Position numbers and translations under genes: made by a program. Of a DNA stretch of 64,000 nt, positions 1 to 64,000 are shown one piece after another. The stretch comes from Escherichia coli (GTDB lineage Bacteria; Pseudomonadota; Gammaproteobacteria; Enterobacterales; Enterobacteriaceae): assembly GCF_002854065.1 (NCBI RefSeq), contig NZ_CP024153.1; one strand, given 5' to 3'. Below the pieces are notes generated by a model, which was not told the origin of the DNA, did not search any database, and saw nothing but the letters and a program-made list of their open reading frames with translations. How positions within the stretch are numbered: the first letter of the stretch is position 1; the number at the start of each line of letters is the position of its first letter.

Positions 1-129
1 GCGATAGACGCCTTCGACGAAGCCGATCCGGACGCAGCGTTCGAGCAGGGACTCGCGGTGATTGTCGATGGATTGGCGAAAAGGAGGCTCGTTGTCAGGA
101 ACGTTGAAGGACCGAGAAAGGGTGACGAT
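1..129 (+). CDS. tetR: TetR(A) tetracycline repressor, 3' end only (5' end lies off-window)
   Basis: Frame 1 translates to ...AIDAFDEADPDAAFEQGLAVIVDGLAKRRLVVRNVEGPRKGDD*, matching the recalled C-terminus of Tn1721 TetR(A); position next to the Tn1721 IR fits. Confidence 0.75.
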
Positions 130-216
130 TGATCAGGACCGCTGCCGGAGCGCAACCCACTCACTACAGCAGAGCCATGTAGACAACATCCCCTCCCCCT
201 TTCCACCGCGTCAGAC

Positions 217-244
217 GCCCGTAGCAGCCCGCTACGGGCTTTTT
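217..244 (+). terminator. Putative rho-independent terminator after tetR (GC stem gcccgtagc/gctacgggc followed by TTTTT)
   Basis: Inverted repeat plus T-run read directly in sequence. Confidence 0.4.
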
Positions 245-430
245 CATGCCCTGCCCTAGCGTCCAAGCCTCACGGCCGCGCTCGGCCTCTCTGGCGGCCT
301 TCTGGCGCTCCTGCTGCGGCGTCCGCTCGTGGGCCGTGGCGCGGGTCCGCGCGCCGGCCTCGTGCGCCTGGCGCTCGCGGGCGAGGTCCAGGGCGGCCGT
401 CTTCACGTTCTGCCTTGCGCAGATGAGATA

Positions 431-468
431 GGGGAGCCCGCAGAATTCGGAAAAAATCGTACGCTAAG
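431..468. repeat. Tn1721/Tn1722 38-bp terminal inverted repeat
   Basis: GGGGAGCCCGCAGAATTCGGAAAAAATCGTACGCTAAG matches the recalled Tn1721 IR; overlaps the tnpA stop. Confidence 0.8.
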
Positions 469-1980
469 GTTTTCCGGGCATCCGTAAGGGCCGAAACTTC
501 CCGTCTTCCAGTCTGCGGCTCTGCCGCCAGACGTAATCGCCGGTTAGGTTGATGTGCTCCCAGCCCAGCGGCGACAGGAATTGCAGCAGCTCGCCGTCCA
601 CCGGCTTGCCGGCCTCGACCAACCCCTGGGTGGCGCGTTCCAGGTACACCGTGTTCCACAGCACGATAGCCGCCGTCACCAGGTTGAGGCCGCTGGCCCG
701 GTAGCGCTGCTGCTCGAAGCTCCGATCCCTGATTTCCCCAAGGCGGTTGAAGAACACCGCCCTGGCCAGCGAGTTGCGCGCCTCACCTTTGTTCAGGCCG
801 GCATGCACGCGGCGGCGCAGTTCAACACTTTGCAGCCAGTCCAGGATGAACAGCGTGCGCTCGATCCGGCCCAGCTCGCGCAGGGCCACGGCCAGTCCGT
901 TCTGGCGCGGGTAGCTGCCGAGCTTGCGCAGCATCAGCGAGGCGGTGACGGTGCCCTGCTTGATCGAGCTGGCCAGGCGCAGGATGTCGTCCCAGTGGGC
1001 ACGCACGTGCTTGATGTTCAGGGTGCCGCCGATCAGCGGGCGCAACGTCGGGTAGGCTTGCACGCCCTGCGGCACGTACAGCTTGGTTTCGCCGAGGTCG
1101 CGGATGCGCGGCGCGAAGCGGAAGCCTAGCAGGTGCATCAGGGCAAAGACGTGATCGGTGAAGCCGGCCGTGTCGGTGTAGTGCTCCTCGATCCGCAGGT
1201 CGGACTCGTGGTACAGCAGGCCGTCGAGCACATAGGTGGAATCGCGGACGCCGACATTCACCACGCGGGTGCTGAACGGCGCGTACTGGTCGGAGATATG
1301 GGTATAGAACAGCCGTCCCGGCTCGCTACCGTACTTCGGGTTGACGTGCCCGGTGCTCTCGCCCCGGCCACCCGCGCGGAAGCGCTGGCCATCGGAGGAT
1401 GAGGTCGTGCCGTCGCCCCAGTGGGCGGCAAAGGCGTGGCGATACTGGTGGTTGACCAGCTCGGCCAAGGCCGCCGAATAGGTTTCGTCGCGGATGTGCC
1501 AGGCTTGCAGCCAGGACAGCTTGGCGTAGGTCAGGCCGGGGCTCGACTCGGCCATCTTGGTCAGCCCGAGGTTGATCGCATCACCGAGGATTGCGGACAG
1601 CAGCAACGTCCTGTCTTTGGCCTCGGCCCCGTCCTTCAAGTGGGTGAAGTGGCGGCTGAAGCCCGTCCAGTCGTCCACGTCCATCAGCAGTTCGGTGATC
1701 TTGATGCGCGGCAGTAACTGGCTGGTTTGGTCGATCAGCGCCTGCGCCCGATCCGGCACCGCCGCATCCAGCGGGGTGATTTTCAGCCCTGACTCGGTGA
1801 GGATGGCATCGGGCAGCTCGTTGTCCTTGGCCAGGCGGGTGACGGTGGCCAACTGCTCGTCCAGCAGCTGCAAACGCTCTTCCAGGTACTGGTCGCTGTT
1901 CGGGTTGATCGCCAGGGGCAGGGCCTGCTCGCGCTTGAGTGCGGCGAACTTCTCGGCCGGCAGCAGGTAGTCGTCGAAGT
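464..1980 (-). pseudogene. tnpA: Tn3-family (Tn1721-like) transposase TnpA, C-terminal ~505 aa retained; 5' end removed by IS26
   Basis: 529-aa ORF whose first 24 residues are read-through from the IS26 end; remainder has Tn3-family TnpA C-terminal character and ends at the Tn1721 IR. Confidence 0.85.
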
Positions 1981-2800
1981 GGCACTGTTGCAAATAGTCG
2001 GTGGTGATAAACTTATCATCCCCTTTTGCTGATGGAGCTGCACATGAACCCATTCAAAGGCCGGCATTTTCAGCGTGACATCATTCTGTGGGCCGTACGC
2101 TGGTACTGCAAATACGGCATCAGTTACCGTGAGCTGCAGGAGATGCTGGCTGAACGCGGAGTGAATGTCGATCACTCCACGATTTACCGCTGGGTTCAGC
2201 GTTATGCGCCTGAAATGGAAAAACGGCTGCGCTGGTACTGGCGTAACCCTTCCGATCTTTGCCCGTGGCACATGGATGAAACCTACGTGAAGGTCAATGG
2301 CCGCTGGGCGTATCTGTACCGGGCCGTCGACAGCCGGGGCCGCACTGTCGATTTTTATCTCTCCTCCCGTCGTAACAGCAAAGCTGCATACCGGTTTCTG
2401 GGTAAAATCCTCAACAACGTGAAGAAGTGGCAGATCCCGCGATTCATCAACACGGATAAAGCGCCCGCCTATGGTCGCGCGCTTGCTCTGCTCAAACGCG
2501 AAGGCCGGTGCCCGTCTGACGTTGAACACCGACAGATTAAGTACCGGAACAACGTGATTGAATGCGATCATGGCAAACTGAAACGGATAATCGGCGCCAC
2601 GCTGGGATTTAAATCCATGAAGACGGCTTACGCCACCATCAAAGGTATTGAGGTGATGCGTGCACTACGCAAAGGCCAGGCCTCAGCATTTTATTATGGT
2701 GATCCCCTGGGCGAAATGCGCCTGGTAAGCAGAGTTTTTGAAATGTAAGGCCTTTGAATAAGACAAAAGGCTGCCTCATCGCTAACTTTGCAACAGTGCC
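1981..2800 (+). mobile_element. IS26 copy 1 (820 bp, IS6 family)
   Basis: Terminal repeats GGCACTGTTGCAAA at both ends; 240-aa Tnp26 ORF; no 8-bp target duplication. Confidence 0.95.
2026..2748 (+). CDS. tnpA: IS26 transposase Tnp26 (Gly184 form: ...[14 protein letters not shown]...)
   Basis: 240 aa beginning [31 protein letters not shown] after the MLMELH leader. Confidence 0.95.
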
Positions 2801-3254
2801 ATTTTTCCCGATTCGACTTATTCGGGCGCTCCCCTGGCTCAAATGTGATTTCTCCATCCTCAACAGAGATCCCAGCCAGCCCCATGATAGAAAGATCCCC
2901 GGCCATTTCATCGGTGGTGCCGTTGGCGATTGCTGCCATCAGCTTTTCACGACTGGGGAAGCGATCCATCCAACTGATCCGATAGTCATCCGTCATCAGG
3001 CTTTCATATGCTTCCAAGAAGCGCCCGCCCTCAATGGCATAATCCGCCATCTTGTCGCCGGTTCGTGCTCCACCAGGTGCGCCGGTGCTGCTTGGCATTA
3101 GTCCGATAGCTTCCATGAAGTCGGCCCATTCCTTGTTGTGATAGCCACGCCGCCCAGGCTTGCCGAAATGGTGCTGCCATAGGTGGCACATTTCGTGGCA
3201 AAGCGTTTGCATAATTTCTTCGGGGGGGCATACGGCGAAGTAAGCCGGATTCAT
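2801..3254 (-). pseudogene. SprT-like zinc metalloprotease (HExxH) gene fragment, truncated by IS26; possibly mpR-like
   Basis: ORF contains HEMCHLWQHH zinc-binding motif near its start and reads into the IS26 end. Confidence 0.55.
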
Positions 3255-3350
3255 GGCGATTTCGTCCGTCCGGGTTCCTTGGGAGTTAACGAACCTCTCC
3301 GGGCTGAAATAGCCATAGGTTTGTTTTTCTCGTTGGAGGTGTAGGAGAGG

Positions 3351-3490
3351 AATAAAGTTTCATACTAAGCAGTCAAGTAACCCTGTTTGTACCGTTCTAA
3401 ATGATACTCACCCAGAAATAAAGATTCATACTAATTCCTACTACAAAATCTGAGTCACGCTACAACTGAGTAATAAAGTATCATACTGGT
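3351..3490. repeat. Three direct repeats AATAAAGNNTCATACTR (starting at 3351, 3418 and 3473) downstream of qnrS
   Basis: Read directly in sequence; spacing 67 and 55 bp. Confidence 0.6.
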
Positions 3491-3636
3491 TGTCTTGAGC
3501 ATCCACAGATTGATTGGCCCCATTCAAACACGTTTCTGGACAAGAATGAGCTAGAAGTATTGATCTAGCTCTGGTGATTTGAATTAGAAAATGTATTAAT
3601 GTTGTGTATAGTTTATCAGCAGGTATTCGTAAGCAT

Positions 3637-4293
3637 CTAGTCAGGAAAAACAACAATACCCAACGCTTCGAGAAGCTGTTCTTGTTGCCAGCTGGCAATT
3701 TTGATACCTGATGTATCGACTTTTCGAGGATCTAAACCGTCGAGTTCGGCGTGACATAAATTAGCACCCTGTAGGCTAAACTGTCCCCAGACATCTTCAG
3801 AAAAAACACCTCGACTTAAGTCTGACTCTTTCAGTGATGCGCCCGCGAGGTGAGTCCCTATCCAGCGATTTTCAAACAGCTCACATTTTTCTAAACAGAC
3901 CCGCTCCATATTGGCATAAGACAGGTTACATCCAGTAATAAAGGCTGAGCAAAAGTACATACGATTACTCACTTGATTGGCAAAGTTTGCTCGGGAAAAG
4001 TTGGCCCCTTTTAAATCACACTCACGTAACTCAATACCGTAGCAATTGGCGTTACTAAAGTTTGCCATCGCAAGCTGGCATTGTTGGAAACTTGCATCGC
4101 GAAGGTCTGCGACATCAAAATGGCAACCTTCGATATCACCCTGTTCAATGAACTTGCAGTTAATAAATGTCGCATCACGCAAGTTAGCACGTCGAAAATC
4201 GCATCGGATAAAGGTGCAAGCAGTGAAAGTAATATCACTTAGATCTTGATGTGAAAAACTGTGGTGTCGATATGTGTGACGGTAGGTTTCCAT
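3637..4293 (-). CDS. qnrS: Qnr pentapeptide-repeat quinolone-resistance protein, QnrS family (closest to recalled QnrS2)
   Basis: 218 aa, METYRHTYRHHSFSHQDLSDITFTACTFIRCDFRRANLRD... with tandem pentapeptide repeats and C-terminal ...LEALGIVVFPD. Confidence 0.9.
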   Translation of the reverse strand: METYRHTYRHHSFSHQDLSDITFTACTFIRCDFRRANLRDATFINCKFIEQGDIEGCHFDVADLRDASFQQCQLAMANFSNANCYGIELRECDLKGANFSRANFANQVSNRMYFCSAFITGCNLSYANMERVCLEKCELFENRWIGTHLAGASLKESDLSRGVFSEDVWGQFSLQGANLCHAELDGLDPRKVDTSGIKIASWQQEQLLEALGIVVFPD

Positions 4294-4460
4294 GTTGACT
4301 CCTATGATGAACTGGACGCAACACTACCATCAAAGCCACATCACATCACCAAAATAAAAACACTAAAAATCAAGATCTTAAAAACCCTCATTTTGCCTAT
4401 TTTAAGGGGGTAAAATAGCGCCCTGAGCCTCTATGTTAACGTTCAAAGTACGCGGCACCA

Positions 4461-5093
4461 TTGAAAAAAGTTATCCGCTTAAAAAGCCACAGAGAAAAGG
4501 AACCCAATAGATTACTGATGTCCGCCATGTTGGTTTCATCTAGTGCCCTGCTCCGTGTATTGGATTGCACAATCTATAACCATTATGCGGCAGCCTTTTG
4601 GATTGCACAATCCAAAGTTAGGGGAAGCCGACGAGCCAGGGAGCCCCGCGACCTGGTGAGCCTGGCCGAAGGCCAAAAGCCACTGCAAAACCGAAAAATT
4701 TCGTACGTACGAAAAAACATGGGGGGGTTAGAACTAGGGCAGGAAGAAGGTACATTACATAAATTAGCAAGTAGGTTAGGAATTTCATATCCCACCGCCG
4801 TTAGTTGGACTACCGACATAGGAATAAAGCTAAATCGGCAAGGCTATAATAGCCCCTCTCACGACTTTACAAATCTACAATGCCGCCATGCCAGGGAATT
4901 TCTAAAAATGACCAGGGATGATTTCTGCTCGTTATCCAAAGTAAGCAAAACAGCTCTAAGGGAATTTGAATTAGGGAAGGCCAATATCAGGAGAGAGACG
5001 GCTAATAAAATATTGGCCGCTTTTGAGGTGATGGGGATCAGGTTCAATGCTGATGGCACCTTTTCACATGGCCAAAGCACCCCCCGCGATTGA
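4461..5093 (+). CDS. Hypothetical HTH (XRE-like) DNA-binding protein; true start probably internal (about 4719)
   Basis: C-terminal ~90 aa resemble an HTH_XRE domain; the N-terminal 86 aa of the ORF are low-complexity and probably not coding. Confidence 0.4.
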   Translation: MKKVIRLKSHREKEPNRLLMSAMLVSSSALLRVLDCTIYNHYAAAFWIAQSKVRGSRRAREPRDLVSLAEGQKPLQNRKISYVRKNMGGLELGQEEGTLHKLASRLGISYPTAVSWTTDIGIKLNRQGYNSPSHDFTNLQCRHAREFLKMTRDDFCSLSKVSKTALREFELGKANIRRETANKILAAFEVMGIRFNADGTFSHGQSTPRD

Positions 5094-5157
5094 CTGCGCA
5101 ACCTGCTTTTTTATGTTAAATGGCAGTGCGAGAAGTGAGCTATGATGCGGCTTTCAG

Positions 5158-5343
5158 CTAGGTATCAGATGGCGACAATCTCGCCAATGCTGCGTTTAAA
5201 GTCGGCCTAGACACACCAAAGTGTTTTGCAACTTCAGCTTTCGTTATCTCTACATCCGACAGCATGGCCCTTGCCTTCCTGGCGTCTTCATCTGACATGG
5301 CCAAGGGTCGCCCACCGCGTCGCCCTCTTGCCCTTGCTGCCTC
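5158..5343 (-). pseudogene. Serine recombinase (resolvase/invertase) 3' fragment with C-terminal HTH, truncated by IS26
   Basis: Protein tail ...GRRGGRPLAMSDEDARKARAMLSDVEITKAEVAKHFGVSRPTLNAALARL resembles a resolvase C-terminal DNA-binding domain; upstream part replaced by IS26. Confidence 0.55.
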
Positions 5344-6163
5344 GGCACTGTTGCAAATAGTCGGTGGTGATAAACTTATCATCCCCTTTTGCTGATGGAG
5401 CTGCACATGAACCCATTCAAAGGCCGGCATTTTCAGCGTGACATCATTCTGTGGGCCGTACGCTGGTACTGCAAATACGGCATCAGTTACCGTGAGCTGC
5501 AGGAGATGCTGGCTGAACGCGGAGTGAATGTCGATCACTCCACGATTTACCGCTGGGTTCAGCGTTATGCGCCTGAAATGGAAAAACGGCTGCGCTGGTA
5601 CTGGCGTAACCCTTCCGATCTTTGCCCGTGGCACATGGATGAAACCTACGTGAAGGTCAATGGCCGCTGGGCGTATCTGTACCGGGCCGTCGACAGCCGG
5701 GGCCGCACTGTCGATTTTTATCTCTCCTCCCGTCGTAACAGCAAAGCTGCATACCGGTTTCTGGGTAAAATCCTCAACAACGTGAAGAAGTGGCAGATCC
5801 CGCGATTCATCAACACGGATAAAGCGCCCGCCTATGGTCGCGCGCTTGCTCTGCTCAAACGCGAAGGCCGGTGCCCGTCTGACGTTGAACACCGACAGAT
5901 TAAGTACCGGAACAACGTGATTGAATGCGATCATGGCAAACTGAAACGGATAATCGGCGCCACGCTGGGATTTAAATCCATGAAGACGGCTTACGCCACC
6001 ATCAAAGGTATTGAGGTGATGCGTGCACTACGCAAAGGCCAGGCCTCAGCATTTTATTATGGTGATCCCCTGGGCGAAATGCGCCTGGTAAGCAGAGTTT
6101 TTGAAATGTAAGGCCTTTGAATAAGACAAAAGGCTGCCTCATCGCTAACTTTGCAACAGTGCC
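5344..6163 (+). mobile_element. IS26 copy 2
   Basis: Identical to copy 1 including terminal repeats. Confidence 0.95.
5389..6111 (+). CDS. tnpA: IS26 transposase Tnp26 (Gly184 form)
   Basis: Identical 240-aa ORF. Confidence 0.95.
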   Translation: MLMELHMNPFKGRHFQRDIILWAVRWYCKYGISYRELQEMLAERGVNVDHSTIYRWVQRYAPEMEKRLRWYWRNPSDLCPWHMDETYVKVNGRWAYLYRAVDSRGRTVDFYLSSRRNSKAAYRFLGKILNNVKKWQIPRFINTDKAPAYGRALALLKREGRCPSDVEHRQIKYRNNVIECDHGKLKRIIGATLGFKSMKTAYATIKGIEVMRALRKGQASAFYYGDPLGEMRLVSRVFEM

Positions 6164-6409
6164 GTCGATTGAAACACGGTGCATCTGATCGGACAGGGCG
6201 TCTAAGAGCGGCGCAATACGTCTGATCTCATCGGCCGGCGATACAGGCCTCGCGTCCGGATGGCTGGCGGCCGGTCCGACATCCACGACGTCTGATCCGA
6301 CTCGCAGCATTTCGATCGCCGCGGTGACAGCGCCGGCGGGGTCTAGCCGCCGGCTCTCATCGAAGAAGGAGTCCTCGGTGAGATTCAGAATGCCGAACAC
6401 CGTCACCAT
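6164..6409 (-). pseudogene. sul1: sul1 dihydropteroate synthase, first ~82 codons only; truncated by IS26
   Basis: [82 protein letters not shown] then IS26. Confidence 0.9.
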
Positions 6410-6750
6410 GGCGTCGGCCTCCGCAGCGACTTCCACGATGGGGATCGGGCGAGCAAAAAGGCAGCAATTATGAGCCCCATACCTACAAAGCCCCACGCAT
6501 CAAGCTTTTGCCCATGAAGCAACCAGGCAATGGCTGTAATTATGACGACGCCGAGTCCCGACCAGACTGCATAAGCAACACCGACAGGGATGGATTTCAG
6601 AACCAGAGAAAGAAAATAAAATGCGATGCCATAACCGATTATGACAACGGCGGAAGGGGCAAGCTTAGTAAAGCCCTCGCTAGATTTTAATGCGGATGTT
6701 GCGATTACTTCGCCAACTATTGCGATAACAAGAAAAAGCCAGCCTTTCAT
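6403..6750 (-). CDS. qacEdelta1: QacEdelta1 small multidrug-resistance efflux protein (class 1 integron 3'-CS)
   Basis: 115 aa [81 protein letters not shown]... Confidence 0.9.
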
Positions 6751-6972
6751 GATATATCTCCCAATTTGTGTAGGGCTTATTATGCACGCTTAAAAATAAT
6801 AAAAGCAGACTTGACCTGATAGTTTGGCTGTGAGCAATTATGTGCTTAGTGCATCTAACGCCGCCATAAACGGCGACAGGGTGGCGCGCCTATTGCGCAT
6901 AAAATGGCGAAGCCATGCGCAACAGGCGCGGAATCTCTGGCGTCCGGTTTGATGGCTTTGTTATGCAAAGGA

Positions 6973-7425
6973 CTAGTCTTCAATGACGTGTAAACCACGG
7001 CGCTTTAAGTCCTCCAACGAATCCAACATTCCCCTTATTAATTCAACAGGATGCCCCTCCCAGTCTTCAACAACGCCAACAATTCTCAAGGGTTCGCAGG
7101 TTCTATAGGACTGTGTTGGATTACCGGGAAATCTTTTGTTCGTAAGATTCGGATCGTCTTCGAACGGTCCTGTTGGCTCAACTATGTATATGTAGCCGCG
7201 ACCCTCGAGGCCAGACAGTGACATAGCAAGTTCAGCTCCCCAAACTGCTGGCTCCATCAAGGCTGAAAAGTAGATGTGCTTAAGAATACGACCGTCCTCG
7301 AAATGAGAGATGAACCCTGTGGTTAGCAAGTCACCAATCGCCAAATTGGCTTTGGTTCCATGATAGAACGGTCCTTGAACCTGCTTGTAATTATCATGAG
7401 AGATGGGAATCCAATCTTTTACCAT
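6973..7425 (-). CDS. arr-3: Arr-3 rifampin ADP-ribosyltransferase (integron cassette)
   Basis: 150 aa MVKDWIPISHDNYKQVQGPFYHGTKANLAIGDLLTTGF... Confidence 0.9.
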   Translation of the reverse strand: MVKDWIPISHDNYKQVQGPFYHGTKANLAIGDLLTTGFISHFEDGRILKHIYFSALMEPAVWGAELAMSLSGLEGRGYIYIVEPTGPFEDDPNLTNKRFPGNPTQSYRTCEPLRIVGVVEDWEGHPVELIRGMLDSLEDLKRRGLHVIED

Positions 7426-7509
7426 TTTAAGACCCTTAATTGTTGGGATTTGGCTGCATAACGCCTGAAATAAGCCGTGCCGCGAAGCGGCATCGGCTTG
7501 ATTGAATTG

Positions 7510-8142
7510 TTAGACGGCAAACTCGAGCCAATACTTGTGCAGGCCAACAATATTAGACGAGCACAGCATGGGCATTGCCGCTTTGATCTTCTCCAGTGAC
7601 CAATTCCACCACTCCATCTCCAGAAGCAATGAAATTTCCTCATCGGTGAAGCGTTTCTTAATCTTCTTAGCGGGATTGCCGCCAACGATAGCGTAAGGCT
7701 CCACATCTTTTGTCACCAACGAGCGGCTGCCTATCACCGCACCGTGCCCGATCTTGATTCCGGGCATGACCATTGCCTCAGAGCCGATCCAAACGTCATT
7801 GCCAATGACAGTATTACCTGCTTTTTGGAAGGCATCGAGTGCGCTTGAGAATGCAGGTTCTTCCTGCATATAAAAGAACGGGAAAGATGATGCCCAGTCG
7901 TACCGATGCCCCTGATTGCCAGCCATGATAAAGGAAGCCCCACTCCCGATAGAGCAGAAACTACCGATGATCAACTTATCAACGTCATCACGGTCCGGAA
8001 ACAGATACCGTGCGCAGTCATCGAATGAGTGCCCATGATAGTAGCCAGAGTAATAGCTGTACCGCCCAACTTTGATATTGGGGTTCTTCACTTGCTCAGA
8101 AAGCAGCTTGCCTTTGAAGGGGCTATCAAAGTAGTTGGTCAT
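7510..8142 (-). CDS. catB3: CatB3 xenobiotic (chloramphenicol) acetyltransferase, full length (integron cassette)
   Basis: 210 aa [42 protein letters not shown]... with hexapeptide-repeat acetyltransferase character. Confidence 0.9.
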
Positions 8143-8279
8143 AAGAGATCCCGCGGTCTGTGACTTTGCCGTCTAACGTTTGAAATAAGGGGCGCCGAGC
8201 GCCAGCGAGGGGAGCCAAAAGCTTGCTTTTGGCCGTCCCGACTTGATTGAAGGGTTGGGCGATTTTGCCATTAGATTTT

Positions 8280-9110
8280 TTATAAATTTAGTGTGTTTAG
8301 AATGGTGATCGCATTTTTCTTGGCTTTTATGCTTGATGTTAAATTCGACCCCAAGTTTCCTGTAAGTGCGGACACAAAAACATATTTATGTCCTGATTTG
8401 CTTATAATAAACCCTTCAAACCATCCGTTTTGTAAGGTTCTATTTGCTGTGAATCCTGCACCAGTTTTCCCATACAGTTTTGTACTATTATCCAGATCTT
8501 GTAGATACATGTTCTCTATGGTGTTTTCTATGGCTGAGTTTTTAACTGGGAGATTGTGATTAATAATTTTACGCAGGAATTGAATTTGTTCTTCTGGTGA
8601 AATTTTTAAGCTACTTTCGAGCCATGCTTCTGTTAATCCGTTGTTTCTTTCTTTATCTCCAGAGAAGTCTTGATTTCCATAATCAAAATCTTTGAGATAA
8701 TTCTTGATTTTATTTAATCCAATTTTTTGGGTTATTTCTTGCGAAACCCAAACAACAGAAAATTGCATCCACGTCTTTGGTGTATGATTGCTGTTCCAGA
8801 TCTCCATTCCTTTGGGGGTTTTATCCCATTTGAATATGGTTTTCTGATCTATTATTTCCGCATCAAATGCCATAAGTGATAATGCGATCTTGAAAGTTGA
8901 ATCTGGTGCCATTTGCGTTGCACACTTTGCTTTATTGAATTGAGCAATTTCAGCGTTTGTGGATGCATCGTAAAGTAAAAAACAACCTTCAGTTCCTTCA
9001 AATAATGGAGATGCAACAGTAGAGATATCTGTTGATGCACTGGCGCTGCTGTAGATAATATTTGCAATTATTAAAAAAATAGCGAAGTTGATATGTATTG
9101 TGTTTTTCAT
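8280..9110 (-). CDS. blaOXA-1: OXA-1 class D beta-lactamase (integron cassette)
   Basis: 276 aa from internal start MKNTIHINFAIFLIIANIIYSSASASTDISTV...; STFK active-site motif present; the ORF track extends 15 codons upstream. Confidence 0.93.
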   Translation of the reverse strand: MKNTIHINFAIFLIIANIIYSSASASTDISTVASPLFEGTEGCFLLYDASTNAEIAQFNKAKCATQMAPDSTFKIALSLMAFDAEIIDQKTIFKWDKTPKGMEIWNSNHTPKTWMQFSVVWVSQEITQKIGLNKIKNYLKDFDYGNQDFSGDKERNNGLTEAWLESSLKISPEEQIQFLRKIINHNLPVKNSAIENTIENMYLQDLDNSTKLYGKTGAGFTANRTLQNGWFEGFIISKSGHKYVFVSALTGNLGSNLTSSIKAKKNAITILNTLNL

Positions 9111-9240
9111 AATAAGTATTGGTTTGGTAAAGGGCTTAATTTTAACGGCTAACAATTAATGAGGCTCCGGGTTCGCCCAACGTTTGACATGAGGGGCGGC
9201 CAAGGGCGCCAGCCCTTGGACGTCCCCCTCGATGGAAGGG

Positions 9241-9840
9241 TTAGGCATCACTGCGTGTTCGCTCGAATGCCTGGCGTGTTTGAACCATGTACACGGCTGG
9301 ACCATATGGGGTGGTTACGGTACCTTGCCTCTCAAACCCCGCTTTCTCGTAGCATCGGATCGCTCGCAAGTTGCTCGGCGACGGGTCCGTTTGGATCTTG
9401 GTGACCTCGGGATCATTGAACAGCAACTCAACCAGAGCTCGAACCAGCTTGGTTCCCAAGCCTTTGCCCAGTTGTGATGCATTCGCCAGTAACTGGTCTA
9501 TTCCGCGTACTCCTGGATCGGTTTCTTCTTCCCACCGTCCGTCCCCGCTTCCAAGAGCAACGTACGACTGGGCATACCCAATCGGCTCTCCATTCAGCAT
9601 TGCAATGTATGGAGTGACGGACTCTTGCGCTAAAACGCTTGGCAAGTACTGTTCCTGTACGTCAGCAAGTGTCGGGCGTGCTTCTTCTCCGCCCCACCAC
9701 TCGACGATATGAGATCGATTTAGCCACTCATAGAGCATCGCAAGGTCATGCTCAGTCATGAGGCGCAGTGTGACGGAATCGTTGCTGTTGGTCACGATGC
9801 TGTACTTTGTGATGCCTAACTTTGTTTTTGCGTTGCTCAT
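9241..9840 (-). CDS. aac(6')-Ib-cr: AAC(6')-Ib-cr aminoglycoside/fluoroquinolone acetyltransferase (Trp-to-Arg and Asp-to-Tyr variant); alternative GTG start at 9879
   Basis: ...[28 protein letters not shown]... and ...[15 protein letters not shown]... carry both -cr-defining substitutions. Confidence 0.9.
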
Positions 9841-9958
9841 GATGTCTAACTCCCAATTTGTGTAGGGCTTATTATGCACGCTTAAAAATAATAAAAGCAG
9901 ACTTGACCTGATAGTTTGGCTGTGAGCAATTATGTGCTTAGTGCATCTAACTTTGTTT

Positions 9959-10023
9959 TAGGGCGACTGCCCTGCTGCGTAACATCGTTGCTGCTCCATA
10001 ACATCAAACATCGACCCACGGCG
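9959..10023 (-). other. attI1 recombination site of integron A (approximate)
   Basis: 5'-CS sequence ...GCCCTAAAACAAAG/TTAG... junction with the first cassette. Confidence 0.5.
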
Positions 10024-10086
10024 TAACGCGCTTGCTGCTTGGATGCCCGAGGCATAGACTGTACAAAAAAACAGTCATAACAAGCC

Positions 10087-10768
10087 ATGAAAACCGCCAC
10101 TGCGCCGTTACCACCGCTGCGTTCGGTCAAGGTTCTGGACCAGTTGCGTGAGCGCATACGCTACTTGCATTACAGTTTACGAACCGAACAGGCTTATGTC
10201 CACTGGGTTCGTGCCTTCATCCGTTTCCACGGTGTGCGTCACCCGGCAACCTTGGGCAGCAGCGAAGTCGAGGCATTTCTGTCCTGGCTGGCGAACGAGC
10301 GCAAGGTTTCGGTCTCCACGCATCGTCAGGCATTGGCGGCCTTGCTGTTCTTCTACGGCAAGGTGCTGTGCACGGATCTGCCCTGGCTTCAGGAGATCGG
10401 AAGACCTCGGCCGTCGCGGCGCTTGCCGGTGGTGCTGACCCCGGATGAAGTGGTTCGCATCCTCGGTTTTCTGGAAGGCGAGCATCGTTTGTTCGCCCAG
10501 CTTCTGTATGGAACGGGCATGCGGATCAGTGAGGGTTTGCAACTGCGGGTCAAGGATCTGGATTTCGATCACGGCACGATCATCGTGCGGGAGGGCAAGG
10601 GCTCCAAGGATCGGGCCTTGATGTTACCCGAGAGCTTGGCACCCAGCCTGCGCGAGCAGCTGTCGCGTGCACGGGCATGGTGGCTGAAGGACCAGGCCGA
10701 GGGCCGCAGCGGCGTTGCGCTTCCCGACGCCCTTGAGCGGAAGTATCCGCGCGCCGGGCATTCCTGGC
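10087..10768 (+). pseudogene. intI1: intI1 class 1 integrase, 3'-truncated by IS26 (about 227 of 337 codons)
   Basis: [53 protein letters not shown]...; ORF runs into the IS26 terminal repeat at 10769. Confidence 0.9.
10174..10202 (-). promoter_or_regulatory. Integron Pc cassette promoter, TGGACA-N17-TAAACT (PcH1-type)
   Basis: Hexamers read on minus strand inside the intI1 5' region. Confidence 0.6.
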
Positions 10769-11588
10769 GGCACTGTTGCAAATAGTCGGTGGTGATAAAC
10801 TTATCATCCCCTTTTGCTGATGGAGCTGCACATGAACCCATTCAAAGGCCGGCATTTTCAGCGTGACATCATTCTGTGGGCCGTACGCTGGTACTGCAAA
10901 TACGGCATCAGTTACCGTGAGCTGCAGGAGATGCTGGCTGAACGCGGAGTGAATGTCGATCACTCCACGATTTACCGCTGGGTTCAGCGTTATGCGCCTG
11001 AAATGGAAAAACGGCTGCGCTGGTACTGGCGTAACCCTTCCGATCTTTGCCCGTGGCACATGGATGAAACCTACGTGAAGGTCAATGGCCGCTGGGCGTA
11101 TCTGTACCGGGCCGTCGACAGCCGGGGCCGCACTGTCGATTTTTATCTCTCCTCCCGTCGTAACAGCAAAGCTGCATACCGGTTTCTGGGTAAAATCCTC
11201 AACAACGTGAAGAAGTGGCAGATCCCGCGATTCATCAACACGGATAAAGCGCCCGCCTATGGTCGCGCGCTTGCTCTGCTCAAACGCGAAGGCCGGTGCC
11301 CGTCTGACGTTGAACACCGACAGATTAAGTACCGGAACAACGTGATTGAATGCGATCATGGCAAACTGAAACGGATAATCGGCGCCACGCTGGGATTTAA
11401 ATCCATGAAGACGGCTTACGCCACCATCAAAGGTATTGAGGTGATGCGTGCACTACGCAAAGGCCAGGCCTCAGCATTTTATTATGGTGATCCCCTGGGC
11501 GAAATGCGCCTGGTAAGCAGAGTTTTTGAAATGTAAGGCCTTTGAATAAGACAAAAGGCTGCCTCATCGCTAACTTTGCAACAGTGCC
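10769..11588 (+). mobile_element. IS26 copy 3
   Basis: 820 bp with both terminal repeats. Confidence 0.95.
10814..11536 (+). CDS. tnpA: IS26 transposase Tnp26 (Gly184 form)
   Basis: Identical 240-aa ORF. Confidence 0.95.
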   Translation: MLMELHMNPFKGRHFQRDIILWAVRWYCKYGISYRELQEMLAERGVNVDHSTIYRWVQRYAPEMEKRLRWYWRNPSDLCPWHMDETYVKVNGRWAYLYRAVDSRGRTVDFYLSSRRNSKAAYRFLGKILNNVKKWQIPRFINTDKAPAYGRALALLKREGRCPSDVEHRQIKYRNNVIECDHGKLKRIIGATLGFKSMKTAYATIKGIEVMRALRKGQASAFYYGDPLGEMRLVSRVFEM

Positions 11589-11628
11589 AGACAAAAGGCT
11601 GCCTCATCGCTAACTTTGCAACAGTGCC
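11589..11628 (+). repeat. Tandem second copy of the last 40 bp of IS26 (remnant of an earlier IS26)
   Basis: AGACAAAAGGCTGCCTCATCGCTAACTTTGCAACAGTGCC occurs twice in direct succession (11549-11588 and 11589-11628). Confidence 0.85.
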
Positions 11629-12137
11629 CCCTCCCGCACGATGATCGTGCCGTGATCGAAATCCAGATCCTTGACCCGCAGTTGCAAACCCTCACTGATC
11701 CGCATGCCCGTTCCATACAGAAGCTGGGCGAACAAACGATGCTCGCCTTCCAGAAAACCGAGGATGCGAACCACTTCATCCGGGGTCAGCACCACCGGCA
11801 AGCGCCGCGACGGCCGAGGTCTTCCGATCTCCTGAAGCCAGGGCAGATCCGTGCACAGCACCTTGCCGTAGAAGAACAGCAAGGCCGCCAATGCCTGACG
11901 ATGCGTGGAGACCGAAACCTTGCGCTCGTTCGCCAGCCAGGACAGAAATGCCTCGACTTCGCTGCTGCCCAAGGTTGCCGGGTGACGCACACCGTGGAAA
12001 CGGATGAAGGCACGAACCCAGTGGACATAAGCCTGTTCGGTTCGTAAACTGTAATGCAAGTAGCGTATGCGCTCACGCAACTGGTCCAGAACCTTGACCG
12101 AACGCAGCGGTGGTAACGGCGCAGTGGCGGTTTTCAT
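11629..12137 (-). pseudogene. intI1: intI1 class 1 integrase, 3'-truncated at a different point (about 170 codons retained)
   Basis: Same N-terminus as the other intI1, ends ...[12 protein letters not shown] then IS26-end sequence. Confidence 0.9.
12022..12050 (+). promoter_or_regulatory. Integron Pc cassette promoter, TGGACA-N17-TAAACT (PcH1-type)
   Basis: Hexamers read directly in the 5'-CS. Confidence 0.6.
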
Positions 12138-12211
12138 GGCTTGTTATGACTGTTTTTTTGTACAGTCTATGCCTCGGGCATCCAAGCAGCAAGCGCGTTA
12201 CGCCGTGGGTC

Positions 12212-12277
12212 GATGTTTGATGTTATGGAGCAGCAACGATGTTACGCAGCAGGGCAGTCGCCCTAAAACAAAGTTAG
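12212..12277 (+). other. attI1 recombination site of integron B (approximate)
   Basis: 5'-CS ...GCCCTAAAACAAAG/TTAG junction with the dfrA12 cassette. Confidence 0.5.
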
Positions 12278-12281
12278 CCAT

Positions 12282-12779
12282 ATGAACTCGGAATCAGTAC
12301 GCATTTATCTCGTTGCTGCGATGGGAGCCAATCGGGTTATTGGCAATGGTCCTAATATCCCCTGGAAAATTCCGGGTGAGCAGAAGATTTTTCGCAGACT
12401 CACTGAGGGAAAAGTCGTTGTCATGGGGCGAAAGACCTTTGAGTCTATCGGCAAGCCTCTACCGAACCGTCACACATTGGTAATCTCACGCCAAGCTAAC
12501 TACCGCGCCACTGGCTGCGTAGTTGTTTCAACGCTGTCGCACGCTATCGCTTTGGCATCCGAACTCGGCAATGAACTCTACGTCGCGGGCGGAGCTGAGA
12601 TATACACTCTGGCACTACCTCACGCCCACGGCGTGTTTCTATCTGAGGTACATCAAACCTTCGAGGGTGACGCCTTCTTCCCAATGCTCAACGAAACAGA
12701 ATTCGAGCTTGTCTCAACCGAAACCATTCAAGCTGTAATTCCGTACACCCACTCCGTTTATGCGCGTCGAAACGGCTAA
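12282..12779 (+). CDS. dfrA12: DfrA12 trimethoprim-resistant dihydrofolate reductase (cassette)
   Basis: 165 aa MNSESVRIYLVAAMGANRVIGNGPNIPWKIPGEQKIFRRLTEGKVVVMGRKTFESIG... Confidence 0.93.
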   Translation: MNSESVRIYLVAAMGANRVIGNGPNIPWKIPGEQKIFRRLTEGKVVVMGRKTFESIGKPLPNRHTLVISRQANYRATGCVVVSTLSHAIALASELGNELYVAGGAEIYTLALPHAHGVFLSEVHQTFEGDAFFPMLNETEFELVSTETIQAVIPYTHSVYARRNG

Positions 12780-12890
12780 CCATTCCGTCAACGGGACGCC
12801 AAAATGCTGCGCATTTTGGTTCCCTCCGCTGCGCTCCGGCTCTCGTTACGTCCAACGTTAGCACCACTGAAACCCAGCTTTATTTAGCTC

Positions 12891-13181
12891 ATGTTTATTC
12901 AAACGGCATTTAGCTTTTCAGGCGTTATTCAGTGCCTGTTTTGCCTTTTTTCCGGGCTTCGCCTGCATGGGCTGCGCAGGTTTTCAGTCTTTTTGGCCTC
13001 TAGCCCTTGCGTAGCAAGCGCAAGCAGCTATCGTTTTTGCAGTGCTGTGCCGCCTCGGTGGCGCAGCGTTTTTTCACGGTTAGCGCCCGTCGCCAAATTC
13101 AAGTTATCCGTTTTGGCTTCTGGTTCTAACATTTCGGTCAAGCCGACCCGCATTCTGCGGTCGGCTTACCTCGCCCGTTAG
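12891..13181 (+). CDS. gcuF: gcuF/orfF gene cassette of unknown function
   Basis: 96-aa ORF between dfrA12 and aadA2, the position of the classic array. Confidence 0.75.
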   Translation: MFIQTAFSFSGVIQCLFCLFSGLRLHGLRRFSVFLASSPCVASASSYRFCSAVPPRWRSVFSRLAPVAKFKLSVLASGSNISVKPTRILRSAYLAR

Positions 13182-13186
13182 ACATC

Positions 13187-13978
13187 ATGAGGGAAGCGGT
13201 GACCATCGAAATTTCGAACCAACTATCAGAGGTGCTAAGCGTCATTGAGCGCCATCTGGAATCAACGTTGCTGGCCGTGCATTTGTACGGCTCCGCAGTG
13301 GATGGCGGCCTGAAGCCATACAGCGATATTGATTTGTTGGTTACTGTGGCCGTAAAGCTTGATGAAACGACGCGGCGAGCATTGCTCAATGACCTTATGG
13401 AGGCTTCGGCTTTCCCTGGCGAGAGCGAGACGCTCCGCGCTATAGAAGTCACCCTTGTCGTGCATGACGACATCATCCCGTGGCGTTATCCGGCTAAGCG
13501 CGAGCTGCAATTTGGAGAATGGCAGCGCAATGACATTCTTGCGGGTATCTTCGAGCCAGCCATGATCGACATTGATCTAGCTATCCTGCTTACAAAAGCA
13601 AGAGAACATAGCGTTGCCTTGGTAGGTCCGGCAGCGGAGGAATTCTTTGACCCGGTTCCTGAACAGGATCTATTCGAGGCGCTGAGGGAAACCTTGAAGC
13701 TATGGAACTCGCAGCCCGACTGGGCCGGCGATGAGCGAAATGTAGTGCTTACGTTGTCCCGCATTTGGTACAGCGCAATAACCGGCAAAATCGCGCCGAA
13801 GGATGTCGCTGCCGACTGGGCAATAAAACGCCTACCTGCCCAGTATCAGCCCGTCTTACTTGAAGCTAAGCAAGCTTATCTGGGACAAAAAGAAGATCAC
13901 TTGGCCTCACGCGCAGATCACTTGGAAGAATTTATTCGCTTTGTGAAAGGCGAGATCATCAAGTCAGTTGGTAAATGA
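13187..13978 (+). CDS. aadA2: AadA2 streptomycin/spectinomycin adenylyltransferase ANT(3'')-Ia family (cassette)
   Basis: 263 aa MREAVTIEISNQLSEVLSVIERHLESTLLAVHLYGSAVDGGLKPYSDIDLLVTV... Confidence 0.93.
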   Translation: MREAVTIEISNQLSEVLSVIERHLESTLLAVHLYGSAVDGGLKPYSDIDLLVTVAVKLDETTRRALLNDLMEASAFPGESETLRAIEVTLVVHDDIIPWRYPAKRELQFGEWQRNDILAGIFEPAMIDIDLAILLTKAREHSVALVGPAAEEFFDPVPEQDLFEALRETLKLWNSQPDWAGDERNVVLTLSRIWYSAITGKIAPKDVAADWAIKRLPAQYQPVLLEAKQAYLGQKEDHLASRADHLEEFIRFVKGEIIKSVGK

Positions 13979-14032
13979 TGTCTAACAATTCGTTCAAGCC
14001 GACCGCGCTACGCGCGGCGGCTTAACTCCGGC

Positions 14033-14132
14033 GTTAGATGCACTAAGCACATAATTGCTCACAGCCAAACTATCAGGTCAAGTCTGCTTTTATTATTTTT
14101 AAGCGTGCATAATAAGCCCTACACAAATTGGG
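14033..14132 (+). other. First ~100 bp of the class 1 integron 3'-CS, cut before qacEdelta1
   Basis: Same sequence as 6760-6858 (inverted) up to ...ACACAAATTGGG, then unrelated low-GC DNA. Confidence 0.8.
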
Positions 14133-14462
14133 TAAAACCGCAAGAACTGTAATTATGAATTTGTCAGAAAACTATCCGTACAAGGAAGTGTATGAAAAAT
14201 GTCTGGTATAATAAAGATATCATCTTGAAAATCGAGTGTTGCTCTGTGGATAACTTGCAGGGTTTAATAAGTATCTTTACTCAAAAGTTGCAATCAATAA
14301 TTTATTGAAAAAGATTGAAAGGTGGTGGTAAATAATGTTACAATGTGGGAGTATCAGTTTAAATTCTTCGTGAAATAGTGTTCTTTTAAGCTAATAAAAA
14401 ATGCACGTGGAATTTAGGTCAAAGAAAAGTAAAGAAAAATTTATTTATGGAGGTAAAAAAGG

Positions 14463-14855
14463 ATGAGTCAAGTTGTTGATTTTTTAAATGAAGCAAAAAC
14501 TTTTTATTTTGCAACCGTTGAAGGAGACCAGCCAAGGGTCAGACCGTTTAATGCAGCCATGGAGAGGAATGGCAAGGTCTATCTTGGTACAACCAATCAG
14601 AAAAAAGTTTATCAGCAGTTATTGGCAAATTCAAAGGTGGAAGTCTCAGGTATGGCAAAAGGAAAATGGATTCGGCTCACCGGCGAAGCCGTAATTGATG
14701 ATACCGTGGAAGCAAGGGAAGCAATGCTTGAAGCAAATCCGCCTTTGAGAGATTGGTATAGCGCTGATGATGGGAAATTCACCGTATTTTATTTGAAAAA
14801 CATGCAGGCAGTTTTATATTCCTTTACAGGAGATCCGGAGATATTAGATAATTAA
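14463..14855 (+). CDS. Pyridoxamine-5'-phosphate-oxidase-like FMN-binding family protein (hypothetical) in low-GC segment
   Basis: 130-aa ORF with AT-rich upstream region and RBS-like GGAGG; family assignment by general sequence character, unverified. Confidence 0.5.
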   Translation: MSQVVDFLNEAKTFYFATVEGDQPRVRPFNAAMERNGKVYLGTTNQKKVYQQLLANSKVEVSGMAKGKWIRLTGEAVIDDTVEAREAMLEANPPLRDWYSADDGKFTVFYLKNMQAVLYSFTGDPEILDN

Positions 14856-15095
14856 TCAAAACATGCAGCCCAGTGGTAGAATGAACTGACCCCCATAAGT
14901 TAGACCAAAAATCTAACTTATGGGAGGTCATTTTTTATGGCAAAATACAGTTATGAATTTAAGTTACAAGTTGTTCAAGCATATTTAGATTTTTATTTTG
15001 TCCGTTTTGTCTAGCTTACCGAAAGCCAGACTCAGCAAGAATAAAATTTTTATTGTCTTTCGGTTTTCTAGTGTAACGGACAAAACCACTCAAAA

Positions 15096-15133
15096 TAAAA
15101 AAGATACAAGAGAGGTCTCTCGTATCTTTTATT
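15096..15133 (-). terminator. Bidirectional hairpin terminator downstream of bleO
   Basis: A-run, stem GATACAAGAGAG/CTCTCGTATC, T-run read directly. Confidence 0.5.
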
Positions 15134-15174
15134 CAGCAATCGCGCCCGATTGCTGAACAGATTAATAATAGATT

Positions 15175-15552
15175 TTAGCTTTTTATTTGTTGAAAAAAGC
15201 TAATCAAATTGTTGTCGGGATCAATTACTGCAAAGTCTCGTTCATCCCACCACTGATCTTTTAATGATGTATTGGGGTGCAAAATGCCCAAAGGCTTAAT
15301 ATGTTGATATAATTCATCAATTCCCTCTACTTCAATGCGGCAACTAGCAGTACCAGCAATAAACGACTCCGCACCTGTACAAACCGGTGAATCATTACTA
15401 CGAGAGCGCCAGCCTTCATCACTTGCCTCCCATAGATGAATCCGAACCTCATTACACATTAGAACTGCGAATCCATCTTCATGGTGAACCAAAGTGAAAC
15501 CTAGTTTATCGCAATAAAAACCTATACTCTTTTTAATATCCCCGACTGGCAA
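15175..15552 (-). CDS. bleO: Bleomycin-binding protein, glyoxalase/VOC fold (BleO-like, Gram-positive type)
   Basis: 125 aa MPVGDIKKSIGFYCDKLGFTLVHHEDGFAVLMCNEVRIHLWEASDEGW... matches recalled pUB110-type Ble. Confidence 0.75.
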   Translation of the reverse strand: MPVGDIKKSIGFYCDKLGFTLVHHEDGFAVLMCNEVRIHLWEASDEGWRSRSNDSPVCTGAESFIAGTASCRIEVEGIDELYQHIKPLGILHPNTSLKDQWWDERDFAVIDPDNNLISFFQQIKS

Positions 15553-15648
15553 TGCCGGGATAGACTATTATTCTCCCCGGAGCCACTACGCTGACCCGGT
15601 TGATTTCAGAGGTAAGGGAAAAGGCGACGTTGCGCCTGTGGAACAAAC

Positions 15649-16470
15649 GGCACTGTTGCAAAGTTAGCGATGAGGCAGCCTTTTGTCTTATTCAAAGGCC
15701 TTACATTTCAAAAACTCTGCTTACCAGGCGCATTTCGCCCAGGGGATCACCATAATAAAATGCTGAGGCCTGGCCTTTGCGTAGTGCACGCATCACCTCA
15801 ATACCTTTGATGGTGGCGTAAGCCGTCTTCATGGATTTAAATCCCAGCGTGGCGTTGATTATCCGTTTCAGTTTGCCATGATCGCATTCAATCACGTTGT
15901 TCCGGTACTTAATCTGTCGGTGTTCAACGTCAGACGGGCACCGGCCTTCGCGTTTTGAGCAGAGCAAGCGCGCGACCATAGGCGGGCGCTTTATCCGTGT
16001 TGATGAATCGTGGGAATCTGCCACTTCTTCACGTTGTTGAGGATTTTACCCAGAAACCGGTATGCAGCTTTGCTGTTACGACGGGAGGAGAGATAAAAAT
16101 CGACAGTGCGGCCCCGGCTGTCGACGGCCCGGTACAGATACGCCCAGCGGCCATTGACCTTCACGTAGGTTTCATCCATGTGCCACGGGCAAAGATCGGA
16201 AGGGTTACGCCAGTACCAGCGCAGCCGTTTTTCCATTTCAGGCGCATAACGCTGAACCCAGCGGTAAATCGTGGAGTGATCGACATTCACTCCGCGTTCA
16301 GCCAGCATCTCCTGCAGCTCACGGTAACTGATGCCGTATTTGCAGTACCAGCGTACGGCCCACAGAATGATGTCACGCTGAAAATGCCGGCCTTTGAATG
16401 GGTTCATGTGCAGCTCCATCAGCAAAAGGGGATGATAAGTTTATCACCACCGACTATTTGCAACAGTGCC
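15649..16470 (-). mobile_element. IS26 copy 4 (822 bp; two 1-bp insertions)
   Basis: Both terminal repeats present; extra A at about 16010 (GGGAATCTG vs GGGATCTG) and extra T at about 15953 (GCGTTTTGAGC vs GCGTTTGAGC). Confidence 0.95.
15701..16425 (-). pseudogene. tnpA: IS26 tnpA disrupted by frameshift (split into 144-aa and 107-aa ORFs; Asn184 form)
   Basis: ORFs 15991-16425 and 15701-16024 together cover Tnp26 with a frame change between them. Confidence 0.85.
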
Positions 16471-16584
16471 TAAAAATCGACCATACAGAGAGGGAAACCA
16501 CCGGAGTGGTGGGAAAAGCAGAAAGGCTCACGTGGCATAAGGCGTGGACAATGGTATCGACTGGTTTTTCAATTTCCTATACGT
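16471..16584. repeat. 114-bp fragment identical (inverted) to the 3'-side end of the IS91-family element at 23324-23437
   Basis: Reverse complement of 16471-16584 matches 23324-23437; abuts the IS26 end on one side and GTTC-containing flank on the other. Confidence 0.8.
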
Positions 16585-16673
16585 GAACTATTGAAGTAAT
16601 CAATCAAATTTTATAGGCTGATAGCCAAGTAACAACCACCAATGATATGCCAGGTAAAATCAGGGGACGTAAA

Positions 16674-18110
16674 ATGAGTACTCTTGATGTTCAGAAGCTC
16701 AAGGATGATGCCGTCGAATGGGCCTTAACTCATGGTGTTGCTTTCAAGGAATCGTCGTATTCCGCAGTGCATACCCCGTTTACCCTGACACCAACACCTA
16801 TCAGCCGTAAATCCTATCAGTACTTAAAGAATGCAACAGGAATACTCAGCAAATTAATCTATTCAGTTTCTGAGGATCATGATTTTTTGTACTCTGCGAT
16901 TTATCCCATCAAGGCCGGGAATGCCTTCTTTTCAGCCCTCCTGAACATGCATCAACAAATCCATTCATCATCAAGGCATGCTCCTCGATTACCATTACTC
17001 ATTATGCGTAGCGACTTTATGGATGATAATCGTGATGGGTTCAGGCTTATAGAGTTCAATGGTATAGCTGCAGGAATGGGGCCGTTTGGTCAGCGGATAC
17101 ATGATCTGCATCACTATCTACAACGGCAATATCCCGCTGTCTTTTCTGATTTATCGAATCAGGCAACAGGGGCGCTTGTCGACAATCAAGCGATCGAAGG
17201 GTTATCAGCAGCGATTTGTCAGGCAACTTGCAGAATTAAGCAGGAGTTCGGAGACCCCGGCCCTGCCAGGTTCCTGATGATTGTGCAGGAGAATGAAAAT
17301 AATGTGTTTGATCAACACTTGCTTGAGCTCGCCCTCCAGCAAAAAGGAATCGAAACGCATCGCAGGACTTTTCGTGAACTGCATAATCAATTGAGTACAG
17401 GCGCCGACAACAGGCTCATTCTCGAGGGTGTAGGCCCACTTGATACCGTCTACTTACGTGCCGGATATCAGTATTCTGATTATGAAGCATTCAATATCGA
17501 TGAGCAGGAGTGTTGTCAGGCGCTGATGGCGACCCGAGTATTCATTGAGCAGCACCGGGTTGCAGTGAACGCCACAGTTGGCCAGCAACTGGCGACCAGC
17601 AAGCGAGTACAAATGCTGCTCTCGCAATTGGGTTACGACGAGTTTGTCGCATTTGGATTAACACTGCAGGAAGCTAAAATAGCAAAAACGATACTGGGTG
17701 AGATGTTACCCATCAGCCCGGATAGTATCAACCTTGCAAAAGAGTCTCCTTCGGAAACCTGGGTTCTCAAAAATCAGGGTGAAGGCGGGGGGCATTGTCT
17801 GTTTGGTGCGGATATCCTGACAAAACTGACGGAACTCACTCCACAACAATATCAGTCCTGGTCGCTGATGCGCCGTTTACACCCTCAGCCCCGAGCTATG
17901 CCCACCTTGATTGTGCGTAAAGGGGAGTTGCATAAGGTGAATGATTTGATAAGCGAACTTGGAATGTTCTCCGTGCAGACAGATAACAATCCCTCCAGTG
18001 CTGAGCACAGTTTTGCTGGATATCTAATTCGTAGCAAATCAGCTGAATCGACAGAGGGAGGGGTCCATAGTGGACAAGGTGTTTTAGACTCGCTGGTATA
18101 CAGCGATTAG
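16674..18110 (+). CDS. Eukaryotic-type glutathione synthetase-like ATP-grasp protein (ORF track start 16647)
   Basis: Blocks resembling recalled human GSS: TPFTLTPT, IEFNGIAAGMGP, LMIVQENENNVFDQ...IETHRRTFREL, VYLRAGYQ, KNQGEGGGHCLFG. Confidence 0.7.
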   Translation: MSTLDVQKLKDDAVEWALTHGVAFKESSYSAVHTPFTLTPTPISRKSYQYLKNATGILSKLIYSVSEDHDFLYSAIYPIKAGNAFFSALLNMHQQIHSSSRHAPRLPLLIMRSDFMDDNRDGFRLIEFNGIAAGMGPFGQRIHDLHHYLQRQYPAVFSDLSNQATGALVDNQAIEGLSAAICQATCRIKQEFGDPGPARFLMIVQENENNVFDQHLLELALQQKGIETHRRTFRELHNQLSTGADNRLILEGVGPLDTVYLRAGYQYSDYEAFNIDEQECCQALMATRVFIEQHRVAVNATVGQQLATSKRVQMLLSQLGYDEFVAFGLTLQEAKIAKTILGEMLPISPDSINLAKESPSETWVLKNQGEGGGHCLFGADILTKLTELTPQQYQSWSLMRRLHPQPRAMPTLIVRKGELHKVNDLISELGMFSVQTDNNPSSAEHSFAGYLIRSKSAESTEGGVHSGQGVLDSLVYSD

Positions 18111-18527
18111 TCCCTTTCAAGGGGGCTGAAATCTGGTTATATGAAAGCATGCGGTAAGTGGTGTTTTAGCCCCAGTGGAGATGATGCTGTTTCTAGACTG
18201 AGTCGTAGTAAGCTAATAATAGTATTATAAATGAAGCCATGAGGGTATTTACAGGGCATATCTTATTAAGGGAACAACAGCAAAAACTGCTGCTATAAGA
18301 GGCTGCACCCAAAGTTCTTCAAGGTTCACATCATCGCTGCTGGGTCGATGCTGTTTCAGTTACGGGTCAATTTTCAATACCATTAGCTGTTCCTGTGACT
18401 ACGGTCATTACGCGCTGTCGACATCAATTTGTACAGCAAACAGTCTTAGCGTGGGATATTTAATGAGATGGTCACTCCCTCCTTCCCGGTACTATGCTGA
18501 GGATAGGCTTTCATTCGGAGAACTATC

Positions 18528-19532
18528 ATGGAAAACATTGCGCTCATTGGTATCGATCTGGGTAAAAACTCTTTCCATATTCATTGCCAAGATCGTCGCG
18601 GCAAGGCTGTTTACCGTAAAAAATTTACACGGCCAAAGTTAATCGAATTTTTGGCGACATGCCCCGCTACAACCATCGCAATGGAAGCCTGTGGTGGCTC
18701 TCACTTTATGGCACGCAAGTTGGAAGAGTTGGGGCATTTTCCTAAGCTGATATCACCACAATTTGTCCGTCCATTCGTTAAAAGTAACAAAAACGACTTT
18801 GTCGACGCCGAAGCTATTTGTGAAGCTGCATCGCGTCCGTCTATGCGTTTTGTACAGCCCAGAACTGAATCTCAGCAGGCAATGCGTGCGCTGCATCGTG
18901 TCCGTGAATCCCTGGTTCAGGATAAGGTAAAAACAACCAATCAGATGCATGCTTTTCTGCTGGAATTTGGCATCAGCGTTCCACGAGGAGCTGCCGTTAT
19001 TAGCCGACTGAGTACCCTTCTTGAGGACAATAGTTTGCCTCTATACCTCAGCCAGTTATTGCTGAAATTACAACAGCATTATCACTATCTTGTTGAGCAG
19101 ATTAAAGATTTGGAATCCCAGTTGAAACGAAAGTTGGACGAAGATGAGATTGGACAGCGCTTGCTGAGCATTCCCTGCGTCGGAACACTGACAGCGAGTA
19201 CTATTTCAACTGAGATTGGCGACGGGAAGCAGTACGCCAGCAGTCGTGACTTTGCGGCGGCAACAGGGCTAGTGCCTCGACAGTACAGCACGGGAGGTCG
19301 GACGACATTGCTGGGAATTAGTAAGCGAGGTAACAAAAAGATCCGAACTTTGTTGGTTCAATGTGCCAGGGTATTCATACAAAAACTGGAACACCAGTCT
19401 GGCAAATTGGCCGATTGGGTCAGGGATCTACTGTGTAGGAAAAGCAACTTTGTCGTCACTTGTGCTCTGGCAAACAAGCTGGCCAGAATAGCCTGGGCCC
19501 TAACGGCACGACAGCAAACTTATGTAGCATAA
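18528..19532 (+). CDS. IS110-family (DEDD) transposase/recombinase
   Basis: 334 aa MENIALIGIDLGKNSFHIHCQD... N-terminal RuvC-like DEDD character and C-terminal ...GISKRGNKKIRTLLVQCA... motif typical of the IS110 family. Confidence 0.85.
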   Translation: MENIALIGIDLGKNSFHIHCQDRRGKAVYRKKFTRPKLIEFLATCPATTIAMEACGGSHFMARKLEELGHFPKLISPQFVRPFVKSNKNDFVDAEAICEAASRPSMRFVQPRTESQQAMRALHRVRESLVQDKVKTTNQMHAFLLEFGISVPRGAAVISRLSTLLEDNSLPLYLSQLLLKLQQHYHYLVEQIKDLESQLKRKLDEDEIGQRLLSIPCVGTLTASTISTEIGDGKQYASSRDFAAATGLVPRQYSTGGRTTLLGISKRGNKKIRTLLVQCARVFIQKLEHQSGKLADWVRDLLCRKSNFVVTCALANKLARIAWALTARQQTYVA

Positions 19533-19807
19533 CGGCAGAAATACACCGGTTTAAAGAATCACTGATCTGGTTTTGCGAATACTGATATTGATGATACTAA
19601 CGGCCCACCGGCCTGTTGAGGAACCTGTAAAACGGAAAGGCTCATTGAAGCCGTATATTTTCTGGAGGTTCATCAGGCGCGGAACTCATCGAGGCGCGGG
19701 AATAAAATCCCATTCAGACGCCGGATAGATTCAAGCAAGCCAATTTATCGTCAAAATCGGTGTTGCAAAAACGGGAGTGACCATAGATTCCGTTTTCCAA
19801 GCGGACC

Positions 19808-19870
19808 CCGTGCTGTGTGGAAATCCGCCCACCTTGCCGGGCGCCGGTGCTGTGTGGAAATTCGCCCATC
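19808..19870. repeat. About 1.6 copies of the 37-bp repeat unit (inverted relative to the 56063-57150 array), just downstream of the truncated rep gene
   Basis: CCGTGCTGTGTGGAAATCCGCCCACCTTGCCGGGCGCCGGTGCTGTGTGGAAATTCGCCC is the reverse complement of the array unit. Confidence 0.75.
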
Positions 19871-19919
19871 TTCATGACAAAAATTTGTCAAATGACAGGC
19901 TCATGTGTGCTGATTTATG

Positions 19920-20601
19920 TCAGACGGGATTTTGCTTATCAATTATTGAGAACAGAAATTTTCCTGAATCATCAATACTATACTTAGCAAGTAAAGGTGT
20001 TTTCTCATTTATCTGCTTGAGAGCAGGATCAAGGAAAGATCGTTTCAACTCTGCCAAGTTCTTCTGTTGGGATTCCGGCAAAAGGAAACGGTCATTTAAC
20101 CAAGCATGAGTAGTAACCCATAAGCCTGAAGATTTGAATTGAGCAAGACTTTCATAAAGGCGGATCGTCCGTGGATTTCGAAGACTGCCACAATCGCGGA
20201 GCGAGTAGGTGGTGAACTGGTTCGTCAGGCCGTAAATGTACCGCAGGAGTTTATGGTTAAATTCGATTTCCCAGATACCACGAGCTGATCGGCTGCCAGC
20301 CTCTGTTAGCCAGGGGCGCGCGACGCAGTCAAAACTCCCTTCTTTCGGGTAAAAGATTACCGCAGAACGGCTTAACTCAAACACGCCTTCTTTAACATCC
20401 TTGATAGCCTGGTTACGGCTTACCTGAAAAATTTGCTGATAGTCAGCCACCTTTACTTTGAAAGTAGAGTCACCGAGTACAGCCATCTCATCATCATCTT
20501 CGCTTACTGAAGCTGTGAAATACGTCTGCATAAGACATAACCAGAGAACGCGCTTTGCTTTTAGCGAGAGGTAGTAAGCAGCTTCGGTAAGCTCGTTAGA
20601 C
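19920..20601 (-). pseudogene. Rep_3-family (RepE-like) replication initiator, N-terminally truncated by IS26
   Basis: ...NELTEAAYYLSLKAKRVLWL...IRLYESLAQF... parallels recalled F RepE ([20 protein letters not shown]...MRLYESLCQY); first 17 residues of the ORF come from the IS26 end. Confidence 0.75.
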
Positions 20602-21421
20602 GGCACTGTTGCAAAGTTAGCGATGAGGCAGCCTTTTGTCTTATTCAAAGGCCTTACATTTCAAAAACTCTGCTTACCAGGCGCATTTCGCCCAGGGGAT
20701 CACCATAATAAAATGCTGAGGCCTGGCCTTTGCGTAGTGCACGCATCACCTCAATACCTTTGATGGTGGCGTAAGCCGTCTTCATGGATTTAAATCCCAG
20801 CGTGGCGTTGATTATCCGTTTCAGTTTGCCATGATCGCATTCAATCACGTTGTTCCGGTACTTAATCTGTCGGTGTTCAACGTCAGACGGGCACCGGCCT
20901 TCGCGTTTGAGCAGAGCAAGCGCGCGACCATAGGCGGGCGCTTTATCCGTGTTGATGAATCGTGGGATCTGCCACTTCTTCACGTTGTTGAGGATTTTAC
21001 CCAGAAACCGGTATGCAGCTTTGCTGTTACGACGGGAGGAGAGATAAAAATCGACAGTGCGGCCCCGGCTGTCGACGGCCCGGTACAGATACGCCCAGCG
21101 GCCATTGACCTTCACGTAGGTTTCATCCATGTGCCACGGGCAAAGATCGGAAGGGTTACGCCAGTACCAGCGCAGCCGTTTTTCCATTTCAGGCGCATAA
21201 CGCTGAACCCAGCGGTAAATCGTGGAGTGATCGACATTCACTCCGCGTTCAGCCAGCATCTCCTGCAGCTCACGGTAACTGATGCCGTATTTGCAGTACC
21301 AGCGTACGGCCCACAGAATGATGTCACGCTGAAAATGCCGGCCTTTGAATGGGTTCATGTGCAGCTCCATCAGCAAAAGGGGATGATAAGTTTATCACCA
21401 CCGACTATTTGCAACAGTGCC
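20602..21421 (-). mobile_element. IS26 copy 5 (variant: Asn184 plus one synonymous change)
   Basis: 820 bp; ...KLKRIINATLGFKS... Confidence 0.95.
20654..21376 (-). CDS. tnpA: IS26 transposase Tnp26 (Asn184 form)
   Basis: 240-aa ORF; GGC to AAC at codon 184 relative to copies 1-3. Confidence 0.95.
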   Translation of the reverse strand: MLMELHMNPFKGRHFQRDIILWAVRWYCKYGISYRELQEMLAERGVNVDHSTIYRWVQRYAPEMEKRLRWYWRNPSDLCPWHMDETYVKVNGRWAYLYRAVDSRGRTVDFYLSSRRNSKAAYRFLGKILNNVKKWQIPRFINTDKAPAYGRALALLKREGRCPSDVEHRQIKYRNNVIECDHGKLKRIINATLGFKSMKTAYATIKGIEVMRALRKGQASAFYYGDPLGEMRLVSRVFEM

Positions 21422-21491
21422 GATTAGAGCACTATAAAGAACTAAAGAAATGAAGATACAAAGATACGAATATCTGAATAAAAACAGAAAA

Positions 21492-21612
21492 ATGCGTACC
21501 CATCCACCTTTCAGTGCGTACCCATCCACCTTTCAGTGCGCAGCCATCCACCTTTCATGAAAATTACAGTGCGTACCCATCCACCTTTCAGTGCGTACCC
21601 ATCCACCTTTCA
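21492..21612. repeat. Five direct 22-bp iteron-like repeats GTGCGTACCCATCCACCTTTCA (origin-like)
   Basis: Read directly; four near-perfect copies and one variant (GCGCAGCCATCCACCTTTCA). Confidence 0.75.
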
Positions 21613-21783
21613 TTTTGAGGCGACAAAAAACAACACCTATCTTAATGAAATTATTGATAAAAAAACTGGCACAATGTTTGCAGAATAAGTTAGAGTAAGT
21701 TAAAGATCTTAAAGTAGATCTACCGATCTACATTTAAGATCTTAAAAACAAGAAGTTTAATAAGCAAAAAAACACAAAAAATC

Positions 21784-21831
21784 TGTGGATAACTTTGCTC
21801 AAAACAAAAAATTCACACTACCTGTGGATAA
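21784..21831. promoter_or_regulatory. Two DnaA-box-like sites TGTGGATAA, 30 bp apart, in AT-rich DNA
   Basis: CTGTGGATAACTTTG appears twice; AT-rich context beside the iterons. Confidence 0.5.
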
Positions 21832-22474
21832 CTTTGCGTAAACCCAGAGGACAGATCACTCTGAACCAAGACAACCACACATAAAAACAATATGCTCGCT
21901 TTTTAACCACTGCGCGTAATTGCCTGATGTTATCCCTGTGCTGTTCCGCTTCCTCGCTCACTAACTCGCTACACTCGGTCGTTCGGCTGCGGCGAGCGGT
22001 GTCTCCTTTCTCAAAACCAGAAGAGTTCAGATCATACGATCCGTTGATTGATCCTTTTTGGATCTTTCACTGAGAAGCCCTGAATCGCTTTCTAACGCTT
22101 TGTTCGATGTAACCATGAGGAAAACCATGTGAAATCGAAAAAATCGCTCAGAATGCGATACAGCGCGTTTTAGAGGGTATTTACAAAACAGTCGTTGCCT
22201 TGAGGAAATTTTGATCAAGATTGAACTCCTATCCGGATCATGGCAACAGATCACAGCAACAAGGCCGCTAAAAAGCGTTGAGCGGCGTTAAAAACCGTTA
22301 AACCGTAGCTGACTATAACGAAACGGGAAAAAACGCTCAGAACGCGTTACAGAGCGTTTTAAGGCGATGTCGGAAAGAGCCATACCTCACCTGTTCTGAT
22401 GTTTTTCTCAACACAAGCACTTTTAAGAGTACTTTTAAAGATGCTATTATGCCAATAAGACAAGCGGAGGACTT

Positions 22475-22726
22475 ATGAGCTATCAAATTCTGACAACCAC
22501 AGCGGCCAGTATTACTGACCTGAAAAAAAATCCTATGGGAACCGTAGCTGAAGGTGAAGGGGACGCTGTTGCGATCCTGAACCGAAACGAACCGGCGTTC
22601 TATTGCGTTCCACCAAAACTTTACGCCTACTATCGGGAACTCGCTGAAGATGCTGAGTTAAACGCTGTTGCTGATGAGCGCATGAAAAACCCGGAAATTG
22701 TGAAGGTTAACCTGGATGACCTATGA
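22475..22726 (+). CDS. Phd/YefM/StbD-type antitoxin
   Basis: 83-aa ORF overlapping the downstream RelE-like gene by 11 bp; typical antitoxin size and arrangement. Confidence 0.7.
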   Translation: MSYQILTTTAASITDLKKNPMGTVAEGEGDAVAILNRNEPAFYCVPPKLYAYYRELAEDAELNAVADERMKNPEIVKVNLDDL

Positions 22727-22997
22727 ACTGGCTTTTGACCGCAGAGCACTGAAGGAATGGCAGAAACTCGGCCACACCATCCGTGAACAATTCAAAAAGA
22801 AGCTGGCAGAACGGCTGGAAAATCCACGCGTACCCGCAGCCCGGTTACATGGTCATGCTGATCGCTATAAAATCAAACTTCGTGCATCTGGCTACAGACT
22901 TGTATATCAAGTCATTGATGAGAAAGTCGTTTTACTCGTTATTGCTGTTGGAAGAAGGGAAAGCAGCGAAGTTTATCAGATTGCAGATATGCGCTGA
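22716..22997 (+). CDS. RelE/StbE/ParE-family toxin
   Basis: 93 aa MTYELAFDRRALKEWQKLGHTIREQFKKKLAERLENPRVPAARLHGHADRYKIKLRASGYRLVYQVIDEKVVLLVIAVGRRE, characteristic RelE/StbE pattern. Confidence 0.8.
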   Translation: MTYELAFDRRALKEWQKLGHTIREQFKKKLAERLENPRVPAARLHGHADRYKIKLRASGYRLVYQVIDEKVVLLVIAVGRRESSEVYQIADMR

Positions 22998-23183
22998 ACT
23001 GAAACCCGCCCCGTAATTCGCGGCTGCAGCCGCTCAGACGCGCAGATGCTACACACCGTCACGGCGTACCGTTCGCAAGCTTACGCGCTAACTGCGAAAG
23101 GCTAATTGCGTGTTGTTAGTCCGGTAATGGGCTTTGCAGGGAGGGGGGATGTCCCTGATCTTAATTAAGCTGGTTTGTTTCCG

Positions 23184-23325
23184 GGCACTGTTGCAAAGTT
23201 AGCGATGAGGCAGCCTTTTGTCTTATTCAAAGGCCTTACATTTCAAAAACTCTGCTTACCAGGCGCATTTCGCCCAGGGGATCACCATAATAAAATGCTG
23301 AGGCCTGGCCTTTGCGTAGTGCACG
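23184..23325 (-). mobile_element. IS26 fragment (142 bp of one end, internally truncated)
   Basis: GGCACTGTTGCAAAGTTAGCGATGAGG...GCGTAGTGCACG matches the IS26 end, then diverges. Confidence 0.9.
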
Positions 23326-25002
23326 TATAGGAAATTGAAAAACCAGTCGATACCATTGTCCACGCCTTATGCCACGTGAGCCTTTCTGCTTTTCCCACCA
23401 CTCCGGTGGTTTCCCTCTCTGTATGGTCGATTTTTATACCGTAACAGGCTGTTTTTTATACTTTCACCGATTCCCGGGCACACTTAGCCTGTGTCAGGCC
23501 GGCATATACCTCAGTAGACTGATATCCCGCGCGTTTTTCTTCAGCCCTGATACATTCAGCCCCGCAATGGCCCGGCGGTATACCATCCGGCAGCCACACA
23601 GCACGCATTCGAACGGGTCACGACTCAGGAACTGTTTCACCATTTGTGCATAGCACACTTTCGCCACTGGTTCCGGTTTATCCATCCCCAGTGCACGGTA
23701 CACCTGCGGCAGCTTCTCTCCACACACACGGTTGGCAAGGAACCCGAAGTACCTCACCATCTTAAAAAACTTCTCCGGGATGTGCTGTTTCAGCCTCGCG
23801 ACCAGCTCACGCTGTGTCAGCGTTTCCGTCGCCGTTTCTCCCGTTTTGTGGTCCAGGTAACGGAAGCTCAGGCTTGCCCCTCCGTTGTAATGAGCCAGTC
23901 GGGAAGCCGCTATTGGTGGCTTCTTCAGATAACGACCCAGGTAGCGTGCCGTATTCCGCCCTCCGGCTGTCTTCTTCGACATGTACACATGCCAGTATTT
24001 TCCGCCGGATTTCAGCACCAGGCTTCTCCACTGTGATTCCGTCGTGATATGTGACAACGACTCCGGCATTGCCATCCCCTCTGACCACGCTTTCAGAAGC
24101 AGCTGCCGCATATTCCACATCCACCGTGAACGCATCGCGTCTTTCAGGAAGCTCAGCTTTTTCCACTGACCATGCTTATTCAGACCTCCACAGGTTACAG
24201 ACACATGTACATGCGGATGCCAGTTGAGACGACGGCCATACGTGTGGATGGCGCAGAAGATACCGGGTTCCAGCCCCCGTTTTCGGGCGGCATACAGCAG
24301 ATTCTCCACCGCCAGACGGCACACGTCATTCAGCAGCCAGCGGTTGCTTTCGAACACCGGCCACAGCGTGTCCGGCAGGGTGAAGACCAGATGTACCCAG
24401 TCGCAGTCAGGAAGACGATTCAGCTGTGTTGCTGTCCACAGGTCTGTGGCCTTCTTTCCGCAGGACGGGCAGGCACGGCTGCCGCATGAGTTGGTCAGGT
24501 ACTTTACGTGCTGACAGTCCGGGTTATCACACCCGAACTCTTTTACACCCAGTATCCGTGTGCCGCAGGCCAGCATTTTGGTGACGGCTTCAACCTCGAT
24601 ATCGCGCAGACCGCCCGCATCCAGGAAGGACGTCCAGCACTGGTTGGCTGTGAACAGACGTTTCAGAGGGCGGGGAGTAAAACCGGACAACATGAGGATG
24701 GATTAAACCCCGGTATCCTGTAGCAGGGTAAGGGCTGCTGTATCGCCACGGCGCTTCAGGATGGAGGTCGTCACCATCGCAGGTGGTGGGTCCATGGGTT
24801 TGAGCATTTTCATCCAGTCCCATTCTCGTTGTGAGAGCTTCTCAGCACCAACAGAGAGCAGAACTGTATCGATACTTTTGCGGGTCAACATAAGGGGATG
24901 AGTCCTTAATAAAACAGGTCCTCAGAGCATACATATTCTGCGGGGCGTGCGGCAACAACAGGACGAACCGGGGCGGTTTTCAATTTGCAGCCGCCAGGCT
25001 GC
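23326..25002 (-). mobile_element. IS91-family rolling-circle element (IS1294-like, about 1.68 kb); boundaries approximate
   Basis: Single HUH/Y2-type transposase ORF plus small upstream ORF; length consistent with IS1294; one end duplicated at 16471-16584. Confidence 0.65.
23494..24693 (-). CDS. tnpA: IS91-family (IS1294-like) transposase
   Basis: 399 aa with Cys-rich zinc-binding N-terminus (CGTRILGVKEFGCDNPDCQHVKYLTNSCGSRACPSCGKK), HVH (HPHVHVSV) motif and C-terminal tyrosines typical of IS91-family Y2 transposases. Confidence 0.85.
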   Translation of the reverse strand: MLSGFTPRPLKRLFTANQCWTSFLDAGGLRDIEVEAVTKMLACGTRILGVKEFGCDNPDCQHVKYLTNSCGSRACPSCGKKATDLWTATQLNRLPDCDWVHLVFTLPDTLWPVFESNRWLLNDVCRLAVENLLYAARKRGLEPGIFCAIHTYGRRLNWHPHVHVSVTCGGLNKHGQWKKLSFLKDAMRSRWMWNMRQLLLKAWSEGMAMPESLSHITTESQWRSLVLKSGGKYWHVYMSKKTAGGRNTARYLGRYLKKPPIAASRLAHYNGGASLSFRYLDHKTGETATETLTQRELVARLKQHIPEKFFKMVRYFGFLANRVCGEKLPQVYRALGMDKPEPVAKVCYAQMVKQFLSRDPFECVLCGCRMVYRRAIAGLNVSGLKKNARDISLLRYMPA

Positions 25003-26448
25003 CGTGGTTCATGATAACTTCTGCTCTTCATCGTGCGGCCGACTGGGCTAAATCTGTGTTCTCTTCGGCGGCGCTGGGTGATCCTCGCCGTACTGCCCGC
25101 TTGGTTAACGTCGCCGCCCAATTGGCAAAATATTCTGGTAAATCAATAACCATCTCATCAGAGGGTAGTGAAGCCATGCAGGAAGGCGCTTACCGATTTA
25201 TCCGCAATCCCAACGTTTCTGCCGAGGCGATCAGAAAGGCTGGCGCCATGCAAACAGTCAAGTTGGCTCAGGAGTTTCCCGAACTGCTGGCCATTGAGGA
25301 CACCACCTCTTTGAGTTATCGCCACCAGGTCGCCGAAGAGCTTGGCAAGCTGGGCTCTATTCAGGATAAATCCCGCGGATGGTGGGTTCACTCCGTTCTC
25401 TTGCTCGAGGCCACCACATTCCGCACCGTAGGATTACTGCATCAGGAGTGGTGGATGCGCCCGGATGACCCTGCCGATGCGGATGAAAAGGAGAGTGGCA
25501 AATGGCTGGCAGCGGCCGCAACTAGCCGGTTACGCATGGGCAGCATGATGAGCAACGTGATTGCGGTCTGTGACCGCGAAGCCGATATTCATGCTTATCT
25601 GCAGGACAAACTGGCGCATAACGAGCGCTTCGTGGTGCGCTCCAAGCACCCACGCAAGGACGTAGAGTCTGGGTTGTATCTGTACGACCATCTGAAGAAC
25701 CAACCGGAGTTGGGTGGCTATCAGATCAGCATTCCGCAAAAGGGCGTGGTGGATAAACGCGGTAAACGTAAAAATCGACCAGCCCGCAAGGCGAGCTTGA
25801 GCCTGCGCAGTGGGCGCATCACGCTAAAACAGGGGAATATCACGCTCAACGCGGTGCTGGCCGAGGAGATTAACCCGCCCAAGGGTGAGACCCCGTTGAA
25901 ATGGTTGTTGCTGACCAGCGAACCGGTCGAGTCGCTAGCCCAAGCCTTGCGCGTCATCGACATTTATACCCATCGCTGGCGGATCGAGGAGTTCCATAAG
26001 GCATGGAAAACCGGAGCAGGAGCCGAGAGGCAACGCATGGAGGAGCCGGATAATCTGGAGCGGATGGTCTCGATCCTCTCGTTTGTTGCGGTCAGGCTGT
26101 TACAGCTCAGAGAAAGCTTCACGCTGCCGCAAGCACTCAGGGCGCAAGGGCTGCTAAAGGAAGCGGAACACGTAGAAAGCCAGTCCGCAGAAACGGTGCT
26201 GACCCCGGATGAATGTCAGCTACTGGGCTATCTGGACAAGGGAAAACGCAAGCGCAAAGAGAAAGCAGGTAGCTTGCAGTGGGCTTACATGGCGATAGCT
26301 AGACTGGGCGGTTTTATGGACAGCAAGCGAACCGGAATTGCCAGCTGGGGCGCCCTCTGGTAAGGTTGGGAAGCCCTGCAAAGTAAACTGGATGGCTTTC
26401 TTGCCGCCAAGGATCTGATGGCGCAGGGGATCAAGATCTGATCAAGAG
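25003..26448 (+). mobile_element. IS50L of Tn5, outside end (~85 bp) missing
   Basis: Homology to IS50 begins about 8 bp before the tnp start; ochre codon truncates Tnp as in IS50L; inside end CTGATCAAGAGACAG precedes aph(3')-IIa. Confidence 0.85.
25011..26363 (+). CDS. tnp: IS50L transposase (C-terminally short form ending ...GIASWGALW)
   Basis: 450 aa MITSALHRAADWAKSVFSSAALGDPRRTARLVNVAAQLAKYSGKSITISSEG... Confidence 0.9.
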   Translation: MITSALHRAADWAKSVFSSAALGDPRRTARLVNVAAQLAKYSGKSITISSEGSEAMQEGAYRFIRNPNVSAEAIRKAGAMQTVKLAQEFPELLAIEDTTSLSYRHQVAEELGKLGSIQDKSRGWWVHSVLLLEATTFRTVGLLHQEWWMRPDDPADADEKESGKWLAAAATSRLRMGSMMSNVIAVCDREADIHAYLQDKLAHNERFVVRSKHPRKDVESGLYLYDHLKNQPELGGYQISIPQKGVVDKRGKRKNRPARKASLSLRSGRITLKQGNITLNAVLAEEINPPKGETPLKWLLLTSEPVESLAQALRVIDIYTHRWRIEEFHKAWKTGAGAERQRMEEPDNLERMVSILSFVAVRLLQLRESFTLPQALRAQGLLKEAEHVESQSAETVLTPDECQLLGYLDKGKRKRKEKAGSLQWAYMAIARLGGFMDSKRTGIASWGALW

Positions 26449-26457
26449 ACAGGATGA

Positions 26458-27264
<807 letters not shown>

Positions 27265-27284
27265 GCGGGACTCTGGGGTTCGAA

Positions 27285-27457
27285 ATGACCGACCAAGCGA
27301 CGCCCAACCTGCCATCACGAGATTTCGATTCCACCGCCGCCTTCTATGAAAGGTTGGGCTTCGGAATCGTTTTCCGGGACGCCGGCTGGATGATCCTCCA
27401 GCGCGGGGATCTCATGCTGGAGTTCTTCGCCCACCCCGGGCTCGATCCCCTCGCGAG
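27285..27457 (+). pseudogene. ble: Tn5 ble (bleomycin resistance), 3'-truncated by IS26
   Basis: MTDQATPNLPSRDFDSTAAFYERLGFGIVFRDAGWMILQRGDLMLEFFAHPGLDPLA then IS26 end. Confidence 0.85.
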
Positions 27458-28277
27458 GGCACTGTTGCAAATAGTCGGTGGTGATAAACTTATCATCCCC
27501 TTTTGCTGATGGAGCTGCACATGAACCCATTCAAAGGCCGGCATTTTCAGCGTGACATCATTCTGTGGGCCGTACGCTGGTACTGCAAATACGGCATCAG
27601 TTACCGTGAGCTGCAGGAGATGCTGGCTGAACGCGGAGTGAATGTCGATCACTCCACGATTTACCGCTGGGTTCAGCGTTATGCGCCTGAAATGGAAAAA
27701 CGGCTGCGCTGGTACTGGCGTAACCCTTCCGATCTTTGCCCGTGGCACATGGATGAAACCTACGTGAAGGTCAATGGCCGCTGGGCGTATCTGTACCGGG
27801 CCGTCGACAGCCGGGGCCGCACTGTCGATTTTTATCTCTCCTCCCGTCGTAACAGCAAAGCTGCATACCGGTTTCTGGGTAAAATCCTCAACAACGTGAA
27901 GAAGTGGCAGATCCCACGATTCATCAACACGGATAAAGCGCCCGCCTATGGTCGCGCGCTTGCTCTGCTCAAACGCGAAGGCCGGTGCCCGTCTGACGTT
28001 GAACACCGACAGATTAAGTACCGGAACAACGTGATTGAATGCGATCATGGCAAACTGAAACGGATAATCAACGCCACGCTGGGATTTAAATCCATGAAGA
28101 CGGCTTACGCCACCATCAAAGGTATTGAGGTGATGCGTGCACTACGCAAAGGCCAGGCCTCAGCATTTTATTATGGTGATCCCCTGGGCGAAATGCGCCT
28201 GGTAAGCAGAGTTTTTGAAATGTAAGGCCTTTGAATAAGACAAAAGGCTGCCTCATCGCTAACTTTGCAACAGTGCC
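27458..28277 (+). mobile_element. IS26 copy 6 (Asn184 variant); left arm of Tn6010-like oqx unit
   Basis: 820 bp with terminal repeats. Confidence 0.95.
27503..28225 (+). CDS. tnpA: IS26 transposase Tnp26 (Asn184 form)
   Basis: 240-aa ORF. Confidence 0.95.
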   Translation: MLMELHMNPFKGRHFQRDIILWAVRWYCKYGISYRELQEMLAERGVNVDHSTIYRWVQRYAPEMEKRLRWYWRNPSDLCPWHMDETYVKVNGRWAYLYRAVDSRGRTVDFYLSSRRNSKAAYRFLGKILNNVKKWQIPRFINTDKAPAYGRALALLKREGRCPSDVEHRQIKYRNNVIECDHGKLKRIINATLGFKSMKTAYATIKGIEVMRALRKGQASAFYYGDPLGEMRLVSRVFEM

Positions 28278-28316
28278 CCAAAAAGAACAAGATTCACCGC
28301 AACCCAGGACACTGCC

Positions 28317-28796
28317 ATGTTAGATTACCGCTTCCCGACAGCTTTGCAGATGGTTCTCAGCGTAGCAATGGCGGAGCAGATGGGTGAACGTTCGACGAGT
28401 GCGATTCTGGCCTACGGCCTGGAAGCGAACCCGAGCTTTATCCGTAAACTAATGGTTCCGCTAACTCGTGACGGCATTATCGTCTCCACGCTTGGTCGCA
28501 ACGGCTCAATTCATCTTGGCCGTCCGGCGGACAAGATCACCCTGCGTGATATCTATCTTTCGGTTATCGAAGATAAAAAACTGTGGGCGTCGCGTCCTGA
28601 CGTCCCGGCCCGCTGCGTGGTCAGCGCCAACGCCTGCTGGTACTTCAAATCGGTTGCCGATGAAGCAGAGCAGGCTTCGTTAAACGTCCTCGCTCGCCAT
28701 ACCGTGGCCAGCGCGCTGGAGGCGGTCAAAAACGCCGATACCAGCGGCTGCGACCCGGTGCCGGAAATGATCGCCCGCTTTAAAAAAGCGCATTAA
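28317..28796 (+). CDS. oqxR: OqxR Rrf2-family transcriptional repressor of oqxAB
   Basis: 159-aa ORF divergent/convergent with oqxAB in the position of oqxR in Tn6010. Confidence 0.8.
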   Translation: MLDYRFPTALQMVLSVAMAEQMGERSTSAILAYGLEANPSFIRKLMVPLTRDGIIVSTLGRNGSIHLGRPADKITLRDIYLSVIEDKKLWASRPDVPARCVVSANACWYFKSVADEAEQASLNVLARHTVASALEAVKNADTSGCDPVPEMIARFKKAH

Positions 28797-28810
28797 TCAT
28801 TTTCTGGTGA

Positions 28811-28850
28811 CGAAAAAAAACCGCCTTCAAATTGTGAAGGCGGTTTTTTT
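28811..28850. terminator. Bidirectional rho-independent terminator between convergent oqxR and oqxB
   Basis: AAAAAAAACCGCCTTCAAATTGTGAAGGCGGTTTTTTTG: A-run, perfect stem, T-run. Confidence 0.7.
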
Positions 28851-28865
28851 GTTATCTGCTGCAGG

Positions 28866-31800
28866 CTAGGCGGGCAGATCCTCCTGGACCGGCTTCCTGC
28901 GGGTCACCAGTTTCCGTAGCGTCACGTAAAACACCGGCGTCAGGAACAGACCGAAGAGCGTCACGCCCAGCATCCCGGAGAACACCGTGATCCCGGTGAC
29001 GCCGCGGACTTCCGCCCCCGCGCCGTGGCCGAGGATCAGCGGAATGGTCCCGGCGATAAAGGCGATGGAGGTCATCACGATCGGGCGCAGACGCAGGCGG
29101 CATGCCTCCAGCGCCGCTTCCATGATGCCTTTCCCCTGGATCTCCAGCTCGCGGGCAAACTCGACGATCAGAATGGCGTTTTTACAGGCCAGGCCCATCA
29201 GGACCACCAGACCCACCTGCACGAAGACGTTGTTATCGCCCCCGGTCAGCCAGACGCCAAACAGCGCGGAGAGCATCGTCATCGGTACGATAAGGATCAC
29301 CGCCAGCGGCAGGGTCCAGCTTTCATACAGCGCGGCCAGTACGAGGAATGCCAGCAGCACCGCCACCGGGAAGACGATCAGCGCCGTGTTGCCCTGGGTG
29401 GCCTGCTGGAAGCTGAGATCCGTCCACTCAATATTCATCCCATTCGGCAGGATCTGCTTCGACAGCTCTTCCAGATGCGTCATCGCCTGCGAAGAAGAGA
29501 GGACCCGCGGATCGGCATCGCCAATCAGGTCCGCCGCCGGATAACCGTTGTAGCGGATCACCGGATCCGGCCCGTAGGTGGTACTGATATTCACCATACT
29601 GCCGATCGGTACCATTTCGCCCTGATTATTGCGGGTGCGCAGATTGGCGATATCTTCCACGCTCTCGCGGTATGGTCCGTCAGCCTGGGCCATCACGCGC
29701 CAGGTACGCCCGAACTGGTTAAAGTCATTGACATAAGACGAGCCGAGATAGGTCTGCAGCGTACCGAACAGATCGGTTAGCGATACCCCCTGCGCTTTCG
29801 CCTTATCGCGATCGACCTGCACGTCCAGCTGCGGCACGTTAGCCTGGTAAGTCGAGATCGGGAAGTGCATCCCCGGCGTCTGCATAATCGCCCCGGACAT
29901 CGCATTCACCGCGCTTTGCAGCGCGCCATAGCCCAGCCCTCCGCGATCCTGGATGTACAGGGAGTAGCCGGAACCCTGACCCAGACCTAAAATCGGCGGC
30001 GGCAGGATGGAAAAGCCAAAGCCCTGCTGGATTTGCGCGATTTTGGCGTTGATCTCCGCGTTAATTTCCGCCGCCGTGTGTTTGCGCTGGTCGAACGGTT
30101 TCAGGCCAAAAAAGACCGTCCCGGTATTCGGCGTGTTGGTGAACTGCAGCGCGTTAAGCCCCGGGAAAGCGACCGCATAGTCGACCCCTTCGGTATTCAT
30201 CCCGATCTCGCTCATTTTGCGGATCACCGCGTCGGTGCGCGCCAGCGACGACCCTTCCGGCATCTTCACGCCGCCAATGAGATACAGCTTATCCTGGGTG
30301 GGAATAAACCCGCCGGGGACGACTTTAAACATCACCCCAGCGGCGCAGAGCAGCAGCAGGTACACCGCAAACACTGCGCCACGGCGTCCAAGCGTTTTGC
30401 CTACCAGTCCCTGATAGCCGTTCGAGCTGCGCAGGAAAAAGCGGTTAAACGGACGGAAAATCCAGCCAAACAGGCGATCGATCAGCCGGGTAGGGAGGTC
30501 TTTCTTCGCGCCGTGCGGCTTTAACAGCAGGGCCGCCAGCGCCGGGGAGAGCGTCAGCGAGTTGATGGCCGAGATCACCGTCGAGATGGCGATGGTCACC
30601 GCGAACTGTTTGTAGAACTGGCCGGTGACCCCGGAGAGAAACGCCATCGGCACGAACACCGCACACAGCACCAGCGCAATGGCGATAATCGGCCCGGAGA
30701 CCTCACGCATCGCCTGATGCGCCGCGGCAAGCGGCGCAAGCCCCTCTTCGATATTACGCTCGACGTTCTCCACCACCACGATGGCGTCGTCCACCACGAT
30801 ACCGATAGCCAGTACCAGCCCGAACAGGCTCAGGGTATTCAGCGAGAAGCCCAGCAGATAGAGAATGCTGAAGGTACCCACCACCGATACCGGCACAGCG
30901 ATCAACGGGATAATCGACGCGCGCCAGGTCTGCAGGAACAGGATCACTACCAGCACCACCAGCACTACCGCCTCCAGCAGCGTCTGCACCACCGCGCGGA
31001 TGGAGTCGCGGACGAAAACCGTCGGGTCGTACGGCGCCGCCCATTGCATATCTTCCGGGAAGCGGGTGGCCAGCTCGGCCATTTTGGCGCGTACCGCGTT
31101 CGACAGATCGATGGCGTTAGCGCCGGGTGACTGGAAGATACCGATCCCGACCGCATCCTTATTGTTGAGCTGGGAGCGCAGCGCATAGCTACCGGAACCC
31201 ATCTCGATGCGCGCCACGTCGCGCAGGCGGACCAGCGAGCCATCCTGCGCCGTTTTCAGAATGATATTGCCAAACTCTTCTTCGGTATGCAGACGGCCCT
31301 GGGCGTTAATGGAGATCAGGAAATCGCTCTCCTGCGGCAGCGGCTCGGCGCCAAGCTGTCCGGCAGACACCTGGACGTTTTGCTCCTGCATCGCCGTCAC
31401 CACATCCGAGGCCGTCAGACCGCGGGCAGCGACCTTATTGGGATCCAGCCAGACGCGCATCGCATATTCACCGGAGCCAAAAATCTGGATCTGGCCGACG
31501 CCGGGCAGGCGCGCCAGCTCATCCTTCACTTTCAGCGTGGCGTAGTTGCGCATATACAGCGAGTCGTACTTCCCGCCGGGGGAGAACAGATGCACCACCA
31601 GGGTCAGCGTCGGAGACTGCTTCTGGGTGGTGATCCCCAGACGGCGTACATCCTCCGGCAGACGCGCTTCGGCCTGCGCGACGCGGTTCTGCACCTGAAC
31701 CTGCGCCTGATCCGGGTCGGTACCCGGGCGGAAGGTGACGGTGGTGACCAGCACGCCGTCGGAGCCGGCGACCGATTTCATGTACATCATGTTTTCAACG

Positions 31801-32018
31801 CCGTTGATCGCTTCCTCCAGCGGCGTCGCCACGGTCTCGGCAATCACTTTCGGGTTGGCGCCGGGATACTCCGCGCGCACCTGGACGCTCGGCGGGACGA
31901 CATCCGGATATTCGCTCACCGGCAGCAGTGGGATAGCGATTAACCCGGTGATAAAAATTAAAATCGACAGCACCGCGGCGAAAATCGGCCTGTCGATAAA
32001 AAAGCGGGAAAAGTCCAT
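28866..32018 (-). CDS. oqxB: OqxB RND multidrug efflux transporter
   Basis: 1050 aa MDFSRFFIDRPIFAAVLSILIFITGLIAIPLLPVSEYPDVVPPSVQVRAEYPGANPKV... Confidence 0.93.
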   Translation of the reverse strand: MDFSRFFIDRPIFAAVLSILIFITGLIAIPLLPVSEYPDVVPPSVQVRAEYPGANPKVIAETVATPLEEAINGVENMMYMKSVAGSDGVLVTTVTFRPGTDPDQAQVQVQNRVAQAEARLPEDVRRLGITTQKQSPTLTLVVHLFSPGGKYDSLYMRNYATLKVKDELARLPGVGQIQIFGSGEYAMRVWLDPNKVAARGLTASDVVTAMQEQNVQVSAGQLGAEPLPQESDFLISINAQGRLHTEEEFGNIILKTAQDGSLVRLRDVARIEMGSGSYALRSQLNNKDAVGIGIFQSPGANAIDLSNAVRAKMAELATRFPEDMQWAAPYDPTVFVRDSIRAVVQTLLEAVVLVVLVVILFLQTWRASIIPLIAVPVSVVGTFSILYLLGFSLNTLSLFGLVLAIGIVVDDAIVVVENVERNIEEGLAPLAAAHQAMREVSGPIIAIALVLCAVFVPMAFLSGVTGQFYKQFAVTIAISTVISAINSLTLSPALAALLLKPHGAKKDLPTRLIDRLFGWIFRPFNRFFLRSSNGYQGLVGKTLGRRGAVFAVYLLLLCAAGVMFKVVPGGFIPTQDKLYLIGGVKMPEGSSLARTDAVIRKMSEIGMNTEGVDYAVAFPGLNALQFTNTPNTGTVFFGLKPFDQRKHTAAEINAEINAKIAQIQQGFGFSILPPPILGLGQGSGYSLYIQDRGGLGYGALQSAVNAMSGAIMQTPGMHFPISTYQANVPQLDVQVDRDKAKAQGVSLTDLFGTLQTYLGSSYVNDFNQFGRTWRVMAQADGPYRESVEDIANLRTRNNQGEMVPIGSMVNISTTYGPDPVIRYNGYPAADLIGDADPRVLSSSQAMTHLEELSKQILPNGMNIEWTDLSFQQATQGNTALIVFPVAVLLAFLVLAALYESWTLPLAVILIVPMTMLSALFGVWLTGGDNNVFVQVGLVVLMGLACKNAILIVEFARELEIQGKGIMEAALEACRLRLRPIVMTSIAFIAGTIPLILGHGAGAEVRGVTGITVFSGMLGVTLFGLFLTPVFYVTLRKLVTRRKPVQEDLPA

Positions 32019-32041
32019 GTCTTGGATTCTCTGATTAGGGA

Positions 32042-33217
32042 TCAGTTAAGGGTGGCGCTGGAGGTCATGGCAACGGTTTTGGCGTTAACCGGCATACCCG
32101 GCATAAACACTTTTTGTAAGCCGTCGACGATGACGCTATCCCCAGGATTCAACCCCTTCTGAACGATGCGTAAACCGTCTGCCAGCCGCCCTGGGGTAAT
32201 GTCGCGGCGCTGTGCTTTACCATCTTTATCAACGATATAGACGTATTTACGATCCTGATCGGTCAGTACCGCTTTGTCGTCGATCAGCGTGGCTTTGAAC
32301 TCTGCGCTGCCCGGCAGACGCACGCGGGCAAACAGCCCCGGCGTGAACAGACGCTGCGAGTTATCCAGCAGCGCACGCATGCGGATGGTGCCGGTACTCG
32401 GCGTTAACTGATTATCGAGAAAATCCACTTTGCCCTGGTGGGGGTAACCCTCCTCGCCCACCAGGCCAATCTCCACCGGGAGCGCCTGATTATCGCTGGA
32501 CGCGCCTTGCCCGCGGCGGGCGAGGTTTTGATAGTGGAGGTAGGTTGACTCGTCGACGTCAAAGTAGACGTACACCGTCTTTTGCGAGACCAGGGTGGTG
32601 AGCACGCTGGCGGTGTCGCCCGCGGTGACCAGGTTACCGCTGGTGATCAGCGCCCGGCTGGCGCGGCCGTCAATAGGGGCGGTCACTTTGGTGAAGTCGA
32701 GGTTAAGCTGCGCGGCATCCACCGCCGCCTGCGCGGCGCGAATGTCGGCCTGCGCCTGAACCGCGGCTGACCGGCGCTGCTCCCACTCTTCACGGGAGAC
32801 GAGGTTGGTATGGACTAATTTATCGGTGCGGTTCGCCTCGCTTTGCGCGAGGCTGGCCTGCGTTTTGGCTCTTGCCAACGCCGCCTGCGCCTGCTCCAGC
32901 GCGGCGCGATAGGTTCTGTCATCTATCGTGAACAGCACCTGGCCCTTTTTTACCTCCTGGCCGTCAGTGTAATTCACTTTATCAATGTATCCCGAGACGC
33001 GAGGGCGAAGCTGAACGCTCTCCACCGCTTCAATGCGACCGTTAAAACTATCCCACTGACTGATCGACTTCACCAGCACCTTAGCGGCGCTGACCGTCGG
33101 GGCGGGAGGCGCAGCATTCTGTGCGACGCTGTCGTCGCAGCCGACGAGCAGAAAGGAGAGCATCATCGCGCCGAGCGCGGTCAGGTGAATGTTTCCCCAG
33201 GTTTTTTGCAGGCTCAT
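32042..33217 (-). CDS. oqxA: OqxA periplasmic adaptor (membrane fusion protein)
   Basis: 391 aa MSLQKTWGNIHLTALGAMMLSFLLVGCDDSVAQNAAPPAPTVSAAKVLVK... Confidence 0.93.
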   Translation of the reverse strand: MSLQKTWGNIHLTALGAMMLSFLLVGCDDSVAQNAAPPAPTVSAAKVLVKSISQWDSFNGRIEAVESVQLRPRVSGYIDKVNYTDGQEVKKGQVLFTIDDRTYRAALEQAQAALARAKTQASLAQSEANRTDKLVHTNLVSREEWEQRRSAAVQAQADIRAAQAAVDAAQLNLDFTKVTAPIDGRASRALITSGNLVTAGDTASVLTTLVSQKTVYVYFDVDESTYLHYQNLARRGQGASSDNQALPVEIGLVGEEGYPHQGKVDFLDNQLTPSTGTIRMRALLDNSQRLFTPGLFARVRLPGSAEFKATLIDDKAVLTDQDRKYVYIVDKDGKAQRRDITPGRLADGLRIVQKGLNPGDSVIVDGLQKVFMPGMPVNAKTVAMTSSATLN

Positions 33218-33473
33218 TATTTTTATTCCGGTAAATGTAGCCGCCGGGCAAGACGCAGCGTGAGAAGCCGCGCCACTTCCTTTGTCCGGGCTGGCTTAAG
33301 GCCATTTGTGTCGATCATCGCCACAAAACTGTAACAATTTCGAATACACTATCGCGGCGATTGTAGGAAGGCGCTTAACTAAGTGCAAGAATAATTGTTG
33401 CACTTTATGTGCGGTCCAGGGGGGGGATAAAAAACCGCGATCCCGGCGTGGATTTAAATGTAACAATAAAACT

Positions 33474-34293
33474 GGCACTGTTGCAAATAGTCGGTGGTGA
33501 TAAACTTATCATCCCCTTTTGCTGATGGAGCTGCACATGAACCCATTCAAAGGCCGGCATTTTCAGCGTGACATCATTCTGTGGGCCGTACGCTGGTACT
33601 GCAAATACGGCATCAGTTACCGTGAGCTGCAGGAGATGCTGGCTGAACGCGGAGTGAATGTCGATCACTCCACGATTTACCGCTGGGTTCAGCGTTATGC
33701 GCCTGAAATGGAAAAACGGCTGCGCTGGTACTGGCGTAACCCTTCCGATCTTTGCCCGTGGCACATGGATGAAACCTACGTGAAGGTCAATGGCCGCTGG
33801 GCGTATCTGTACCGGGCCGTCGACAGCCGGGGCCGCACTGTCGATTTTTATCTCTCCTCCCGTCGTAACAGCAAAGCTGCATACCGGTTTCTGGGTAAAA
33901 TCCTCAACAACGTGAAGAAGTGGCAGATCCCACGATTCATCAACACGGATAAAGCGCCCGCCTATGGTCGCGCGCTTGCTCTGCTCAAACGCGAAGGCCG
34001 GTGCCCGTCTGACGTTGAACACCGACAGATTAAGTACCGGAACAACGTGATTGAATGCGATCATGGCAAACTGAAACGGATAATCAACGCCACGCTGGGA
34101 TTTAAATCCATGAAGACGGCTTACGCCACCATCAAAGGTATTGAGGTGATGCGTGCACTACGCAAAGGCCAGGCCTCAGCATTTTATTATGGTGATCCCC
34201 TGGGCGAAATGCGCCTGGTAAGCAGAGTTTTTGAAATGTAAGGCCTTTGAATAAGACAAAAGGCTGCCTCATCGCTAACTTTGCAACAGTGCC
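33474..34293 (+). mobile_element. IS26 copy 7 (Asn184 variant); right arm of Tn6010-like oqx unit
   Basis: 820 bp with terminal repeats; same orientation as copy 6. Confidence 0.95.
33519..34241 (+). CDS. tnpA: IS26 transposase Tnp26 (Asn184 form)
   Basis: 240-aa ORF. Confidence 0.95.
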   Translation: MLMELHMNPFKGRHFQRDIILWAVRWYCKYGISYRELQEMLAERGVNVDHSTIYRWVQRYAPEMEKRLRWYWRNPSDLCPWHMDETYVKVNGRWAYLYRAVDSRGRTVDFYLSSRRNSKAAYRFLGKILNNVKKWQIPRFINTDKAPAYGRALALLKREGRCPSDVEHRQIKYRNNVIECDHGKLKRIINATLGFKSMKTAYATIKGIEVMRALRKGQASAFYYGDPLGEMRLVSRVFEM

Positions 34294-35115
34294 CTCCCGA
34301 TTAACTGGCAGATGACACGCCTCCTGAAAACCCCTAGCATACGCCGCAGTGTTCATGCTAACGGCGAATTCCAGTAAATGTATTCTACCGATGTCGTAAA
34401 AGAAAATGCTTACCTTTCAGCCACCCGCTCGGGGCTGGAATCGAACGAGATCGCTATCCTTCAGCGCTCTTTGCCTTCCCGCTTTAATCTTCGGCATTTG
34501 AAAAAAAATGAATCATTAAAACTCGTACTGCAAAAGAAAGCGGGAAAATCACGTGTAGTGGCTTATAAATTTACGTCCGGCTCATTTAATTACACGGCGT
34601 ATCGTATATCAGACAAAAAGTTCTATAATCTTTCCGATACTTCCGGGAAAGGCAGTCTCGATTATCCGTTACCAGCCACAGCAAGACTCAGTTCACCTTT
34701 CAATCCTGCAAGACTTAACCCGGTATCGGGAAAAGTGAGTCCCCATAATGGCATTGATTATTCCATGCCCATGAACACGAAAATAGTCAGCGTCATCGAC
34801 GGAAAAATCACCCGGGCCGAATACAACAGTACCATGGGATATTTTGTTGAAGTAACGGGAAAAGCCGGTGTTAAAACTCGCTATCTCCACCTCAATAAAA
34901 TACTCGTTACTAAAGGGGCCAGAGTTACCCGGGGAGGTGCTATTGCGTTATCCGGTAACAGCGGACGTTCATCCGGTCCTCATTTACATTATGAGCTGGT
35001 CATCAATAACAATCCTGTTAATTCACTGGCGTTCCGGGCATCGGCACCCGCTGATAACAAACTCGAACAGCATGCCTTTGCGCATGCCAGAGACTACGAA
35101 CGATACCTGGACTGA
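34294..35115 (+). pseudogene. M23-family metallopeptidase gene, 5'-truncated by IS26
   Basis: C-terminal ...PHNGIDYSMPMNTKIVSVIDGKI...GNSGRSSGPHLHYEL... M23 (LytM-type) signature; no native start (ORF begins in the IS26 end). Confidence 0.7.
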
Positions 35116-35148
35116 TAACGGGACCGCGACGCGGCCCCGTTTGCCGGA

Positions 35149-35346
35149 TTAATTTTTTTTATTGTTTTCACTTCCGTGATGTTGGTGATCCCCATGCCCT
35201 CCGTGGCCGTGGAAAAGATGCATTAGCGGGCAGACCAGCAATAACAGATATGGCCAGTAACCTGCCACATGTGACCAGTGTTCTCGCAGGAGGGCAAATG
35301 CCGCGATCGCGGCGACAGCAATAAGCGCATAGGTGGTACTTTTCAT
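35149..35346 (-). CDS. Small His-rich membrane protein (DUF2933-like) downstream of silP
   Basis: 65 aa with one TM helix and HGHGGHGDHQHHG tail. Confidence 0.5.
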   Translation of the reverse strand: MKSTTYALIAVAAIAAFALLREHWSHVAGYWPYLLLLVCPLMHLFHGHGGHGDHQHHGSENNKKN

Positions 35347-35386
35347 ACTGGACTCCTTCTGTTCATAACAGACCCTTCACTCAGTG

Positions 35387-37864
35387 TTATTTCCCGAGCC
35401 TGACACTTTTCAGACGCAACGCATTCACAATGACGCTGACGGAAGAAAGAGCCATGGCCGCCGCCGCAATAACTGGCGACAGCAGTATTCCATACACAGG
35501 ATAAAGCAGGCCTGCAGCCACCGGCACACCAAGTGCGTTGTAGATAAATGCAAAAAACAGATTCTGTCGGATATTTTTCATGGTGATCTCTGACAGATGA
35601 CGGGCCCTGTTCAGTATCATCAGGTCGCCTTTGAGAAGGGTGACTCCGGCACTTTCAATTGCCACATCTGTACCCGTTCCCATGGCTATTCCCACGTCAG
35701 CCGCTGCCAGCGCCGGGGCATCATTCACACCGTCTCCGGCCATCGCAACCACATGGCCAGACGCTTTCAGTCGGGTTATCACTGCTTTTTTGCCATCCGG
35801 CAGAATCCCGGCTTCAACCTCATCTATTCCCAGTTTCCGTGCGACTGCTTCAGCGGTAAGCTGGTTATCCCCGGTGAGCATAACGATGCGGATCCCCGCC
35901 TGACGCAACGCTTTAAGTGCATCCGGCGTGGTTGCTTTCACGGGATCCGAGATAGCTATCAGGCCTGCAAGGTACCCATCTGTGGCCACATAGATAACGG
36001 TAGCGCCTTCCATCCGCAACTTATCCGCAACGGCCTTTTGATTATCAATAACGATACTGTTTTCCTGCATAGCCAGTTCATTACCAATAACAACCCGTTG
36101 ACCTTCAACATCGCCTGAAACACCTTTCCCCGACGGAGCATTGAAATCACTGACTGCGGGTATCATGATCCCCCTGTGCTGGGCTGCCCGGACTACAGCC
36201 ATACCCAGCGGATGCTGCGAGCCTTTTTCCACTGCGGCCGCTACACGTAAAAGAGATGCTTCCCCACCCGGATTGAGACTGATAATCCCTGTCACCGTAG
36301 GCGAACCTTCCGTGAGCGTGCCTGTTTTGTCGACAACCAGCGTGTCCACTTTTTCAAGACGCTCAAGGGCTTCGGCATTCCTGATTAACACCCCGGCCTG
36401 GGCTCCTTTGCCTACCCCCACCATTATCGACATCGGTGTGGCCAGCCCCAGTGCGCAGGGGCAGGCAATAATCAGGACCGACACAGCCGCAATCAGACCG
36501 TGCGCCATCCTGGGCTCGGGCCCCCAGACAGACCAGATCACGAAAGCAACAACCGCGATAAGTATCACCAGAGGAACAAACCAGCCTGAAACGCTGTCAG
36601 CCATTCTCTGGATGGGGGCACGCGAACGCTGTGCATCAGCGACCATCTGAACAATTCGTGAGAGCATCGTTTCATCACCGACTTTCTCTGCACGGATGAT
36701 AAGACTACCTGTCTGATTAATCGTCCCCCCAATGACAGGGTCATCCTTCGTTTTGGTAACCGGCATAGACTCCCCGGTCACCATCGATTCATCAACGGTT
36801 GTTTTGCCTTCGATCACGATACCGTCGACCGGAATACTCTCTCCAGGTCTGATGCGGAGCTTATCGCCAGGCAGGACATCTTCCGCATTAATATCCGTTT
36901 CATGACCGTCATGATCCAGCCGTCTGGCGGTTTTGGGGGCAAGGTTCAGAAGCGCAGTAATGGCGCCTGAGGTTTGTTCCCGTGCCCGCAGCTCAAGAAC
37001 CTGTCCCAGCAGAACAAGCACCGTAATAACTGCTGCGGCTTCAAAATAAACGGCCACCAGGCCATCCATGTTTCTGAACGATGCAGGAAACCAGGAGGGG
37101 AAGACGGTTGCAATGACGCTGTAAACCCAGGCTACGCCGGTCCCCATTGCAACAAGGGTAAACATATTCAGGGAGCGGTTACGTAACGACATTCCGGCCC
37201 GGGCGAAGAATGGCCAGCCACACCACAACACGACAGGGGAGGCCAGAAGCAACTGCAGCCATGTGTTGTACTGTGGCGGTACTGTATTCCTCAAGTCGGG
37301 AAACAGATGAGATCCCATTTCGAGTACCAGAACCGGAAACGCCAGCAACAACCCCAGCCAGAAGCGTCTTGTCATGTCGTGAAGTTCATCACTCGGCCCC
37401 GTGGATGCCGTAGCTACGAGCGGCTCCAGTGCCATTCCACAGACAGGACAGCTTCCGGGACCACTGCGGCGTATCTCCGGGTGCATCGGACATGTCCACA
37501 CACCTTCAGAATTCTCTTTTTCCGCCTGGTGGTGAGGCTGTTTTATCTGATCAGGGCTGACTTCGTGATGATCGTGGTGATGGTGATGGGAATGTTCACT
37601 GGCATCTTCGGTAAGATAACGATCGGGATGGGCTTTAAATTTACTCTCACAGCTGGCGGAGCAGAAATAAAGTTGATGGTCCTGGTATCGAATGCTGCTG
37701 TGCGCCCTGTCGGGCAGGATGGCCATCCCGCACACGGGATCTCTCACCTTATGCAATACGTGGCCCTCGTCCGGGGATAATGTCTGCTCAGAAGCAGTCT
37801 GGTTGTTGTGTTGCACTGCATTGTTATTTTTCACTGTAACTCTCCTTATGCATATCTGAAGCAT
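35387..37864 (-). CDS. silP: SilP P1B-type heavy-metal (Ag+/Cu+) exporting ATPase
   Basis: 825 aa with CPC, DKTGT and GDGVNDAP motifs and His-rich N-terminus. Confidence 0.9.
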   Translation of the reverse strand: MLQICIRRVTVKNNNAVQHNNQTASEQTLSPDEGHVLHKVRDPVCGMAILPDRAHSSIRYQDHQLYFCSASCESKFKAHPDRYLTEDASEHSHHHHHDHHEVSPDQIKQPHHQAEKENSEGVWTCPMHPEIRRSGPGSCPVCGMALEPLVATASTGPSDELHDMTRRFWLGLLLAFPVLVLEMGSHLFPDLRNTVPPQYNTWLQLLLASPVVLWCGWPFFARAGMSLRNRSLNMFTLVAMGTGVAWVYSVIATVFPSWFPASFRNMDGLVAVYFEAAAVITVLVLLGQVLELRAREQTSGAITALLNLAPKTARRLDHDGHETDINAEDVLPGDKLRIRPGESIPVDGIVIEGKTTVDESMVTGESMPVTKTKDDPVIGGTINQTGSLIIRAEKVGDETMLSRIVQMVADAQRSRAPIQRMADSVSGWFVPLVILIAVVAFVIWSVWGPEPRMAHGLIAAVSVLIIACPCALGLATPMSIMVGVGKGAQAGVLIRNAEALERLEKVDTLVVDKTGTLTEGSPTVTGIISLNPGGEASLLRVAAAVEKGSQHPLGMAVVRAAQHRGIMIPAVSDFNAPSGKGVSGDVEGQRVVIGNELAMQENSIVIDNQKAVADKLRMEGATVIYVATDGYLAGLIAISDPVKATTPDALKALRQAGIRIVMLTGDNQLTAEAVARKLGIDEVEAGILPDGKKAVITRLKASGHVVAMAGDGVNDAPALAAADVGIAMGTGTDVAIESAGVTLLKGDLMILNRARHLSEITMKNIRQNLFFAFIYNALGVPVAAGLLYPVYGILLSPVIAAAAMALSSVSVIVNALRLKSVRLGK

Positions 37865-37960
37865 TTTTGTCTTCAGGGTATGTCATGGATGCGATTACCA
37901 CGAATATCGCCGGCACAGGAGTGCCTGCTACCGGCGTCCCGTTATCAGCCGTTCCGCTGA

Positions 37961-38407
37961 CTATTCGATTCGCTGGAAGACTTTTTTACTTCCATCCGGT
38001 GAGAATGCGATAACATCGTAAGCCTCTTTTCGGGCTCCCATCTCCATTCCAGGACTTCCTGCTGGCATACCGGGGGTGGCGAGACCGTATATACCCGAAC
38101 CAGACTGCATTGCCTTATGTATCGTTGTCGCAGGCACATGGCCTTCAATGATCAAATTACCGGCAACCGCGGTATGACAACTTCGTAGTCCTGCAGGAAT
38201 AGCATGCTTTTCTTTCAGGGCTGACAGCGCCTGATCATTCATGATGTGAGTTCGTACTTCAAACCCGTCTTTTTCCATCGCTTTGCCCCACAGGGAACAA
38301 CAGCCACAGTTTTCAGATTTGTACATATCAATCACTTTTTCACTCGCCATCGCGGGTAGTGAAAGGCCGAGAGCCAGCGCTATTAGAACCACTTTTTTCA
38401 TACTCAC
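37961..38407 (-). CDS. DUF411 periplasmic metal-binding protein (sil ORF105/SilG-like)
   Basis: 148 aa with signal peptide and CGCC motif; sits between silA and silP. Confidence 0.8.
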   Translation of the reverse strand: MSMKKVVLIALALGLSLPAMASEKVIDMYKSENCGCCSLWGKAMEKDGFEVRTHIMNDQALSALKEKHAIPAGLRSCHTAVAGNLIIEGHVPATTIHKAMQSGSGIYGLATPGMPAGSPGMEMGARKEAYDVIAFSPDGSKKVFQRIE

Positions 38408-38487
38408 CTCTGTATATTATCGATATAAACCCTGACGTCAGGGTGAATCAGTAAAGAAGGACACCCACAGGGGGTGCCCTTTCAGGT

Positions 38488-41400
38488 TCAGGACACGCTT
38501 TTTTTATGTCTGCGCAGCCAGATTAATTTGTAGGCGGCAGGAATAATGAACAGGGACAGCAGCGGAGCCGTGATCATCCCACCAATCATGGGTGCCGCGA
38601 TACGGCTCATGACTTCTGAACCTGCACCGGTTCCCCAGAGTATTGGCAGCAGACCCGCAATGATCACCGCCACGGTCATGGCTTTCGGCCGGACACGCAG
38701 TACGGCACCATGATAGAGGGCTTCATCAAGGCCTTCCGGTGTGAACGTCTCTTTACGGGACAATTCCGGGTGCGCTTCAATGGCATGACGCAGATACATC
38801 AGCATGACCACGCCAAACTCTGCTGCCACCCCGGCCAGGGCGATAAACCCGGTGCCGGTTGCGACAGACATATGGAAGCCCTGCCAGTACAGGAACCATA
38901 TCCCGCCTACCAGCGCAAACGGCAGGCTCATCAGAATAAGTAAGGCCTCATCAGCCCGGCGGAATGCCAGATACAACAGGATGAAGATGATCATCACCGT
39001 CATCGGCACCATCAGCTTCAGTTTCTTGTTGGCATGCTCAAGCAGTTCAAACTGTCCGGAGAATGACACGCTGGTACCCGGTCTCAGTTTCACTTTCTGA
39101 CTGATCGCCGTTTTAATGTCATTAACCACCGACACCATATCCCTGCCGCGCGCGTCAATGTAAATCCAGCTGGCTGGACGGGCATTTTCGGTTTTCAGCA
39201 TGGTTGGTCCGGAAACGACCTTAATATCGGCAACATCGCCCAGCGTAATTTGCTGCTTCATTGGGGTCAGGATTGGCATCTCTCTCAACGCCTGCGGACT
39301 GTTACGGTAATCCTGCGGATAGCGAATGTTAATAGGGTACCGGGCCACGCCTTCAACCGTCTCACCCACCATAGCCCCACCGATTGCTGAAGAGACGAAC
39401 AGCTGGACGTCGCCCACAGTCATCCCGTACCGGGAAGCTTTTTCCCGGTTAATGTCCACATCAATATAACGTCCACCTTCCAGTCGTTCAGCCAGTGCGG
39501 AAACCACACCAGGTACGGTTTTAGCGACTGCTTCGATACTCTGTGCTGTTACATCGATATCCGACAGAACAGTACCCGATACCTTAATACCTATCGGACT
39601 TTTAATGCCGGTTGAGAGCATATCAATACGGTTACGGATAGGCGGTACCCAGAGGTTGGCCAGACCCGGTAAACGGACGGTCCTGTCGAGTTCTTCAATA
39701 ATCTTGTCAATCGTCATGCCTGGACGCCACTGATCCTCAGGTTTCAGTTGGATGGTGGTTTCCATCATTTCGAGCGGAGCAGAATCCGTGGCGGTCTCAG
39801 CCTTACCGGTCTTGCCAAAAACTGAGGCCACTTCAGGCACCGTTTTGATTAGTTTGTCCGTGGTCTGTAAGAGCGCAGCAGCTTCTCCAGGAGACACGCC
39901 AGGTAACGTTGACGGCATATACAACAGGTCACCTTCGTTAATCTTCGGTAAAAACTCGCCGCCCACCTGACTCAGTGGCCAGATAACAGTGAAAATGGAT
40001 AAAGCCGCAACCAGCAGGGTTGTTTTTGGCCAGTGTAGTACCCTGAGCAGTAACGGGTGATACGCTTTAATCAGCAACCGGTTCAGTGGGTTACTGGTCT
40101 CAGCAGGAATTTTCCCGCGGATCCAGAACCCCATCAGAATAGGGATAACAATGATTGCCAGTATGGCTGCACCCGCCATGGAATACGTTTTTGTAAAGGC
40201 CAGCGGACCAAACAGACGCCCTTCCTGCCCTTCCAGGGTAAAAATAGGAATGAACGATAATGTGATAATCAGCAGGCTGATAAACAGCGCTGGACCCACT
40301 TCAACGGAGGCGTCAGTGATAACCTTCCAGCGGGTGGCATTATCAATCTGTTCCCCGGGATGCTGATGGTCCCACTCCTCAAGCCGTTTATGCGCGTTTT
40401 CGATCATGACGATGGCGGCATCCACCATCGCTCCGACGGCTATTGCAATCCCTCCCAGCGACATAATGTTGGCATTCAGCCCCTGGAAGTGCATGACGAT
40501 AAAGGCGATACACAGGCCAAGTGGCAGAGAAATAATCGCCACCAGGGCAGAACGGACATGCCAGAGGAACAGTGCGCAAACGACAGCAACAACGATAAAC
40601 TCTTCAAGAAGCTTGTAACTGAGGTTGTCAATCGCACGATCGATTAACTGGCTGCGATCGTATGTCGTTACGATCTCCACTCCTTCAGGCAGGCTTGCCT
40701 TCAGCGTGTCCAGTTTATCCCTCACCGCCGTAATGACTTCGCGTGCATTTTTGCCCGAACGCAGGATCACCACTCCGCCAGCGACTTCGCCCTGACCGTT
40801 AAGCTCAGCGATACCACGCCGCATTTCCGGTCCCATTTGTATGCGGGCAACATCACGCAGGTAAACAGGTACTCCATTTTCCCCCGTTTTCAGGACGATA
40901 TTTTTGAAATCATCAATAGTCTGAAGATAACCGCTGGCCCGGACCATATACTCTGACTCAGCAATTTCAACAGATGAGCCACCGGCTTCCTGGTTAGATG
41001 AGCTAAGAGCTTGTTTTACTTCTGGCAGACTGATGCCGTACTGCGTCAGTTTTACCGGGTCAAGCTGGATCTGATACTGCTTAACCACGCCGCCTACGGA
41101 TGCAACTTCAGCGACATTAGGAATGGTTTTCAGCTCAAACTTCAGGAACCAGTCCTGCAGAGAACGCAGTTCTGAAAGGTCGTGTTTTCCGCTGCGATCG
41201 ACAAGGGCATATTCAAAAATCCAGCCCACACCCGTGGCATCAGGACCGATTTCAGAACTCACACCAGCAGGCAGTTTTCCCTGAACCTGATTCAGATACT
41301 CCAGCACGCGAGAGCGCGCCCAGTACAGATCGGTGCCGTCTTCAAAAATGACATACACATACGAATCCCCGAACTGTGAAAAACCACGCACGGTTTTTGC

Positions 41401-41634
41401 GCCAGGCACGGACAACATGGTGGTGGTAAGCGGATAGGTGACCTGGTTTTCTACAATCTGCGGGGCCTGGCCGGGATAGCTGGTTTTGATAATGACCTGC
41501 ACATCTGACAGGTCAGGCAAGGCATCTACCGGCGTGTTAATAATCGTCCATGTTCCCCAGATGCTGAGAAACAGGGCCCCCATCATGACCAGGAAACGGT
41601 TGGCGACAGAGCGCCGGATAATCCATTCAATCAT
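38488..41634 (-). CDS. silA: SilA heavy-metal RND efflux pump (CusA family)
   Basis: 1048 aa [49 protein letters not shown]... Confidence 0.93.
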
Positions 41635-41644
41635 CGTCGTCTCC

Positions 41645-42937
41645 TCAGTGCCCTGAATGCATATTTACAGGCTGGTCAGACATTGCTGGCATACTGCTTT
41701 TTGTTTTTTCAGGGTGGCGCATACGTTCCAGCGCGCCCGTAATATTGGCTTCGGAGTCAATGAGGAACAGGCCACTGACCACCACGGTATCGCCTTCATT
41801 CAGGCCGGAGCCGATGCCGGACTGTTGCTGTGATTCATGCAGAACGTGGATCTGTTTCGGCACAAACTTGCCTTCATCATCAACAGTAATCACGCGCTGT
41901 TCTTTGCCGGTATCGATAACGGCCTGGCTTGGTATCAGCAGCATCTCCTGGCTTCTGGTATTCAGTTTCAGATAGGCATTCATGCCCGGCTTGAGAAACT
42001 CATCCTTATTAGAAACCTGGAGACGGACCTGAAGCGTACGGGTTATCTGATCCACGCTGGGAAGAATATTCCATTTTTCGACATGGAATGTTTTATCCGG
42101 ATAAGCCGGTACCGAAATTTCAAACTGCGACGTATCTTTCAGCAGATAGGCGATAGATTCTGGCACTGCAGCGCTGATCCAGACCGGGTCCATTCCCTGA
42201 ATCTGAGCCACCACCTTATCTTTCGAAATATTCATGCCGGTGCGCAGGTCAAATGCAGTAATGACACCATCAATAGGTGCTTTAATGGTAAAACGGGTCT
42301 GAATGCTCCGGGTAGAACGCAGTCTCTGAATATCCTCTTCCGGCATACCTGCCAGGCGAAGCCGTTCCAGAACGCCTTTAATTTGCGTGGAAGTACCACC
42401 GGTGCTGGATAACAGAAGGAATTCACTCTGTGCTTCCACCCAGTCCGGAATGGTAATATCGATAAGTGGCGTCCCCTTCTTCACATGATCGCCAATCGTC
42501 ATGGGGTAGACTTTTTCGACAAACCCGTCAGAACGCGCCTGCACAATAACAAACTGATACTCGTTATAGCTGACATTAGCCGGGATTGTCTGAGAATAAT
42601 TCAGCATTCCTCGCGTGACTTTTTGCGTTTTTAATCCCAGATTCTGAACCTGGGTTGGGTCGATACGGATCCCGCCACTGCTTTTATCGCCACTGTCATC
42701 AGCATATTTTGGCACCAGGTCCATATCCATAAAGGGCGATTTTCCGGGTTTATCAAATTTGGTATCCGGTTTCATCGGGTCATACCAGAAAAGTACCTTT
42801 CGCTCCGGTGCCTTTTGTTCGGTTTGTACTGTTTTTTGTGATGAGTTTACATACTGCCAGGCAGTAACCGATATCAGCCCCCCTGCTATGAGGCTGCTGA
42901 TAATTATTGCAGCATATTTTATCTTTAAAGAAGCCAT
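41645..42937 (-). CDS. silB: SilB periplasmic adaptor (CusB family)
   Basis: 430-aa MFP-type ORF immediately upstream of silA. Confidence 0.9.
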
Positions 42938-43050
42938 ACAATTTTCCGCTAAAAAATCAAAACACCTGGCATATGCGCCTGACGGTTAACTCACACATAT
43001 ACCTATGTGAATGTACAGGCGCACAGGATGTAATCGCTCCGGACAGCCAA

Positions 43051-43404
43051 TCAGGACTGCGTCACGTTAATGCTTTTGAGTAAGGAGATATTGCCCTGCT
43101 GAATAAACGAGAAATCGACATGGTTGCCTGTTTTCAGGGCATTAATAGCATCGTCTGCATTAACAAAAGTAAAGCGCATGGTCATTGCAGGCCAGCCCAC
43201 CGCTGGAATTGCTTCATGCGAAATGGTGATTTTCTTAGTATTCATATCAATGTCTTTAACGACACCGGTGCCCTTGATAACTTGCTGTACCGAAGCATCA
43301 CTGGCAGTATTCATATCGCCATGCTGATGTGTTTCAGCATGAAGACCGGCAGAAAACATGACAGAGAAGGCACCAAATAAAACGGCTTTAAGTGAATTAC
43401 GCAT
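43051..43404 (-). CDS. silF: SilF periplasmic Ag/Cu chaperone (CusF family)
   Basis: 117 aa with signal peptide; operon position between silC and silB. Confidence 0.88.
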   Translation of the reverse strand: MRNSLKAVLFGAFSVMFSAGLHAETHQHGDMNTASDASVQQVIKGTGVVKDIDMNTKKITISHEAIPAVGWPAMTMRFTFVNADDAINALKTGNHVDFSFIQQGNISLLKSINVTQS

Positions 43405-43431
43405 TTTAATTTCCTGATTAATTAAATAAAT

Positions 43432-44817
43432 TTACTCTACCCAACCGCCACCCAGCGCGGTAAACAGATTAATTTCGTTAACCTGCCGGGAATAGGTAAG
43501 ATCGAGAATGGTTTGCTGGGTAGCGAAGAGGGAACGTTCTGCATCCAGCACTTCGATGTAACTGACAGCACCACTTGCATACAATCCTCTGGCACGCTGG
43601 AGAGTTATCTGAAGTGAATCAAGATAACGCTGCTGTGACTCAAGTTGCTGGCTAAGGCTGTCGCGCAGCGCAAGCGTGTCGGAAACATCCTTAAAGGCTG
43701 ACTGAATTTTTTGTTCGTAATTAACCACCGACTGTTGCTGGCGAATTTCAGCCAGCTTCAGATTGGCTTTATTCCTGCCAGCATTAAATATAGGAATTTC
43801 AATTTTAGGGATAAAATTCCACATTCCACTTCCTGACGTAAACAGGCTGGACAGCTCCGTACTGCTTGCGGAAAGACCACTGGTCAGGGTAATGGAGGGG
43901 AAAAAGGCCGCTCGCGCTGCGCCAATATTGGCATCAGCCGCTTTCAGCTGATATTCCGCTTCCATAATATCCGGTCGCTGCAGCAAAATTTGTGAAGACA
44001 TATTTGGTGGTAATTTTACTGGTGCGATCTCCCCGCCTTTCATCCCTTTTTCTGACGGAAGTGCGCGGTACGTTCCCAGCACCAGTTGCAGGGCATTGTT
44101 TGCCTTAGCCAGATCGCCTTCTCGTTTGGCTATTTCGGCGCGGGTACTTTCGATTTGTCCCCTGGCCTGTTCAAGAGCCAGAACGTTCGTACTCCCGGTC
44201 ACGAGCTGTTGCTCAACGAAAGCATAGGACTGTTGATAATTTTTCAGCGTTTCCCGCGCAATACGGAGTTGTTCGTACGCCAGTTGCTGGCTGAAATAAC
44301 TTTGTGAAACGCTGGAGACCAGCAGGATGTGTACGGCCCGACGGGCTTCTTCGCTGGCAAAGTAGTTCTGGCGATCAGCGTCACTCATGTTCTTAAGTTT
44401 GCCGAAAAAATCGAGCTCATAGCTGAGTTTCAGACCCGCGTCGTACTTCTGTGTGGTCGGCTTGTCGCCTTTCAGACCACCGCTGTATGTGATCCCGGAT
44501 GAGGCATTCAGCTGGGGATAACGATCTGCATCCGTGACGTTGAACTGGGCCCGGGCCTCTTCAACCTTCAGGGCAGCCATTCTCAAATCGCGGTTATTAT
44601 TCAGGGCTTCAGTAATCAGCCGTGTAACCTGGGGATCGACAAAAAAGTTACGCCAGCCCGTATCCTGATAACCATTCACTGCTGGCGTCAGGCTGTTTCG
44701 GGACAGTGAAAACTGCTGGGGTACCGGTGCTGCCGGGCGCTGATATTCAGGTGCCAGAGAGACACAACCGGCCAGGATGAATATCGTGCTAATGCTGAGT
44801 AATTTTAATTTGAACAT
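43432..44817 (-). CDS. silC: SilC outer-membrane factor (CusC family); ORF track has a 101-codon spurious upstream extension
   Basis: 461 aa from MFKLKLLSISTIFILAGC lipoprotein signal. Confidence 0.9.
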   Translation of the reverse strand: MFKLKLLSISTIFILAGCVSLAPEYQRPAAPVPQQFSLSRNSLTPAVNGYQDTGWRNFFVDPQVTRLITEALNNNRDLRMAALKVEEARAQFNVTDADRYPQLNASSGITYSGGLKGDKPTTQKYDAGLKLSYELDFFGKLKNMSDADRQNYFASEEARRAVHILLVSSVSQSYFSQQLAYEQLRIARETLKNYQQSYAFVEQQLVTGSTNVLALEQARGQIESTRAEIAKREGDLAKANNALQLVLGTYRALPSEKGMKGGEIAPVKLPPNMSSQILLQRPDIMEAEYQLKAADANIGAARAAFFPSITLTSGLSASSTELSSLFTSGSGMWNFIPKIEIPIFNAGRNKANLKLAEIRQQQSVVNYEQKIQSAFKDVSDTLALRDSLSQQLESQQRYLDSLQITLQRARGLYASGAVSYIEVLDAERSLFATQQTILDLTYSRQVNEINLFTALGGGWVE

Positions 44818-45006
44818 AACGCTTCTCGTCCAGGCAGACCTGGTAAATGGTTCAAATGAAGTCCAGAGTATTACCAGGGTTACTTTACAGAATGCACTCT
44901 GTTTGTCGGGTGACAGGATAATGACAATGTTGTCATTTTTGCTGTAATCCGTTGATAACGATCGTGGGCGCAATAGAATGACCTTAGCAGCCAGCCGGGG
45001 AGCAAG

Positions 45007-45687
45007 ATGAAAATATTGATCGTCGAAGACGAAATTAAAACAGGTGAATATCTCAGCAAAGGGCTTAGAGAGGCAGGGTTCGTAGTGGATCACGCTGATA
45101 ATGGTCTTACCGGATATCATCTCGCCATGACAGCCGAGTATGATTTAGTCATTCTGGATATCATGCTACCTGATGTGAACGGCTGGGATATCATCCGCAT
45201 GCTGCGCACTGCCGGAAAGGGTATGCCGGTCTTACTGCTGACAGCCCTCGGCACGATCGAACATAGGGTCAAAGGACTGGAACTGGGTGCGGACGATTAT
45301 CTGGTTAAACCCTTTGCGTTTGCCGAACTGCTCGCCCGGGTGAGAACCCTTCTGAGGCGGGGAAACACGATGATCACGGAAAGCCAGTTTAAGGTGGCTG
45401 ACCTCTCGATTGATCTCGTATCCAGAAAAGTCAGTCGCGCCGGAAACCGCATTGTGCTCACCAGTAAAGAGTTCAGCCTGCTGGAATTCTTCATTCGCCA
45501 TCAGGGAGAGGTTCTTCCCCGCTCCCTGATTGCCTCTCAGGTCTGGGACATGAATTTTGACAGCGACACTAATGCGATCGATGTCGCAGTAAAGCGACTC
45601 CGCGCTAAAATAGACAACGATTACGGGACAAAGCTGATCCAGACAGTCCGGGGCGTGGGCTACATGCTGGAGGTCCCGGATGCATAG
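45007..45687 (+). CDS. silR: SilR OmpR-family response regulator
   Basis: 226 aa [40 protein letters not shown]..., divergent from silC. Confidence 0.9.
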
Positions 45688-47155
45688 CAAACCTTCCAGA
45701 CGCCCTTTCTCACTCGCTCTGCGGCTGACCTTTTTTATCAGCCTGTCCACGATACTGGCTTTTATCGCCTTCACCTGGTTTATGCTGCATTCTGTTGAAA
45801 ATCATTTTGCCGAGCAGGATGTCAGCGATCTTCAACAAATCAGCACCACACTGAACCGTATACTGCAGTCCCCGGTGGATCCGGATGATAAAAAAATAAG
45901 CAAAATAAAGGAATCAATTGCCAGCTACCGCAACGTTGCCCTTTTGCTCCTCAATCCCAGGGGTGAAGTGCTCTTTAGCTCAGCTCAGGGGGCGGCACTA
46001 CGCCCGGCAGTGAATTCAGCAGATTTTAGCGAGCACAGCCGCGCACGGGATGTCTTTCTCTGGACGGTGGAGGATCCTGCGGGACCGATGGATACCGGGT
46101 CCGAAATGAAGATGGAAACATACAGGATTATCGCCTCCTCTGGTCAGGCGATATTTCAGGGCAAACAGCAGAACTATGTCATGCTGACTGGCCTATCCAT
46201 TAATTTCCATCTCCATTACCTCGATGCGCTGAAAAAGAACCTGATTGCGATTGCCGTCGTGATAAGCCTGTTGATTGTTCTGATCATTCGAATCGCTGTC
46301 CGTCAGGGGCACCTGCCCCTTCGTAATGTCAGCAATGCCATTAAAAACATCACCTCCGAGAATCTTGATGCGCGACTGGAACCGACACGCGTTCCCATTG
46401 AGCTGGAGCAACTGGTTATCTCGTTCAATCATATGATTGGAAAGATTGAGGATGTCTTTACCCGCCAGGCCAATTTCTCTGCCGATATCGCGCATGAGAT
46501 CAGAACGCCCATCACCAATCTGGTGACGCAGACTGAAATCGCACTGAGTCAGGATCGAACACAGAGGGAACTTGAGGATGTCCTCTATTCCAGTCTTGAA
46601 GAGTATAACCGGATGACCAAAATGGTCAGCGATATGCTGTTCCTGGCACAGGCAGATAATAATCAGCTGATACCTGACAGGGTCATGTTTGACCTCAGAG
46701 CGGAAGTCATGAAAGTCTTCGAGTTTTTCGAAGCCTGGGCCGAAGAACGCAATATCACGCTCAAATTTAACGGGATGCCCTGCCTGGTTGAGGGAGATCC
46801 ACAAATGTTCAGAAGGGCGATCAATAATCTGTTATCCAATGCCCTGCGTTATACCCCGGAGGGACAGGCAATCACCGTCTCAATAAGAGAGCAGGAGAGC
46901 TTTTTTGACCTTGTGATTGAAAATCCGGGGAAACCGATCCCTGAAGAACATTTATCAAGGCTGTTTGACCGTTTTTATCGGGTGGATCCATCCAGACAAC
47001 GAAAAGGAGAAGGCAGCGGCATCGGCCTTGCGATTGTGAAGTCAATCGTGGAAGCACATCACGGAAGAGTGCAGGTGGAATCAGACGTACGCTCCACGCG
47101 TTTTATCTTATCCGTGCCCAGACTGGAGAAAATGATCCCGGAAACCCAATGCTGA
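45680..47155 (+). CDS. silS: SilS sensor histidine kinase
   Basis: 491 aa with two TM segments, HAMP and HisKA/HATPase regions; overlaps silR by 8 bp. Confidence 0.9.
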
Positions 47156-47405
47156 AAATAAAGATGTAAATGACAAAGATGTCATTAGCCTGTCATGCAG
47201 CAAACAGAAGCCATTCGATATAATTAGTGCAACTTATCAGGAAGGCTGGATTGCTTCATCAATACCCGGCGTCAGAGTACGCCAGGAAATGAATATCCAG
47301 CCCTCTTCCGGAGAAATAAACGCTGCCGAACTTGTTTCAGTTATGGAACTGAAAACACCGGTTGTACTTCCCCGGACATCACTAATTCAGAAATGGAGAG
47401 TTATC

Positions 47406-47837
47406 ATGAAAAATATCGTATTAGCATCTTTGCTGGGCTTTGGTTTAATTTCATCGGCCTGGGCCACTGAAACCGTGAATATCCATGATCGCGTCAACAA
47501 TGCACAGGCTCCTGCTCACCAGATGCAGTCTGCTGCGGCTCCTGTCGGGATCCAGGGGACTGCTCCTCGTATGACCGGTATGGACCAGCATGAACAGGCC
47601 ATTATTGCTCATGAGACCATGACGAACGGCTCGGCGGATGCGCACCAGAAAATGGTGGAAAGTCATCAGAAGATGATGGGAAATAACACGGTATCCACGA
47701 CCGTCCCGTCAACGTCTTACGCGGCGATGAATGAGCATGAAAGAGCAGCGGTTGCCCATGAATTCATGAATAACGGGCAATCCGGCCCACATCAGGCTAT
47801 GGCCGAAGCGCACCGCCGCATGATCAATGCAGGCTGA
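47406..47837 (+). CDS. silE: SilE periplasmic silver-binding protein (internal start of ORF 47289-47837)
   Basis: 143 aa MKNIVLASLLGFGLISSAWATETVNIH... with repeated His-x-x-Met motifs. Confidence 0.9.
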   Translation: MKNIVLASLLGFGLISSAWATETVNIHDRVNNAQAPAHQMQSAAAPVGIQGTAPRMTGMDQHEQAIIAHETMTNGSADAHQKMVESHQKMMGNNTVSTTVPSTSYAAMNEHERAAVAHEFMNNGQSGPHQAMAEAHRRMINAG

Positions 47838-47929
47838 ATGCGACGGTAGTATCCGTGCTGTTACCTTTTCCCTGATAGATTTTCCTGAAACAACGTTGCT
47901 ACATTTTTGCCCCCCGTCAGGGGGCTTTT

Positions 47930-48331
47930 TTGTCTGACTCAGCTACACTTAACCGGTACCTGTCTGAAAGGAATTATTATATGAAAATCAAAAACACCCT
48001 TTTTGTAATATTAATGTTATCCCTGCCAGCCATTTCTGCTGAACATTCGGAAATGAAAATGTCAGATATGCACTCATCGGCATCATCACAGGAATATATG
48101 GCTGGCATGAAAAATATGCATGAAAAAATGATGGCCGCCGTTAATGAATCCAATCCCGATAAGGCCTTTGCAAAAGGTATGATCGCACACCATGAAGGGG
48201 CAATCGCAATGGCTGAGACCGAGCTCAAATACGGAAAAGATCCCGAAATGAGAAAGCTTGCGCAGGACATCATTAAAGCTCAAAAAGGTGAAATTGAGCA
48301 GATGAATAAATGGCTTGACAGTCATAAATAA
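47930..48331 (+). CDS. DUF305-family periplasmic protein (metal-resistance associated); true start probably internal (about 47981)
   Basis: Signal peptide MKIKNTLFVILMLSLPAISA and ...GMIAHHEGAIAMAE... motif. Confidence 0.65.
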   Translation: MSDSATLNRYLSERNYYMKIKNTLFVILMLSLPAISAEHSEMKMSDMHSSASSQEYMAGMKNMHEKMMAAVNESNPDKAFAKGMIAHHEGAIAMAETELKYGKDPEMRKLAQDIIKAQKGEIEQMNKWLDSHK

Positions 48332-48404
48332 TGAACACTGGAGTGTTGTCTTGCGCACCCTCTTAGGGTACCCCCGGACACGAAAATATATAGCACTTAA
48401 CTAA

Positions 48405-48432
48405 TTAAAAACCCGAATAATTTCGGGTTTTT
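48405..48432 (+). terminator. Rho-independent terminator (AAACCCGAA/TTCGGGTTT stem plus T-run)
   Basis: Read directly. Confidence 0.6.
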
Positions 48433-48718
48433 AATGTAACTTTCTTTTCTGAACGGAAATAATAGTCATACAATTTAATTTTCTTGTAATTACTCCTACT
48501 TTTAATCAGGTACTGGACGATGGATAACGACTCCCGCCTGAGAGGGAAAATCCGTCTGGTTACCTGGCGCTATACTTAACCGATTGATCGACATGCCATG
48601 CTGGTAAAATATTAAAATCCTCCCCCATAAATCTGAACCACATGACAGGATTGATAGTCAGGCAGTATTTCACATTCATTGCTAAAAAAATAAAAATAAG
48701 CATGCATCTTCTCGAAGA

Positions 48719-49633
48719 TTAATTACCTTCCATCTTGTAAAAAAGAATCAAATCCTCTAATAATATCTCGATTCCCGCTTTTTTTAATACATCTTTCCGC
48801 TCGGCATATATTTTCCTCAACATATCTTCAAACCCCTTGCCAAGATGAATTTGTTTATGGCAGTTGCAACATAGTGATATGATATTCTCTTCCACATCCA
48901 GTGAATTCTCAAAATAGTCTTGCTTTGACATCGGGACAATGTGATGAGGTTCTGTGTAATTTAGAGGAGAGTTTCGCCTTCTGAACGTTGGATGGTCGCA
49001 ATTAATTTCACATTTATAATCAGCTTTGTTAAGCGCATTTTTTGAAACAGATTTACTTCTTGGGTATGAGAGTCCATTTTTGACTTCTATTGCAGCTTTC
49101 TTAGGTTTCGCTTTTTCGCTATACTCAAATGTCTGAGTAACGTCAAAGTGATTACTTTCTTCTAGAGCAGTGATCAAATCATTATCTGAGTAAAAATCAA
49201 TGCTTGAGCTTTCGTTCGTACTAAAAAAATCTAGTTCTTTTATTGCCTGAACAAGTTCTTCACGGATAGTCCATAAATTTCGCTTTGGGTTTCCTTTAAT
49301 TTCTCTACTTTTCATGACTGTAATGAATTTTGTCCCGGAAGCAATCTTTCCGACTCCTTTAACCTCGAATCGGCCAAGCTGCTTCTGAACTCTTCCACCC
49401 AACCCATTGATTACACCATTAGCACTCATACTGTGCAGGTCGTACTTCTTGCCGATATCGAAACATGTACAGGAATGGTCTGGCTCAATGAACCATTTTT
49501 TTAACGCTGCAATACTTTTGTCATCAAAAACTTTTTTATCCCTTAATAAAATCTTCCATTCTTCAACGCTAATATCTATATCACAGACGTATTCACCATC
49601 AATTACTTCACATATTTTTTCAATCATGTCCAT
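48719..49633 (-). CDS. HNH (His-Me finger) endonuclease-domain protein with uncharacterised ~200-aa N-terminal domain
   Basis: C-terminal YKCEINCDHP...EPHHIVPMS...SLCCNCHKQIHLG HNH/zinc-finger motifs; low-GC gene flanked by ~400-600 bp AT-rich non-coding DNA. Confidence 0.75.
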   Translation of the reverse strand: MDMIEKICEVIDGEYVCDIDISVEEWKILLRDKKVFDDKSIAALKKWFIEPDHSCTCFDIGKKYDLHSMSANGVINGLGGRVQKQLGRFEVKGVGKIASGTKFITVMKSREIKGNPKRNLWTIREELVQAIKELDFFSTNESSSIDFYSDNDLITALEESNHFDVTQTFEYSEKAKPKKAAIEVKNGLSYPRSKSVSKNALNKADYKCEINCDHPTFRRRNSPLNYTEPHHIVPMSKQDYFENSLDVEENIISLCCNCHKQIHLGKGFEDMLRKIYAERKDVLKKAGIEILLEDLILFYKMEGN

Positions 49634-50243
49634 AACTCTCTTGTAACACAGGCTTTGTAATAATGTAAAATCCGTTACACGGCGTTGTATGTAATGTCAT
49701 TGTCTCTTGGACTCCTACAGTCCAAAACAACTTTGTGTTTTGTTGTCCAAAAACTTTTTGTTGCAGTGAGTTCTCACTGAGATAAATCTCGCCTTGAGCG
49801 TATCACATCAGCAGACTTCCTCTCAACCTTATGGACTTAACCCGGTCATTCTTCACGACAAAGAAAGTACGGCATTTTACATGACGAAGAGACGGTCTCA
49901 GTTTCACATGACCGGATAACGTTTTTAATGTACTTCATTATTACGGCACGGGTGTTCAAAGAGTATTTTTAAATATTAATCATTTTGTTTAACGGGTGGA
50001 TACCTACAAATTTTAACATTTACTAATCAAGATAGCAGTTATACGTACTGTCCCGGCAAAAATCCTGAGGTTTACAGATTCCCTCACCGTAACAGACCCG
50101 GTCATTCCCCCTGGTCCTCCGGAGAGTCTAGTACGAGTGATAAACGTGAATTCCTGTACCTGAAGTTCAGCCGCTGGCAGATAAGTCGTGAACTATAATT
50201 ACATTCAGTCAGATCCAAACACCTTTTCATCTGCATATATACT

Positions 50244-51239
50244 TTGTACATACCAGGAGATTACATGCAGGCACCCGGTATACCGGAGAATGAAGAACAG
50301 AGGCTGAAGTCCCTGTATATTACCGGCCTTCTTGATACCCGTGACGATGAGCGTTTTGAACGCCTGACGCGGCTGGCCCGTAAAGCCTTTCAGGTCCCGG
50401 TGGCCCTGATAAGCCTGCTGGATCGCGAGCGCCAGTGGCTCCTCGCCTGCCAGGGCGTCGGCGTGCGCGAAACCCCGCGTAACATCTCGTTCTGCGGGCA
50501 TGCCATTCTGCAGGAGGGGCCCTTCATTGTTCACGACGCAGCTGCTGATGAGCGGTTCCGTGACAATCCCCTGGTCACCGGTGAGCCCCACATCCGGTTC
50601 TACGCCGGCCAGCCGGTGAGCCTGCCCGACGGCACGGTGGCCGGCACGCTGTGCCTGATCCACACCGTTCCCCGCGCCTTCACGGATGATGACATTGCGT
50701 CCCTCCGGGATCTGGCCTGTATCGTGGAAGACGAATTCGAGGCCATCAGCATGGCCATGACGGACAGCCTGACGGGCATTCCCAACCGGCGCGGGTTTTA
50801 CCGCGCCGGCGAAAAACTCTTCCGCGCGATGAACCGGCAGGATGCGTCGTTCAGCCTCATCTATTTCGATCTGGACAGGTTCAAACCGGTGAACGATCTC
50901 TGGGGGCACGCAGAGGGAGACGAGGTGCTGAAGGTTTTTGCCGGCTTTTTACATCAGCACCTCGAACCGGGCGAAATAGCAGGCCGCCTCGGCGGGGATG
51001 AGTTTGCCGCCCTGATCCGGCGAAACGGGAACACGAGTTCTTTTCTGCACGCGCTGAGTGCCAGTTTGGATCATTACAATGACACCTCGGGCAAGCCCTA
51101 CAACATCAATTATTCCTTTGGCGAACTGATCAATAACGCAGACCAGTACGCGACGCTGGCGGAAATGATCGGCAAATGTGACGAAGTGATGTACCTGAAG
51201 AAAAAACGAAAGACCCTGTCGCGGAAAGCAGAACCGTGA
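50244..51239 (+). CDS. GAF-domain diguanylate cyclase (GGDEF)
   Basis: N-terminal GAF-like region; C-terminal ...RLGGDEFAAL... GGDEF active-site motif. Confidence 0.85.
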   Translation: MYIPGDYMQAPGIPENEEQRLKSLYITGLLDTRDDERFERLTRLARKAFQVPVALISLLDRERQWLLACQGVGVRETPRNISFCGHAILQEGPFIVHDAAADERFRDNPLVTGEPHIRFYAGQPVSLPDGTVAGTLCLIHTVPRAFTDDDIASLRDLACIVEDEFEAISMAMTDSLTGIPNRRGFYRAGEKLFRAMNRQDASFSLIYFDLDRFKPVNDLWGHAEGDEVLKVFAGFLHQHLEPGEIAGRLGGDEFAALIRRNGNTSSFLHALSASLDHYNDTSGKPYNINYSFGELINNADQYATLAEMIGKCDEVMYLKKKRKTLSRKAEP

Positions 51240-51808
51240 CGTTCTCCTTCCCGGCTGATCCCCTGCCCCGGGGTTCAGCCGGACGGCAGGAACAATATAT
51301 TTAACCTCATGGCGCATAAAGTCATTTATATTTGCTCATGGCGCAATAATCCTCTCATCGCAACAATTACTCGTTTTTTGTGTCCATGCTGCAAAAATTC
51401 CTCTCTTCCTCTCCCGAGATCCGAAAAAAGGTAGTCCCGGATCTCTGCGAACCCCACCGGCGCGCAGCGGCCCGACAACACAAGATGTAGCGGTGTTTCC
51501 AGCTGATAGTGACGCCATATGTTGTGTCCCTCTCCTGCCCCGTGACCCGGCGCGCAGCATCAGAAAACAGTGCTTCGCTTACTTCCTGACCGTGATAAAC
51601 TTCCGGAAACTTCGCTAAATGTGAAAAGTCGGATCTGCCGGAAACGGTCATTCGGTAATTTAACAGCGTTGCTATATGGCTGCTTATTATCAGTCAAAAA
51701 AATAATTACAGTATGGGAAATTCATCCAGGTGACAGATGCAGGATTGTGCTCAGCTAATTATACCTTGCGTCATAATTACACTTAGTGACTATTTATTAG
51801 GAGGCTAA

Positions 51809-52105
51809 ATGCACGCATCAATGGTTCATGTCTGGGAGTATCTGACACGTTGTGGTCATAAATTTCTATGGCTAAAAATTAACCCTCTACCTCCAGGATA
51901 TACCGGTTCGGTATACAGAGCGCAGTTTGAAATTTACAGCGCGTCGGGCCGTATTCTGGTCACGCTTGATGTGCACAGACAGCAATGGGTGTGTTCAGCA
52001 AACAATCCTCGCCGTGAACCTGCTGATAAAAACGGGGTCATGCTTGATAGCGGTATACCTCTGGATAGAAACCTCGCATCACATTATGCAAAACAGGGGT
52101 ACTGA
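51809..52105 (+). CDS. Hypothetical small protein (98 aa)
   Basis: Strong RBS (AGGAGG) 7 bp upstream of ATG; no recognisable motif. Confidence 0.5.
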   Translation: MHASMVHVWEYLTRCGHKFLWLKINPLPPGYTGSVYRAQFEIYSASGRILVTLDVHRQQWVCSANNPRREPADKNGVMLDSGIPLDRNLASHYAKQGY

Positions 52106-52169
52106 ATGAATCTAACCCTGGTACAAGCACTGGCAGATGCCTGGCGGGATTTCTCAATAAGGATCAAAC

Positions 52170-52841
52170 ATGGCTGACTGGTTTATTGCGACTGAGGGCG
52201 TGAAGGTGGTGAAGGACAGTGCCAGCCTGTGGCCGCAGATCGTTACGGCTATTTCCTCTGCCGGCGCAGCCCTGGTGGGTGTTGCTCTCACACACCGTTT
52301 TACCCGCAGGCGTGAAGAAGCTACTGCTGCACGTAAACGTTACGATGAATTGTACTTTATATCTACCGAGCTAGTTTTTCTGCTGGAGCGTTTTGCACAA
52401 CGCTGTGTTTATTCTGCTAATGAATCAGGGGAATATGACCAAGATGGACGTATTAGGATTGAGTATTCTTTACCTGAAATCAATTTCGAGTCCATTACTG
52501 GGGACTGGCGTTCTCTGCCACCAGGATTGATGTACAGACTTGCTGAATTGCCAGTCATCTGCAGGGAAGCCGCGAGTTCTATAAGTGCGGCGTTCAATGA
52601 AGATACTCCCTTCGATGGATCGTATGGAATTTTCGAACTTAACAGGCAGTCTGCAAGACTCGGATTAAAAGCAATACGTTTATCCCGTTGGCTACGTCAG
52701 CTATGCGATATGCCTGGGGACAGGTTGTCTGACGACCGTTGGTCGGCATGGAGTGTTTTGTATCGGAAGCGCTGGGAGCATATTAGGAATAATAACAATG
52801 TTCACCGCCGATATAAACGGTTGCCTGATGTTACTGAGTAG
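52170..52841 (+). CDS. Hypothetical membrane-anchored protein (223 aa, one N-terminal TM helix)
   Basis: RBS (AGGA) upstream; hydrophobic segment LWPQIVTAISSAGAALVGVAL; ends 19 bp before the recombinase gene. Confidence 0.55.
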   Translation: MADWFIATEGVKVVKDSASLWPQIVTAISSAGAALVGVALTHRFTRRREEATAARKRYDELYFISTELVFLLERFAQRCVYSANESGEYDQDGRIRIEYSLPEINFESITGDWRSLPPGLMYRLAELPVICREAASSISAAFNEDTPFDGSYGIFELNRQSARLGLKAIRLSRWLRQLCDMPGDRLSDDRWSAWSVLYRKRWEHIRNNNNVHRRYKRLPDVTE

Positions 52842-52860
52842 ATGGCTCAGGAGTTAGACT

Positions 52861-53649
52861 ATGAATAATAATTTCCCGGCAGGTATCAGGGATAACACAC
52901 GGAACACCTCGATGAATCTGCCAGTAGCCATCGATTACCCTGCCGCTCTCGCCCTGCGTCAGATGGCGCTCGTGCAGGATGAACTCCCGAAATACCTGCT
53001 GGCGCCGGAAGTCAGCGCCCTGCTCCATTACGTGCCGGATCTTCACCGCAAGATGCTGCTGGCGACGCTGTGGAACACCGGCGCGCGCATTAATGAAGCG
53101 CTCGCGCTGACCCGGGGGGATTTTTCGCTGGCGCCGCCGTATCCTTTCGTGCAGCTGGCCACGCTCAAGCAGCGCACCGAGAAAGCGGCCAGGACGGCAG
53201 GTCGTGCCCCCGCAGGCAGTCAGGTCCATCGTCTGGTTCCCCTTTCCGATCACCACTACGTCAGTCAGCTGCAGATGATGGTGGCCACCCTGAAAATTCC
53301 CCTCGAAAGACGAAACAAACGCACCGGCAGAATGGAGAAGGCGCGTATCTGGGAGATCACAGACCGAACCGTCCGCACCTGGCTTAGCGAAGCGGTGGAA
53401 GCCGCAGCGGCCGACGGGGTGACGTTCTCAGTACCGGTGACCCCCCATACGTTCCGTCACTCCTACGCGATGCACATGCTGTATGCCGGCATACCACTGA
53501 AGGTTTTGCAGAGCCTGATGGGCCACAAATCGATTAGCTCGACGGAAGTCTATACGAAGGTGTTTGCACTTGATGTTGCTGCGCGGCATCGAGTTCAGTT
53601 TCAGATGCCCGAAGCGGATGCGGTAGCCATGCTGAAAGGGAATATTTAA
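52861..53649 (+). CDS. Tyrosine site-specific recombinase (phage-integrase/XerD-like, possibly ResD-type resolvase)
   Basis: C-terminal ...HTFRHSYAMHML...GHKSISSTEVYTKV... catalytic R-H-R-Y signature. Confidence 0.85.
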   Translation: MNNNFPAGIRDNTRNTSMNLPVAIDYPAALALRQMALVQDELPKYLLAPEVSALLHYVPDLHRKMLLATLWNTGARINEALALTRGDFSLAPPYPFVQLATLKQRTEKAARTAGRAPAGSQVHRLVPLSDHHYVSQLQMMVATLKIPLERRNKRTGRMEKARIWEITDRTVRTWLSEAVEAAAADGVTFSVPVTPHTFRHSYAMHMLYAGIPLKVLQSLMGHKSISSTEVYTKVFALDVAARHRVQFQMPEADAVAMLKGNI

Positions 53650-53706
53650 GTACTTAGGAGAATGATGCTGGCGAACGTCATGCTCGCCGGTGAGGTCTGT
53701 CAGAAG

Positions 53707-53898
53707 TTATCTGGACCAGCTGACGGGAATATCTGCTCTGTATTCCTCATACTGCTCATAGATCGCATGCTGAAGCATCGTAATACGTTCTGACAACCTG
53801 TTGGCGTCCGACATATGCCGCCATTCCCCCTCAATAGTGGTTTTCTGTCCATCCGGGAGATTGAGCGTGATCAATACCTTTGTATCACGAATAATCAC
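53707..53898 (-). CDS. Hypothetical small protein (63 aa)
   Basis: ORF only; no motif recognised. Confidence 0.3.
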   Translation of the reverse strand: MIIRDTKVLITLNLPDGQKTTIEGEWRHMSDANRLSERITMLQHAIYEQYEEYRADIPVSWSR

Positions 53899-53942
53899 CC
53901 CGTCAGTGAAAGAATTAAGACCACTGAATCGCCACGGATAAT

Positions 53943-54755
53943 CTAGACACTTCCGAGCCGTTGATAATACTGGTTTTCATATTCTGTCGGTGACATCTGT
54001 TCGCTAGAACCATGCCGACGCTTACTGTTATAAAACATTTCGATGTAATCAAAAATATCACTGCGGGCTTCTTCCCGCGTTCCGTAGATCTTTTTCTTTA
54101 TCCGTTCGCGTTTCAACAACTGGAAAAAGCTTTCTGCAACCGCATTATCATGGCAGTTACCGCGACGGCTCATGCTGCCCTCCAGGCCGTGTGATTTCAG
54201 GAACGACTGCCATTCATGGCTTGTGTACTGACTGCCCTGATCCGAATGAACCAGCACCTGTTTTTGGGGATTACGCCGCCATACAGCCATCAGCAGTGCG
54301 TTCAGGACAATGTCTTTTGTCATCCGGGACTGCATGGACCAGCCGATAATTTTGTGTGAGAACAGATCAACAACCACGGCAAGATACAGCCAGCCTTCGT
54401 GGGTCCTTATGTAGGTTATGTCCGTTACCCAACGCTCATCCGGAGCATCCGGATTGAACTGTCGCTGAAGCCTGTTGGGCGACACGATACTGGCCTCGCC
54501 TTTACGAGCCCGCGGGCTCCGGTATCCGACCTGAGCCTTTATCCCGATACGTTTCATCAGTCGCCAGACTCTGTTCACTCCGCACTGTTGCCCGCTGTCC
54601 CGCAGATCTAAATGGATTTTGCGATAACCATAGACGCATCCCGATTCCAGCCAGAACTGTTTAATCTGTCCTGTCAGTCTCAGGTCTGCCTGATGGCGTT
54701 GTGAATGCGGCTGCTGAAGCCAGGCGTAAAAACCACTGGGATGAACATCCAGCAC
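53943..54755 (-). pseudogene. IS3-family transposase OrfB (DDE integrase domain); upstream orfA region interrupted by IS30
   Basis: 270 aa with ...WVTDITYIRT...LAVVVDLFSHKIIGWSM...HSDQGSQYTS... IS3-family DDE motifs. Confidence 0.8.
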
Positions 54756-54841
54756 CCGACAGAGCAGGCGAACAGGCCAGCAACAGGTGTTTTCACGGAT
54801 AAAGGCGTACCTCAGTCGGACAGCTTTGCGAAGTACGCCGC

Positions 54842-56062
54842 TGTAGATTCAATCTGTCAATGCAACACCCCTTTCAATTATCTCTTTCGGTGTTTTGAAC
54901 TTCAGTGTCTTTCTCGGTCTGTTGTTTAGCTGAGCAGCAACCAGATCTAGTTCATGTTGAGTATATTGGGCAAGACATGTCTTTTTAGGAAAGTACTGCC
55001 GAATTAGCCCATTTGTGTTCTCATTTGTTCCCCGCTGCCAAGGACTCTGAGGATCGCAGAAGTAAACTTTAACGCCGGTGCTGACAGTAAATTCTAGATG
55101 TCTGGCCAGTTCCATTCCTCTGTCCCATGTCAGTGATTTTCTGAGTTCTGACGGTAAACTCAGGAATTTGTCGGTAAGAGCCTGATTTACTGAGACAGAA
55201 TCTTTGCCCCTGAGTCTAAGGATGATCGTATAACGTGATTTTCGGTCTACAAGTGTGGCTATATGAGAGTTTTTTGTACCTGAGACTAAATCGCCCTCCC
55301 AATGCCCCAGAGAGCGTCTGTTATCGATATTTCGGGAACGTTCGTGAATTGGTGTTCCGTTCACTATGTTAATCGTACCTCTTTCGCCTTTGCGGGTATG
55401 ACGCCTGCCATGGCGAAGGCTATGCGACCGTCGCAGATGCTGTATATTCAGGTGGTGTAGCGCTTCACGGCTACGAAAGTACAGCGTTTTATAAATTGTC
55501 TCAGGTGATATTCGCAGCGTTTTTTGACGTGGTTTTGTTCGCCTTAACCATCCTGATATTTGCTCTGGAGACCATTTCATCTCCAGCTTTTCCAGAACAA
55601 GCTTTCGCAATGGTAAATTTTGATCCAGTAAGCACGGTTTTGGCCTTTTCGCCATTCTGTTGGCTCGGTTATTAGCATCAACAGCTTTGTAATAGCGTCT
55701 GCCCCGATTACGCTGAACTTCACGTGAGATCGTCGAAGGACTGCGATTCAGCGCAGTAGCTATCGCACGAATGCTCATTTTGGCTGACAAACCAGCTCGT
55801 ATCTCCTCGCGCTCAGACAGTGTCAGGTGAGCTACAGCCCGCTTACGCTCATGGGGTTTTATGCCGCCAGTATCCCTTAACATAGTGAAGATCGTTCCGG
55901 GTTTTGAACCCAGGATATTCGCTATTTCACTGAAGCCTGTTCCGTTCTTCCATAGTTCAAAAACAGAGGCTTTTTCCTCTGCTGTAAATGTTCATCTCAT
56001 TCAAAAAACCTCCGCAACCCCATGTTTTCACATAACTGTTGCGTTGACCAATTGAATCTACA
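54842..56062 (-). mobile_element. IS30 (1221 bp)
   Basis: Terminal repeats TGTAGATTCAAT...; no matching 2-bp target duplication (GC left, GG right). Confidence 0.9.
54849..56000 (-). pseudogene. IS30 transposase with TGA at codon 3 (ATG AGA TGA); 344-aa ORF resumes at internal Met
   Basis: Recalled IS30 Tnp begins MRRTFTAEEK...; window reads M R stop T F T A E E K in the same frame. Confidence 0.7.
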
Positions 56063-57150
56063 GGGCGGATTTCCACACAGCACCGGCGCCCGGCAAGGTG
56101 GGCCGATTTCCACACAGCACCGGTGCGCGGCAAGGTGGGCCGATTTCCACACAGCACCGGCGCCCGGCAAGGTGGGCTGATTCCCACACGGCACCGGCGC
56201 CCGGCAAGGTGGGCGGATTTCCACACAGCACCGGCGCGCGGCAAGGTGGGCTGATTCCCACACGGCACCGGCGCCCGGTAAGGTGGGCGGATTTCCACAC
56301 GGCACCGGCGCCCGGTAAGGTGGGCGGATTTCCACACAGCACCGGCGCCCGGCAAGGTGGGCTGATTCCCACACGGCACCGGCGTCCGGTAAGGTGGGCG
56401 GATTTCCACACAGCACCGGCGCGCGGCAAGGTGGGCCGATTTCCACACGGCACCGGCGCCCGGCAAGGTGGGCGGATTTCCACACGGCACCGGCGCCCGG
56501 TAAGGTGGGCTGATTCCCACACGGCACCGGCGCCCGGCAAGGTGGGCTGATTCCCACACGGCACCGGCGCCCGGTAAGGTGGGCGGATTTCCACACAGCA
56601 CCGGCGCGCGGCAAGGTGGGCTGATTCCCACACGGCACCGGCGTCCGGTAAGGTGGGCGGATTTCCACACAGCACCGGCGCGCGGCAAGGTGGGCTGATT
56701 CCCACACGGCACCGGCGCCCGGTAAGGTGGGCGGATTTCCACACGGCACCGGCGCCCGGCAAGGTGGGCTGATTCCCACACGGCACCGGCGCCCGGCAAG
56801 GTGGGCTGATTCCCACACGGCACCGGCGCCCGGTAAGGTGGGCTGATTCCCACACAGCACCGGCGCCCGGCAAGGTGGGCTGATTCCCACACGGCACCGG
56901 CGCCCGGCAAAGTGGGCGGATTTCCACACAGCACCGGCGCCCGGTAAGGTGGGCGGATTTCCACACAGCACCGGCGCCCGGCAAGGTGGGCTGATTCCCA
57001 CACGGCACCGGCGCCCGGTAAGGTGGGCGGATTTCCACACAGCACCGGCGCGCGGCAAGGTGGGCCGATTTCCACACAGCACCGGCGCCCGGCAAGGTGG
57101 GCGGATTTCCACACAGCACCGGCGCGCGGCAAGGTGGGCCGATTCCCATA
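56063..57150. repeat. Tandem array of ~29 copies of a 37-bp GC-rich repeat (consensus GGGCNGATTYCCACACRGCACCGGYGCSCGGYAAGGT)
   Basis: Period and copy variants read directly; begins exactly at the IS30 end. Confidence 0.9.
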
Positions 57151-57774
57151 TCGACATGTATGTAGCTTGTGTTATCCGTGGATTGTGCAGCTCAGCTGGT
57201 CGTATGGCGGAGTGTCCCCCGTAACCGGCCGCGTGCGGCCGCTAACGCGCAGTACGGCCCCCCCCGTGGGGGACGTGCGGCAGCTGCGTGGCGGTGAGCG
57301 GGATTAGGGCTTTGCAGCTACCGTGTTAAGTTCCCTGGTGTCGCTGAAAGAGTTGATGAACATCCCCCTAAGCGTCAGCAGCAAGCTGCCGCCGCTAAGT
57401 CCCCGGAAATCACGCCCTTTACGTCGTAAACGCCGTAAAGCCCGCTCACCGGGGTTAAAAGGGATTACTTTGACTTCTTCATTGCTGTTCGCGAGTTAAG
57501 GCTAATCAGGGCAGGGGGTAGGGTGGCAGAATTTATAGCCCGGCAACGGGCTACGCCGGGCTTTCGGCGCCATTTTACAACACAGACACATGTAACCTCA
57601 TCTGGCGCCTCCATGCCGCTGACGCGGCATTCAGAAGCTTCCCAATGCTGTAGGTTTTAACATCTGCTTTATGTCAGAAGCGGATGGTTCAGAAGCCAGC
57701 AGTTTCCAATAACAGATATAGTATCGAACCGGATACTCATGATTTTTGGGTGACGCTGCCAACTTACTGATTTA

Positions 57775-58080
57775 GTGTATGATGGTGTTTTTGAGGTGCT
57801 CCAGTGGCTTCTGTTTCTATCAGCTGTCCCTCCTGTTCAGCTACTGACCGGGGTGGTGCGTAACGGCAAAAGCACTGCCGGACATCAGCGCTATCTCTGC
57901 TCTCACTGCCGTAAAACATGGCAACTGCAGTTCACTTACACCGCTTCTCAACCCGGTACGCACCAGAAAATCATTGATATGGCCATGAATGGCGTTGGAT
58001 GCCGGGCAACTGCCCGCATTATGGGCGTTAGCCTCAACACGATTTTACGTCACTTAAAAAACTCAGGCCGCAGTCGGTAA
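57775..58080 (+). pseudogene. insA: IS1 insA with frameshift near the 5' end (canonical GTG-start frame stops after 19 codons)
   Basis: Window has CTGACCGGGG where canonical IS1 is recalled as CTGACGGGG; ORF track protein has a non-canonical 27-aa N-terminus lacking the first CxxC of the zinc finger. Confidence 0.7.
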
Positions 58081-58124
58081 CCTCGCGCATACAGCCGGGC
58101 AGTGACGTCATCGTCTGCGCGGAA

Positions 58125-58502
58125 ATGGACGAACAGTGGGGATACGTCGGGGCTAAATCGCGCCAGCGCTGGCTGTTTTACGCGTATGACAGGCTCCGGA
58201 AGACGGTTGATGCGCACGTATTCGGTGAACGCACTATGGCGACGCTGGGGCGTCTTATGAGCCTGCTGTCACCCTTTGACGTGGTGATATGGATGACGGA
58301 TGGCTGGCCGCTATATGAATCCCGCCTGAAGGGAAAGCTGCACGTAATCAGCAAGCGATATACGCAGCGAATTGAGCGGCATAACCTGAATCTGAGGCAG
58401 CACCTGGCACGGCTGGGACGGAAGTCGCTGTCGTTCTCAAAATCGGTGGAGCTGCATGACAAAGTCATCGGGCATTATCTGAACATAAAACACTATCAAT
58501 AA
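58125..58502 (+). CDS. insB: IS1 InsB reading frame (normally expressed as InsAB' by frameshifting)
   Basis: 125 aa [22 protein letters not shown]... Confidence 0.85.
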
Positions 58503-59366
<864 letters not shown>

Positions 59367-59536
59367 CCACTTCAAACATGCTTCGTTCAGATCCCAACAG
59401 AGTTTTCACCATCGCCTGTAACAGCCGTCCTGCTGCGTGATTACTCCGCTCAACGGGTTGCTGGCGACAAGTCAATACCTGTTCGTGACAGGTATTGATT
59501 GAACCGTTGTCCCTAACTAATAATGTGCCGACGATG

Positions 59537-59750
59537 CAGGTGGGACCGTGGTCCCAGGGAGATAACCTGACCGGCGATACAGGTGGGACCGTGGTCCCAG
59601 GGAGATAACCTGACCGGCGATACAGGTGGGACCGTGGTCCCAGGGAGATAACCTGACCGGCGATACAGGTGGGACCGTGGTCCCAGGGAGATAACCTGAG
59701 CGGCGATACAGATGGGACCGTGGTCCCAGAGAGAATATTCAGGCCAGTTA
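59537..59750. repeat. sopC: sopC-like centromere: about 5 tandem 43-bp repeats each containing the inverted repeat TGGGACCGTGGTCCCA
   Basis: Read directly; immediately downstream of sopB as in F plasmid. Confidence 0.85.
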
Positions 59751-59817
59751 TGTTTTCTGGCCTGTGAGAAAGGAAATGAAGTAAAGGGAGATCACCGTAG
59801 ACTAAAGCGTGTCCGCA

Positions 59818-60789
59818 TCAGACTCCTGGTTTCTCAAGCTCCTTAAGAATGGCTTCTATTTTCTCTATACACTCCGCAGGAATGCGGGACCTATCCAGGT
59901 TAAGCACCATTTTATCGCCCTTATACAATGCTGTTGCCCCTGGAGCAAACTGATGACGTGAGCTCAGATTAACTCTTGATGCGGGGGATTGTTTCAGTAC
60001 GGATGTTAAAAGACTAATGACCTCTTCAGCTTCAAAGATTAGTCCCGCTTTCTTCTGATCGTGGAGAGTCTCAGCCTGCTGCTTCAGTAATTCTTCTTTA
60101 TCTGCAAAAGCCTTCTGAAGGGCTTCACCTGACCGGGCAGACAGTTCTCCAGGATGTGCAAACAGGGCAACAACGGATTTAGGCAATTTGGCCGTATTGA
60201 TACAGCGGGTAATGATCTTACGAGAGATGTTTTCCGCATCGGCAAGCGCAGAAATATTTCCTGCAAACTCATTCTGCAGCCGGCTTGTATAACGCAGGCC
60301 ACGTTCATAAGCACTCGTCGGCCGATAATCGTTACCCAGTCGGGACAATGCAGCCATCTGCTCATCGTCCAGTTCACCAACCAGAACGCGATAATCACTT
60401 TCCGTCAGGATTGCGGCTTTACGGCGACGGCTGCCGTCGGCAATTTCTATGACATCAGAAACCCGGCGGCCGAAAGCTGGAGTCTGCTGACCGGTCAGTA
60501 AAAATGAAGGAATGAGATCATCCAGAGCATCTTCGGTAAGTAGTTCCTGATCGCGCTCATTGCCTGACCATACGCGTGAAGCGCTCTCAACAGAGTCTCC
60601 CCGGAGCACCTCAAGGGTAAATTTTACTTCCCGTCCACATACCGGAAGAGAGATTGCATTACCGCGGGCCATAGCACCCACGCGCGCAATTAATGAATCC
60701 ACCATCGGCGCGGCCGGCGCCGGTGATGAAGTATCTTCAGTCGATTGAGTATGTGTGGTATGTCTTGGAATGACAGGAGCACGCTTCAT
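59818..60789 (-). CDS. sopB: SopB/ParB centromere-binding partition protein
   Basis: 323-aa ORF immediately downstream of sopA and upstream of sopC repeats. Confidence 0.88.
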
Positions 60790-61964
60790 TATCTAATCTC
60801 CCAGCGTGGTTTAATCAGACGATCAAAAATCTCATTGCAAACAGGCTCCCAGATAGAGAGGGCATTACGCCAGGCACCGGTTGAAGAACGTTGATCAATA
60901 GCCTGTTCAAAAACGGTTCTCATACGGATCTGACCTTTACCGACTTCATCCGTTTCGCGCACAACATTTTTAAGGACCATGCTTCCCCAGGCATCCCGAA
61001 TTTGTTCTTCCATCCACGGGGACTGTGAGCCATTATTATTACTGTATTTGGTAAGCAGAATACGGACATCTGGCTCGAAGCCTTTAAGATCCACGTTCTT
61101 AAGCAGGTCACGAAGCATATCGAAAAACTGCAGTGCGGAGGTGTAGTCGAACAGCTCTGCCGGAGTAGGGACAATCAGAACATCAGCAGCGCATACAACA
61201 TTTATCGTACCGATACCAAGGTTAGGTGCACTGTCGATAACTATCACGTCATAATCATGAGCGACAGTTTCAATGGCCAGACGGAGCATCAGGTGCGGGT
61301 CAGCAGGTAATTTGCCTTCGTCAAATTTCCCCATCAGCTCGGTTTCAATGCGGTGCAGTGCCAGACAGGACGGGATGATATCAAGGCCAGGCCAGCAGGT
61401 GGGCTTTATAGCGTAGCTGGCGTCATCCTTTTCCCCAAGATAAAAGGGTAGGAGAGTGTCCTCAGCATGAATATGAAGATCGGGCACCCATCCGTGATAC
61501 ATAGAAGCAGTTCCCTGTGGGTCATTGCCTTCAACAAGCAGAACACGGAGTCCTTTCAGAGCAAGATCCTGAGCCAGGTGAACGGATACTGAGGTTTTGT
61601 AAACACCACCTTTGTGAGCTGCAACGCCAATCACCGGCGGAAACGCATCTTCAGCACGGCGCAGTCGTGTACCAAATACATCCCGCATGTGATTGATTTG
61701 TTCGATGGTATAACCAACGCGTTGCTCAACTCTCCCACGGGTTTCCATATCAGGGTGCGGCAGCCGGCCAGCTTTCTCGGCATCCCTGATAGCCTGAGAT
61801 GACACGCCAACTAAATCTGCCGCTTCACCAATCCTCCAGCGCCGGGTTATTTTCCGGGCTTCCGGACTGTCATCATTAAACTGTGCAATGGCGATTGCTT
61901 TCGTCATTTCATGACCAGCACTTATGCACTGGTTGAGTGTATCCATGAGTCCCATACTGAACAT
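60789..61964 (-). CDS. sopA: SopA/ParA type Ia partition ATPase (F-plasmid-like)
   Basis: Near-identical to recalled F SopA: ...[55 protein letters not shown]...; Walker A KGGVYKTS. Confidence 0.9.
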
Positions 61965-62149
61965 CCTTTAACCATCACTTTGCATTATTTTATTAAATCT
62001 TGGAATTTATTGCAAAGCAACAATAAAATCGCAAAGCACACGAAAAAGTGCAAAGTGAACCACATTGGCTAATGAAAGAACGCAGGGGATTACAAAAGAG
62101 TACATACTGCAGTCAATATTAATCACTGCCGCTCGCCGCAGTAAGCGAT

Positions 62150-62680
62150 CTCACAAAGTGAGAAAGCGGCGAGGAAGCGGAAAATCACAGAACTCACAGA
62201 TTGCACGTACGTCGGGTTGCTAAAGATGACTCGGGATCAGCCAGTTATAATGAAATTGACTGCGGTATGTAATATATTGACTATGGTATGATGCTTACCG
62301 CATCTGTAGGAAAGACGACTCAGCATACCGCAGTCAATGTTTCATTGTTGTACCTGTAGATCTCAATCTTCCAGAGCGTATTCAGGAAAATCAGGCCAGG
62401 GTTCTGGATATCTGGTGTGGCGCTTCCGGCCTTGTATCTGGGTTATTCATGGTCTCGATCCAATAATTGATCCCAAGGAGATCATAGTGAGATCCAAAAG
62501 AGATCCCCGGATCGCTCCAGCATGCGCTGTAACTGGCTTTAACGTCTGTCTGGATCGACTGCGGAATGTAAAATGTTGACTGTTATATGCATAATCTAAT
62601 ACTGTGATATGCAACGGTATTTACTGAGGTATGTATATCTGTTGACTGCGATACGTATTACTACATCCTTTTGTGGATAA
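62150..62680. repeat. Iteron cluster upstream of repB (multiple TTGACTG(C/T)GGTATG-like repeats in both orientations)
   Basis: ATTGACTGCGGTATGT, ATTGACTATGGTATGA, CATACCGCAGTCAAT, TGTTGACTGTTATATG, TGTTGACTGCGATACG read directly. Confidence 0.7.
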
Positions 62681-62683
62681 CCG

Positions 62684-63706
62684 TTGAGGATCAAGATGAC
62701 GAGCGAAAATAATAGCTTACTTCTGAACCTTCAGGAAGTTGATAAGACAACCGGTGAAGTTGTTAAGCTGGATGTCAACAGCACCAGTACCGTGCAGCCA
62801 GTAGCGCTCATGAGACTCGGTCTCTTCGTCCCAACTCTGAAATCAACAGGGAAGAGCAAGGCGAACCGGAAAAACGTTACAGACGCGACTGAGGAGCTTG
62901 TACAGCTGTCCATTGCCAAAAGCGAAGGATACACTGACGTTAAGATCACCGGTTCGCGTCTTGATATGGACACGGATTTTAAAGTCTGGCTGGGGATAAT
63001 TCGCTCCATGTCGGAGTATGGGGTAAAAAGTGACACCCTGGAACTGTCGTTCGTCGAATTCGTTAAGATGTGCGGATTTGACTCCCGTCGTTCAAACAAA
63101 AAAATGCGCGATCGCATCAGTAATTCCCTGTTTAAACTCGCCTCGGTTACGCTGAAGTTCCAGAGCGAGACCAAAGGATGGACCACCCATCTGGTGCAGT
63201 CAGCCTATTATGACATCAACGAGGATATCGTTGAGATCAAGGCTGAACCTAAGCTGTTTGAGCTTTACCACATGGACAGAAGGGTACTTCTGCGGCTGAA
63301 AGCCATTGACGCCCTGCAGCGCAAGGAATCAGCCCAGGCGCTTTATACCTACATCGAAAGTCTTCCCCAGAATCCTGCACCTATTTCCATGAAACGGATG
63401 CGTGACCGGCTGAATCTCACCTCAAATGTCTATACGCAGAACCACACGGTGCGTAAGGCGATGGAGCAGCTGCGGGATATTGGTTATCTGGATTACACTG
63501 AGTTTAAACGTGGCCGAGCCACCTATTTCAGCGTGCATTATCGCAACCCCAAACTCATCAGTGGTCCTGTGAAGGTTCCGCGCAAAGAGGAAGAAGAGAA
63601 GGCGCCAGAGCAAAATTATGACGAAGTCATTAAGGCGCTGAAGGCTGCTGGCATCGATCCCCTTAAACTGGCCGAAGCTCTCTCAGCGATGAAGCCAGAA
63701 AATTGA
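62684..63706 (+). CDS. repB: Rep_3-family replication initiator (RepB/RepA of IncFIB/IncR-like replicon); start may be internal (MTSENN...)
   Basis: 340 aa; ...[16 protein letters not shown]... and ...[25 protein letters not shown]... resemble recalled IncR/IncFIB RepB; flanked by iterons. Confidence 0.8.
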
Positions 63707-63830
63707 CTGTCATATGTGATTTCAGGCCGTGATACGCAGATATTGACTACGGTATGCGGGTTTAACGGCGATATTCCCAGGTCTGTGCACTGCTCCACAC
63801 GTGTTAACATGCCACAGTCAATTTTTCAGT
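63707..63830. repeat. Iteron cluster downstream of repB
   Basis: AATTGACTGTCATATG, ATATTGACTACGGTATGC, CCACAGTCAAT read directly. Confidence 0.65.
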
Positions 63831-64000
63831 AAAGCTCTATACCCCTTACGAAAATCTCAATCGGATGGGCTTTGTTGAATAAATCGAACTTTTGCTGAGT
63901 TGAAGGATCAGATCACGTATCTTCCCGACAACGCAGACCGTTCCGTGGCAAAGCAAAAGTTCAAAATCACCAACTGGCCCACCTACAATAAAGCCCCCAT

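Follow-up and report, generated by a model that had tools for sequence, protein, structure and literature searches.

The 64,000-nucleotide stretch of Escherichia coli plasmid DNA analyzed here, hereafter the window, contains two IS1294-derived copies of the same sequence, which lie inverted relative to each other, 6.7 kb apart and each beside IS26 sequence, one of them next to a gshB-like gene. This arrangement raises the question of whether a single IS91-family insertion was rearranged on this plasmid into both copies, mobilizing the adjacent gene, or whether the two copies have separate histories. Our analysis favors the latter, with a probability of about 0.9: the window carries two separate IS1294 records, each in an IS26-bounded module of a kind widespread in plasmids of Enterobacterales.

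A BLAST comparison of the intact element against the window revealed that positions 16471-16584 (plus strand) are the exact reverse complement of 23323-23436 (minus strand), with identity at 114/114 positions, which cannot arise by chance. The inverted duplicate reported in the preliminary description is therefore real and its left copy was placed exactly, while its right copy, given as 23324-23437, was one base too high. A repeat search returned longer arms, 16471-16590 and 23317-23436 (120 nt, 99% complementary); the extra six bases at 16585-16590 are not common IS sequence and consist of a GAAC target flank plus 2 bp facing internal IS26 sequence, a chance match at 5/6 positions.

The intact copy is IS1294, a member of the IS91 family, and occupies 23323-25010 on the minus strand (1688 bp). 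Its tnpA (23494-24693, minus strand) is an ORF of 399 aa that matches Pfam Y2_Tnp (1.2e-57) and Zn_Tnp_IS91 (1.9e-21), indicating an HUH/Y2-type transposase with an N-terminal zinc-binding domain, and NCBIfam transpos_IS91 (2.6e-92; 309.6 bits against a cut-off of 125). The final 721 bp of the element display 100% identity to JF274992, AB605179 and AP014566, in which the CDS is annotated 'IS1294 transposase', and the name is taken from these deposited annotated records rather than from an ISfinder entry. A second ORF inside the element, upstream of tnpA (24703-24891, minus strand; 62 aa), showed no family match and is labeled "hypothetical protein" in related records.

The limits of the element were obtained by comparing an empty with a filled site in IncI2 plasmids. 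At the empty site, the IncI2 backbone has ...GATAGAAC/TTGTTGATG, with TTGTTG directly after the break, whereas the filled site of pE2865-4 reads ...GATAGAAC-CACGGCAGCC...CCTATACGT-GAAC-TTGTTGATG. The comparison yields an insert of 1688 bp that includes one GAAC and is not accompanied by a target duplication; read against the empty site, the insert in pE2865-4 is GAAC-CACGGCAGCC...CCTATACGT. The IS1294 termini, GAACCACGGCAGCC... and ...TTTCCTATACGT, are not inverted repeats. Movement of IS1294 is thought to proceed by rolling-circle transposition.

The repeated 114 bp represent the oriIS end of IS1294 and lie downstream of the 3' end of tnpA. Since the tnpA ORF is on the minus strand, it is the end next to the 3' end of the transposase gene that is repeated, as the preliminary description had it. 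End polarity was surveyed in 11 distinct contexts, taken from the window, six plasmid loci and five genome contigs; the scan of genome contigs for the oriIS end gave five loci, which served for the flank survey and are too few for statistics. The tetranucleotide outside ...CCTATACGT was GAAC in seven contexts, CAAG in two, CAAC in one and GCAC in one, corresponding on the other strand to GTTC (seven) and CTTG (two), with the intact window copy (GTGC) and pE566 (GTTG) as the exceptions. This variability indicates that the tetranucleotide derives from the target. By contrast, GAAC (sense strand) before CACGGCAGCC was constant in 6/6 distinct contexts seen, indicating that it is part of the element, namely the terIS cleavage tetranucleotide. 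In the intact copy, the oriIS end accordingly lies at 23323 and the terIS end, with the element's own GTTC, at 25007-25010. In the published IS91-family scheme, oriIS is flanked by the target tetranucleotide (5'-GTTC for IS1294) and terIS contains a GTTC cleavage site; terIS is the left end, and oriIS lies within the final ~82 bp on the right (PMC13181058). The polarity observed here agrees with this scheme.

The preliminary description named two outcomes that would refute its reading, namely that the 114 bp are flanking or target DNA outside the IS, or that they form the terIS end. Nothing was found in favor of either, and both are so improbable as to be negligible: the sequence falls within the insert defined by the empty and filled sites, it terminates IS1294 in all 11 contexts, it lies downstream of tnpA beside a variable target tetranucleotide, and both PMC6052338 and PMC6288184 name it as the oriIS end. 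Folded as single-stranded DNA, the oriIS end forms a CCACC/GGTGG hairpin, with a total energy like that of shuffled sequences (z = -0.19).

The orphan copy (16471-16584, plus strand) comprises IS1294 bp 1575-1688 and is 100% identical to the corresponding part of the intact copy. Both of its boundaries are as first described: the oriIS side adjoins a canonical IS1294 target tetranucleotide at 16585-16588 (plus strand; GAAC, which is GTTC on the other strand), and on its inner side the copy is truncated by IS26, whose complete end lies at 16470. The truncating IS26 (15649-16470, minus strand; 822 bp) carries two 1-bp insertions relative to the 820-bp copies, leaving tnp26 frameshifted. Because the intact IS1294 is complete and has retained its own 114 bp, the orphan is the remnant of a second, older IS1294. 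The junction between IS26 and the 114 bp was found in at least 266 PLSDB records, and together with the gshB flank in at least 256; its carriers include IncN and IncHI2 multi-replicon plasmids, and the gshB module is bounded by IS26 in the IncN plasmid pABWA45_3 and in an IncHI2/IncN mcr plasmid. The presence of the same boundary in about 260 plasmids of several replicon types indicates that the truncation is older than this plasmid, and since the boundary between IS26 and IS1294 bp 1575 is identical wherever it is seen, it appears to have formed once, long before this plasmid.

We infer the following order of events for the orphan. Insertion of the older IS1294 copy would have taken place 59 bp upstream of the gshB-like gene, on the 3' side of a GTTC. 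IS26 would then have entered it at bp 1574/1575, and the remaining 1574 bp would have been lost, probably via an IS26-mediated adjacent deletion or recombination between IS26 copies, leaving the residue IS26-(114 bp oriIS)-GAAC-gshB-(IS4321/IS5075)-ΔrepA(IncN)-IS26. PLSDB was searched for a longer IS1294 remnant beside gshB with a chimeric query that joined 600 bp from the interior of IS1294 to the 114 bp and to 486 bp covering the gshB flank and gene; no record reached at least 80% coverage of this query. In this search, pE566 alone extended beyond the IS into the flank, and it is the one uninterrupted related structure found in PLSDB, of the kind that the preliminary description proposed to look for.

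The gene beside the orphan (16647-18110, plus strand) encodes a gshB-like eukaryotic-type glutathione synthase (Pfam GSH_synth_ATP, 7.5e-61), whose start in related records corresponds to window position 16674. Its protein matched NCBIfam glut_syn_euk at 5e-70, but its 236.4 bits lie under the curated cut-off of 329.8. Downstream, an IS4321/IS5075-like IS110-family element of 1327 bp (18462-19788, plus strand) is inserted in a Tn21-family-like 38-bp inverted repeat, with which the gshB segment ends at 19809. The identity that the window shares with pE566 is lost exactly where this 38-bp sequence, GGGGTCCGCTTGGAAAACGGAAAATATCCCACGCTAAG, has its outer end; the sequence matches the Tn21 inverted repeat at about 29/38 positions. 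Inverted repeats of this type are targeted by IS4321/IS5075-type elements (PMC6052338). The module continues with a truncated IncN repA (19920-20601, minus strand), which is cut by IS26 and forms the right end of the ΔrepA-iterons-gshB-ΔIS1294 module (PMC6288184), and is closed on the right by IS26 at 20602-21421 (minus strand).

These boundaries bear on how gshB was mobilized. In the one-ended model for IS91-family elements, replication runs from oriIS to terIS and read-through takes along DNA beyond terIS (PMC13181058; PMC5043248). The gshB-like gene lies outside oriIS, on the side that is left behind, so that rolling-circle mobilization by IS1294, which the preliminary description had raised, is unsupported, and gshB was probably not mobilized by this IS1294. 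The termination of the segment at a Tn21-like inverted repeat instead suggests another vehicle, in that gshB may have traveled as the terminal part of a Tn3-family transposon; pE566 has one Tn21-like inverted repeat, and a second one bounding the gshB segment was not found there.

The intact IS1294 resides in a different module. An IncX1-like segment (21422-23183, plus strand), containing iterons (21487-21635), stbD (22475-22726) and the relE/parE-type stbE (22716-22997), is followed by an IS26 fragment at 23184-23322 (plus strand). This fragment comprises IS26 bp 1-139, the end downstream of tnp26, confirming that the intact copy adjoins an internal IS26 breakpoint. It ends in GTGC at 23319-23322 (IS26 bp 136-139), which constitutes a non-canonical tetranucleotide at the oriIS of the intact IS1294, and the adjoining bases 23323-23325 (ACG) are assignable to either IS26 or IS1294. 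On the terIS side lies IS50L of Tn5 without bp 1-92 (25011-26452, plus strand; inside end at 26434-26452), followed by aph(3')-IIa (26470-27264, plus strand) and a ble remnant cut by IS26 at 27458. Intact IS50 reads ...GGTAACGTTC/ATGATAAC in 48 records (100% identity over 292 nt), and the window resumes at ATGATAAC (25011) directly after the terIS GTTC, indicating that IS1294 inserted at the canonical GTTC of IS50, bp 89-92. IS50 bp 1-92 are absent, and IS26 bp 1-139 adjoin oriIS in their place. The stbE-ΔIS26-IS1294 junction was present in at least 140 PLSDB records and ΔIS26-IS1294-IS50 in at least 171.

An internal IS26 breakpoint is atypical for an IS26-mediated event, because such events occur at IS26 ends; the position of this one, exactly where oriIS is cleaved, makes an IS1294 event the better reading. 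In the mechanism that we propose, a second, intact IS1294 would have inserted 3' of the IS50 GTTC in a Tn5 remnant. The element would then have read through terIS and carried IS50-aph(3')-IIa as a one-ended unit into IS26 at GTGC, leaving IS50 bp 1-92 behind, and the far junction would later have been removed by an IS26 event, represented by the IS26 at 27458. The GTGC flank together with the position of terIS at the IS50 GTTC suggests such a one-ended rolling-circle move, to which we give slightly better than even odds. GTGC is a rare target of IS91 TnpA, used in 2/240 insertions, and keeps the T at position 2 (PMC13181058, Table 2).

The IS26(139)/oriIS junction, taken by itself, might also have arisen through microhomology-mediated illegitimate recombination, that is, a deletion between IS26 and the original GTTC flank. 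We regard this origin as possible, if rather doubtful. IS26 GTGCACGCAT and the target-plus-oriIS sequence GTTCACGTAT are alike at 8/10 positions, the junction has an ambiguity of 3-4 bp (C/ACG), and the reciprocal junction expected of an insertion into IS26 was found neither in PLSDB nor in metagenome contigs. The predicted far junction in IS26 is GTTC followed by ACGCATCACCTCAATACC (IS26 bp 140 onward); in PLSDB, terIS/GTTC was not contiguous with IS26 bp 140 onward, the only matches being non-contiguous ones in two pieces, and the exact pattern GTTCACGCATCACCTCAATACCTTTG had 0 matches in metagenome contigs. The predicted ancestral junction of IS50 bp 1-92 with oriIS likewise reached at least 80% coverage in no PLSDB record, had 0 exact matches in metagenomes and was present in 0/5,426 complete E. 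coli genomes. Against recombination, the breakpoint and the oriIS cleavage position agree exactly, apart from the 3-4 bp common to both sequences, GTGC with its T at position 2 is a documented rare target of a related transposase (PMC13181058), and a one-ended move also accounts for the loss of exactly IS50 bp 1-92.

A more sweeping alternative is the one put forward in the preliminary description, in which a single IS91-family insertion beside gshB was rearranged on this plasmid by IS26-mediated inversion or deletion into both copies, possibly with rolling-circle mobilization of the adjacent gshB by the element. The inverted orientation of the copies, their spacing and the IS26 beside each would suit this history, and IS1294 is known to co-mobilize adjacent DNA at 1-14% of events (PMC13181058). 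We nevertheless consider it very improbable. The intact copy is complete at 1688 bp, so that nothing was split, and the IS26|114-bp boundary recurs across plasmids of which many apparently lack a nearby intact IS1294. The position of gshB on the oriIS side and the end of its segment at a Tn21-like inverted repeat also argue against it. The window contains seven full IS26 copies, of the 820-bp element with 14-bp terminal inverted repeats, in addition to fragments of 139-142 bp and 40 bp; no matching 8-bp flanks, direct or inverted, were found among them, which speaks against an inversion linking the two IS1294 copies and is consistent with histories of recombination and deletion, as PMC6052338 also notes. 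Under our preferred reading of two separate records, the two modules would have come to share this plasmid through IS26-mediated or homologous recombination, neither having been produced from the other in place.

The orphan also raises the question of residual activity. In IS91, the last 82 bp with the flanking tetranucleotide are sufficient as an origin and TnpA works in trans (PMC13181058), and an intact IS1294 tnpA is present on the same plasmid, 6.7 kb from the orphan. By analogy, the 114-bp oriIS end with its intact GTTC flank could be a still-working rolling-circle origin, which we consider unlikely. If it were one, TnpA could cleave one strand at 16584/16585, and one-ended transposition could proceed from there to the left, across IS26 and on into bleO and the dfrA12-aadA2 class 1 integron, up to the next GTTC-type terminator and without carrying gshB. 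ΔIS1294 remnants would in that case represent hidden mobilization origins in hundreds of plasmids. Junction counts in PLSDB gave no natural evidence for an active orphan origin: the difference between the at least 266 records with IS26 plus the 114 bp and the at least 256 that also have the gshB flank lies within the noise of joined pieces, and hence offers no support for movement of the orphan to new flanks.

Both junctions are already-published scars, common in hundreds of resistance plasmids, and our findings leave the understanding of IS91-family elements unchanged. Their value lies in annotation and in tracing the IncN1 gshB and IncX1/Tn5 aph(3')-IIa modules, for which the boundaries IS26/IS1294 bp 1575, IS26 bp 139/oriIS and terIS/IS50 bp 93 are stable signatures by which the modules can be followed while IS26 redistributes them among resistance plasmids of the IncF, IncHI2, IncX and IncN types. 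To the published descriptions, our analysis adds the non-canonical GTGC flank of oriIS inside IS26 and the location of the terIS junction exactly at the native GTTC of IS50.

Among the closest known systems, the IncN1 segment is a counterpart of the orphan module. 'gshB ... and 114 bp of the oriIS end of IS1294' has been described before (PMC6052338; PMC6288184), and an 'IncN1 segment (ΔrepA-Iterons I-gshB-ΔIS1294)' was named with the same 114 bp (PMC6288184). This segment, as in pHN6DS2, pHNFP460-1 and pABWA45_3, shares with the window the same order and the same IS26-bounded 114-bp oriIS end, and window positions 16471-19872 are 98.7-99.9% identical to dozens of plasmids carrying it. The window differs in the IS4321/IS5075-type insertion, which is present in some relatives and not in all, and in the two 1-bp insertions of its flanking IS26; there is no essential difference.

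The region IncX1 stbD/E-ΔIS26-IS1294-ΔIS50-aph(3')-IIa-Δble-IS26 of pHNZY32, pC25 and pACN001-A has the same IS26/IS1294 boundary as the window, and window positions 23184-25600 are found at 100% identity in many plasmids with the IncX1 stbD/E-ΔIS26-IS1294 region, with no difference detected. Several of the plasmids nearest to the window have consecutive MG1974xx accessions, as expected if they come from one study, and are presumably the set of the study that described this boundary. That study reported the 'Same IS26/IS1294 boundary' beside IncX1 stbD/E, followed by IS50-aph(3')-IIa (PMC6052338), a layout that matches the window from 21422 onward. It proposed a history for the IncX1 segment that differs somewhat from ours, in which IS1294 mobilized IncX1 DNA (PMC6052338). 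The GTGC flank and the exact IS50 GTTC junction were not discussed in the published account.

A complete IS1294 in the setting of the orphan is seen in the IncI2 plasmid pE566-mcr-1.1 (NZ_MT536763.1), where oriIS lies against the same 69-bp flank as the orphan in the window and gshB is 99.9% identical to that of the window over 1812 bp. The two differ in a 1.6-kb fosL1-gnat segment located between the 69-bp flank and gshB in pE566-mcr-1.1, and in the oriIS tetranucleotide, which is CAAC there, one SNP from the GAAC of the orphan. Unlike the window, pE566-mcr-1.1 has neither the IS26 truncation nor the IS4321/IS5075 insertion. The ORF starting to the right of its IS1294 is not continued in the left flank, as a simple insertion into a small gene would require, and this intact IS1294 may be a secondary product of recombination across the orphan 114 bp instead of the ancestral state.

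For the module of the intact copy, the IS1294/IS1294b blaCMY-2 units of pJIE512b, pS10584 and p2735 provide a parallel, with the same element, oriIS as the outer boundary and cargo beyond terIS. One-ended IS1294-ΔISEcp1-blaCMY-2 units end at a GTTC look-alike (PMC5043248). In comparison with these units, the possible cargo in the window is IS50-aph(3')-IIa, the far end of any such unit has been lost to IS26, and oriIS is flanked by GTGC instead of GTTC or CTTG.

The 25 bp beside the orphan oriIS, the 114-bp IS1294 end next to the gshB-like gene (window 16585-16609, GAACTATTGAAGTAATCAATCAAA), displayed about 21/25 identity with positions 3715-3739 of plasmid pE2865-4, where IncI2 sequence adjoins an independent IS1294 insertion and opens a small reading frame (MPLIEYINKF...). 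This similarity was absent from the other IS1294 flanks compared. The likeness would reflect either the targeting of related genes at the same GTTC or common ancestry of the two flanks.

At its far end, the gshB segment is closed by a 38-bp Tn21-family-like inverted repeat (18432-18461 plus 19789-19809), which is split by an IS4321/IS5075-type element at 18462-19788. The homology of the IncI2 plasmid pE566-mcr-1.1 to the window ends exactly at the outer edge of this repeat. This suggests a Tn3-family transposon remnant with gshB as its terminal passenger. Directly upstream of this glutathione synthase gene, at the position corresponding to window 16650-16655, pE566-mcr-1.1 carries a 1.6-kb segment (5786-7381) with fosL1, which encodes a fosfomycin glutathione transferase, and a GNAT gene; in a review table, the context of fosL1 is given as Tn7L-like-fosL1-gnat-Tn7R-like, flanked by ΔIS91-like sequences. 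It may be functionally significant that a resistance enzyme dependent on glutathione occurs together with a glutathione synthase encoded on a plasmid.

The IS26 copies in the window fall into two alleles that differ at bp 207, 208 and 362 (TT/T versus CC/C) and occupy opposite parts of the window: one comprises the copies at 20602-21421, 27458-28277, 33474-34293 and 15649-16470, and the other those at 1981-2800, 5344-6163 and 10769-11588. Read on the tnp26 strand, the bp 207/208 difference changes GGC (Gly) to AAC (Asn), which would correspond to G184N, the IS26 variant of "enhanced activity". The copy at 15649-16470 is 822 bp long, and in comparison to the 820-bp copies it harbors one extra T at 15953 (TTTT for TTT) and one extra A at 16015 (AA for A), both insertions together breaking tnp26 into two ORFs; this IS26 could have been truly inactivated, or the extra bases could be assembly errors in homopolymers. 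On the integron side, the complete IS26 at 10769-11588 is directly followed by a 40-bp IS26 end fragment (11589-11628), a truncated intI1 (11610-12137, minus strand) and a dfrA12, orfF and aadA2/aadA3-like cassette region (12282-13978), with bleO at 15175-15552 (minus strand).

Within the intact IS1294, a 62-aa ORF (24703-24891, minus strand) stops 9 bp upstream of tnpA. Its product, WP_000957857.1, is annotated as "hypothetical protein" in many records and gave zero matches in NCBIfam. According to a 2026 paper, orf121 is unique to IS91; the small upstream ORF of IS1294 may therefore merit attention. In the related plasmid pSE124-1 (NZ_CP050707.1), the IncX1 ddp-rep-stbDE segment sits between two oppositely oriented IS1294 copies (8457-10140 and 15180-16863), one flanked by CAAG and the other by GTGC of IS26. 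This bracketing fits the published idea that IncX1 DNA was moved by IS1294 (PMC6052338).

Follow-up and report, generated by a model that had tools for sequence, protein, structure and literature searches.

The window, a 64,000-nucleotide stretch of Escherichia coli DNA, contains a complete sil locus from which pco is absent, and this locus is very probably a non-Tn7, F-plasmid sil-pco island of the pMRGN1031 kind that lost its pco side through IS26.

Completeness of sil and absence of pco

All nine genes of the pMG101-type silESRCFBAGP set are full length (35387-47837) and follow the canonical order and orientation, uninterrupted and without internal stops, as the preliminary description had held. 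The minus strand encodes silP (P-type ATPase, 825 aa; 35387-37864), silG, also termed ORF105 (DUF411, 146 aa; 37961-38401), silA (RND permease, 1048 aa; 38488-41634), silB (membrane fusion protein, 430 aa; 41645-42937), silF (periplasmic metallochaperone, 117 aa; 43051-43404), and silC (outer-membrane channel, 461 aa; 43432-44817), and the plus strand encodes silR (response regulator, 226 aa; 45007-45687), silS (sensor kinase, 491 aa; 45680-47155), and silE (periplasmic silver-binding protein, 143 aa; 47406-47837). The calls were made with full-length NCBIfam models and matches above the curated cut-offs, using SilB/CusB, SilF/CusF, SilC, SilR, SilS, and SilE for the respective genes and CusA/CzcA for silA; silG was assigned by its DUF411 match and silP by curated models, with SilP matching heavy-metal P-type ATPase models in the profile comparison. 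The identity of silE to the pMG101-type reference allele is 92%. A silC/silR regulatory region (44818-45006) was assigned by its position between the two divergent genes, and the conserved small genes around sil are also intact.

No homologue of PcoA, PcoB, PcoC, or PcoD was found by tblastn in the whole 64-kb window, and the PcoE, PcoR, and PcoS queries matched only SilE, SilR, and SilS; by blastn, the matches of the pco module were confined to the paralogous silR, silS, and silE. pcoF was not found in the window either, its query matching only silE at 33% identity. These blastn and tblastn searches bear out the earlier observation that pco is missing from the window, and no pco was present in the 34 kb that precede sil or in the 15.7 kb of plasmid backbone past DUF305. 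Of the features that define a CHASRI, the window has the sil/cus module with silE and silP; pcoABCDRSE does not adjoin silP, and from the pcoF-pcoG pair that lies between pcoA and silP, pcoG is kept and pcoF is gone. Because no PcoA-D match exists in the window, we classify the locus as a truncated rather than a complete CHASRI.

The IS26 breakpoint upstream of pcoG

The order in reference islands is silE-silSR-silCFBA-G-P, DUF2933 (a small gene of 65 aa, here at 35149-35346 on the minus strand), pcoG (the M23 peptidase gene), pcoF, and pcoABCDRSE. All four islands compared (IncY pYLPM4a, IncF pMRGN1031, IncHI2 Tn7-like pF18S039, and K. pneumoniae p203) have pco on the silP side via DUF2933, pcoG, and pcoF, and pcoC-pcoB-pcoA-pcoF-pcoG-DUF2933-silP is a single contiguous piece in 2439 PLSDB records. 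Fang et al. 2016 gave the order as tnsABCD, 4.64 kb, silESRCBAP, 1.29 kb, and pcoEABCDRSE (PMC4855149), and pco beyond silP was likewise described in PMC4824010. The preliminary description was therefore wrong in stating that pco commonly follows silE, and its proposed refutation, pco genes just past silE, was sought on the wrong side, the 15.7 kb beyond DUF305 being pco-free. Since pco normally lies beyond silP, the missing module should have stood left of the M23 gene, which makes IS26 copy 7 the breakpoint.

This IS26 copy (33474-34293, plus strand; placed by the junction alignment) also closes the oqxAB unit on the right. Native sequence restarts at 34294, which leaves 84 bp before pcoG, and from there is identical to that of pco-positive plasmids; the alignment identifies the retained segment (34294-34377, plus strand) as what is left of the pcoF-pcoG intergenic spacer, its final 84 bp. 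At the junction the IS26 terminal repeat abuts CTCCCGATTAACTGG, which in the aligned intact islands is preceded by ...CCATCAACGGTG. No 8-bp target duplication flanks copy 7 (left flank ATAAAACT, right flank CTCCCGAT), as is expected after deletion or recombination.

The pcoG gene (34378-35115, plus strand) encodes an M23 metallopeptidase of 245 aa with Csd3_N2 and Peptidase_M23 domains. It had been described as cut by IS26 copy 7, but the element stops 84 bp before the ATG and the ORF is whole, with a product 100% identical to the copies in pco-positive pMRGN1031 and pYLPM4a. An in-frame TAA directly precedes the ATG in the window and in both of these plasmids. The possibility that the 245-aa ORF is the remnant of a longer gene was rejected, as the same ORF and upstream stop occur in pco-positive islands and both domains are present. 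Its operon partner pcoF, the pcoF promoter, and the regulators pcoRS are no longer beside pcoG, which leaves it an orphan. The pcoFG genes are co-transcribed from PpcoF under the control of PcoRS (PMC4824010). A promoter scan of the retained 84 bp gave one weak sigma-70-like match (34312-34340), no better than shuffled expectation.

An identical IS26/pcoG junction was found in about 12 PLSDB plasmids (4 records in this orientation and 8 clean ones in which IS26 is inverted), and the IncFIA/FIB/X1 hybrid plasmids that carry it comprise p2017.15.02CC_1 (AP027819), ON390815, CP077065, pG3X16-2-3 (CP038140), MT219818/19/23/26, and others. The cargo to the left of the junction is qnrS1/ISKpn19 in p2017.15.02CC_1, strAB with inverted IS26 in pG3X16-2-3, and oqxAB in pTAir-3. 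The locus thus combines the marks of IS26-mediated deletion and accretion, namely, a truncated native end, no duplication, and varied cargo across the same junction. In the history that we propose, IS26 would have inserted into the pcoF-pcoG intergenic spacer, and an adjacent deletion or IS26-IS26 recombination would then have dropped pcoF, its PcoRS-controlled promoter, and pcoABCDRSE, a loss of at least 7.7 kb (a lower bound, as the pco side leaves nothing in the window), leaving untouched everything from the 84 bp before pcoG through silP...silE-DUF305-HNH. The resident IS26 may later have served as a docking point for IS26-borne resistance units, with oqxAB-oqxR docked in the window and the qnrS1 module or strAB in sister plasmids. 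Because the same junction has differing left neighbours across plasmids, the deletion is probably older than the arrival of oqxAB. The comparison with reference islands that had been suggested for mapping the deletion endpoints placed the sil-side end at 34294.

An alternative is that pcoF-pcoABCDRSE was moved rather than lost, through IS26-mediated inversion or translocation to a part of the replicon outside the 64 kb. Such an event would be compatible with the seven IS26 copies of both orientations in the window, with the inverted IS26 at the same junction in sister plasmids, and with a view of the replicon that is confined to the 64-kb window. However, the partner flank CTCCCGAT/ATCGGGAG, sought as a sign of inversion beside every IS26 in the window, accompanied none of them, the closest complete relative plasmid is free of pco over all 105.9 kb, and pco is likewise missing from both sides of the locus within the window (34 kb on the left, 15.7 kb on the right). 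We consider relocation very unlikely and favor the loss of pco through IS26.

The right flank and the oqxAB unit

Conservation of the island core ends with a DUF305/CopM-family gene (116 aa; 47981-48331, plus strand), beyond which an AT-rich stretch (GC 0.38 versus 0.50 in sil) carries an HNH endonuclease gene (48719-49633, minus strand). The preliminary description had located the loss of pco here, after silE, with the AT-rich HNH islet in its place and the M23 gene clipped by IS26. The absence of pco, the sharp fall in GC past DUF305, and the end of Tn7-like IncHI2 island homology exactly at 48331 agree with that account, but no reference has pco past silE, where the Tn7-like island instead has an AAA ATPase and its tnsDCBA side and F-type plasmids, including ones that retain pco, have the HNH gene. 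Together with the uncut M23 ORF, these arrangements make a loss after silE extremely improbable. The HNH gene holds the same place in pco-positive pMRGN1031 (100.0% identity over window positions 34284-50500), and K. pneumoniae p203 has an orthologue, 78% identical, at the same site. Its shared site in pMRGN1031 and p203 rules out that the islet is a scar of the deletion or was inserted recently. In F-type plasmids the HNH gene natively adjoins the island on its right, and it has no connection with the loss of pco. With the loss mapped to the silP side, IS26 would have shaped the locus with no event past silE.

The island is not of the Tn7-like type that had been ascribed to it: tblastn with TnsD and the partial TnsC of pF18S039 detected no Tns protein in the window, and the two 28-bp Tn7-like ends of Fang et al. 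2016, one of which could fall outside the window, each gave 0 matches in it at up to 3 mismatches.

The oqxAB unit (27458-34293) begins with IS26 copy 6 (27458-28277, plus strand; 820 bp with 14-bp terminal repeats, identical to copy 7) and contains oqxR (28317-28796, plus strand; an ORF annotated as this Rrf2-family regulator in the 99.9%-identical pTAir-3 segment), oqxB (RND permease, 1050 aa; 28866-32018, minus strand), and oqxA (periplasmic adaptor, 391 aa; 32042-33217, minus strand). Copy 7 is common to this unit and the sil flank, and it joins oqxAB directly to sil, as had been noticed. IS26 terminal repeats occur in the window only between 1981 and 34293, with none to the right of 34293, so oqxAB and sil do not form the single IS26-bounded block of metal and quinolone/biocide efflux functions that had been proposed; within the window only oqxAB is bounded by IS26.

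Meaning and comparison with known islands

The phenotype expected of a pMG101-type determinant is inducible tolerance to silver and, anaerobically, to copper. In the established sil system, SilRS responds to Ag(I)/Cu(I) in the periplasm by inducing silE and silCFBA-G-P; SilCBA together with SilF exports ions across the outer membrane, SilP transfers ions from the cytoplasm to the periplasm, and SilE binds Ag(I)/Cu(I) in the periplasm. In many Enterobacteriaceae sil is reportedly phenotypically silent until silS mutates, as Randall et al. are said to have described in 2015. The gene content suggests that this locus has lost the Pco branch, which works through a periplasmic multicopper oxidase. 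In Salmonella SGI-4, silCBA was sufficient for copper resistance and deletion of pco alone left the copper MIC unchanged (PMC6543542), and the copper MIC of E. coli was unaffected by pco/sil (PMC6211086). One evolutionary reading, which we hold to be unlikely, is that the IS26-mediated loss of pco was tolerated or even favoured because Pco is redundant beside SilCBA, and that a livestock-associated IncFIA/FIB/X1 plasmid lineage maintains a slim sil-only island that gives drug-resistance units a fixed IS26 site at which to dock; any expression of the orphan pcoG would then start within the retained 84 bp or come from IS26 read-through. Because sil stands beside the oqxAB quinolone/olaquindox unit on one multiresistance plasmid, drug resistance could be co-selected where metals are used in feed or wound care. 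The arrangement is ordinary, already sequenced and known, and opens no new biological question. Its use lies in annotation and surveillance bookkeeping, for which the IS26 end followed by CTCCCGATTAACTGG, 84 bp upstream of pcoG, provides a precise lineage marker.

As a whole, the replicon of the window is absent from PLSDB and from the RefSeq complete E. coli genomes; there, the sil part, the oqxAB part, and the right-hand backbone match separately, and only pTAir-3 spans oqxAB-IS26-sil. F-type pMRGN1031 (CP019561), which is without the Tn7 part according to Chalmers et al. 2018 (PMC6211086), shares the order pcoG-DUF2933-silP...silE-DUF305-HNH and the absence of Tn7 genes, and it shows 3 differences in the 10,122 bp between 34294 and 44415, where the pMRGN1031 locus used for comparison ends (99.97% identity); it differs in keeping pcoF, pcoE-S-R-D-C-B, and pcoA::IS421 where the window has IS26. 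A primary sil-only element never joined to pco, such as an ancestral sil/cus module that IS26 took up alone, is scarcely credible in spite of the description of CHASRI as built from separate modules (PMC4824010), given this near identity to a pco-positive plasmid, the retention of pcoG with 84 bp of the pcoF-pcoG spacer, and the abrupt break in homology at the IS26 end.

The IncFIA/FIB/X1 hybrids and the IncFIB/IncY plasmid pTAir-3 (CP063951) have the same breakpoint, a complete sil, and no pco. In p2017.15.02CC_1, 3 positions differ from the window in 16.2 kb. A single-base indel between these two sequences lies in the silG-silP spacer. pTAir-3 resembles the window in having IS26-oqxR-oqxB-oqxA-IS26 directly against sil but has an IS26 about 2 kb past DUF305 and a different silC allele, which is also that of pYLPM4a (∼65 SNPs versus the window, 43486-45068); the silC/silR region is part of this SNP-dense patch. 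The shared junction combined with the other allele points to later homologous recombination in sil or to spread of the junction by recombination.

The core of the Tn7-like IncHI2 transposon (R478, pMG101, p3YG7T; PMC4855149; Hooton et al. 2021, PMC8417528) is homologous to the window over 34284-48331 at 95.5% identity with the same sil order, whereas the window is without tnsABCD, the 28-bp ends, and pco, and its right flank is HNH/GGDEF in place of the AAA ATPase and tns genes. Many plasmids carry copies of the oqxAB unit at 99.8-100% identity, and, as in Tn6010-type IS26-oqxAB-IS26, the unit has direct-repeat IS26 around oqxR-oqxB-oqxA. It differs from that type in having no 8-bp duplication (CTCGCGAG versus CTCCCGAT), which fits insertion beside a pre-existing IS26 better than movement as a composite transposon.

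The sil locus and the absence of pco
The silver/copper efflux (sil) genes of the window belong to an unbroken gene series that runs from pcoG through DUF305/CopM (34378-48331). The M23-peptidase gene pcoG (34378-35115, 245 aa) lies on the plus strand and is followed on the minus strand by the DUF2933 gene (35149-35346, 65 aa), silP (35387-37864, 825 aa), silG/ORF105 (DUF411; 37961-38401, 146 aa), silA (38488-41634, 1048 aa), silB (41645-42937, 430 aa), silF (43051-43404, 117 aa), and silC (43432-44817, 461 aa), and then on the plus strand by silR (45007-45687, 226 aa), silS (45680-47155, 491 aa), silE (47406-47837, 143 aa), and the DUF305/CopM gene (47981-48331, 116 aa). Because the genes are uninterrupted, the Cus/Sil proteins matched curated NCBIfam models over their full lengths with scores above the cut-offs, and SilE and the pMG101-type allele share 92% identity, the locus was called complete, in agreement with the preliminary description. 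We conclude that the sil regulon is structurally intact, including the divergent silC/silR control region. A dense patch of ∼65 SNPs at 43486-45068 (silC and the silC-silR intergenic region) separates the window from plasmids pTAir-3 and pYLPM4a, with 13 amino acid changes in SilC and the remaining sil sequence nearly identical; the pattern suggests recombination across a segment that takes in the promoter region, and the window's silC allele is common to pMRGN1031 (a pco-positive F-type plasmid) and p2017.15.02CC_1. A one-base indel at 37868, in the silG-silP spacer, was seen relative to p2017.15.02CC_1, with pMRGN1031 agreeing with the window and coding unaffected.

The reported absence of the copper (pco) genes from the window was borne out. 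The 9 kb pco module of an intact island gave only weak paralogous blastn matches to silR, silS, and silE; in tblastn searches PcoA, PcoB, PcoC, and PcoD had no match across the 64 kb, PcoE and PcoF matched SilE only, and PcoR and PcoS matched SilR and SilS only.

The junction at IS26 copy 7
The side on which pco is missing had been misassigned. All four reference plasmids compared, pYLPM4a, pMRGN1031, pF18S039 (an IncHI2 plasmid with the Tn7-like island), and Klebsiella pneumoniae p203, share the order pcoE-S-R-D-C-B-A, pcoF, pcoG, DUF2933, silP, silG, silA, silB, silF, silC, silR, silS, silE, DUF305, and Fang et al. 2016 gave tnsABCD - 4.64 kb - silESRCBAP - 1.29 kb - pcoEABCDRSE (PMC4855149). 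The two genes in between were named pcoF and pcoG by Staehlin et al. 2016, who described their co-transcription from a PcoRS-controlled pcoF promoter (PMC4824010). The pcoC-to-silP stretch is contiguous in 2439 PLSDB records; set against the 2552 records in which 80% or more of the sil query is covered, in searches that are not strictly comparable, this suggests as a rough figure that only a few per cent of sil-positive plasmids lack adjacent pcoABC. Since pco adjoins the silP side rather than following silE, its expected site is directly left of the M23 gene, exactly at IS26 copy 7 (33474-34293, 820 bp, perfect 14-bp terminal repeats).

In the junction alignment the window equals the intact islands from 34294 (CTCCCGATTAACTGG...) rightward, and to the left, where those islands read ...CCATCAACGGTG, it has the IS26 end. 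In pMRGN1031 coordinates, 190 bp separate the pcoF stop from the breakpoint, and a further 84 bp separate the breakpoint from the pcoG start codon. The window and the pco-positive plasmids have the same pcoG ORF (100% identity), with an in-frame TAA before it in each, so the M23 gene is not cut by IS26 as had been proposed. The native sequence immediately left of the breakpoint, CAACGGTG (14347-14354 of L004, an intact-island locus), resembles the IS26 end CAACAGTGCC (window 34284-34293), and BLAST alignments to intact islands therefore begin at 34284, 10 bp inside IS26, with the true junction at 34294. We conclude that IS26 removed pcoF, its promoter, and pcoABCDRSE, a loss of at least 7.7 kb as measured on pF18S039. 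Copy 7 lacks an 8-bp target duplication and its partner flank was not found beside any other IS26 in the window, from which we infer a mechanism that fits IS26-mediated deletion or IS26-IS26 recombination. Relocation of pco to a part of the replicon outside the window is very improbable, given this missing partner flank and the freedom from pco of the 34 kb left of the breakpoint, of the 15.7 kb right of DUF305, which runs into the sopA/repB plasmid backbone, and of the whole 105.9 kb of p2017.15.02CC_1, the closest complete relative (3 differing positions in 16.2 kb).

IS26 units and the order of events
Loss of pco through IS26 appears to predate the present left-hand cargo. The same IS26/pcoG junction is joined to qnrS1/ISKpn19 in p2017.15.02CC_1, to strAB with IS26 inverted in pG3X16-2-3, and to oqxAB in pTAir-3, and one junction with varied cargo indicates that the deletion came first. 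The resident IS26 would then have been the attachment point for further IS26-borne units, in agreement with the known tendency of IS26 translocatable units, reportedly described by Harmer, Moran and Hall in 2014, to target an IS26 already in place. Within PLSDB the junction occurs in four records in the window's orientation and in eight clean records with IS26 inverted, and IncFIA/FIB/X1 hybrid plasmids of pig and human origin account for most of the junction-bearing records. IS26 copies 6 and 7 flank oqxR-oqxB-oqxA in direct orientation (27458-34293), an arrangement seen in many plasmids. No IS26 terminal repeat occurs in the window right of 34293, so oqxAB alone is bounded and sil merely adjoins it, instead of both sharing an IS26-bounded block. 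The 34 kb multiresistance mosaic (1981-34293), covered whole by no PLSDB record, holds seven IS26 copies (five direct, two inverted), none with matching 8-bp flanks; one copy (15649-16470) measures 822 bp, and three positions distinguish the copies at 1981, 5344, and 10769 from copy 7. Solitary IS26 terminal repeats were found at two sites, 11615-11628 and 23184-23197.

The right flank and comparison with known islands
The DUF305 stop codon, whose final base is 48331, marks the exact end of homology with the Tn7-like IncHI2 island, and the AT-rich stretch beyond it (GC 0.38) contains an HNH endonuclease gene. This stretch is ruled out as a scar of pco loss, being present in one piece at 100.0% identity in pco-positive pMRGN1031, with a 78% identical HNH orthologue at the same position in p203. 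The HNH protein (48719-49633) weakly matches a PADLOC model for a type IV methyl-directed restriction enzyme (E 5.5e-7). It is followed by a GAF-GGDEF diguanylate cyclase gene (50244-51239) and a 223-aa ORF (52170-52841) that matches candidate defence family PDC-S67 (E 8e-28) and lies upstream of a tyrosine-recombinase gene (52861-53649). A G+C-rich tandem array at 56063-57148, flanked by an IS30 copy and rclA and common to related F-type plasmids, repeats a 37-bp unit (GGGCGGATTTCCACACGGCACCGGCGCCCGGCAAGGT) 29.4 times with 91% matches.

The predicted function is that established for sil: SilCBA/SilF export and SilP transport under SilRS control would remove Ag(I)/Cu(I), and SilE would bind ions in the periplasm. 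The loss of pco probably carries a small phenotypic cost, because the copper MIC was unchanged by pco deletion alone in Salmonella SGI-4 with silCBA present (PMC6543542) and was not raised at all by pco/sil carriage in E. coli (PMC6211086).

The preliminary description holds in outline, and its side of the pco loss, cut M23 gene, and IS26-bounded block do not. The right flank is that of pMRGN1031, which Chalmers et al. 2018 noted to be without the Tn7 part (PMC6211086), and the window has neither a Tns protein nor a Tn7-like terminal sequence; the island is therefore the F-plasmid version and not the Tn7-like one, in an arrangement already known from public plasmids.

Follow-up and report, generated by a model that had tools for sequence, protein, structure and literature searches.

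A stand-alone winged-helix-HNH gene at the edge of the sil module of enterobacterial plasmids, probably encoding a type IV restriction endonuclease

Winged-helix-HNH proteins are a described class of type IV restriction enzymes (PMC11037411), and the endonucleases built as wH-HNH or as PUA-wH-HNH include SruGXI, HhiV4I/HHPV4I and HtuIII (Helbrecht et al. 2024, PMC11037411). The wH-HNH enzymes that have been characterised are Dam-dependent (G6mATC), are toxic in Dam+ E. coli and are mostly haloarchaeal (PMC11037411). In McrBC systems, small modular specificity domains carried on McrB are the rule (PMC11090510). The locus compared with these systems here lies next to the sil module in the window, the whole 64,000-nucleotide stretch of Escherichia coli DNA that was analysed (contig NZ_CP024153.1, assembly GCF_002854065.1). 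Its features, numbered from the first nucleotide of the window, were as follows.

47981..48331, plus strand: CopM/DUF305 metallochaperone gene, the last gene of the sil module, with silE upstream (NCBIfam CopM, E 1.6e-35; RefSeq)
48332..48718, no strand: downstream non-coding flank, 387 bp, GC 0.382
48404..48435, no strand: perfect 14-bp inverted repeat with runs of A and T on either side, just after the CopM/DUF305 gene
48719..49627, minus strand: coding sequence of the HNH protein, 302 aa from the Met at 49627, stop codon at 48719-48721 (RefSeq and homologue starts)
48722..49063, minus strand: McrA-type HNH (ββα-metal) nuclease domain and C-terminal helical tail, residues 191-304
49064..49228, minus strand: variable linker, residues 136-190, partly low-confidence in the model
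49229..49627, minus strand: putative N-terminal reader domain, residues 3-135, consisting of a β-hairpin (4-17) and then a winged helix
49628..50264, no strand: upstream non-coding flank, 637 bp, GC 0.402, common to the divergent GGDEF gene
50265..51239, plus strand: sensor diguanylate cyclase (GGDEF), divergent from the HNH gene (NCBIfam GGDEF; RefSeq start)
52170..52841, plus strand: gene homologous to PDC-S67, a candidate defence gene in PADLOC (E 8e-28), immediately upstream of the integrase
52861-53649: tyrosine integrase (from the annotation)

The 304-aa frame on the minus strand that had been described in the original prediction was real: the list of open reading frames contained an intact frame at 48719-49633 that begins at an upstream ATG at 49633, and residues are numbered throughout according to this version. 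The second Met (49627) is the start in RefSeq and in nearly all homologues, which begin MIEK, and gives the 302-aa protein; the RefSeq entry, WP_001372261.1 (‘HNH endonuclease’), is this 909-bp version. Literature searches with the protein accession, and with sil and HNH, returned only irrelevant word matches and no experimental evidence for the HNH protein or its close homologues. When the full protein was compared with Pfam, NCBIfam and PADLOC, only matches at the level of the HNH domain were obtained; the match to the PADLOC McrA profile was confined to its HNH part, and an NCBIfam match to IscB was rejected as noise (15.8 bits against a cutoff of 175).

The HNH domain was located at the C-terminal end, as had been predicted, by a Pfam match (PF01844, E 2e-5) to residues 211-263. 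The motif aligned with that of EcoKMcrA in its HH, N, CxxCH and H elements (H230/H231, N250, H259 and H263), all five of these residues were invariant among 37 family sequences, and a β-β-α arrangement was present at residues 227-264 of the model. Residues C208, H214, C255 and C258 were also invariant, and C208 and the CxxC pair aligned with the Cys pairs of EcoKMcrA. The four are probable zinc ligands, the second of which appears, to judge from conservation only, to be His214 rather than a Cys. Residues 150-299, comprising linker and HNH domain, were 52% identical over 151 residues to an SRA-HNH protein, and an SRA domain (PF18491) was likewise present in several further relatives of the C-terminal half.

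The first ~200 residues had been reported as unrecognised. This held for Pfam, where residues 1-138 of 23 family members gave no match even at E≤10, but the region was found to comprise a folded domain of ~135 residues and a variable, low-confidence linker of ~55 residues. Residues 1-135 were modelled confidently as a β-hairpin, with conserved Cys8 and Cys17, preceding a winged helix. In the model, recognition probably falls to a long helix (68-86), and the wing is made up of strands 107-112 and 118-123. The linker had a pLDDT below 60 over residues 140-170, a dN/dS of 0.2-0.4 and an identity of 21-70%, compared with 62-90% in the flanking domains. None of the reader folds that had been suggested (SRA, EVE, PUA and YTH-like) was detected in the protein, the fold being a winged helix; Pfam gave no SRA match in the HNH protein or among the 23 N-terminal domains, and the N-domain profile, when searched against PDB sequences, returned nothing significant and no PDB relative.

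An HMM of the N-terminal domain matched 329 cluster representatives. Among the best 150 of these 329 matches, 64 also contained an McrB-type AAA+ GTPase and 22 contained this HNH domain; other fusions were to PD-T4-1-like nuclease regions and to EVE. The NCBIfam McrB model was matched by eight of ten sampled long proteins that carry the domain, mcrC followed the McrB gene in both N-domain McrB loci examined, and pairwise alignment with one McrB N-terminus gave 40% identity over residues 3-131. In Foldseek searches of AFDB, the proteins that begin with this fold included HNH endonucleases, McrB-like ATPases and ‘restriction endonucleases’ from both Bacteria and Archaea, and the domain was linked to HNH endonucleases of Methanosarcina and Dictyobacter. 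By these comparisons, type IV systems use the N-terminal domain as an interchangeable module.

Consistent with the original prediction that the gene has no adjacent methyltransferase, the annotation of the identical plasmids, from PLSDB and itself incomplete, showed none in the 20 kb to each side of the gene, and neither a neighbouring methyltransferase nor a conserved partner was present in the 12 contexts examined. In one E. coli island (L014), IS66 and Rpn genes separated the HNH gene from the methyltransferase of a type III R-M system, at a distance of more than 7.8 kb. A 36%-identical relative (P0063) was located directly downstream of a type I hsdMSR system, which is the usual clustering of restriction systems and not a cognate pair. 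The HNH gene borders a variable hotspot of defence genes: the neighbours of the alleles were Gabija, or a TrlF/Ppl-like ATPase with TIR, KAP NTPase and CBASS genes, or type III R-M, and those of a Clostridium zeae homologue were NERD, MNT/HEPN, PLD-helicase and AAA_5 genes. The position of the GGDEF gene was occupied in other alleles by Gabija, a TrlF-like ATPase, type III R-M or Rpn; the GGDEF gene is lineage-specific and is no conserved partner of the HNH gene. A GGDEF gene beside a 61% homologue (L023) was set aside as a coincidence, the similarity of the two GGDEF proteins being limited to the generic catalytic domain (39% over 85 aa).

The base composition and the flanks were as had been predicted: the coding sequence had a GC content of 0.360, much lower than that of sil (0.504) and the GGDEF gene (0.590), and the AT-rich flanks of ~400 and ~600 bp measured 387 bp and 637 bp. 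The upstream flank presumably holds the promoter; a promoter scan of the flanks found promoter-like sites to be no commoner than in shuffled sequence, and none was convincing. No Rfam family reached threshold in the flanks, where a rimP leader, at 25 bits, fell short of its gathering score (47) and was rejected. The only feature that emerged from the scans of the flanks for Rfam families, promoters and terminators, and repeats was the hairpin at 48404-48435, at whose end (48435) a 93.5% blastn match to an Enterobacter island stops and which marks the limit of high similarity to other sil islands. From its sequence the hairpin is read as a putative terminator, which a simple terminator scan did not call. 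Beyond 48435, blastn detected no similarity to the flanks of other alleles, homology being confined to the coding sequence. There were no conserved small open reading frames of the immunity or antitoxin kind in either flank, and the upstream flank contained only short unconserved ones.

The original prediction had offered three functions, a type IV-like restriction nuclease, an abortive-infection effector and a plasmid-addiction nuclease, of which the first is now favoured. The protein is probably a single-chain, stand-alone type IV (modification-dependent) restriction endonuclease of winged-helix-HNH architecture. This reading rests on the occurrence of the N-terminal domain in McrB GTPases that are paired with McrC, on the C-terminal half shared with SRA-HNH proteins and on a gene that always stands alone, together with the neighbouring defence genes, the purifying selection described below and the prior description of winged-helix-HNH proteins as a type IV class. 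We infer modification dependence, DNA binding by the winged helix and an anti-phage or anti-plasmid phenotype.

In an enzyme of this kind, residues 3-135 would bind double-stranded DNA bearing a base modification that is absent from the host, and the flexible linker of ~55 residues would position the McrA-type HNH domain (residues 191-304). The HNH domain would then nick or cut nearby, presumably at some distance from the bound site, and would itself show little preference for sequence. To judge from its relatives, the enzyme probably acts as a dimer and probably prefers Mn2+, Co2+ or Ni2+. A methyltransferase would not be needed, since host DNA that is unmodified or merely Dam/Dcm-methylated would be no substrate. 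The biological role would be defence or immigration control, at the border between the sil module and the fast-changing defence genes on enterobacterial plasmids.

The target is probably not Dam or Dcm methylation, because the hosts carry both. Dam-dependent toxicity or restriction in E. coli is indirectly at odds with an intact, selected gene in 1,085 plasmid records from Dam+ Enterobacterales, unless silencing applies; the specificity must differ from that of the Dam-dependent wH-HNH enzymes, or the gene must be silenced. For an AT-rich locus such as this one, transcriptional silencing in enterobacteria is possible. As a tentative proposal, one that may well prove wrong, the β-hairpin and winged helix could constitute a new family of DNA-modification readers, whose mark is neither Dam 6mA nor Dcm 5mC. 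It is similarly doubtful, if conceivable, that this mark lies outside those so far known to be read by winged helices; candidates may include hydroxymethyl- or glucosyl-cytosine, 4mC, 7-deazaguanine or another phage hypermodification. The proposal stems from a domain that has neither a Pfam family nor a solved relative and that is common to the HNH enzyme, at least 64 McrB GTPase clusters and PD-T4-1-like nucleases. Domain sharing with McrB does not prove modification dependence, since winged helices, such as those of FokI and transcription factors, also bind unmodified DNA, and since some systems of the McrB family, LlaJI among them, are sequence-specific and associated with a methyltransferase.

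The 1904-bp islet was at least 99% identical in 945 plasmid records. Approximately 1,085 PLSDB plasmid records carried the islet and more than 2,500 carried the silP end; the HNH gene was present in 126 of 5,426 complete E. coli genomes (2.3%). The plasmid hosts were Klebsiella, E. coli, Salmonella and Enterobacter. The gene is under purifying selection, with an overall dN/dS of ~0.08, and of 0.03-0.07 in the reader domain, at a dS above 1. Alleles of 74-83% identity held the same slot beside copper/silver genes, and alleles with saturated dS (1.2-1.5) shared the position next to DUF305-silE, all with a GC3 of ~0.33. The recent foreign acquisition that had been proposed is not borne out by these alleles or by the 945 near-identical islets.

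The synonymous divergence of the HNH gene was 5-10 times that of sil, and this divergence in a fixed slot by DUF305/silE could be the product of repeated re-insertion at a preferred site. It would then suit a sequence- or structure-specific nuclease that is independent of modification and serves selfish, homing-like spread or inter-plasmid competition, as would the way in which homology between alleles stops at the coding sequence, in otherwise unrelated surroundings, and the frequency with which winged helices read unmodified sequence. Such a nuclease is nevertheless unlikely, as is the corollary that its winged helix reads a sequence that its own replicon and host either lack or protect. No homologue was found by tblastn in 50,697 phage records, and there was no intron, intein or duplicated target site. 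Furthermore, the strong purifying selection across deep divergence does not resemble the cycle of decay through which homing genes pass, it is chiefly with McrB/McrC systems that the reader domain is shared, and a sequence-specific enzyme without a methyltransferase would have sites to avoid in Klebsiella, Aeromonas and Clostridium alike. A homing endonuclease was rejected on the phage search and because the gene was intergenic on plasmids and chromosomes, interrupting no host gene. Colicin- and pyocin-type HNH DNases have an adjacent immunity gene and translocation/receptor domains; here neither flank contains a conserved small open reading frame, the flanks of different alleles are unrelated, and the N-terminal 135 residues fold as a winged helix in place of a translocation domain. 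A homing-endonuclease or colicin-type N-terminal domain, which would have spoken against the original prediction, was not present.

Less probable again is an abortive-infection or toxin effector, in which a non-specific HNH DNase would be restrained by the N-terminal domain and linker and freed by a phage cue other than modification, so that the cell dies. A lone nuclease gene amid defence-island genes, without a methyltransferase, is in keeping with such an effector, and auto-inhibition by the linker has been described in related EVE-HNH enzymes (cited in PMC11037411). However, neither an antitoxin nor a sensor accompanies the gene, small open reading frames in its flanks are not conserved, the N-terminal domain has a DNA-binding fold and occupies the place of the DNA reader in McrBC, and the protein contains no signalling or sensor domains. 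The abortive-infection and plasmid-addiction options of the original prediction gained no specific support, there being no partner or antitoxin gene and no conservation of the flanks between alleles.

Copper/silver genes adjoined every proteobacterial allele examined (100, 83, 81, 80, 75 and 74% identity), and a pure defence role leaves this adjacency unexplained. The Aeromonas allele lay in an island that also encodes CueP and an RND pump with just 30% identity to SilA; that its neighbours represent the same ancestral sil block was rejected on the basis of this pump and of an adjacent 124-aa protein that is not a DUF305 homologue. The adjacency, including that in the Aeromonas CueP island, would favour a function tied to the copper/silver island, as a DNA-binding regulator, a metal-dependent nuclease that works under metal stress or a factor for sil maintenance or recombination. 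We consider such a function very improbable: there were no copper/silver efflux neighbours at the Firmicute-context homologues (~60% identity) or at the island-borne P0020, the gene is absent from sil plasmids such as pKPN-498 and the islet from many records with a silP end (~1,085 compared with >2,500), transcription of the gene is separate, beyond the hairpin read as a terminator, and both modules of the protein belong to restriction systems.

The gene order in pKPN-498 (pcoABCDRSE, M23 peptidase, DUF2933, silP ... silE) places pco at the silP end. In the window, the M23 peptidase gene at that end is abutted by a copy of IS26 (33474-34293), and the HNH gene is found at the other end, that of silE; the earlier suggestion that the gene sits where pco normally follows sil was therefore mistaken, the place of pco now being taken by IS26. 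A silent or decaying remnant without current function is scarcely credible and was rejected on the selection analysis: the gene is AT-rich, possibly silenced and negative in the promoter scan, which would fit a remnant, but the frame is intact in more than 940 plasmids, dN/dS is 0.08 at saturated dS and the catalytic and zinc-binding residues are all invariant.

The enzyme type is already known, and the version on sil plasmids is probably a new member of it. If active as a restriction endonuclease, this single gene would influence which phages and incoming plasmids become established in bacteria that carry sil plasmids, which bears on plasmid epidemiology as well as on phage therapy directed at Klebsiella and E. 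coli. If the proposal of a new reader family is true, more than 1,000 multidrug- and metal-resistance plasmids carry a widespread restriction activity that has escaped notice. The reader domain also offers a handle on the uncharacterised McrBC systems that share it, as its ligand would assign a specificity to all of them and could lead to a reagent with which a DNA modification could be mapped in a new way. The locus illustrates how defence genes pile up at a fixed border of a resistance island, with a turnover much faster than that of the cargo.

In EcoKMcrA, 5mC and 5hmC are bound by the N-terminal domain, NEco. The match between EcoKMcrA (PDB 6ghc) and the HNH protein was limited to the HNH part (residues 189-278), the N-terminal domain of the latter being a winged helix and not NEco. 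ScoMcrA (5zmm) has SBD and SRA domains, neither of which is present in the HNH protein. The SRA-HNH endonucleases (TagI, ScoA3IV and TbiR51I; PMC6212794, PMC4333417) are closely related in linker and HNH domain, as judged by the 52% identity to one SRA-containing protein given above, whereas the HNH protein lacks an SRA domain (PF18491/PF02182), shows no sign of a base-flipping PUA-like pocket and has a winged helix as its putative reader.

The McrBC systems with non-canonical N-terminal specificity domains (PMC11090510) have a reader domain of the same family, with 40% identity and HMM E values down to 1e-26. In contrast to these systems, the HNH protein has neither a GTPase motor nor McrC, so no NTP-driven translocation is expected, and cleavage is assigned to the fused HNH domain. 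The closest likeness in architecture is to the wH-HNH enzymes (PMC11037411), which have the same order of modules, an N-terminal winged helix and a C-terminal McrA-like HNH domain. Both stand alone without a methyltransferase, at 224-283 aa in the wH-HNH enzymes compared with 302 aa here; the HNH protein differs from them in residing in Dam+ Dcm+ enterobacteria and in carrying the extra β-hairpin with its conserved Cys8 and Cys17.

The HNH-nuclease gene lies at the silE end of the sil region, and the following features of the locus were obtained from the ORF list of the window and from the available annotation.

48340-50243: AT-rich islet of 1,904 bp holding the HNH gene
48719-49633, minus strand: HNH gene as a 304-aa ORF, which sets the residue numbers used here
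52170-52841, plus strand: 223-aa "hypothetical" protein
52861-53649: integrase adjoining the 223-aa protein gene

The core observation of the original prediction, a low-GC gene in which only the nuclease domain is recognisable, was correct, because the ORF exists, its GC content is low and Pfam recognised only HNH (residues 211-263). GC content was 0.360 for the coding sequence, 0.382 for the downstream flank (387 bp) and 0.402 for the upstream flank (637 bp); sil and the GGDEF gene had values of 0.504 and 0.590. In RefSeq and in nearly all homologues the protein begins at the second Met (49627; 302 aa, beginning MIEK), and by eye this ATG was better spaced than that at 49633 from the upstream GAGAG. 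The true start is therefore most likely at 49627, differing from the mechanical ORF call at 49633. For the GGDEF gene, the annotated start was the ATG at 50265, compared to a TTG at 50244 in the mechanical call. RefSeq annotation describes the window protein only as "HNH endonuclease", and literature searches found no paper on it.

Residues 189-278 aligned with EcoKMcrA (6ghc, E 3e-6), with the HH pair, the Asn, the CxxCH motif and the last His conserved. Across 37 sequences H230, H231, N250, C208, H214, C255, C258, H259 and H263 were invariant. The McrA-length PADLOC profile mREase_IV matched only the HNH part. A homologous 432-aa protein, P0072, was 52% identical in its C-terminal part to residues 150-299 and carried an SRA domain in its middle; SRA was also present in several other relatives of this C-terminal half.

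As originally predicted for the N-terminus, residues 1-138 had no Pfam family in the window protein or in 22 relatives, even at E≤0.1. When modelled alone, this domain (residues 3-135) gave a confident winged-helix fold (pLDDT 88.9, pTM 0.85) in the order β-hairpin, helix, helix, strand, helix, long helix and β-wing. There was no close solved structure, and a sequence profile search of the PDB gave no match. An HMM of the domain retrieved 329 proteins at E≤1e-3 from 1.84 billion cluster representatives; the best 150 of these comprised 64 that also had a McrB-type AAA+ GTPase, 22 with the HNH domain of the window protein, 41 of less than 200 aa and 23 with other partners. Further partners were PD-T4-1-like nuclease regions and the EVE domain. 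The NCBIfam McrB model was matched by eight of ten sampled long proteins, and mcrC followed the McrB gene in both contigs checked; one of these two McrB proteins was 40% identical to residues 3-131. Consistent with these results, Foldseek searches of AFDB50 found the same fold heading HNH endonucleases of Methanosarcina, Dictyobacter and many bacteria, as well as McrB-like ATPases and proteins named restriction endonuclease. Since McrBC systems use the N-terminal module of McrB for DNA specificity (PMC11090510), the window protein joins a McrB-type reader to an SRA-HNH-type cutter, a two-module mosaic drawn from restriction systems.

C8, C17 and C57, cysteines of the β-hairpin and of the first winged-helix strand, were invariant within the full-length family. 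Together with H53 and H67 (approximately 49460-49612 in the window) they may make up a small metal or disulfide site, by which the hairpin would be held against the domain. Relatives of 36% identity had no hairpin, and C8 and C17 were absent there.

The window protein is probably a stand-alone type IV (modification-dependent) restriction endonuclease with a winged-helix reader. The winged helix would bind duplex DNA bearing a mark that is absent from the host, and the flexible linker (residues 136-190) would allow the HNH domain to cut nearby; no methyltransferase would be needed. This scheme is general for NTP-independent modification-dependent enzymes and is followed by the wH-HNH enzymes of Helbrecht et al. 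(PMC11037411). The analysis demonstrated the architecture, the intact catalytic residues, the selection and the sharing of modules; from these we infer DNA binding, modification dependence, a target and a phenotype. That the protein is instead a modification-independent nuclease, either sequence-specific or selfish, is unlikely, and an abortive-infection effector is somewhat less likely again.

The HNH gene was alone in every context examined, and the search of phage records found no homologue encoded in any of them. Neighbours on the side away from sil varied by island, as listed below.

Window: GGDEF cyclase, then PDC-S67 homologue and integrase
Island with the 75% allele: Gabija (GajA/GajB)
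Enterobacter and K. oxytoca islands: TrlF/Ppl-like ATPase
Enterobacter island: also TIR, KAP NTPase and CBASS
E. coli islands: type III R-M, Rpn, or CP4-type island genes

In other sil islands, the slot occupied by GGDEF in the window was held variously by Gabija, a TrlF/Ppl-like PHP-ATPase, TIR, KAP NTPase, CBASS (SMODS + S_4TM) or type III R-M (homologue loci L002-L004, 1-9446; L017, 4837-7458; L024, 1-2504; L014, 1-3174). In Clostridium zeae the gene was beside NERD, MNT/HEPN, PLD-helicase and AAA_5 genes, and type I hsdMSR was directly upstream of a 36% relative that has an extra N-terminal region; ordinary genes surrounded other homologues in Firmicute-type contexts. The 223-aa protein matched the PADLOC candidate family PDC-S67 (E 8e-28), so that the stretch of HNH, GGDEF, 98-aa ORF, PDC-S67 and integrase looks like a small defence/integration module at the silE end. 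The sil border at the HNH gene is the edge of a defence-gene hotspot, and the gene fits the defence-gene pattern. EAL and GGDEF genes also preceded a 61% homologue in a CP4-57-like island (L023, 4653-7915); since similarity between the GGDEF proteins is confined to the generic catalytic domain, this repeated neighbourhood is probably due to chance.

The original prediction treated the gene as a recent foreign acquisition. Its foreign composition was upheld; its recency was not, since the islet is widespread and divergent alleles share the slot. The islet was found in 1,085 plasmid records, including 758 from Klebsiella, 154 from Escherichia, 67 from Enterobacter and 23 from Salmonella, and was at least 99% identical in 945 of the 1,085. 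Among 5,426 complete E. coli genomes, 126 carried it; these gave 127 matches, of which 125 lay on plasmids. In other islands the slot adjoining DUF305-silE was held by alleles of 83, 81, 80 and 75% amino-acid identity. The association with sil is thus old or repeatedly renewed, not recent. For the same element pairs (L002, L013, L017), dS was 0.10-0.26 for silS (45680-47155) compared to 1.2-1.5 for the adjacent HNH gene (48719-49627). Nucleotide identity of 93.5% to the Enterobacter island ended at 48435, where a perfect hairpin (48404-48435) 3' of the DUF305 gene also ends; beyond this point only the coding sequence was alignable, at 80%. The history of the slot is decoupled from that of sil, through either allele replacement or a much faster clock. 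All alleles kept a GC of ~0.36 and a GC3 of ~0.33, even in Aeromonas, and full-length homologues (~60% identity) were carried by Clostridium and Neobacillus; a low-GC reservoir is a plausible source.

A 74% allele on an Aeromonas chromosome (CP077378; L005, 9130-17294; also L006 and L007) had cueP on one side and a four-gene RND efflux cluster on the other, in a block bracketed by IS elements. The pump was only 30% identical to SilA; the nuclease thus accompanies non-orthologous copper/metal genes in this second, unrelated context. The metal-gene association is real, and it was this Aeromonas allele that prompted the idea of a function connected with the metal island. Such a function is very improbable, as copper/silver efflux genes did not adjoin the homologues examined in Firmicute-type and other non-sil contexts, and the HNH gene is missing from sil plasmids such as pKPN-498.

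The expectation that pco follows the silE end was wrong. The order in pKPN-498 is pcoABCDRSE, a small copper-resistance protein gene, M23 peptidase, DUF2933, silP ... silCRS, silE; pco therefore follows silP, and the HNH gene is at the opposite end, after the CopM/DUF305 gene. The window contained seven full IS26 copies.

34378-35115: M23 peptidase gene, beside silP
33474-34293: IS26 copy abutting the M23 peptidase gene
1981-2800, 5344-6164, 10769-11588, 15648-16470, 20601-21421, 27458-28277: further IS26 copies
23184-23325: IS26 fragment (142 bp)

The copy at 33474-34293 sits exactly where pco was expected, and pco was most likely lost at this junction through IS26 activity.

Between HNH alleles dN/dS was ~0.08 overall, with dS of 0.7-2.2 (>1 in every comparison with the window allele). 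By region, the ratio was 0.03-0.07 for the reader domain, 0.05-0.18 for the HNH part and 0.2-0.4 for the linker. In agreement with these values, the identity profile showed both domains conserved and the linker varying freely. The window protein is a working two-domain protein, and the suggestion of an inactive remnant is scarcely credible.

The window protein has the features that were tested for the HNH superfamily and for type IV architecture. It differs from EcoKMcrA in having no NEco domain and from the SRA-HNH family in having no SRA domain. The wH-HNH enzymes of Helbrecht et al. recognise Dam G6mATC, with toxicity in Dam+ E. coli; only ~10% of wH fusions carry a DpnI-type motif, the rest being without known specificity (PMC11037411). 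The HNH gene does well in Dam+ Dcm+ hosts, so it presumably has a different target. The window protein appears to depart from the winged-helix-HNH class in Dam dependence and agrees with it in fold and domain order.

Follow-up and report, generated by a model that had tools for sequence, protein, structure and literature searches.

Extra c-di-GMP synthases carried by mobile elements have been described on several occasions. A catalogue from 2012 covers GGDEF genes on Klebsiella plasmids (PMC3431978), and cyclases on transmissible plasmids raise both biofilm formation and conjugation, according to a review citing Madsen 2018 (PMC10333796). DgcK and DgcL of the SXT/R391 ICE, the cyclase of the tLST island and the plasmid cyclases of Madsen et al. 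2018 all belong to this group (PMC10333796). They are like the gene studied here in being borne by mobile elements, but they appear to have other sensor domains and to come from other lineages. The closest characterised protein is chromosomally encoded: Dcsbis (PA2771; PDB 4ZMU and 4ZMM) of P. aeruginosa, a highly active cyclase that dimerises through helices alpha2 and alpha5 of its GAF domain and needs that domain for full activity (Chen et al. 2016, PMC4937426). Dcsbis evades product inhibition because a loop of the GAF domain covers its own I-site, the ligand of its GAF pocket is neither cAMP nor cGMP, and in P. aeruginosa it affects motility and not biofilm formation (PMC4937426).

Here, we describe a mobile gene of the same two-domain layout, found in a window of 64,000 nucleotides of Escherichia coli DNA (NZ_CP024153.1). 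We consider it probable that the gene encodes a soluble, catalytically competent, Dcsbis-type diguanylate cyclase that has no I-site and that, as part of a travelling unit, would add to the c-di-GMP of its hosts when expressed. The gene is already annotated in databases as a GAF-GGDEF diguanylate cyclase and is very common; it is an ordinary cargo gene of modest interest. What our analysis adds is a corrected start, an assignment to the Dcsbis family rather than to DgcP, the absence of the I-site, and data on selection and linkage. The architecture, catalytic residues, I-site absence, purifying selection, distribution and linkage reported below were all computed here. Searches of the literature by accession, locus tag and keyword found no functional study (activity, expression or phenotype) of the protein. 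The available supplements of a Klebsiella GWAS hold no tie between its infection-associated ‘dgcE’ and the window gene (PMC9343666).

The initial annotation placed the gene at positions 50244-51239. An open reading frame of 331 aa is indeed present there on the + strand, with its start set 21 nt too far upstream: the TTG at 50244 is simply the earliest codon following a stop that could serve as a start. Translation almost certainly begins instead at the ATG at 50265, which gives a CDS of 324 aa (50265-51239, + strand, with the stop codon TGA at 51237-51239). We base this on four observations. The Shine-Dalgarno sequence AGGAG (50255-50259, + strand) lies 5 nt before this ATG and is kept in the plasmid copies; the RefSeq CDS on identical plasmids has 324 aa and starts at the matching position; homologues begin with MQAPG or MKFPG, at the equivalent Met; and the seven codons added by the TTG start read LYIPGDY in the window but LIVFRGN in the copy of K. 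variicola, and so are not conserved. The protein is identical to RefSeq WP_011251353.1 and to UniRef Q6XQX3_ECOLX. A 234-aa open reading frame on the opposite strand (50205-50909) was rejected as a shadow ORF. Since the differences between alleles favour third codon positions of the + frame (42/54 and 113/160), we regard this antisense frame as a by-product of the high GC content of the gene.

The GAF-GGDEF architecture proposed initially is borne out by Pfam, with both domains scoring well above the curated cut-offs. The GAF sensor domain, of the Dcsbis type, spans 50349-50717 on the + strand (residues 29-151 of the 324-aa protein, or 36-158 of the 331-aa ORF; E 2.6e-16), and the GGDEF catalytic domain spans 50754-51212 on the same strand (residues 164-316, or 171-323 of the 331-aa ORF; PF00990, E 6.7e-32, profile positions 1-158 of 161). 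They are joined by a long helix (50685-50759, + strand; residues 141-165) in the AlphaFold2 secondary structure. The protein also matches the generic diguanylate-cyclase domain TIGR00254 at 99.8 bits, against a cut-off of 37.4, and no named NCBIfam equivalog scores above its cut-off.

Sequence and structure searches both lead to Dcsbis. Its entry 4ZMU is the best PDB match in a HMMER search (E 1e-52) and, for the GAF region alone (E 7.5e-37), is the only solved GAF that is matched. An AlphaFold2 model built with 78 homologues (pLDDT 92.9, pTM 0.83) likewise has 4ZMU as its top match in a Foldseek search of the PDB (E 1.5e-33). Solved GGDEF domains, 5XGB and 3IGN among them, can be aligned with the whole of the catalytic domain, and the model of the catalytic domain superposes on solved active cyclases with an rmsd of 2.3-3.2 A (Foldseek). 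The two proteins are ~44% identical over the GAF domain and ~36% over the first half of the GGDEF domain, and they have the GAF motifs SFCGHAIL, DxRFxDNPLVTG, IRFYAG and GTLCLI in common. At the position of the ‘protecting loop’ of Dcsbis, the plasmid protein has a loop of equal length (LPDGTV against ASNGQA). The linker between the domains is 17 residues shorter than in Dcsbis, as seen from a gap in the HMMER alignment to 4ZMU, and the full-length model, which is a monomer, compares with Dcsbis at a TM of 0.49 and an rmsd of 17.7 A, each domain matching separately. Because of this low TM value and the shorter linker, which agree with each other, domain arrangement and regulation may differ from those of Dcsbis.

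The chromosome of Escherichia coli K-12 encodes a cyclase, DgcP (YeaP), of comparable length (341 aa), whose two domains go by the names GAF and GGDEF as well. We ruled out orthology with DgcP: BLASTP gives 34% identity over 161 residues (only residues 110-256 being aligned), centred on the GGDEF domain, and leaves the GAF part unaligned.

The initial annotation also described the GGDEF active site as intact, and this holds both inside the motif and outside it. The substrate- and metal-binding stretch FDLDRFKPVNDLWGHAEGD (50868-50921, + strand) contains D202, K207 and N210, within FDLDRFKPVND, and D219, within GHAEGD; it aligns with the motifs of solved cyclases. The GGDEF motif itself (residues 243-247; 50991-51005, + strand) is preceded by R241 in GRLGGDEF, the run from R241 through the motif occupying 50985-51005, and K313 lies in the C-terminal MYLKK. 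These motifs, together with DSLTGIPNRR, align with those of 3IGN, 5XGB, 4URS and 4ZMU. The metal-binding Asp, the catalytic Lys, the base-recognising Asn and Asp and the C-terminal phosphate-binding Lys (K313) are thus all present, where we take the roles of the residues to be those attached to the corresponding PleD residue numbers. In an alignment of 78 family members, the catalytic positions are conserved in 68-77 sequences (D202, K207, N210 and D219 in 72, 70, 77 and 77, respectively), and in the window protein none of them departs from the consensus. Since every catalytic residue that we checked is present, the protein is expected, on its sequence, to be an active c-di-GMP synthase.

The same residues bear on the nucleotide that would be made. 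Hypr GGDEF enzymes, which are cGAMP synthases such as GacA, have Ser or Thr in place of the Asp that lies nine residues after the base-binding Asn, at the position facing the Watson-Crick edge (PMC6456294). In the window protein Asp219 sits nine residues after Asn210, the canonical GTP-specific arrangement, and we therefore ruled out a Hypr-type cGAMP synthase, which would have Ser there.

The initial annotation had left open whether an inhibitory I-site is present. It is not: the residues EPGE (E234-E237; 50964-50975, + strand) replace the RxxD that would be expected five residues upstream of GG(D/E)EF, so that HLEPGEIAGRLGGDEF has Glu at the position of the I-site Arg and Glu again at that of the Asp. 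EPGE is aligned with RPED of Dcsbis, RQSD of 3IGN, REGD of PA0861 and RRSD of the T. maritima enzyme. The I-site Arg is kept in just 11 of the 78 family members, the most distant ones. With RxxD missing, the protein falls outside the product-inhibited PleD/WspR type. The difference from Dcsbis is also clear, since Dcsbis has both RxxD (RPED) and a secondary Arg271, whereas the plasmid protein has EPGE and Asn254 at those positions. The clade of the plasmid cyclase has, to judge by the aligned sequences, lost the I-site altogether. As there is no I-site for a loop to block, we see the plasmid protein as a relative of Dcsbis without the regulatory mode of Dcsbis. It should escape allosteric product inhibition: with EPGE in place of RxxD, c-di-GMP is not predicted to be able to shut the enzyme off allosterically.

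Across the 78-sequence alignment, the GAF domain is conserved more strictly than the GGDEF domain. Its family-invariant residues are R72, S75, C77, H79, D95, R97, F98, R111, Y113 and C130, of which H79 is replaced in the pKPN3-type paralogue described below, although it is invariant in the alignment. Going by their secondary-structure positions in the model, these residues probably line a pocket, being placed on the helices and strands that form its roof and floor, as in Dcsbis. The pocket probably binds a small ligand that tunes activity, by analogy with Dcsbis.

Comparison of plasmid copies with a copy in a K. variicola prophage delimits a common unit of ~1.2 kb, comprising the heptamer CTATAAT, the ribosome-binding site, the CDS and a 3' hairpin. 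We defined the unit in this way because a search for flanking repeats or IS ends bounding a cassette gave only short, chance-like matches. The putative -10 element CTATAAT (50193-50199, + strand) lies 65 nt upstream of the ATG and is invariant in 8/8 aligned copies, among them the one from K. variicola (84% gene identity) and one from Raoultella in which an IS5 has entered 13 nt upstream of the -10. A consensus promoter scan of the region upstream of the gene called no promoter, and no -35 hexamer is recognisable there; expression could therefore be low or conditional. A C before the -10 hexamer and a missing -35 would suit a promoter dependent on sigma-S or on an activator. Just 3' of the stop codon lies a GC-rich hairpin with no U tract (51253-51281, + strand; -27 kcal/mol, z -2.4). 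In the prophage copy the hairpin has -23.5 kcal/mol and a z of -3.7, the stem being preserved through a G-C to U-A change. It may possibly serve as the 3' end of the mRNA or as a stabilising structure.

On plasmids, the unit has a preferred neighbourhood. The upstream order silRS-silE-DUF305 followed by the cyclase was found in the window and in 7/8 sampled plasmid contexts, usually with an HNH gene in between; the single exception is the Raoultella copy with its IS5. The window itself carries, besides the sil operon, blaOXA-1, an aadA gene, oqxAB and SopA (NCBIfam names), and matches the E. coli IncF plasmid p14EC001c at 99.97% identity over 11 kb, which agrees with the location on a resistance plasmid that had been assumed from the start.

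The gene is widespread. WP_011251353.1, named ‘sensor domain-containing diguanylate cyclase’, occurs on at least 1,000 contigs, and in PLSDB the gene is present in 839 of 72,556 plasmids, with 552 from Klebsiella and 147 from Escherichia. There are two main groups of alleles in PLSDB, one of 91 records at >=99% identity, mostly from E. coli, and the other of 706 records at ~94.5%, mostly from Klebsiella; the ~94.5% allele is found on a liver-abscess virulence plasmid. Among 5,426 complete E. coli genomes, 127 have the gene, at 127 plasmid places and 2 chromosomal ones, and beyond these 2 places the chromosomes hold no match at the DNA level.

More distant relatives are chromosomal. Homologues of 318-319 aa with 60-75% identity occur in Klebsiella aerogenes, Enterobacter, Kosakonia, Lelliottia, Citrobacter, Cronobacter and Pantoea; like the plasmid protein, they have the GAF-GGDEF architecture, the short linker and the loss of the I-site Arg, but they lie off mobile elements. 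Identities of ~70-75% are seen in the chromosomes of K. aerogenes, Enterobacter, Kosakonia, Lelliottia and Citrobacter, and the surroundings of the 71% homologue of K. aerogenes, close to lacIZY, are ordinary chromosomal ones. The clade of the window gene, at 86-100% identity, is in contrast mobile, being found on plasmids and in K. variicola, where the chromosomal copy (84% DNA and 86% protein identity) belongs to a lambdoid prophage and is flanked by DinI/LexA-like genes on one side and AbiH on the other. From these sequences, the likely history is the capture of an enterobacterial chromosomal gene, of Klebsiella/Enterobacter type, by mobile elements. Base composition fits such a capture: the cyclase gene has 59% GC and 72% GC3, against 36% GC and 34% GC3 for the HNH gene, the whole window having 51% GC. 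The initial annotation had remarked on this contrast with the adjacent HNH gene, which the figures confirm, and had concluded that the cyclase has a different origin from the HNH islet, which is plausible. We ruled out an origin in phages, as no close relative was found in GenBank phages or IMG/VR.

A second GAF-GGDEF gene, found on Klebsiella plasmids of the pKPN3 type, belongs to the same family (WP_004152065.1 of pBIC-1a; 48% identity, E 9e-100). It represents a separate lineage of 315 aa and is not an allele of the window gene, and it also has no RxxD. Presumably it is KPN_pKPN3p05967 of Cruz et al. 2012. This gene occupies an equivalent site, between the plasmid integrase and silE, and in pBIC-1a EAL-domain fragments and IS903B come after it.

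These features suggest how the element may act. The ~1.2 kb unit would be self-contained, travelling with its own -10, ribosome-binding site and 3' hairpin and lodging, on plasmids, almost always beside silE, at that edge of the silver/copper resistance island. By homology with the four-helix bundle of Dcsbis, two subunits would pair through helices of their GAF domains and so bring two GGDEF domains together; each of these would bind one GTP, and the pair would condense both to c-di-GMP. A small ligand in the conserved GAF pocket would modulate the activity, and the output would be limited only by competition at the active site and by host phosphodiesterases. If the promoter is used, expression would enlarge the c-di-GMP pool of the host, lowering motility and raising matrix and fimbriae, with curli, cellulose and PNAG as the outputs in E. 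coli and MrkH-dependent type 3 fimbriae in Klebsiella. An effect on biofilm cannot be taken for granted, because Dcsbis altered motility only and not biofilm formation.

Dcsbis provides a structural template for experiments on the plasmid cyclase. A feedback-free extra cyclase is, on this evidence, predicted for ~1% of sequenced enterobacterial plasmids, including virulence plasmids of hypervirulent Klebsiella and multidrug-resistance IncF/IncR plasmids. If this is true, carriers could shift to biofilm, fimbrial adhesion and reduced motility, and plasmid transfer might rise. As a hypothesis, co-selection by heavy metals and antibiotics would then be tied to persistence traits.

The alternative that survives best is that the gene is intact but silent, or nearly so, and is kept only by its linkage to the selected sil/pco island, leaving the c-di-GMP of the host unaffected. 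The tight sil linkage in 7/8 sampled plasmid contexts and the lack of a visible -35 element would both fit. So would the existence of truncated copies, seen at an IS/Tn junction in Serratia and as clusters of 200-229 aa, and the RNA-seq of a related Klebsiella plasmid, pBIC-1a, in E. coli, where most backbone and cargo genes are weakly transcribed and a GAF-GGDEF gene reaches an RPKM of 43, compared with 127-224 for the rep genes (PMC6286996). The cyclase of pBIC-1a is, however, the 48% paralogue, another gene, so that we set this RNA-seq aside as providing no direct expression evidence for the window gene. Against silence stands continuing selection. The dN/dS is 0.094 against the Klebsiella allele, from which the window gene differs at 5.5% of sites, and 0.10 against the K. 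variicola prophage copy, values that indicate purifying selection on the protein. The -10 and the 3' hairpin are also kept across very different contexts, and the gene is found away from sil, both in the prophage and behind IS5 in Raoultella. With dN/dS ~0.1, a silent passenger is unlikely, though the gene may be silent in one host or another, and we continue to prefer an active cyclase.

A more specific version of the active cyclase would make it the stress-to-biofilm switch of the silver/copper island, with C77, H79 and C130 of the GAF pocket sensing Cu(I)/Ag(I) or thiol oxidation. Metal or oxidative stress, acting on an enzyme without an I-site, would then raise c-di-GMP, making the host sessile and protected and favouring retention and transfer of the plasmid. 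This reading draws on the sil linkage and on the conservation of these three residues. The existence of chromosomal family members without linkage to metal genes argues against a metal-specific role, and we regard such a role as improbable.

We give slightly less credence still to the idea that the cyclase serves the mobile element itself, either by promoting conjugation or retention in biofilms through c-di-GMP or by reducing surface receptors such as flagella and thereby helping to exclude phages or superinfecting elements, within a hot spot of defence and accessory genes. Plasmid cyclases do enhance conjugation according to the review cited above (PMC10333796), and defence-type neighbours are frequent. 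In the window, PADLOC reports the HNH protein as a weak match to mREase_IV, a type IV restriction model (5.5e-7), and a downstream 223-aa protein as a PDC-S67 candidate (8e-28). Elsewhere, SLATT and a nucleotidyltransferase lie downstream of the cyclase in Cronobacter pCS3, the Raoultella copy has type I R-M nearby, and the copy in the K. variicola prophage has AbiH. The protein also matches phrog_14602, a full-length phage/prophage GAF-GGDEF family, at E 7e-94, and distant full-length members occur in viral contigs. On the other side, the cyclase itself has no match to a defence model in PADLOC-DB v2, and it is transcribed divergently from the HNH gene, with 630 bp between them, and forms no operon with any neighbour. 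The downstream flank, which ends at a tyrosine integrase by the rep/par genes, changes from plasmid to plasmid (it holds ccdAB in Raoultella, for example), close relatives are absent from the phage and IMG/VR collections, and ~61% of the carrier plasmids in PLSDB are typed as non-mobilizable.

Certain family members in the 78-sequence alignment have degenerate GGDEF motifs (EGGKF, GGGEF), so the family is not always enzymatic. That the window protein is a non-enzymatic sensor or scaffold, or makes another nucleotide, as Hypr enzymes make cGAMP, is nevertheless very improbable: the degenerate members do retain their GAF domain, the more strictly conserved of the two, but no catalytic residue is missing from the window protein, which has Asp219 rather than the Hypr-defining Ser, and the characterised protein closest to it is a very active cyclase.

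The c-di-GMP synthase that we favour would stand on its own within the window. When two plasmid EAL proteins and the protein itself were used as tblastn queries against the window, only the cyclase gene was found, and neither a second GGDEF gene nor a partner phosphodiesterase. A riboswitch or other RNA element near the gene was also considered and rejected: the only Rfam match in 48300-52300 is a rimP-leader well upstream of the gene, below threshold (E 0.53; 25 bits, the gathering score being 47). The window also contains repeated ORFs of 234/240 aa that, from their size and from the annotations of related plasmids, look like IS26.

A different GAF-GGDEF gene is found on plasmids of the pKPN3 type; on one of these, the Klebsiella pneumoniae plasmid pBIC-1a (positions 18888-24147 of our locus L008), it is accompanied by EAL fragments. 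The protein encoded by this pKPN3-type gene is 48% identical to the cyclase of the window, and the gene occupies the equivalent interval, from the integrase to silE; we therefore conclude that c-di-GMP genes have been acquired more than once at this plasmid locus. Two EAL-domain fragments lie 3' of the pBIC-1a gene, with IS903B splitting them. A closer relative, with 86% protein identity, is encoded on the Klebsiella variicola chromosome CP169737.1 (positions 6001-6975 of locus L006), where it is carried as cargo of a lambdoid prophage and adjoins an AbiH abortive-infection gene. The putative -10 element and the 3' hairpin are common to this prophage copy and the plasmid copies.

Directly past the hairpin that lies 3' of the cyclase coding sequence are two 22-nt direct repeats (51295-51316 and 51324-51345), which lie 29 nt apart, are 77% identical and both have CTCATGGCGCA at the end. 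The segment holding both repeats is also present in the K. variicola prophage copy. Further 3' of the cyclase gene, ~280 bp of non-coding DNA (51409-51690) is matched at 76-86% identity in ~1,700 further PLSDB plasmids that are without the cyclase, among them plasmids of Klebsiella and E. coli as well as 94-kb ones from Salmonella. No annotation was found beneath these PLSDB matches. The stretch may be a backbone element, e.g. a multimer-resolution or resD-upstream region, which is a guess on our part.

On most of the sampled plasmids, the cyclase is found together with the HNH gene (48719-49633, minus strand), which is AT-rich (36% GC) and encodes a protein of 304 aa. Its HNH match is C-terminal only (Pfam, 1e-5), and the protein also weakly matches mREase_IV, the PADLOC family of methyl-directed type IV restriction enzymes (5.5e-7). 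The N-terminal 180 residues had no match in family searches, including Pfam and PADLOC. Downstream of the cyclase, a 223-aa protein annotated as 'hypothetical protein' (52170-52841, plus strand) has two family matches: PDC-S67, a defence candidate in PADLOC (E 8e-28), and phrog_33426 (E 5e-35). Just 5' of its gene is a small ORF of 98 aa (51809-52105, plus strand) that has a strong AGGAGG ribosome-binding site and for which no family match was found.

Elsewhere in the window, a region of 65-71% GC between IS elements (~56000-57200) has, on its minus strand, three ORFs that overlap one another and are 363-391 aa long. Pfam gave no match for any of them, nor did NCBIfam for the 386-aa ORF. In the matching plasmid, this region is annotated with one short hypothetical gene only, followed by rclA. 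Finally, a 487-aa ORF (16647-18110, plus strand) with a eukaryotic-type glutathione synthase match is unusual cargo for a resistance plasmid; it matches Pfam GSH_synth_ATP at 7.5e-61 and scores 236 bits against TIGR01986, below the cut-off of 330.

Follow-up and report, generated by a model that had tools for sequence, protein, structure and literature searches.

Directly upstream of a recombinase gene, a 64,000-nucleotide stretch of Escherichia coli DNA (contig NZ_CP024153.1, assembly GCF_002854065.1; hereafter the window) carries two small genes, and the question raised by this locus is whether the two belong to the recombination machinery or are merely carried alongside it. A preliminary description had treated the three open reading frames (ORF1, ORF2 and ORF3) as one operon and had offered two readings, namely a plasmid multimer-resolution gene resembling resD with uncharacterised partners, or a recombinase-associated cargo or defence module. 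As argued below, the locus probably serves ResD/rfsF multimer resolution on a plasmid of IncF type and is arranged in the order site, cargo, resD, in which ORF1 and ORF2 would be independent cargo and candidates for a protective or 'selfish' role.

Table 1. Features of the resD locus, in coordinates of the window.
Feature	Position	Strand	Description
rfsF/oriV-1-homologous region	51415-51690		276 bp, non-coding; the F counterpart precedes ccdA
ORF1	51809-52105	+	98 aa; promoter-proximal, exchangeable first cargo gene
ORF2	52170-52841	+	223 aa; PDC-S67 / phrog_33426 family
resD (ORF3)	52861-53649	+	262 aa; tyrosine recombinase, orthologue by sequence of F-plasmid ResD (D protein)

The three frames lie on the same strand, as first described, with spacers of 64 bp between ORF1 and ORF2 and of 19 bp between ORF2 and ORF3, and a good ribosome-binding motif can be read before each: AGGAGG at 51799-51804, 4 nt 5′ of the ATG of ORF1; AAGGA at 52159-52163, 6 nt 5′ of that of ORF2; and GGAG at 52850-52853, 7 nt 5′ of that of ORF3. 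All three are real genes, more than chance ORFs, because comparison with homologues gives dN/dS values of 0.07-0.09 (ResD), 0.16-0.36 (ORF2) and 0.39-0.55 (ORF1), because ORF1 has a full-length homologue (35% identity) at the same position in another locus, and because the AlphaFold2 models of ORF1 (pLDDT 84.0) and ORF2 (pLDDT 81.6, pTM 0.70) are confident. The short spacers fit the operon-like appearance noted earlier. Terminator-like hairpins occur at chance level (2, both within ORF2, against 2.4 expected); a consensus scan upstream of ORF1 returned no sigma-70 promoter. Co-transcription would follow from the spacers and from analogy with the Salmonella plasmid pSLT, in which the operon ccdA-ccdB-PSLT029-PSLT030-rsdB-PSLT032 is polycistronic by RT-PCR and is driven from the promoter of the first gene (PMC5065971). 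ORF1, ORF2 and resD thus most likely form a single transcription unit.

The third frame had been described as bearing the catalytic signature of a tyrosine recombinase, which is confirmed by matches to the tyrosine-recombinase models of XerA, XerC, XerD and the integron integrases, with scores under the family cut-offs, and by 92% identity to ResD of F across 241 aa (E 8e-166). Both proteins have the same HTFRHSY...GH...VYT region, and the catalytic region is therefore kept; the first ~18 residues of ResD differ among plasmids. ORF3 also matches the integrase family phrog_216 and is annotated as the resD resolvase in one record. Judged by its sequence, ORF3 is ResD, the orthologue of the characterised multimer resolvase of F. 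It is established in F that, when a dimer carries rfsF regions as direct repeats, ResD recombines them and so yields monomers for partition. The 92% identity, together with the homologous region upstream of ORF1, suggests that ORF3 likewise resolves dimers.

That upstream region aligns with the pifC-ccdA interval of F (L007, 5850-6345) and with IncFIB, IncR and IncFII(K) plasmids; the mean column identity is 66%, and long blocks are invariant. It contains a palindrome, GAGATCCG-N14-CGGATCTC, at 51416-51445 (1 copy in the window, 0.02 expected), an inverted repeat, ACACAAGATGT.../...ATATGTTGTGT, that spans 51478-51527, and the direct repeats CTTCCGGAAAC (51600-51610) and CTGCCGGAAAC (51635-51645); a second copy of the region was not found in the window. 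The order in F RepFIA is two rfsF sites, oriV-1 and then ccdAB-resD (PMC4398462), and in IncR plasmids rfsF sits between vagCD and the resD block (PMC9412624). Because of its homology to F, and because its position agrees with both of these arrangements, the region is assigned to rfsF. It is presumably the target of ResD together with a regulatory region; a literature search did not find the rfsF core sequence. The suggestion of a ResD-like multimer-resolution gene is in this way borne out, with an rfsF/oriV-1-homologous region before it and with partners that are still uncharacterised.

The larger of these partners, ORF2, possesses the single N-terminal hydrophobic segment that had been taken for a transmembrane helix, with a Kyte-Doolittle 19-residue mean of 1.64 at residues 23-42; measured against the customary threshold of 1.6, the membrane helix is marginal. 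The segment is followed by 7 K/R within 20 residues, and a comparable one is present in 63 of 77 ORF2 relatives. In the AlphaFold2 model, helices extend over residues 21-83 (continuous), 118-144, 151-178 and 193-222, which by the positive-inside rule would correspond to a membrane helix at about residues 21-42, N-out/C-in, and a four-helix bundle in the cytoplasm. The bundle returned generic structural matches only and carries no enzymatic, pore-forming or recognisable DNA-binding signature, and a Foldseek search of AFDB retrieved solely uncharacterised relatives. Sequence searches of Pfam, NCBIfam and PDB gave no match to ORF2, nor did Pfam match any of the 77 aligned relatives. Some AFDB entries, including one for a 100%-identical protein, bear the name 'DUF4760 domain-containing protein', which can serve as a lead only; membership of DUF4760 was rejected, the Pfam HMM being matched neither by ORF2 nor by any of the 77. 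Two other profiles do recognise the protein, PADLOC PDC-S67 (E 8.1e-28; residues 30-212 on profile positions 3-187 of 203) and phrog_33426 (E 5e-35, almost full length). Four homologues, from IncFIB, IncR, IncFII(K) and an Enterobacter IncFIA plasmid, also match PDC-S67 (E 6e-07 to 4e-45, with ORF2 included). The literature search found no functional data on PDC-S67 or DUF4760, and PDC-S67 is unmentioned there. By tblastn, 2083 plasmid records contain a member of the family, which forms 294 clusters at 90% identity and 982 at 50% identity; its invariant residues are R48, L68, L72, E73, G111, W113, L175 and R176.

ORF1 encodes a basic (pI 9.3), soluble protein for which an alpha-beta4-alpha fold is predicted, and it has no match in sequence searches of Pfam, NCBIfam or PDB. 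Remote-homology and structure comparison, proposed at the outset for both upstream proteins, thus gives two folds and no Pfam or PDB relative. The earlier view that neither has recognisable motifs holds for Pfam and NCBIfam, and it gives way for ORF2 at PDC-S67 and phrog_33426; none of the three proteins of the locus matches a housekeeping plasmid protein. The genes found immediately before ORF2 homologues belong to at least five mutually unrelated families, homologues of ORF1 are also found ahead of unrelated second genes, and one locus (L009) has an ORF2 homologue with no evident first gene. A first-gene family of 116 aa was compared with ORF1 as a possible homologue and rejected as unrelated. 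ORF1 is not a fixed partner, and the slot that it occupies is modular.

ORF2 behaves otherwise. In all 20 enterobacterial loci inspected for which downstream sequence was available, among them plasmids, an ICE and chromosomes, the ORF2 homologue is followed by a ResD homologue, and the stop codon of the one and the start codon of the other often overlap. Conservation of the upstream genes with the recombinase, on which the initial proposal leaned, is therefore found for ORF2 but only in part for ORF1, which can be replaced by unrelated small genes. Between the rfsF region and resD, F holds ccdAB, pSLT holds ccdAB with PSLT029 and PSLT030, and R64 holds one gene of 137 aa; the IncFIB, IncR, IncFII(K), ICE and chromosomal slots contain a small gene and an ORF2 homologue. 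The pSLT transcript with its extra genes shows that cargo can be accommodated in the slot and is expressed together with the resolvase. PSLT030 and the 137-aa protein of R64 were each considered as divergent ORF2 homologues and rejected on comparison as unrelated, so that F, R64 and pSLT possess ResD orthologues (84-92% identical) and the rfsF region without ORF2. Conversely, distant ORF2 relatives lie without an adjacent recombinase (L021, L022 and L024), as does the relative in a lambdoid Klebsiella phage, which within the nin region is flanked by a theta-like gene on one side and HNH/RusA/Q on the other; this absence rests on few cases, four look-ups of distant relatives having met mostly very short contigs. 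A genome-contig scan returned 6 loci. Because ResD occurs without ORF2 and distant ORF2 relatives occur without a recombinase, ORF2 appears independent of recombination, and on comparative grounds ORF1-ORF2 is not part of the recombination machinery.

The locus is a recombination mosaic. ORF2 is 35-58% identical between plasmids in which ResD is 90-96% identical; two plasmids whose first genes are 96.6% identical share an ORF2 of only 35% identity, and at a further locus (L017) ORF2 is 99.6% and ORF1 35% identical to the genes described here. Sharp recombination breakpoints fall at the module borders and inside ORF2, at about 51790, 52140 and 52390, and ORF2 shows 2-4 times the dN/dS of ResD. 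The evolutionary pattern of ORF2 resembles that of a conflict locus.

Under the favoured reading, ORF1 and ORF2 would fill the promoter-proximal slot that ccdAB holds in F. ORF2 would be a self-contained protective or 'selfish' effector, anchored in the inner membrane with its four-helix bundle facing the cytoplasm and drawn from a family that mobile elements carry, for which phage exclusion or abortive infection ranks first and plasmid addiction next; riding the resD operon, it would be expressed by every copy of the backbone. ORF1 may act as a small modulator that can be exchanged, such as a sensor, an inhibitor or a regulator. The protective function is something that we infer, and the genomic surroundings bear on it in two ways. 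In relatives, the genes that directly adjoin the rfsF region on its left have established roles in defence: they are GajA, a CBASS cyclase and its 4TM effector, PD-T4-5, and PifA together with a TIR protein. The 145 PDCs, on the other hand, are 'guilt by embedding' predictions that their authors list as untested (10.1101/2024.01.29.577857), and the label on ORF2 could be an artefact of guilt by association, because ORF2 travels with a recombinase beside a defence hot spot. Of the cargo or defence module first envisaged, what stands is that ORF2 falls in a catalogued candidate family, PDC-S67; the module as a fixed unit does not, the place of ORF1 being taken by unrelated genes.

A wider form of this proposal can be put forward tentatively, as a possibility that we consider rather doubtful. 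The interval between rfsF and resD would be a general and previously unremarked cargo slot for exchangeable two-gene modules in enterobacterial plasmids and ICEs, with the ORF2 family as its commonest occupant. ORF2 would then be a new membrane-anchored four-helix-bundle effector of phage exclusion, abortive infection or addiction, expressed under a ResD-repressed promoter and hence coupled to the multimer or copy state of the plasmid, and the variable first gene would set the trigger.

It has also to be asked whether ORF1-ORF2 has taken over the function of ccdAB as an addiction module of toxin-antitoxin type, with ORF2 as a membrane toxin and ORF1 as its labile antidote or repressor, so that plasmid loss kills and the pair autoregulates the resD operon. 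Toxic effectors are commonly membrane-anchored, the two genes share slot, orientation and spacing with ccdAB of F and pSLT, and the layout is one of a small gene and a larger one with short spacers. Transcription of the downstream resolvase is, moreover, controlled by the toxin-antitoxin pair in pSLT (PMC5065971). Such a pair should nevertheless be inherited as a cognate unit, and ORF1 and ORF2 are not, as the contrast at L017, the many first-gene families and the locus lacking a first gene indicate; ORF1 homologues precede other second genes, neither protein resembles CcdA, CcdB or any other toxin-antitoxin model (NCBIfam, Pfam, PADLOC, and a scan of the window for CcdA/CcdB), and vapBC already adjoins the locus in IncR relatives. 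This explanation is unlikely.

Clearly less probable still is that ORF2, perhaps together with ORF1, assists or regulates recombination by ResD, for instance as a membrane tether or an activator that confines resolution to a certain place or time, in loose analogy to FtsK and XerCD. A functional partnership would give the same invariable placement of ORF2 homologues directly before ResD homologues and the same frequent overlap of codons, and the N-terminus of ResD and the 3′ end of ORF2, both variable, lie next to each other. The ResD system of F is functional, however, and F, pSLT and R64 all dispense with ORF2; divergence down to 35% identity beside a conserved ResD and site region is unexpected in a specific partner; distant relatives, the phage one included, have no recombinase nearby; and the model of ORF2 has no recognisable DNA-binding fold. 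That the recombinase instead inverts or integrates a segment containing ORF1-ORF2, in the manner of a shufflon or an integrative cassette, is highly improbable: variable cargo does adjoin a tyrosine recombinase with weak matches to integron-integrase and invertase models, and rfsF-ResD has been suggested to mediate exchange of gene sets between plasmids at the rfsF junction, an exchange hot spot (PMC8004404, PMC9412624), but the flanking inverted repeats proposed earlier as marks of an invertible segment were not found around 51800-52860 (the sole pair, 19 nt with 79% complementarity, lies inside ORFs), the window has one rfsF-like region, one palindrome and one recombinase, the cargo breakpoints fall outside the conserved site region, and the protein is orthologous to a characterised resolvase.

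The preferred reading, of independent cargo in a multimer-resolution operon, concerns a family found on over 2000 plasmids sequenced from clinical Enterobacterales, among them resistance- and virulence-bearing IncFIB, IncR and IncFII(K) backbones. An uncharacterised family is here locked to a multimer-resolution operon, at the position of the addiction system of F, and evolves in the manner of conflict genes. Should ORF2 turn out to act as an effector of defence or addiction, a widespread plasmid-borne system would be added to those known and would partly explain the persistence of those backbones; should it be only a hitch-hiker, it would be a cautionary case for catalogues of defence candidates built on gene neighbourhood.

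Set against known systems, the ResD part of the locus is textbook material, and the ORF1-ORF2 cargo is the less ordinary part. PADLOC PDC-S67 is matched by ORF2 and its four plasmid homologues, yet it is defined as a single-gene candidate, whereas ORF2 lies inside a resolvase operon and is preceded by a partner gene that varies. Within the window, ORF2 is not embedded in a BREX, DISARM or type I RM system. The rfsF-resD loci of IncI1 R64 / ColIb-P9 and of IncR plasmids share the recombinase family (84-96% identity) and the rfsF junction; R64 differs in having a single unrelated gene before resD, and IncR in having the 116-aa gene and an ORF2 homologue only 39% identical. The pSLT operon is alike in having extra uncharacterised genes after the site region and before the resolvase gene, and unlike in keeping ccdAB as its first genes, with PSLT029 and PSLT030 unrelated to ORF1 and ORF2. 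The RepFIA maintenance region of F, rfsF-ccdA-ccdB-resD, agrees in its ResD, in the homologous rfsF/oriV-1 region and in the order of site, two genes and resD, with the genes on the same strand and minimally spaced. It differs in that ccdA and ccdB stand where ORF1 and ORF2, related to neither, stand here, and CcdB is a soluble gyrase poison, whereas ORF2 is predicted to be anchored in the membrane.

ORF1 and ORF2 fill the ccdAB slot as modular, uncharacterised cargo. The slot is the interior, variable between loci, of a constant frame that has the rfsF region as its left border and resD (ORF3) as its right. As stated in the preliminary description, the three genes are co-oriented, have spacers of 64 bp (ORF1-ORF2) and 19 bp (ORF2-ORF3) and possess good ribosome-binding sites, with Shine-Dalgarno motifs 4-7 nt ahead of each ATG; profile matches of ORF3 agree with its tyrosine recombinase call. 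Terminator-like hairpins occur across the three genes at no more than chance frequency, and ORF1-ORF2 are, on the natural reading, probably co-transcribed with resD. The three-gene stretch is found at 100% identity in many plasmids of E. coli, Klebsiella, Shigella and Salmonella, typed as IncFIA/IncFIB in the two records inspected. Here it is flanked by a GGDEF gene upstream and by IS3- and IS30-family elements downstream, within a window that contains a single recombinase of the ORF3 kind, a SopA gene and two Rep genes.

Features of the window and of the comparison loci
Feature	Record	Coordinates	Strand	Description
HNH-motif protein	window	48719-49633	-	304 aa; AT-rich (GC ~0.37-0.39); HNH endonuclease in plasmid records; weak matches to a type IV methyl-directed restriction enzyme model (E 5.5e-07) and IscB HNH
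GGDEF gene	window	50244-51239		directly upstream of rfsF-like region
rfsF region (putative)	window	51415-51690		non-coding, 276 bp
ORF1	window	51809-52105	+	98 aa; Shine-Dalgarno AGGAGG
ORF2	window	52170-52841	+	223 aa; Shine-Dalgarno AAGGA
ORF3 (resD)	window	52861-53649	+	262 aa; Shine-Dalgarno GGAG
Small ORF	window	53707-53898	-	convergent with resD, directly downstream; equivalent to the C-terminal portion of a hypothetical protein (85-96 aa) that IncR and Enterobacter plasmids conserve behind resD; cut off by IS3-family element beginning near 53943
Tandem array	window	56063-57148		37-nt GC-rich unit, GGGCGGATTTCCACACGGCACCGGCGCCCGGCAAGGT, repeated 29.4 times with 91% matches; several frames of both strands remain open; local GC 0.68
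PifA	F (L007); also R64	2446-4671 (L007)		left of rfsF region
PifA and TIR protein (PDC-S35)	Citrobacter (L012)	2785-5959		left of rfsF region
CBASS cyclase with 4TM effector, and PD-T4-5	Pectobacterium ICE (L010)	2988-6943		left of rfsF region
GajA (Gabija)	IncR (L004)	707-2269		left of rfsF region
PSLT032	pSLT (L031)	8258-8809		within rsdB operon (PMC5065971)
EAL gene	Klebsiella plasmid (L016)	4428-5264		downstream
Split resD	IncI-gamma/K1 plasmid (L015)	4126-4861		three frame-shifted pieces, downstream of ORF1-type and ORF2-type pair
First gene	L003	3607-3957
First gene	Pectobacterium ICE (L010)	7609-7968
First gene	metagenomic relative (L019)	5610-5927
First gene	L005	3632-3952
First gene	L030	3567-3887

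ORF3 is 92% identical to ResD of the F plasmid over 241 residues and 84-98% identical to recombinases at matching loci of IncFIB, IncR, IncFII(K) and IncI1 plasmids and in chromosomal and ICE copies, with a ResD dN/dS of 0.07-0.09. The region upstream of ORF1 aligns with the upstream regions of other loci and with the pifC-ccdA segment of F, where rfsF sites and oriV-1 have been placed (PMC4398462); rfsF has been placed at the corresponding position in IncR (PMC9412624). It contains the palindrome GAGATCCG-N14-CGGATCTC, which is unique within the window, and further conserved repeats. The putative rfsF assignment, based on homology, is made at the level of the region. Flanking inverted repeats, suggested earlier as possible marks of an invertible segment, do not bracket the genes and no second rfsF-like site was found within the window, so that the system fits resolution, not inversion. 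The earlier proposal of a ResD-like multimer-resolution gene is borne out by the identity to F ResD and the homologous site region, and recombinase and site are, with high confidence, the known ResD/rfsF multimer-resolution system.

The proteins of the ORF2 family, widespread on mobile elements, are predicted to be membrane-anchored four-helix bundles. The family is represented by 2083 plasmid records (tblastn) and, after clustering, by 294 groups at 90% and 982 groups at 50% identity (the latter with E <= 1e-3). As previously noted, there is a single N-terminal hydrophobic segment; a cluster of basic residues follows, and the charge distribution predicts an N-out/C-in topology with a cytoplasmic bundle. 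In the AlphaFold2 model, which draws on 77 sequences (pLDDT 81.6, pTM 0.70), a single long helix spans residues 21-83, its first third being the membrane segment, and a short hairpin and three helices complete the bundle. The earlier view that ORF2 lacks recognisable motifs holds for Pfam (no match for ORF2 or any of 77 relatives), NCBIfam and PDB sequence searches, but ORF2 does match phrog_33426 and the PADLOC candidate PDC-S67 (E 8e-28), as do four homologues from other plasmids for the latter (E 6e-07 to 4e-45). The first 86 residues of ORF2 also occur at 100% identity on a 1.1-kb contig binned to a Lachnospiraceae MAG (L027, CAAFVW010000043.1), most likely a mis-binned enterobacterial plasmid fragment.

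Given the rfsF/resD frame with its variable interior, ORF1-ORF2 lie exactly at the position of the F addiction module. A strict cognate toxin-antitoxin pair is nevertheless a weakened reading, since first genes are interchangeable and ORF1 homologues stand before unrelated second genes. The small proteins encoded ahead of ORF2 homologues fall into at least five families that are unrelated to each other, namely the ORF1 type, families of 116 aa (corresponding to phrog_36524) and 119-120 aa, and proteins of 105 aa and 106 aa; no first gene is evident in one chromosomal copy, and homologues of ORF1 are found in turn ahead of two unrelated proteins of ~144 aa. The model loses further ground because no DNA-binding antitoxin fold is recognisable. 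The ORF1 type and the first genes of three comparison loci (L019, L029, L030) have in common an N-terminal helix with a G-H motif after it, and could be remotely homologous.

A ResD homologue directly follows the ORF2 homologue in 20/20 enterobacterial loci with downstream sequence, exceptions within the set being one ICE lineage, in which a 115-aa gene intervenes, and one plasmid with a degraded resD. Conservation of the partners with the recombinase, raised in the preliminary description, thus applies to ORF2, whereas the ORF1 position is swapped among unrelated families. Despite this linkage, participation of ORF2 in the recombination machinery is disfavoured: ResD orthologues function or occur without ORF2 in F, pSLT and R64, ORF2 falls to 35-58% identity while ResD holds 90-96%, two plasmids with 96.6% identity in the first gene share just 35% in ORF2, and no recombinase lies beside a few distant ORF2 relatives. 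One such relative is carried by a lambdoid Klebsiella phage; there it sits in the nin region, with a theta-like gene on one side and homologues of HNH, RusA and Q on the other. The split resD of the IncI-gamma/K1 plasmid appears to be a pseudogene beside intact cargo genes.

Identity profiles reveal sharp recombination breakpoints across the locus. One relative (L017) is ~100% identical to the window from 52140 to ~53540 within resD and not alignable above noise across ORF1, and the metagenomic relative L019 is 96-100% identical across the 3′ two-thirds of ORF2 with a divergent 5′ third. The latter breakpoint falls within ORF2 (window 52170-52390), the divergent third encoding the N-tail and membrane helix. 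At dS comparable to that of ResD, ORF2 dN/dS is 0.16-0.36, a sign that purifying selection acts on it 2-4 times less strongly than on ResD.

The stretch directly to the left of the rfsF region is, in relatives, a hot spot of established defence genes, and rfsF is described as a junction for swapping gene sets between plasmids (PMC8004404, PMC9412624). ORF2 may plausibly act in defence given this neighbourhood, yet the neighbourhood equally explains how a non-defence gene could gain a defence-candidate label; the PDC systems are candidates, predicted computationally from genes that lie inside BREX, DISARM or type I RM loci (10.1101/2024.01.29.577857). A predicted autonomous protective role is favoured over one in recombination, with phage exclusion or abortive infection ranked ahead of plasmid addiction. 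Cyclic-di-GMP enzyme genes also recur beside resD loci (GGDEF gene, PSLT032 and EAL gene in the table). The sequence itself and the system type were already known; what is modestly new is that the slot is recognised as such, that ORF2 and ResD are tightly linked, and that evolution here has been mosaic and conflict-like.

A small gene with an ORF2 homologue fills the slot in many IncFIB, IncR and IncFII(K) plasmids, the Pectobacterium ICE and chromosomes of Citrobacter and Atlantibacter, as ORF1-ORF2 do in the window. The slot of F holds the ccdA-ccdB addiction module, and that of pSLT holds ccdAB plus two further genes (ccdA-ccdB-PSLT029-PSLT030), a string that with the resolvase forms one operon under the first promoter by RT-PCR (PMC5065971). 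PSLT030 was rejected on comparison as an ORF2 relative, as was the 137-aa protein encoded by the single gene that R64 carries in place of ORF1-ORF2.
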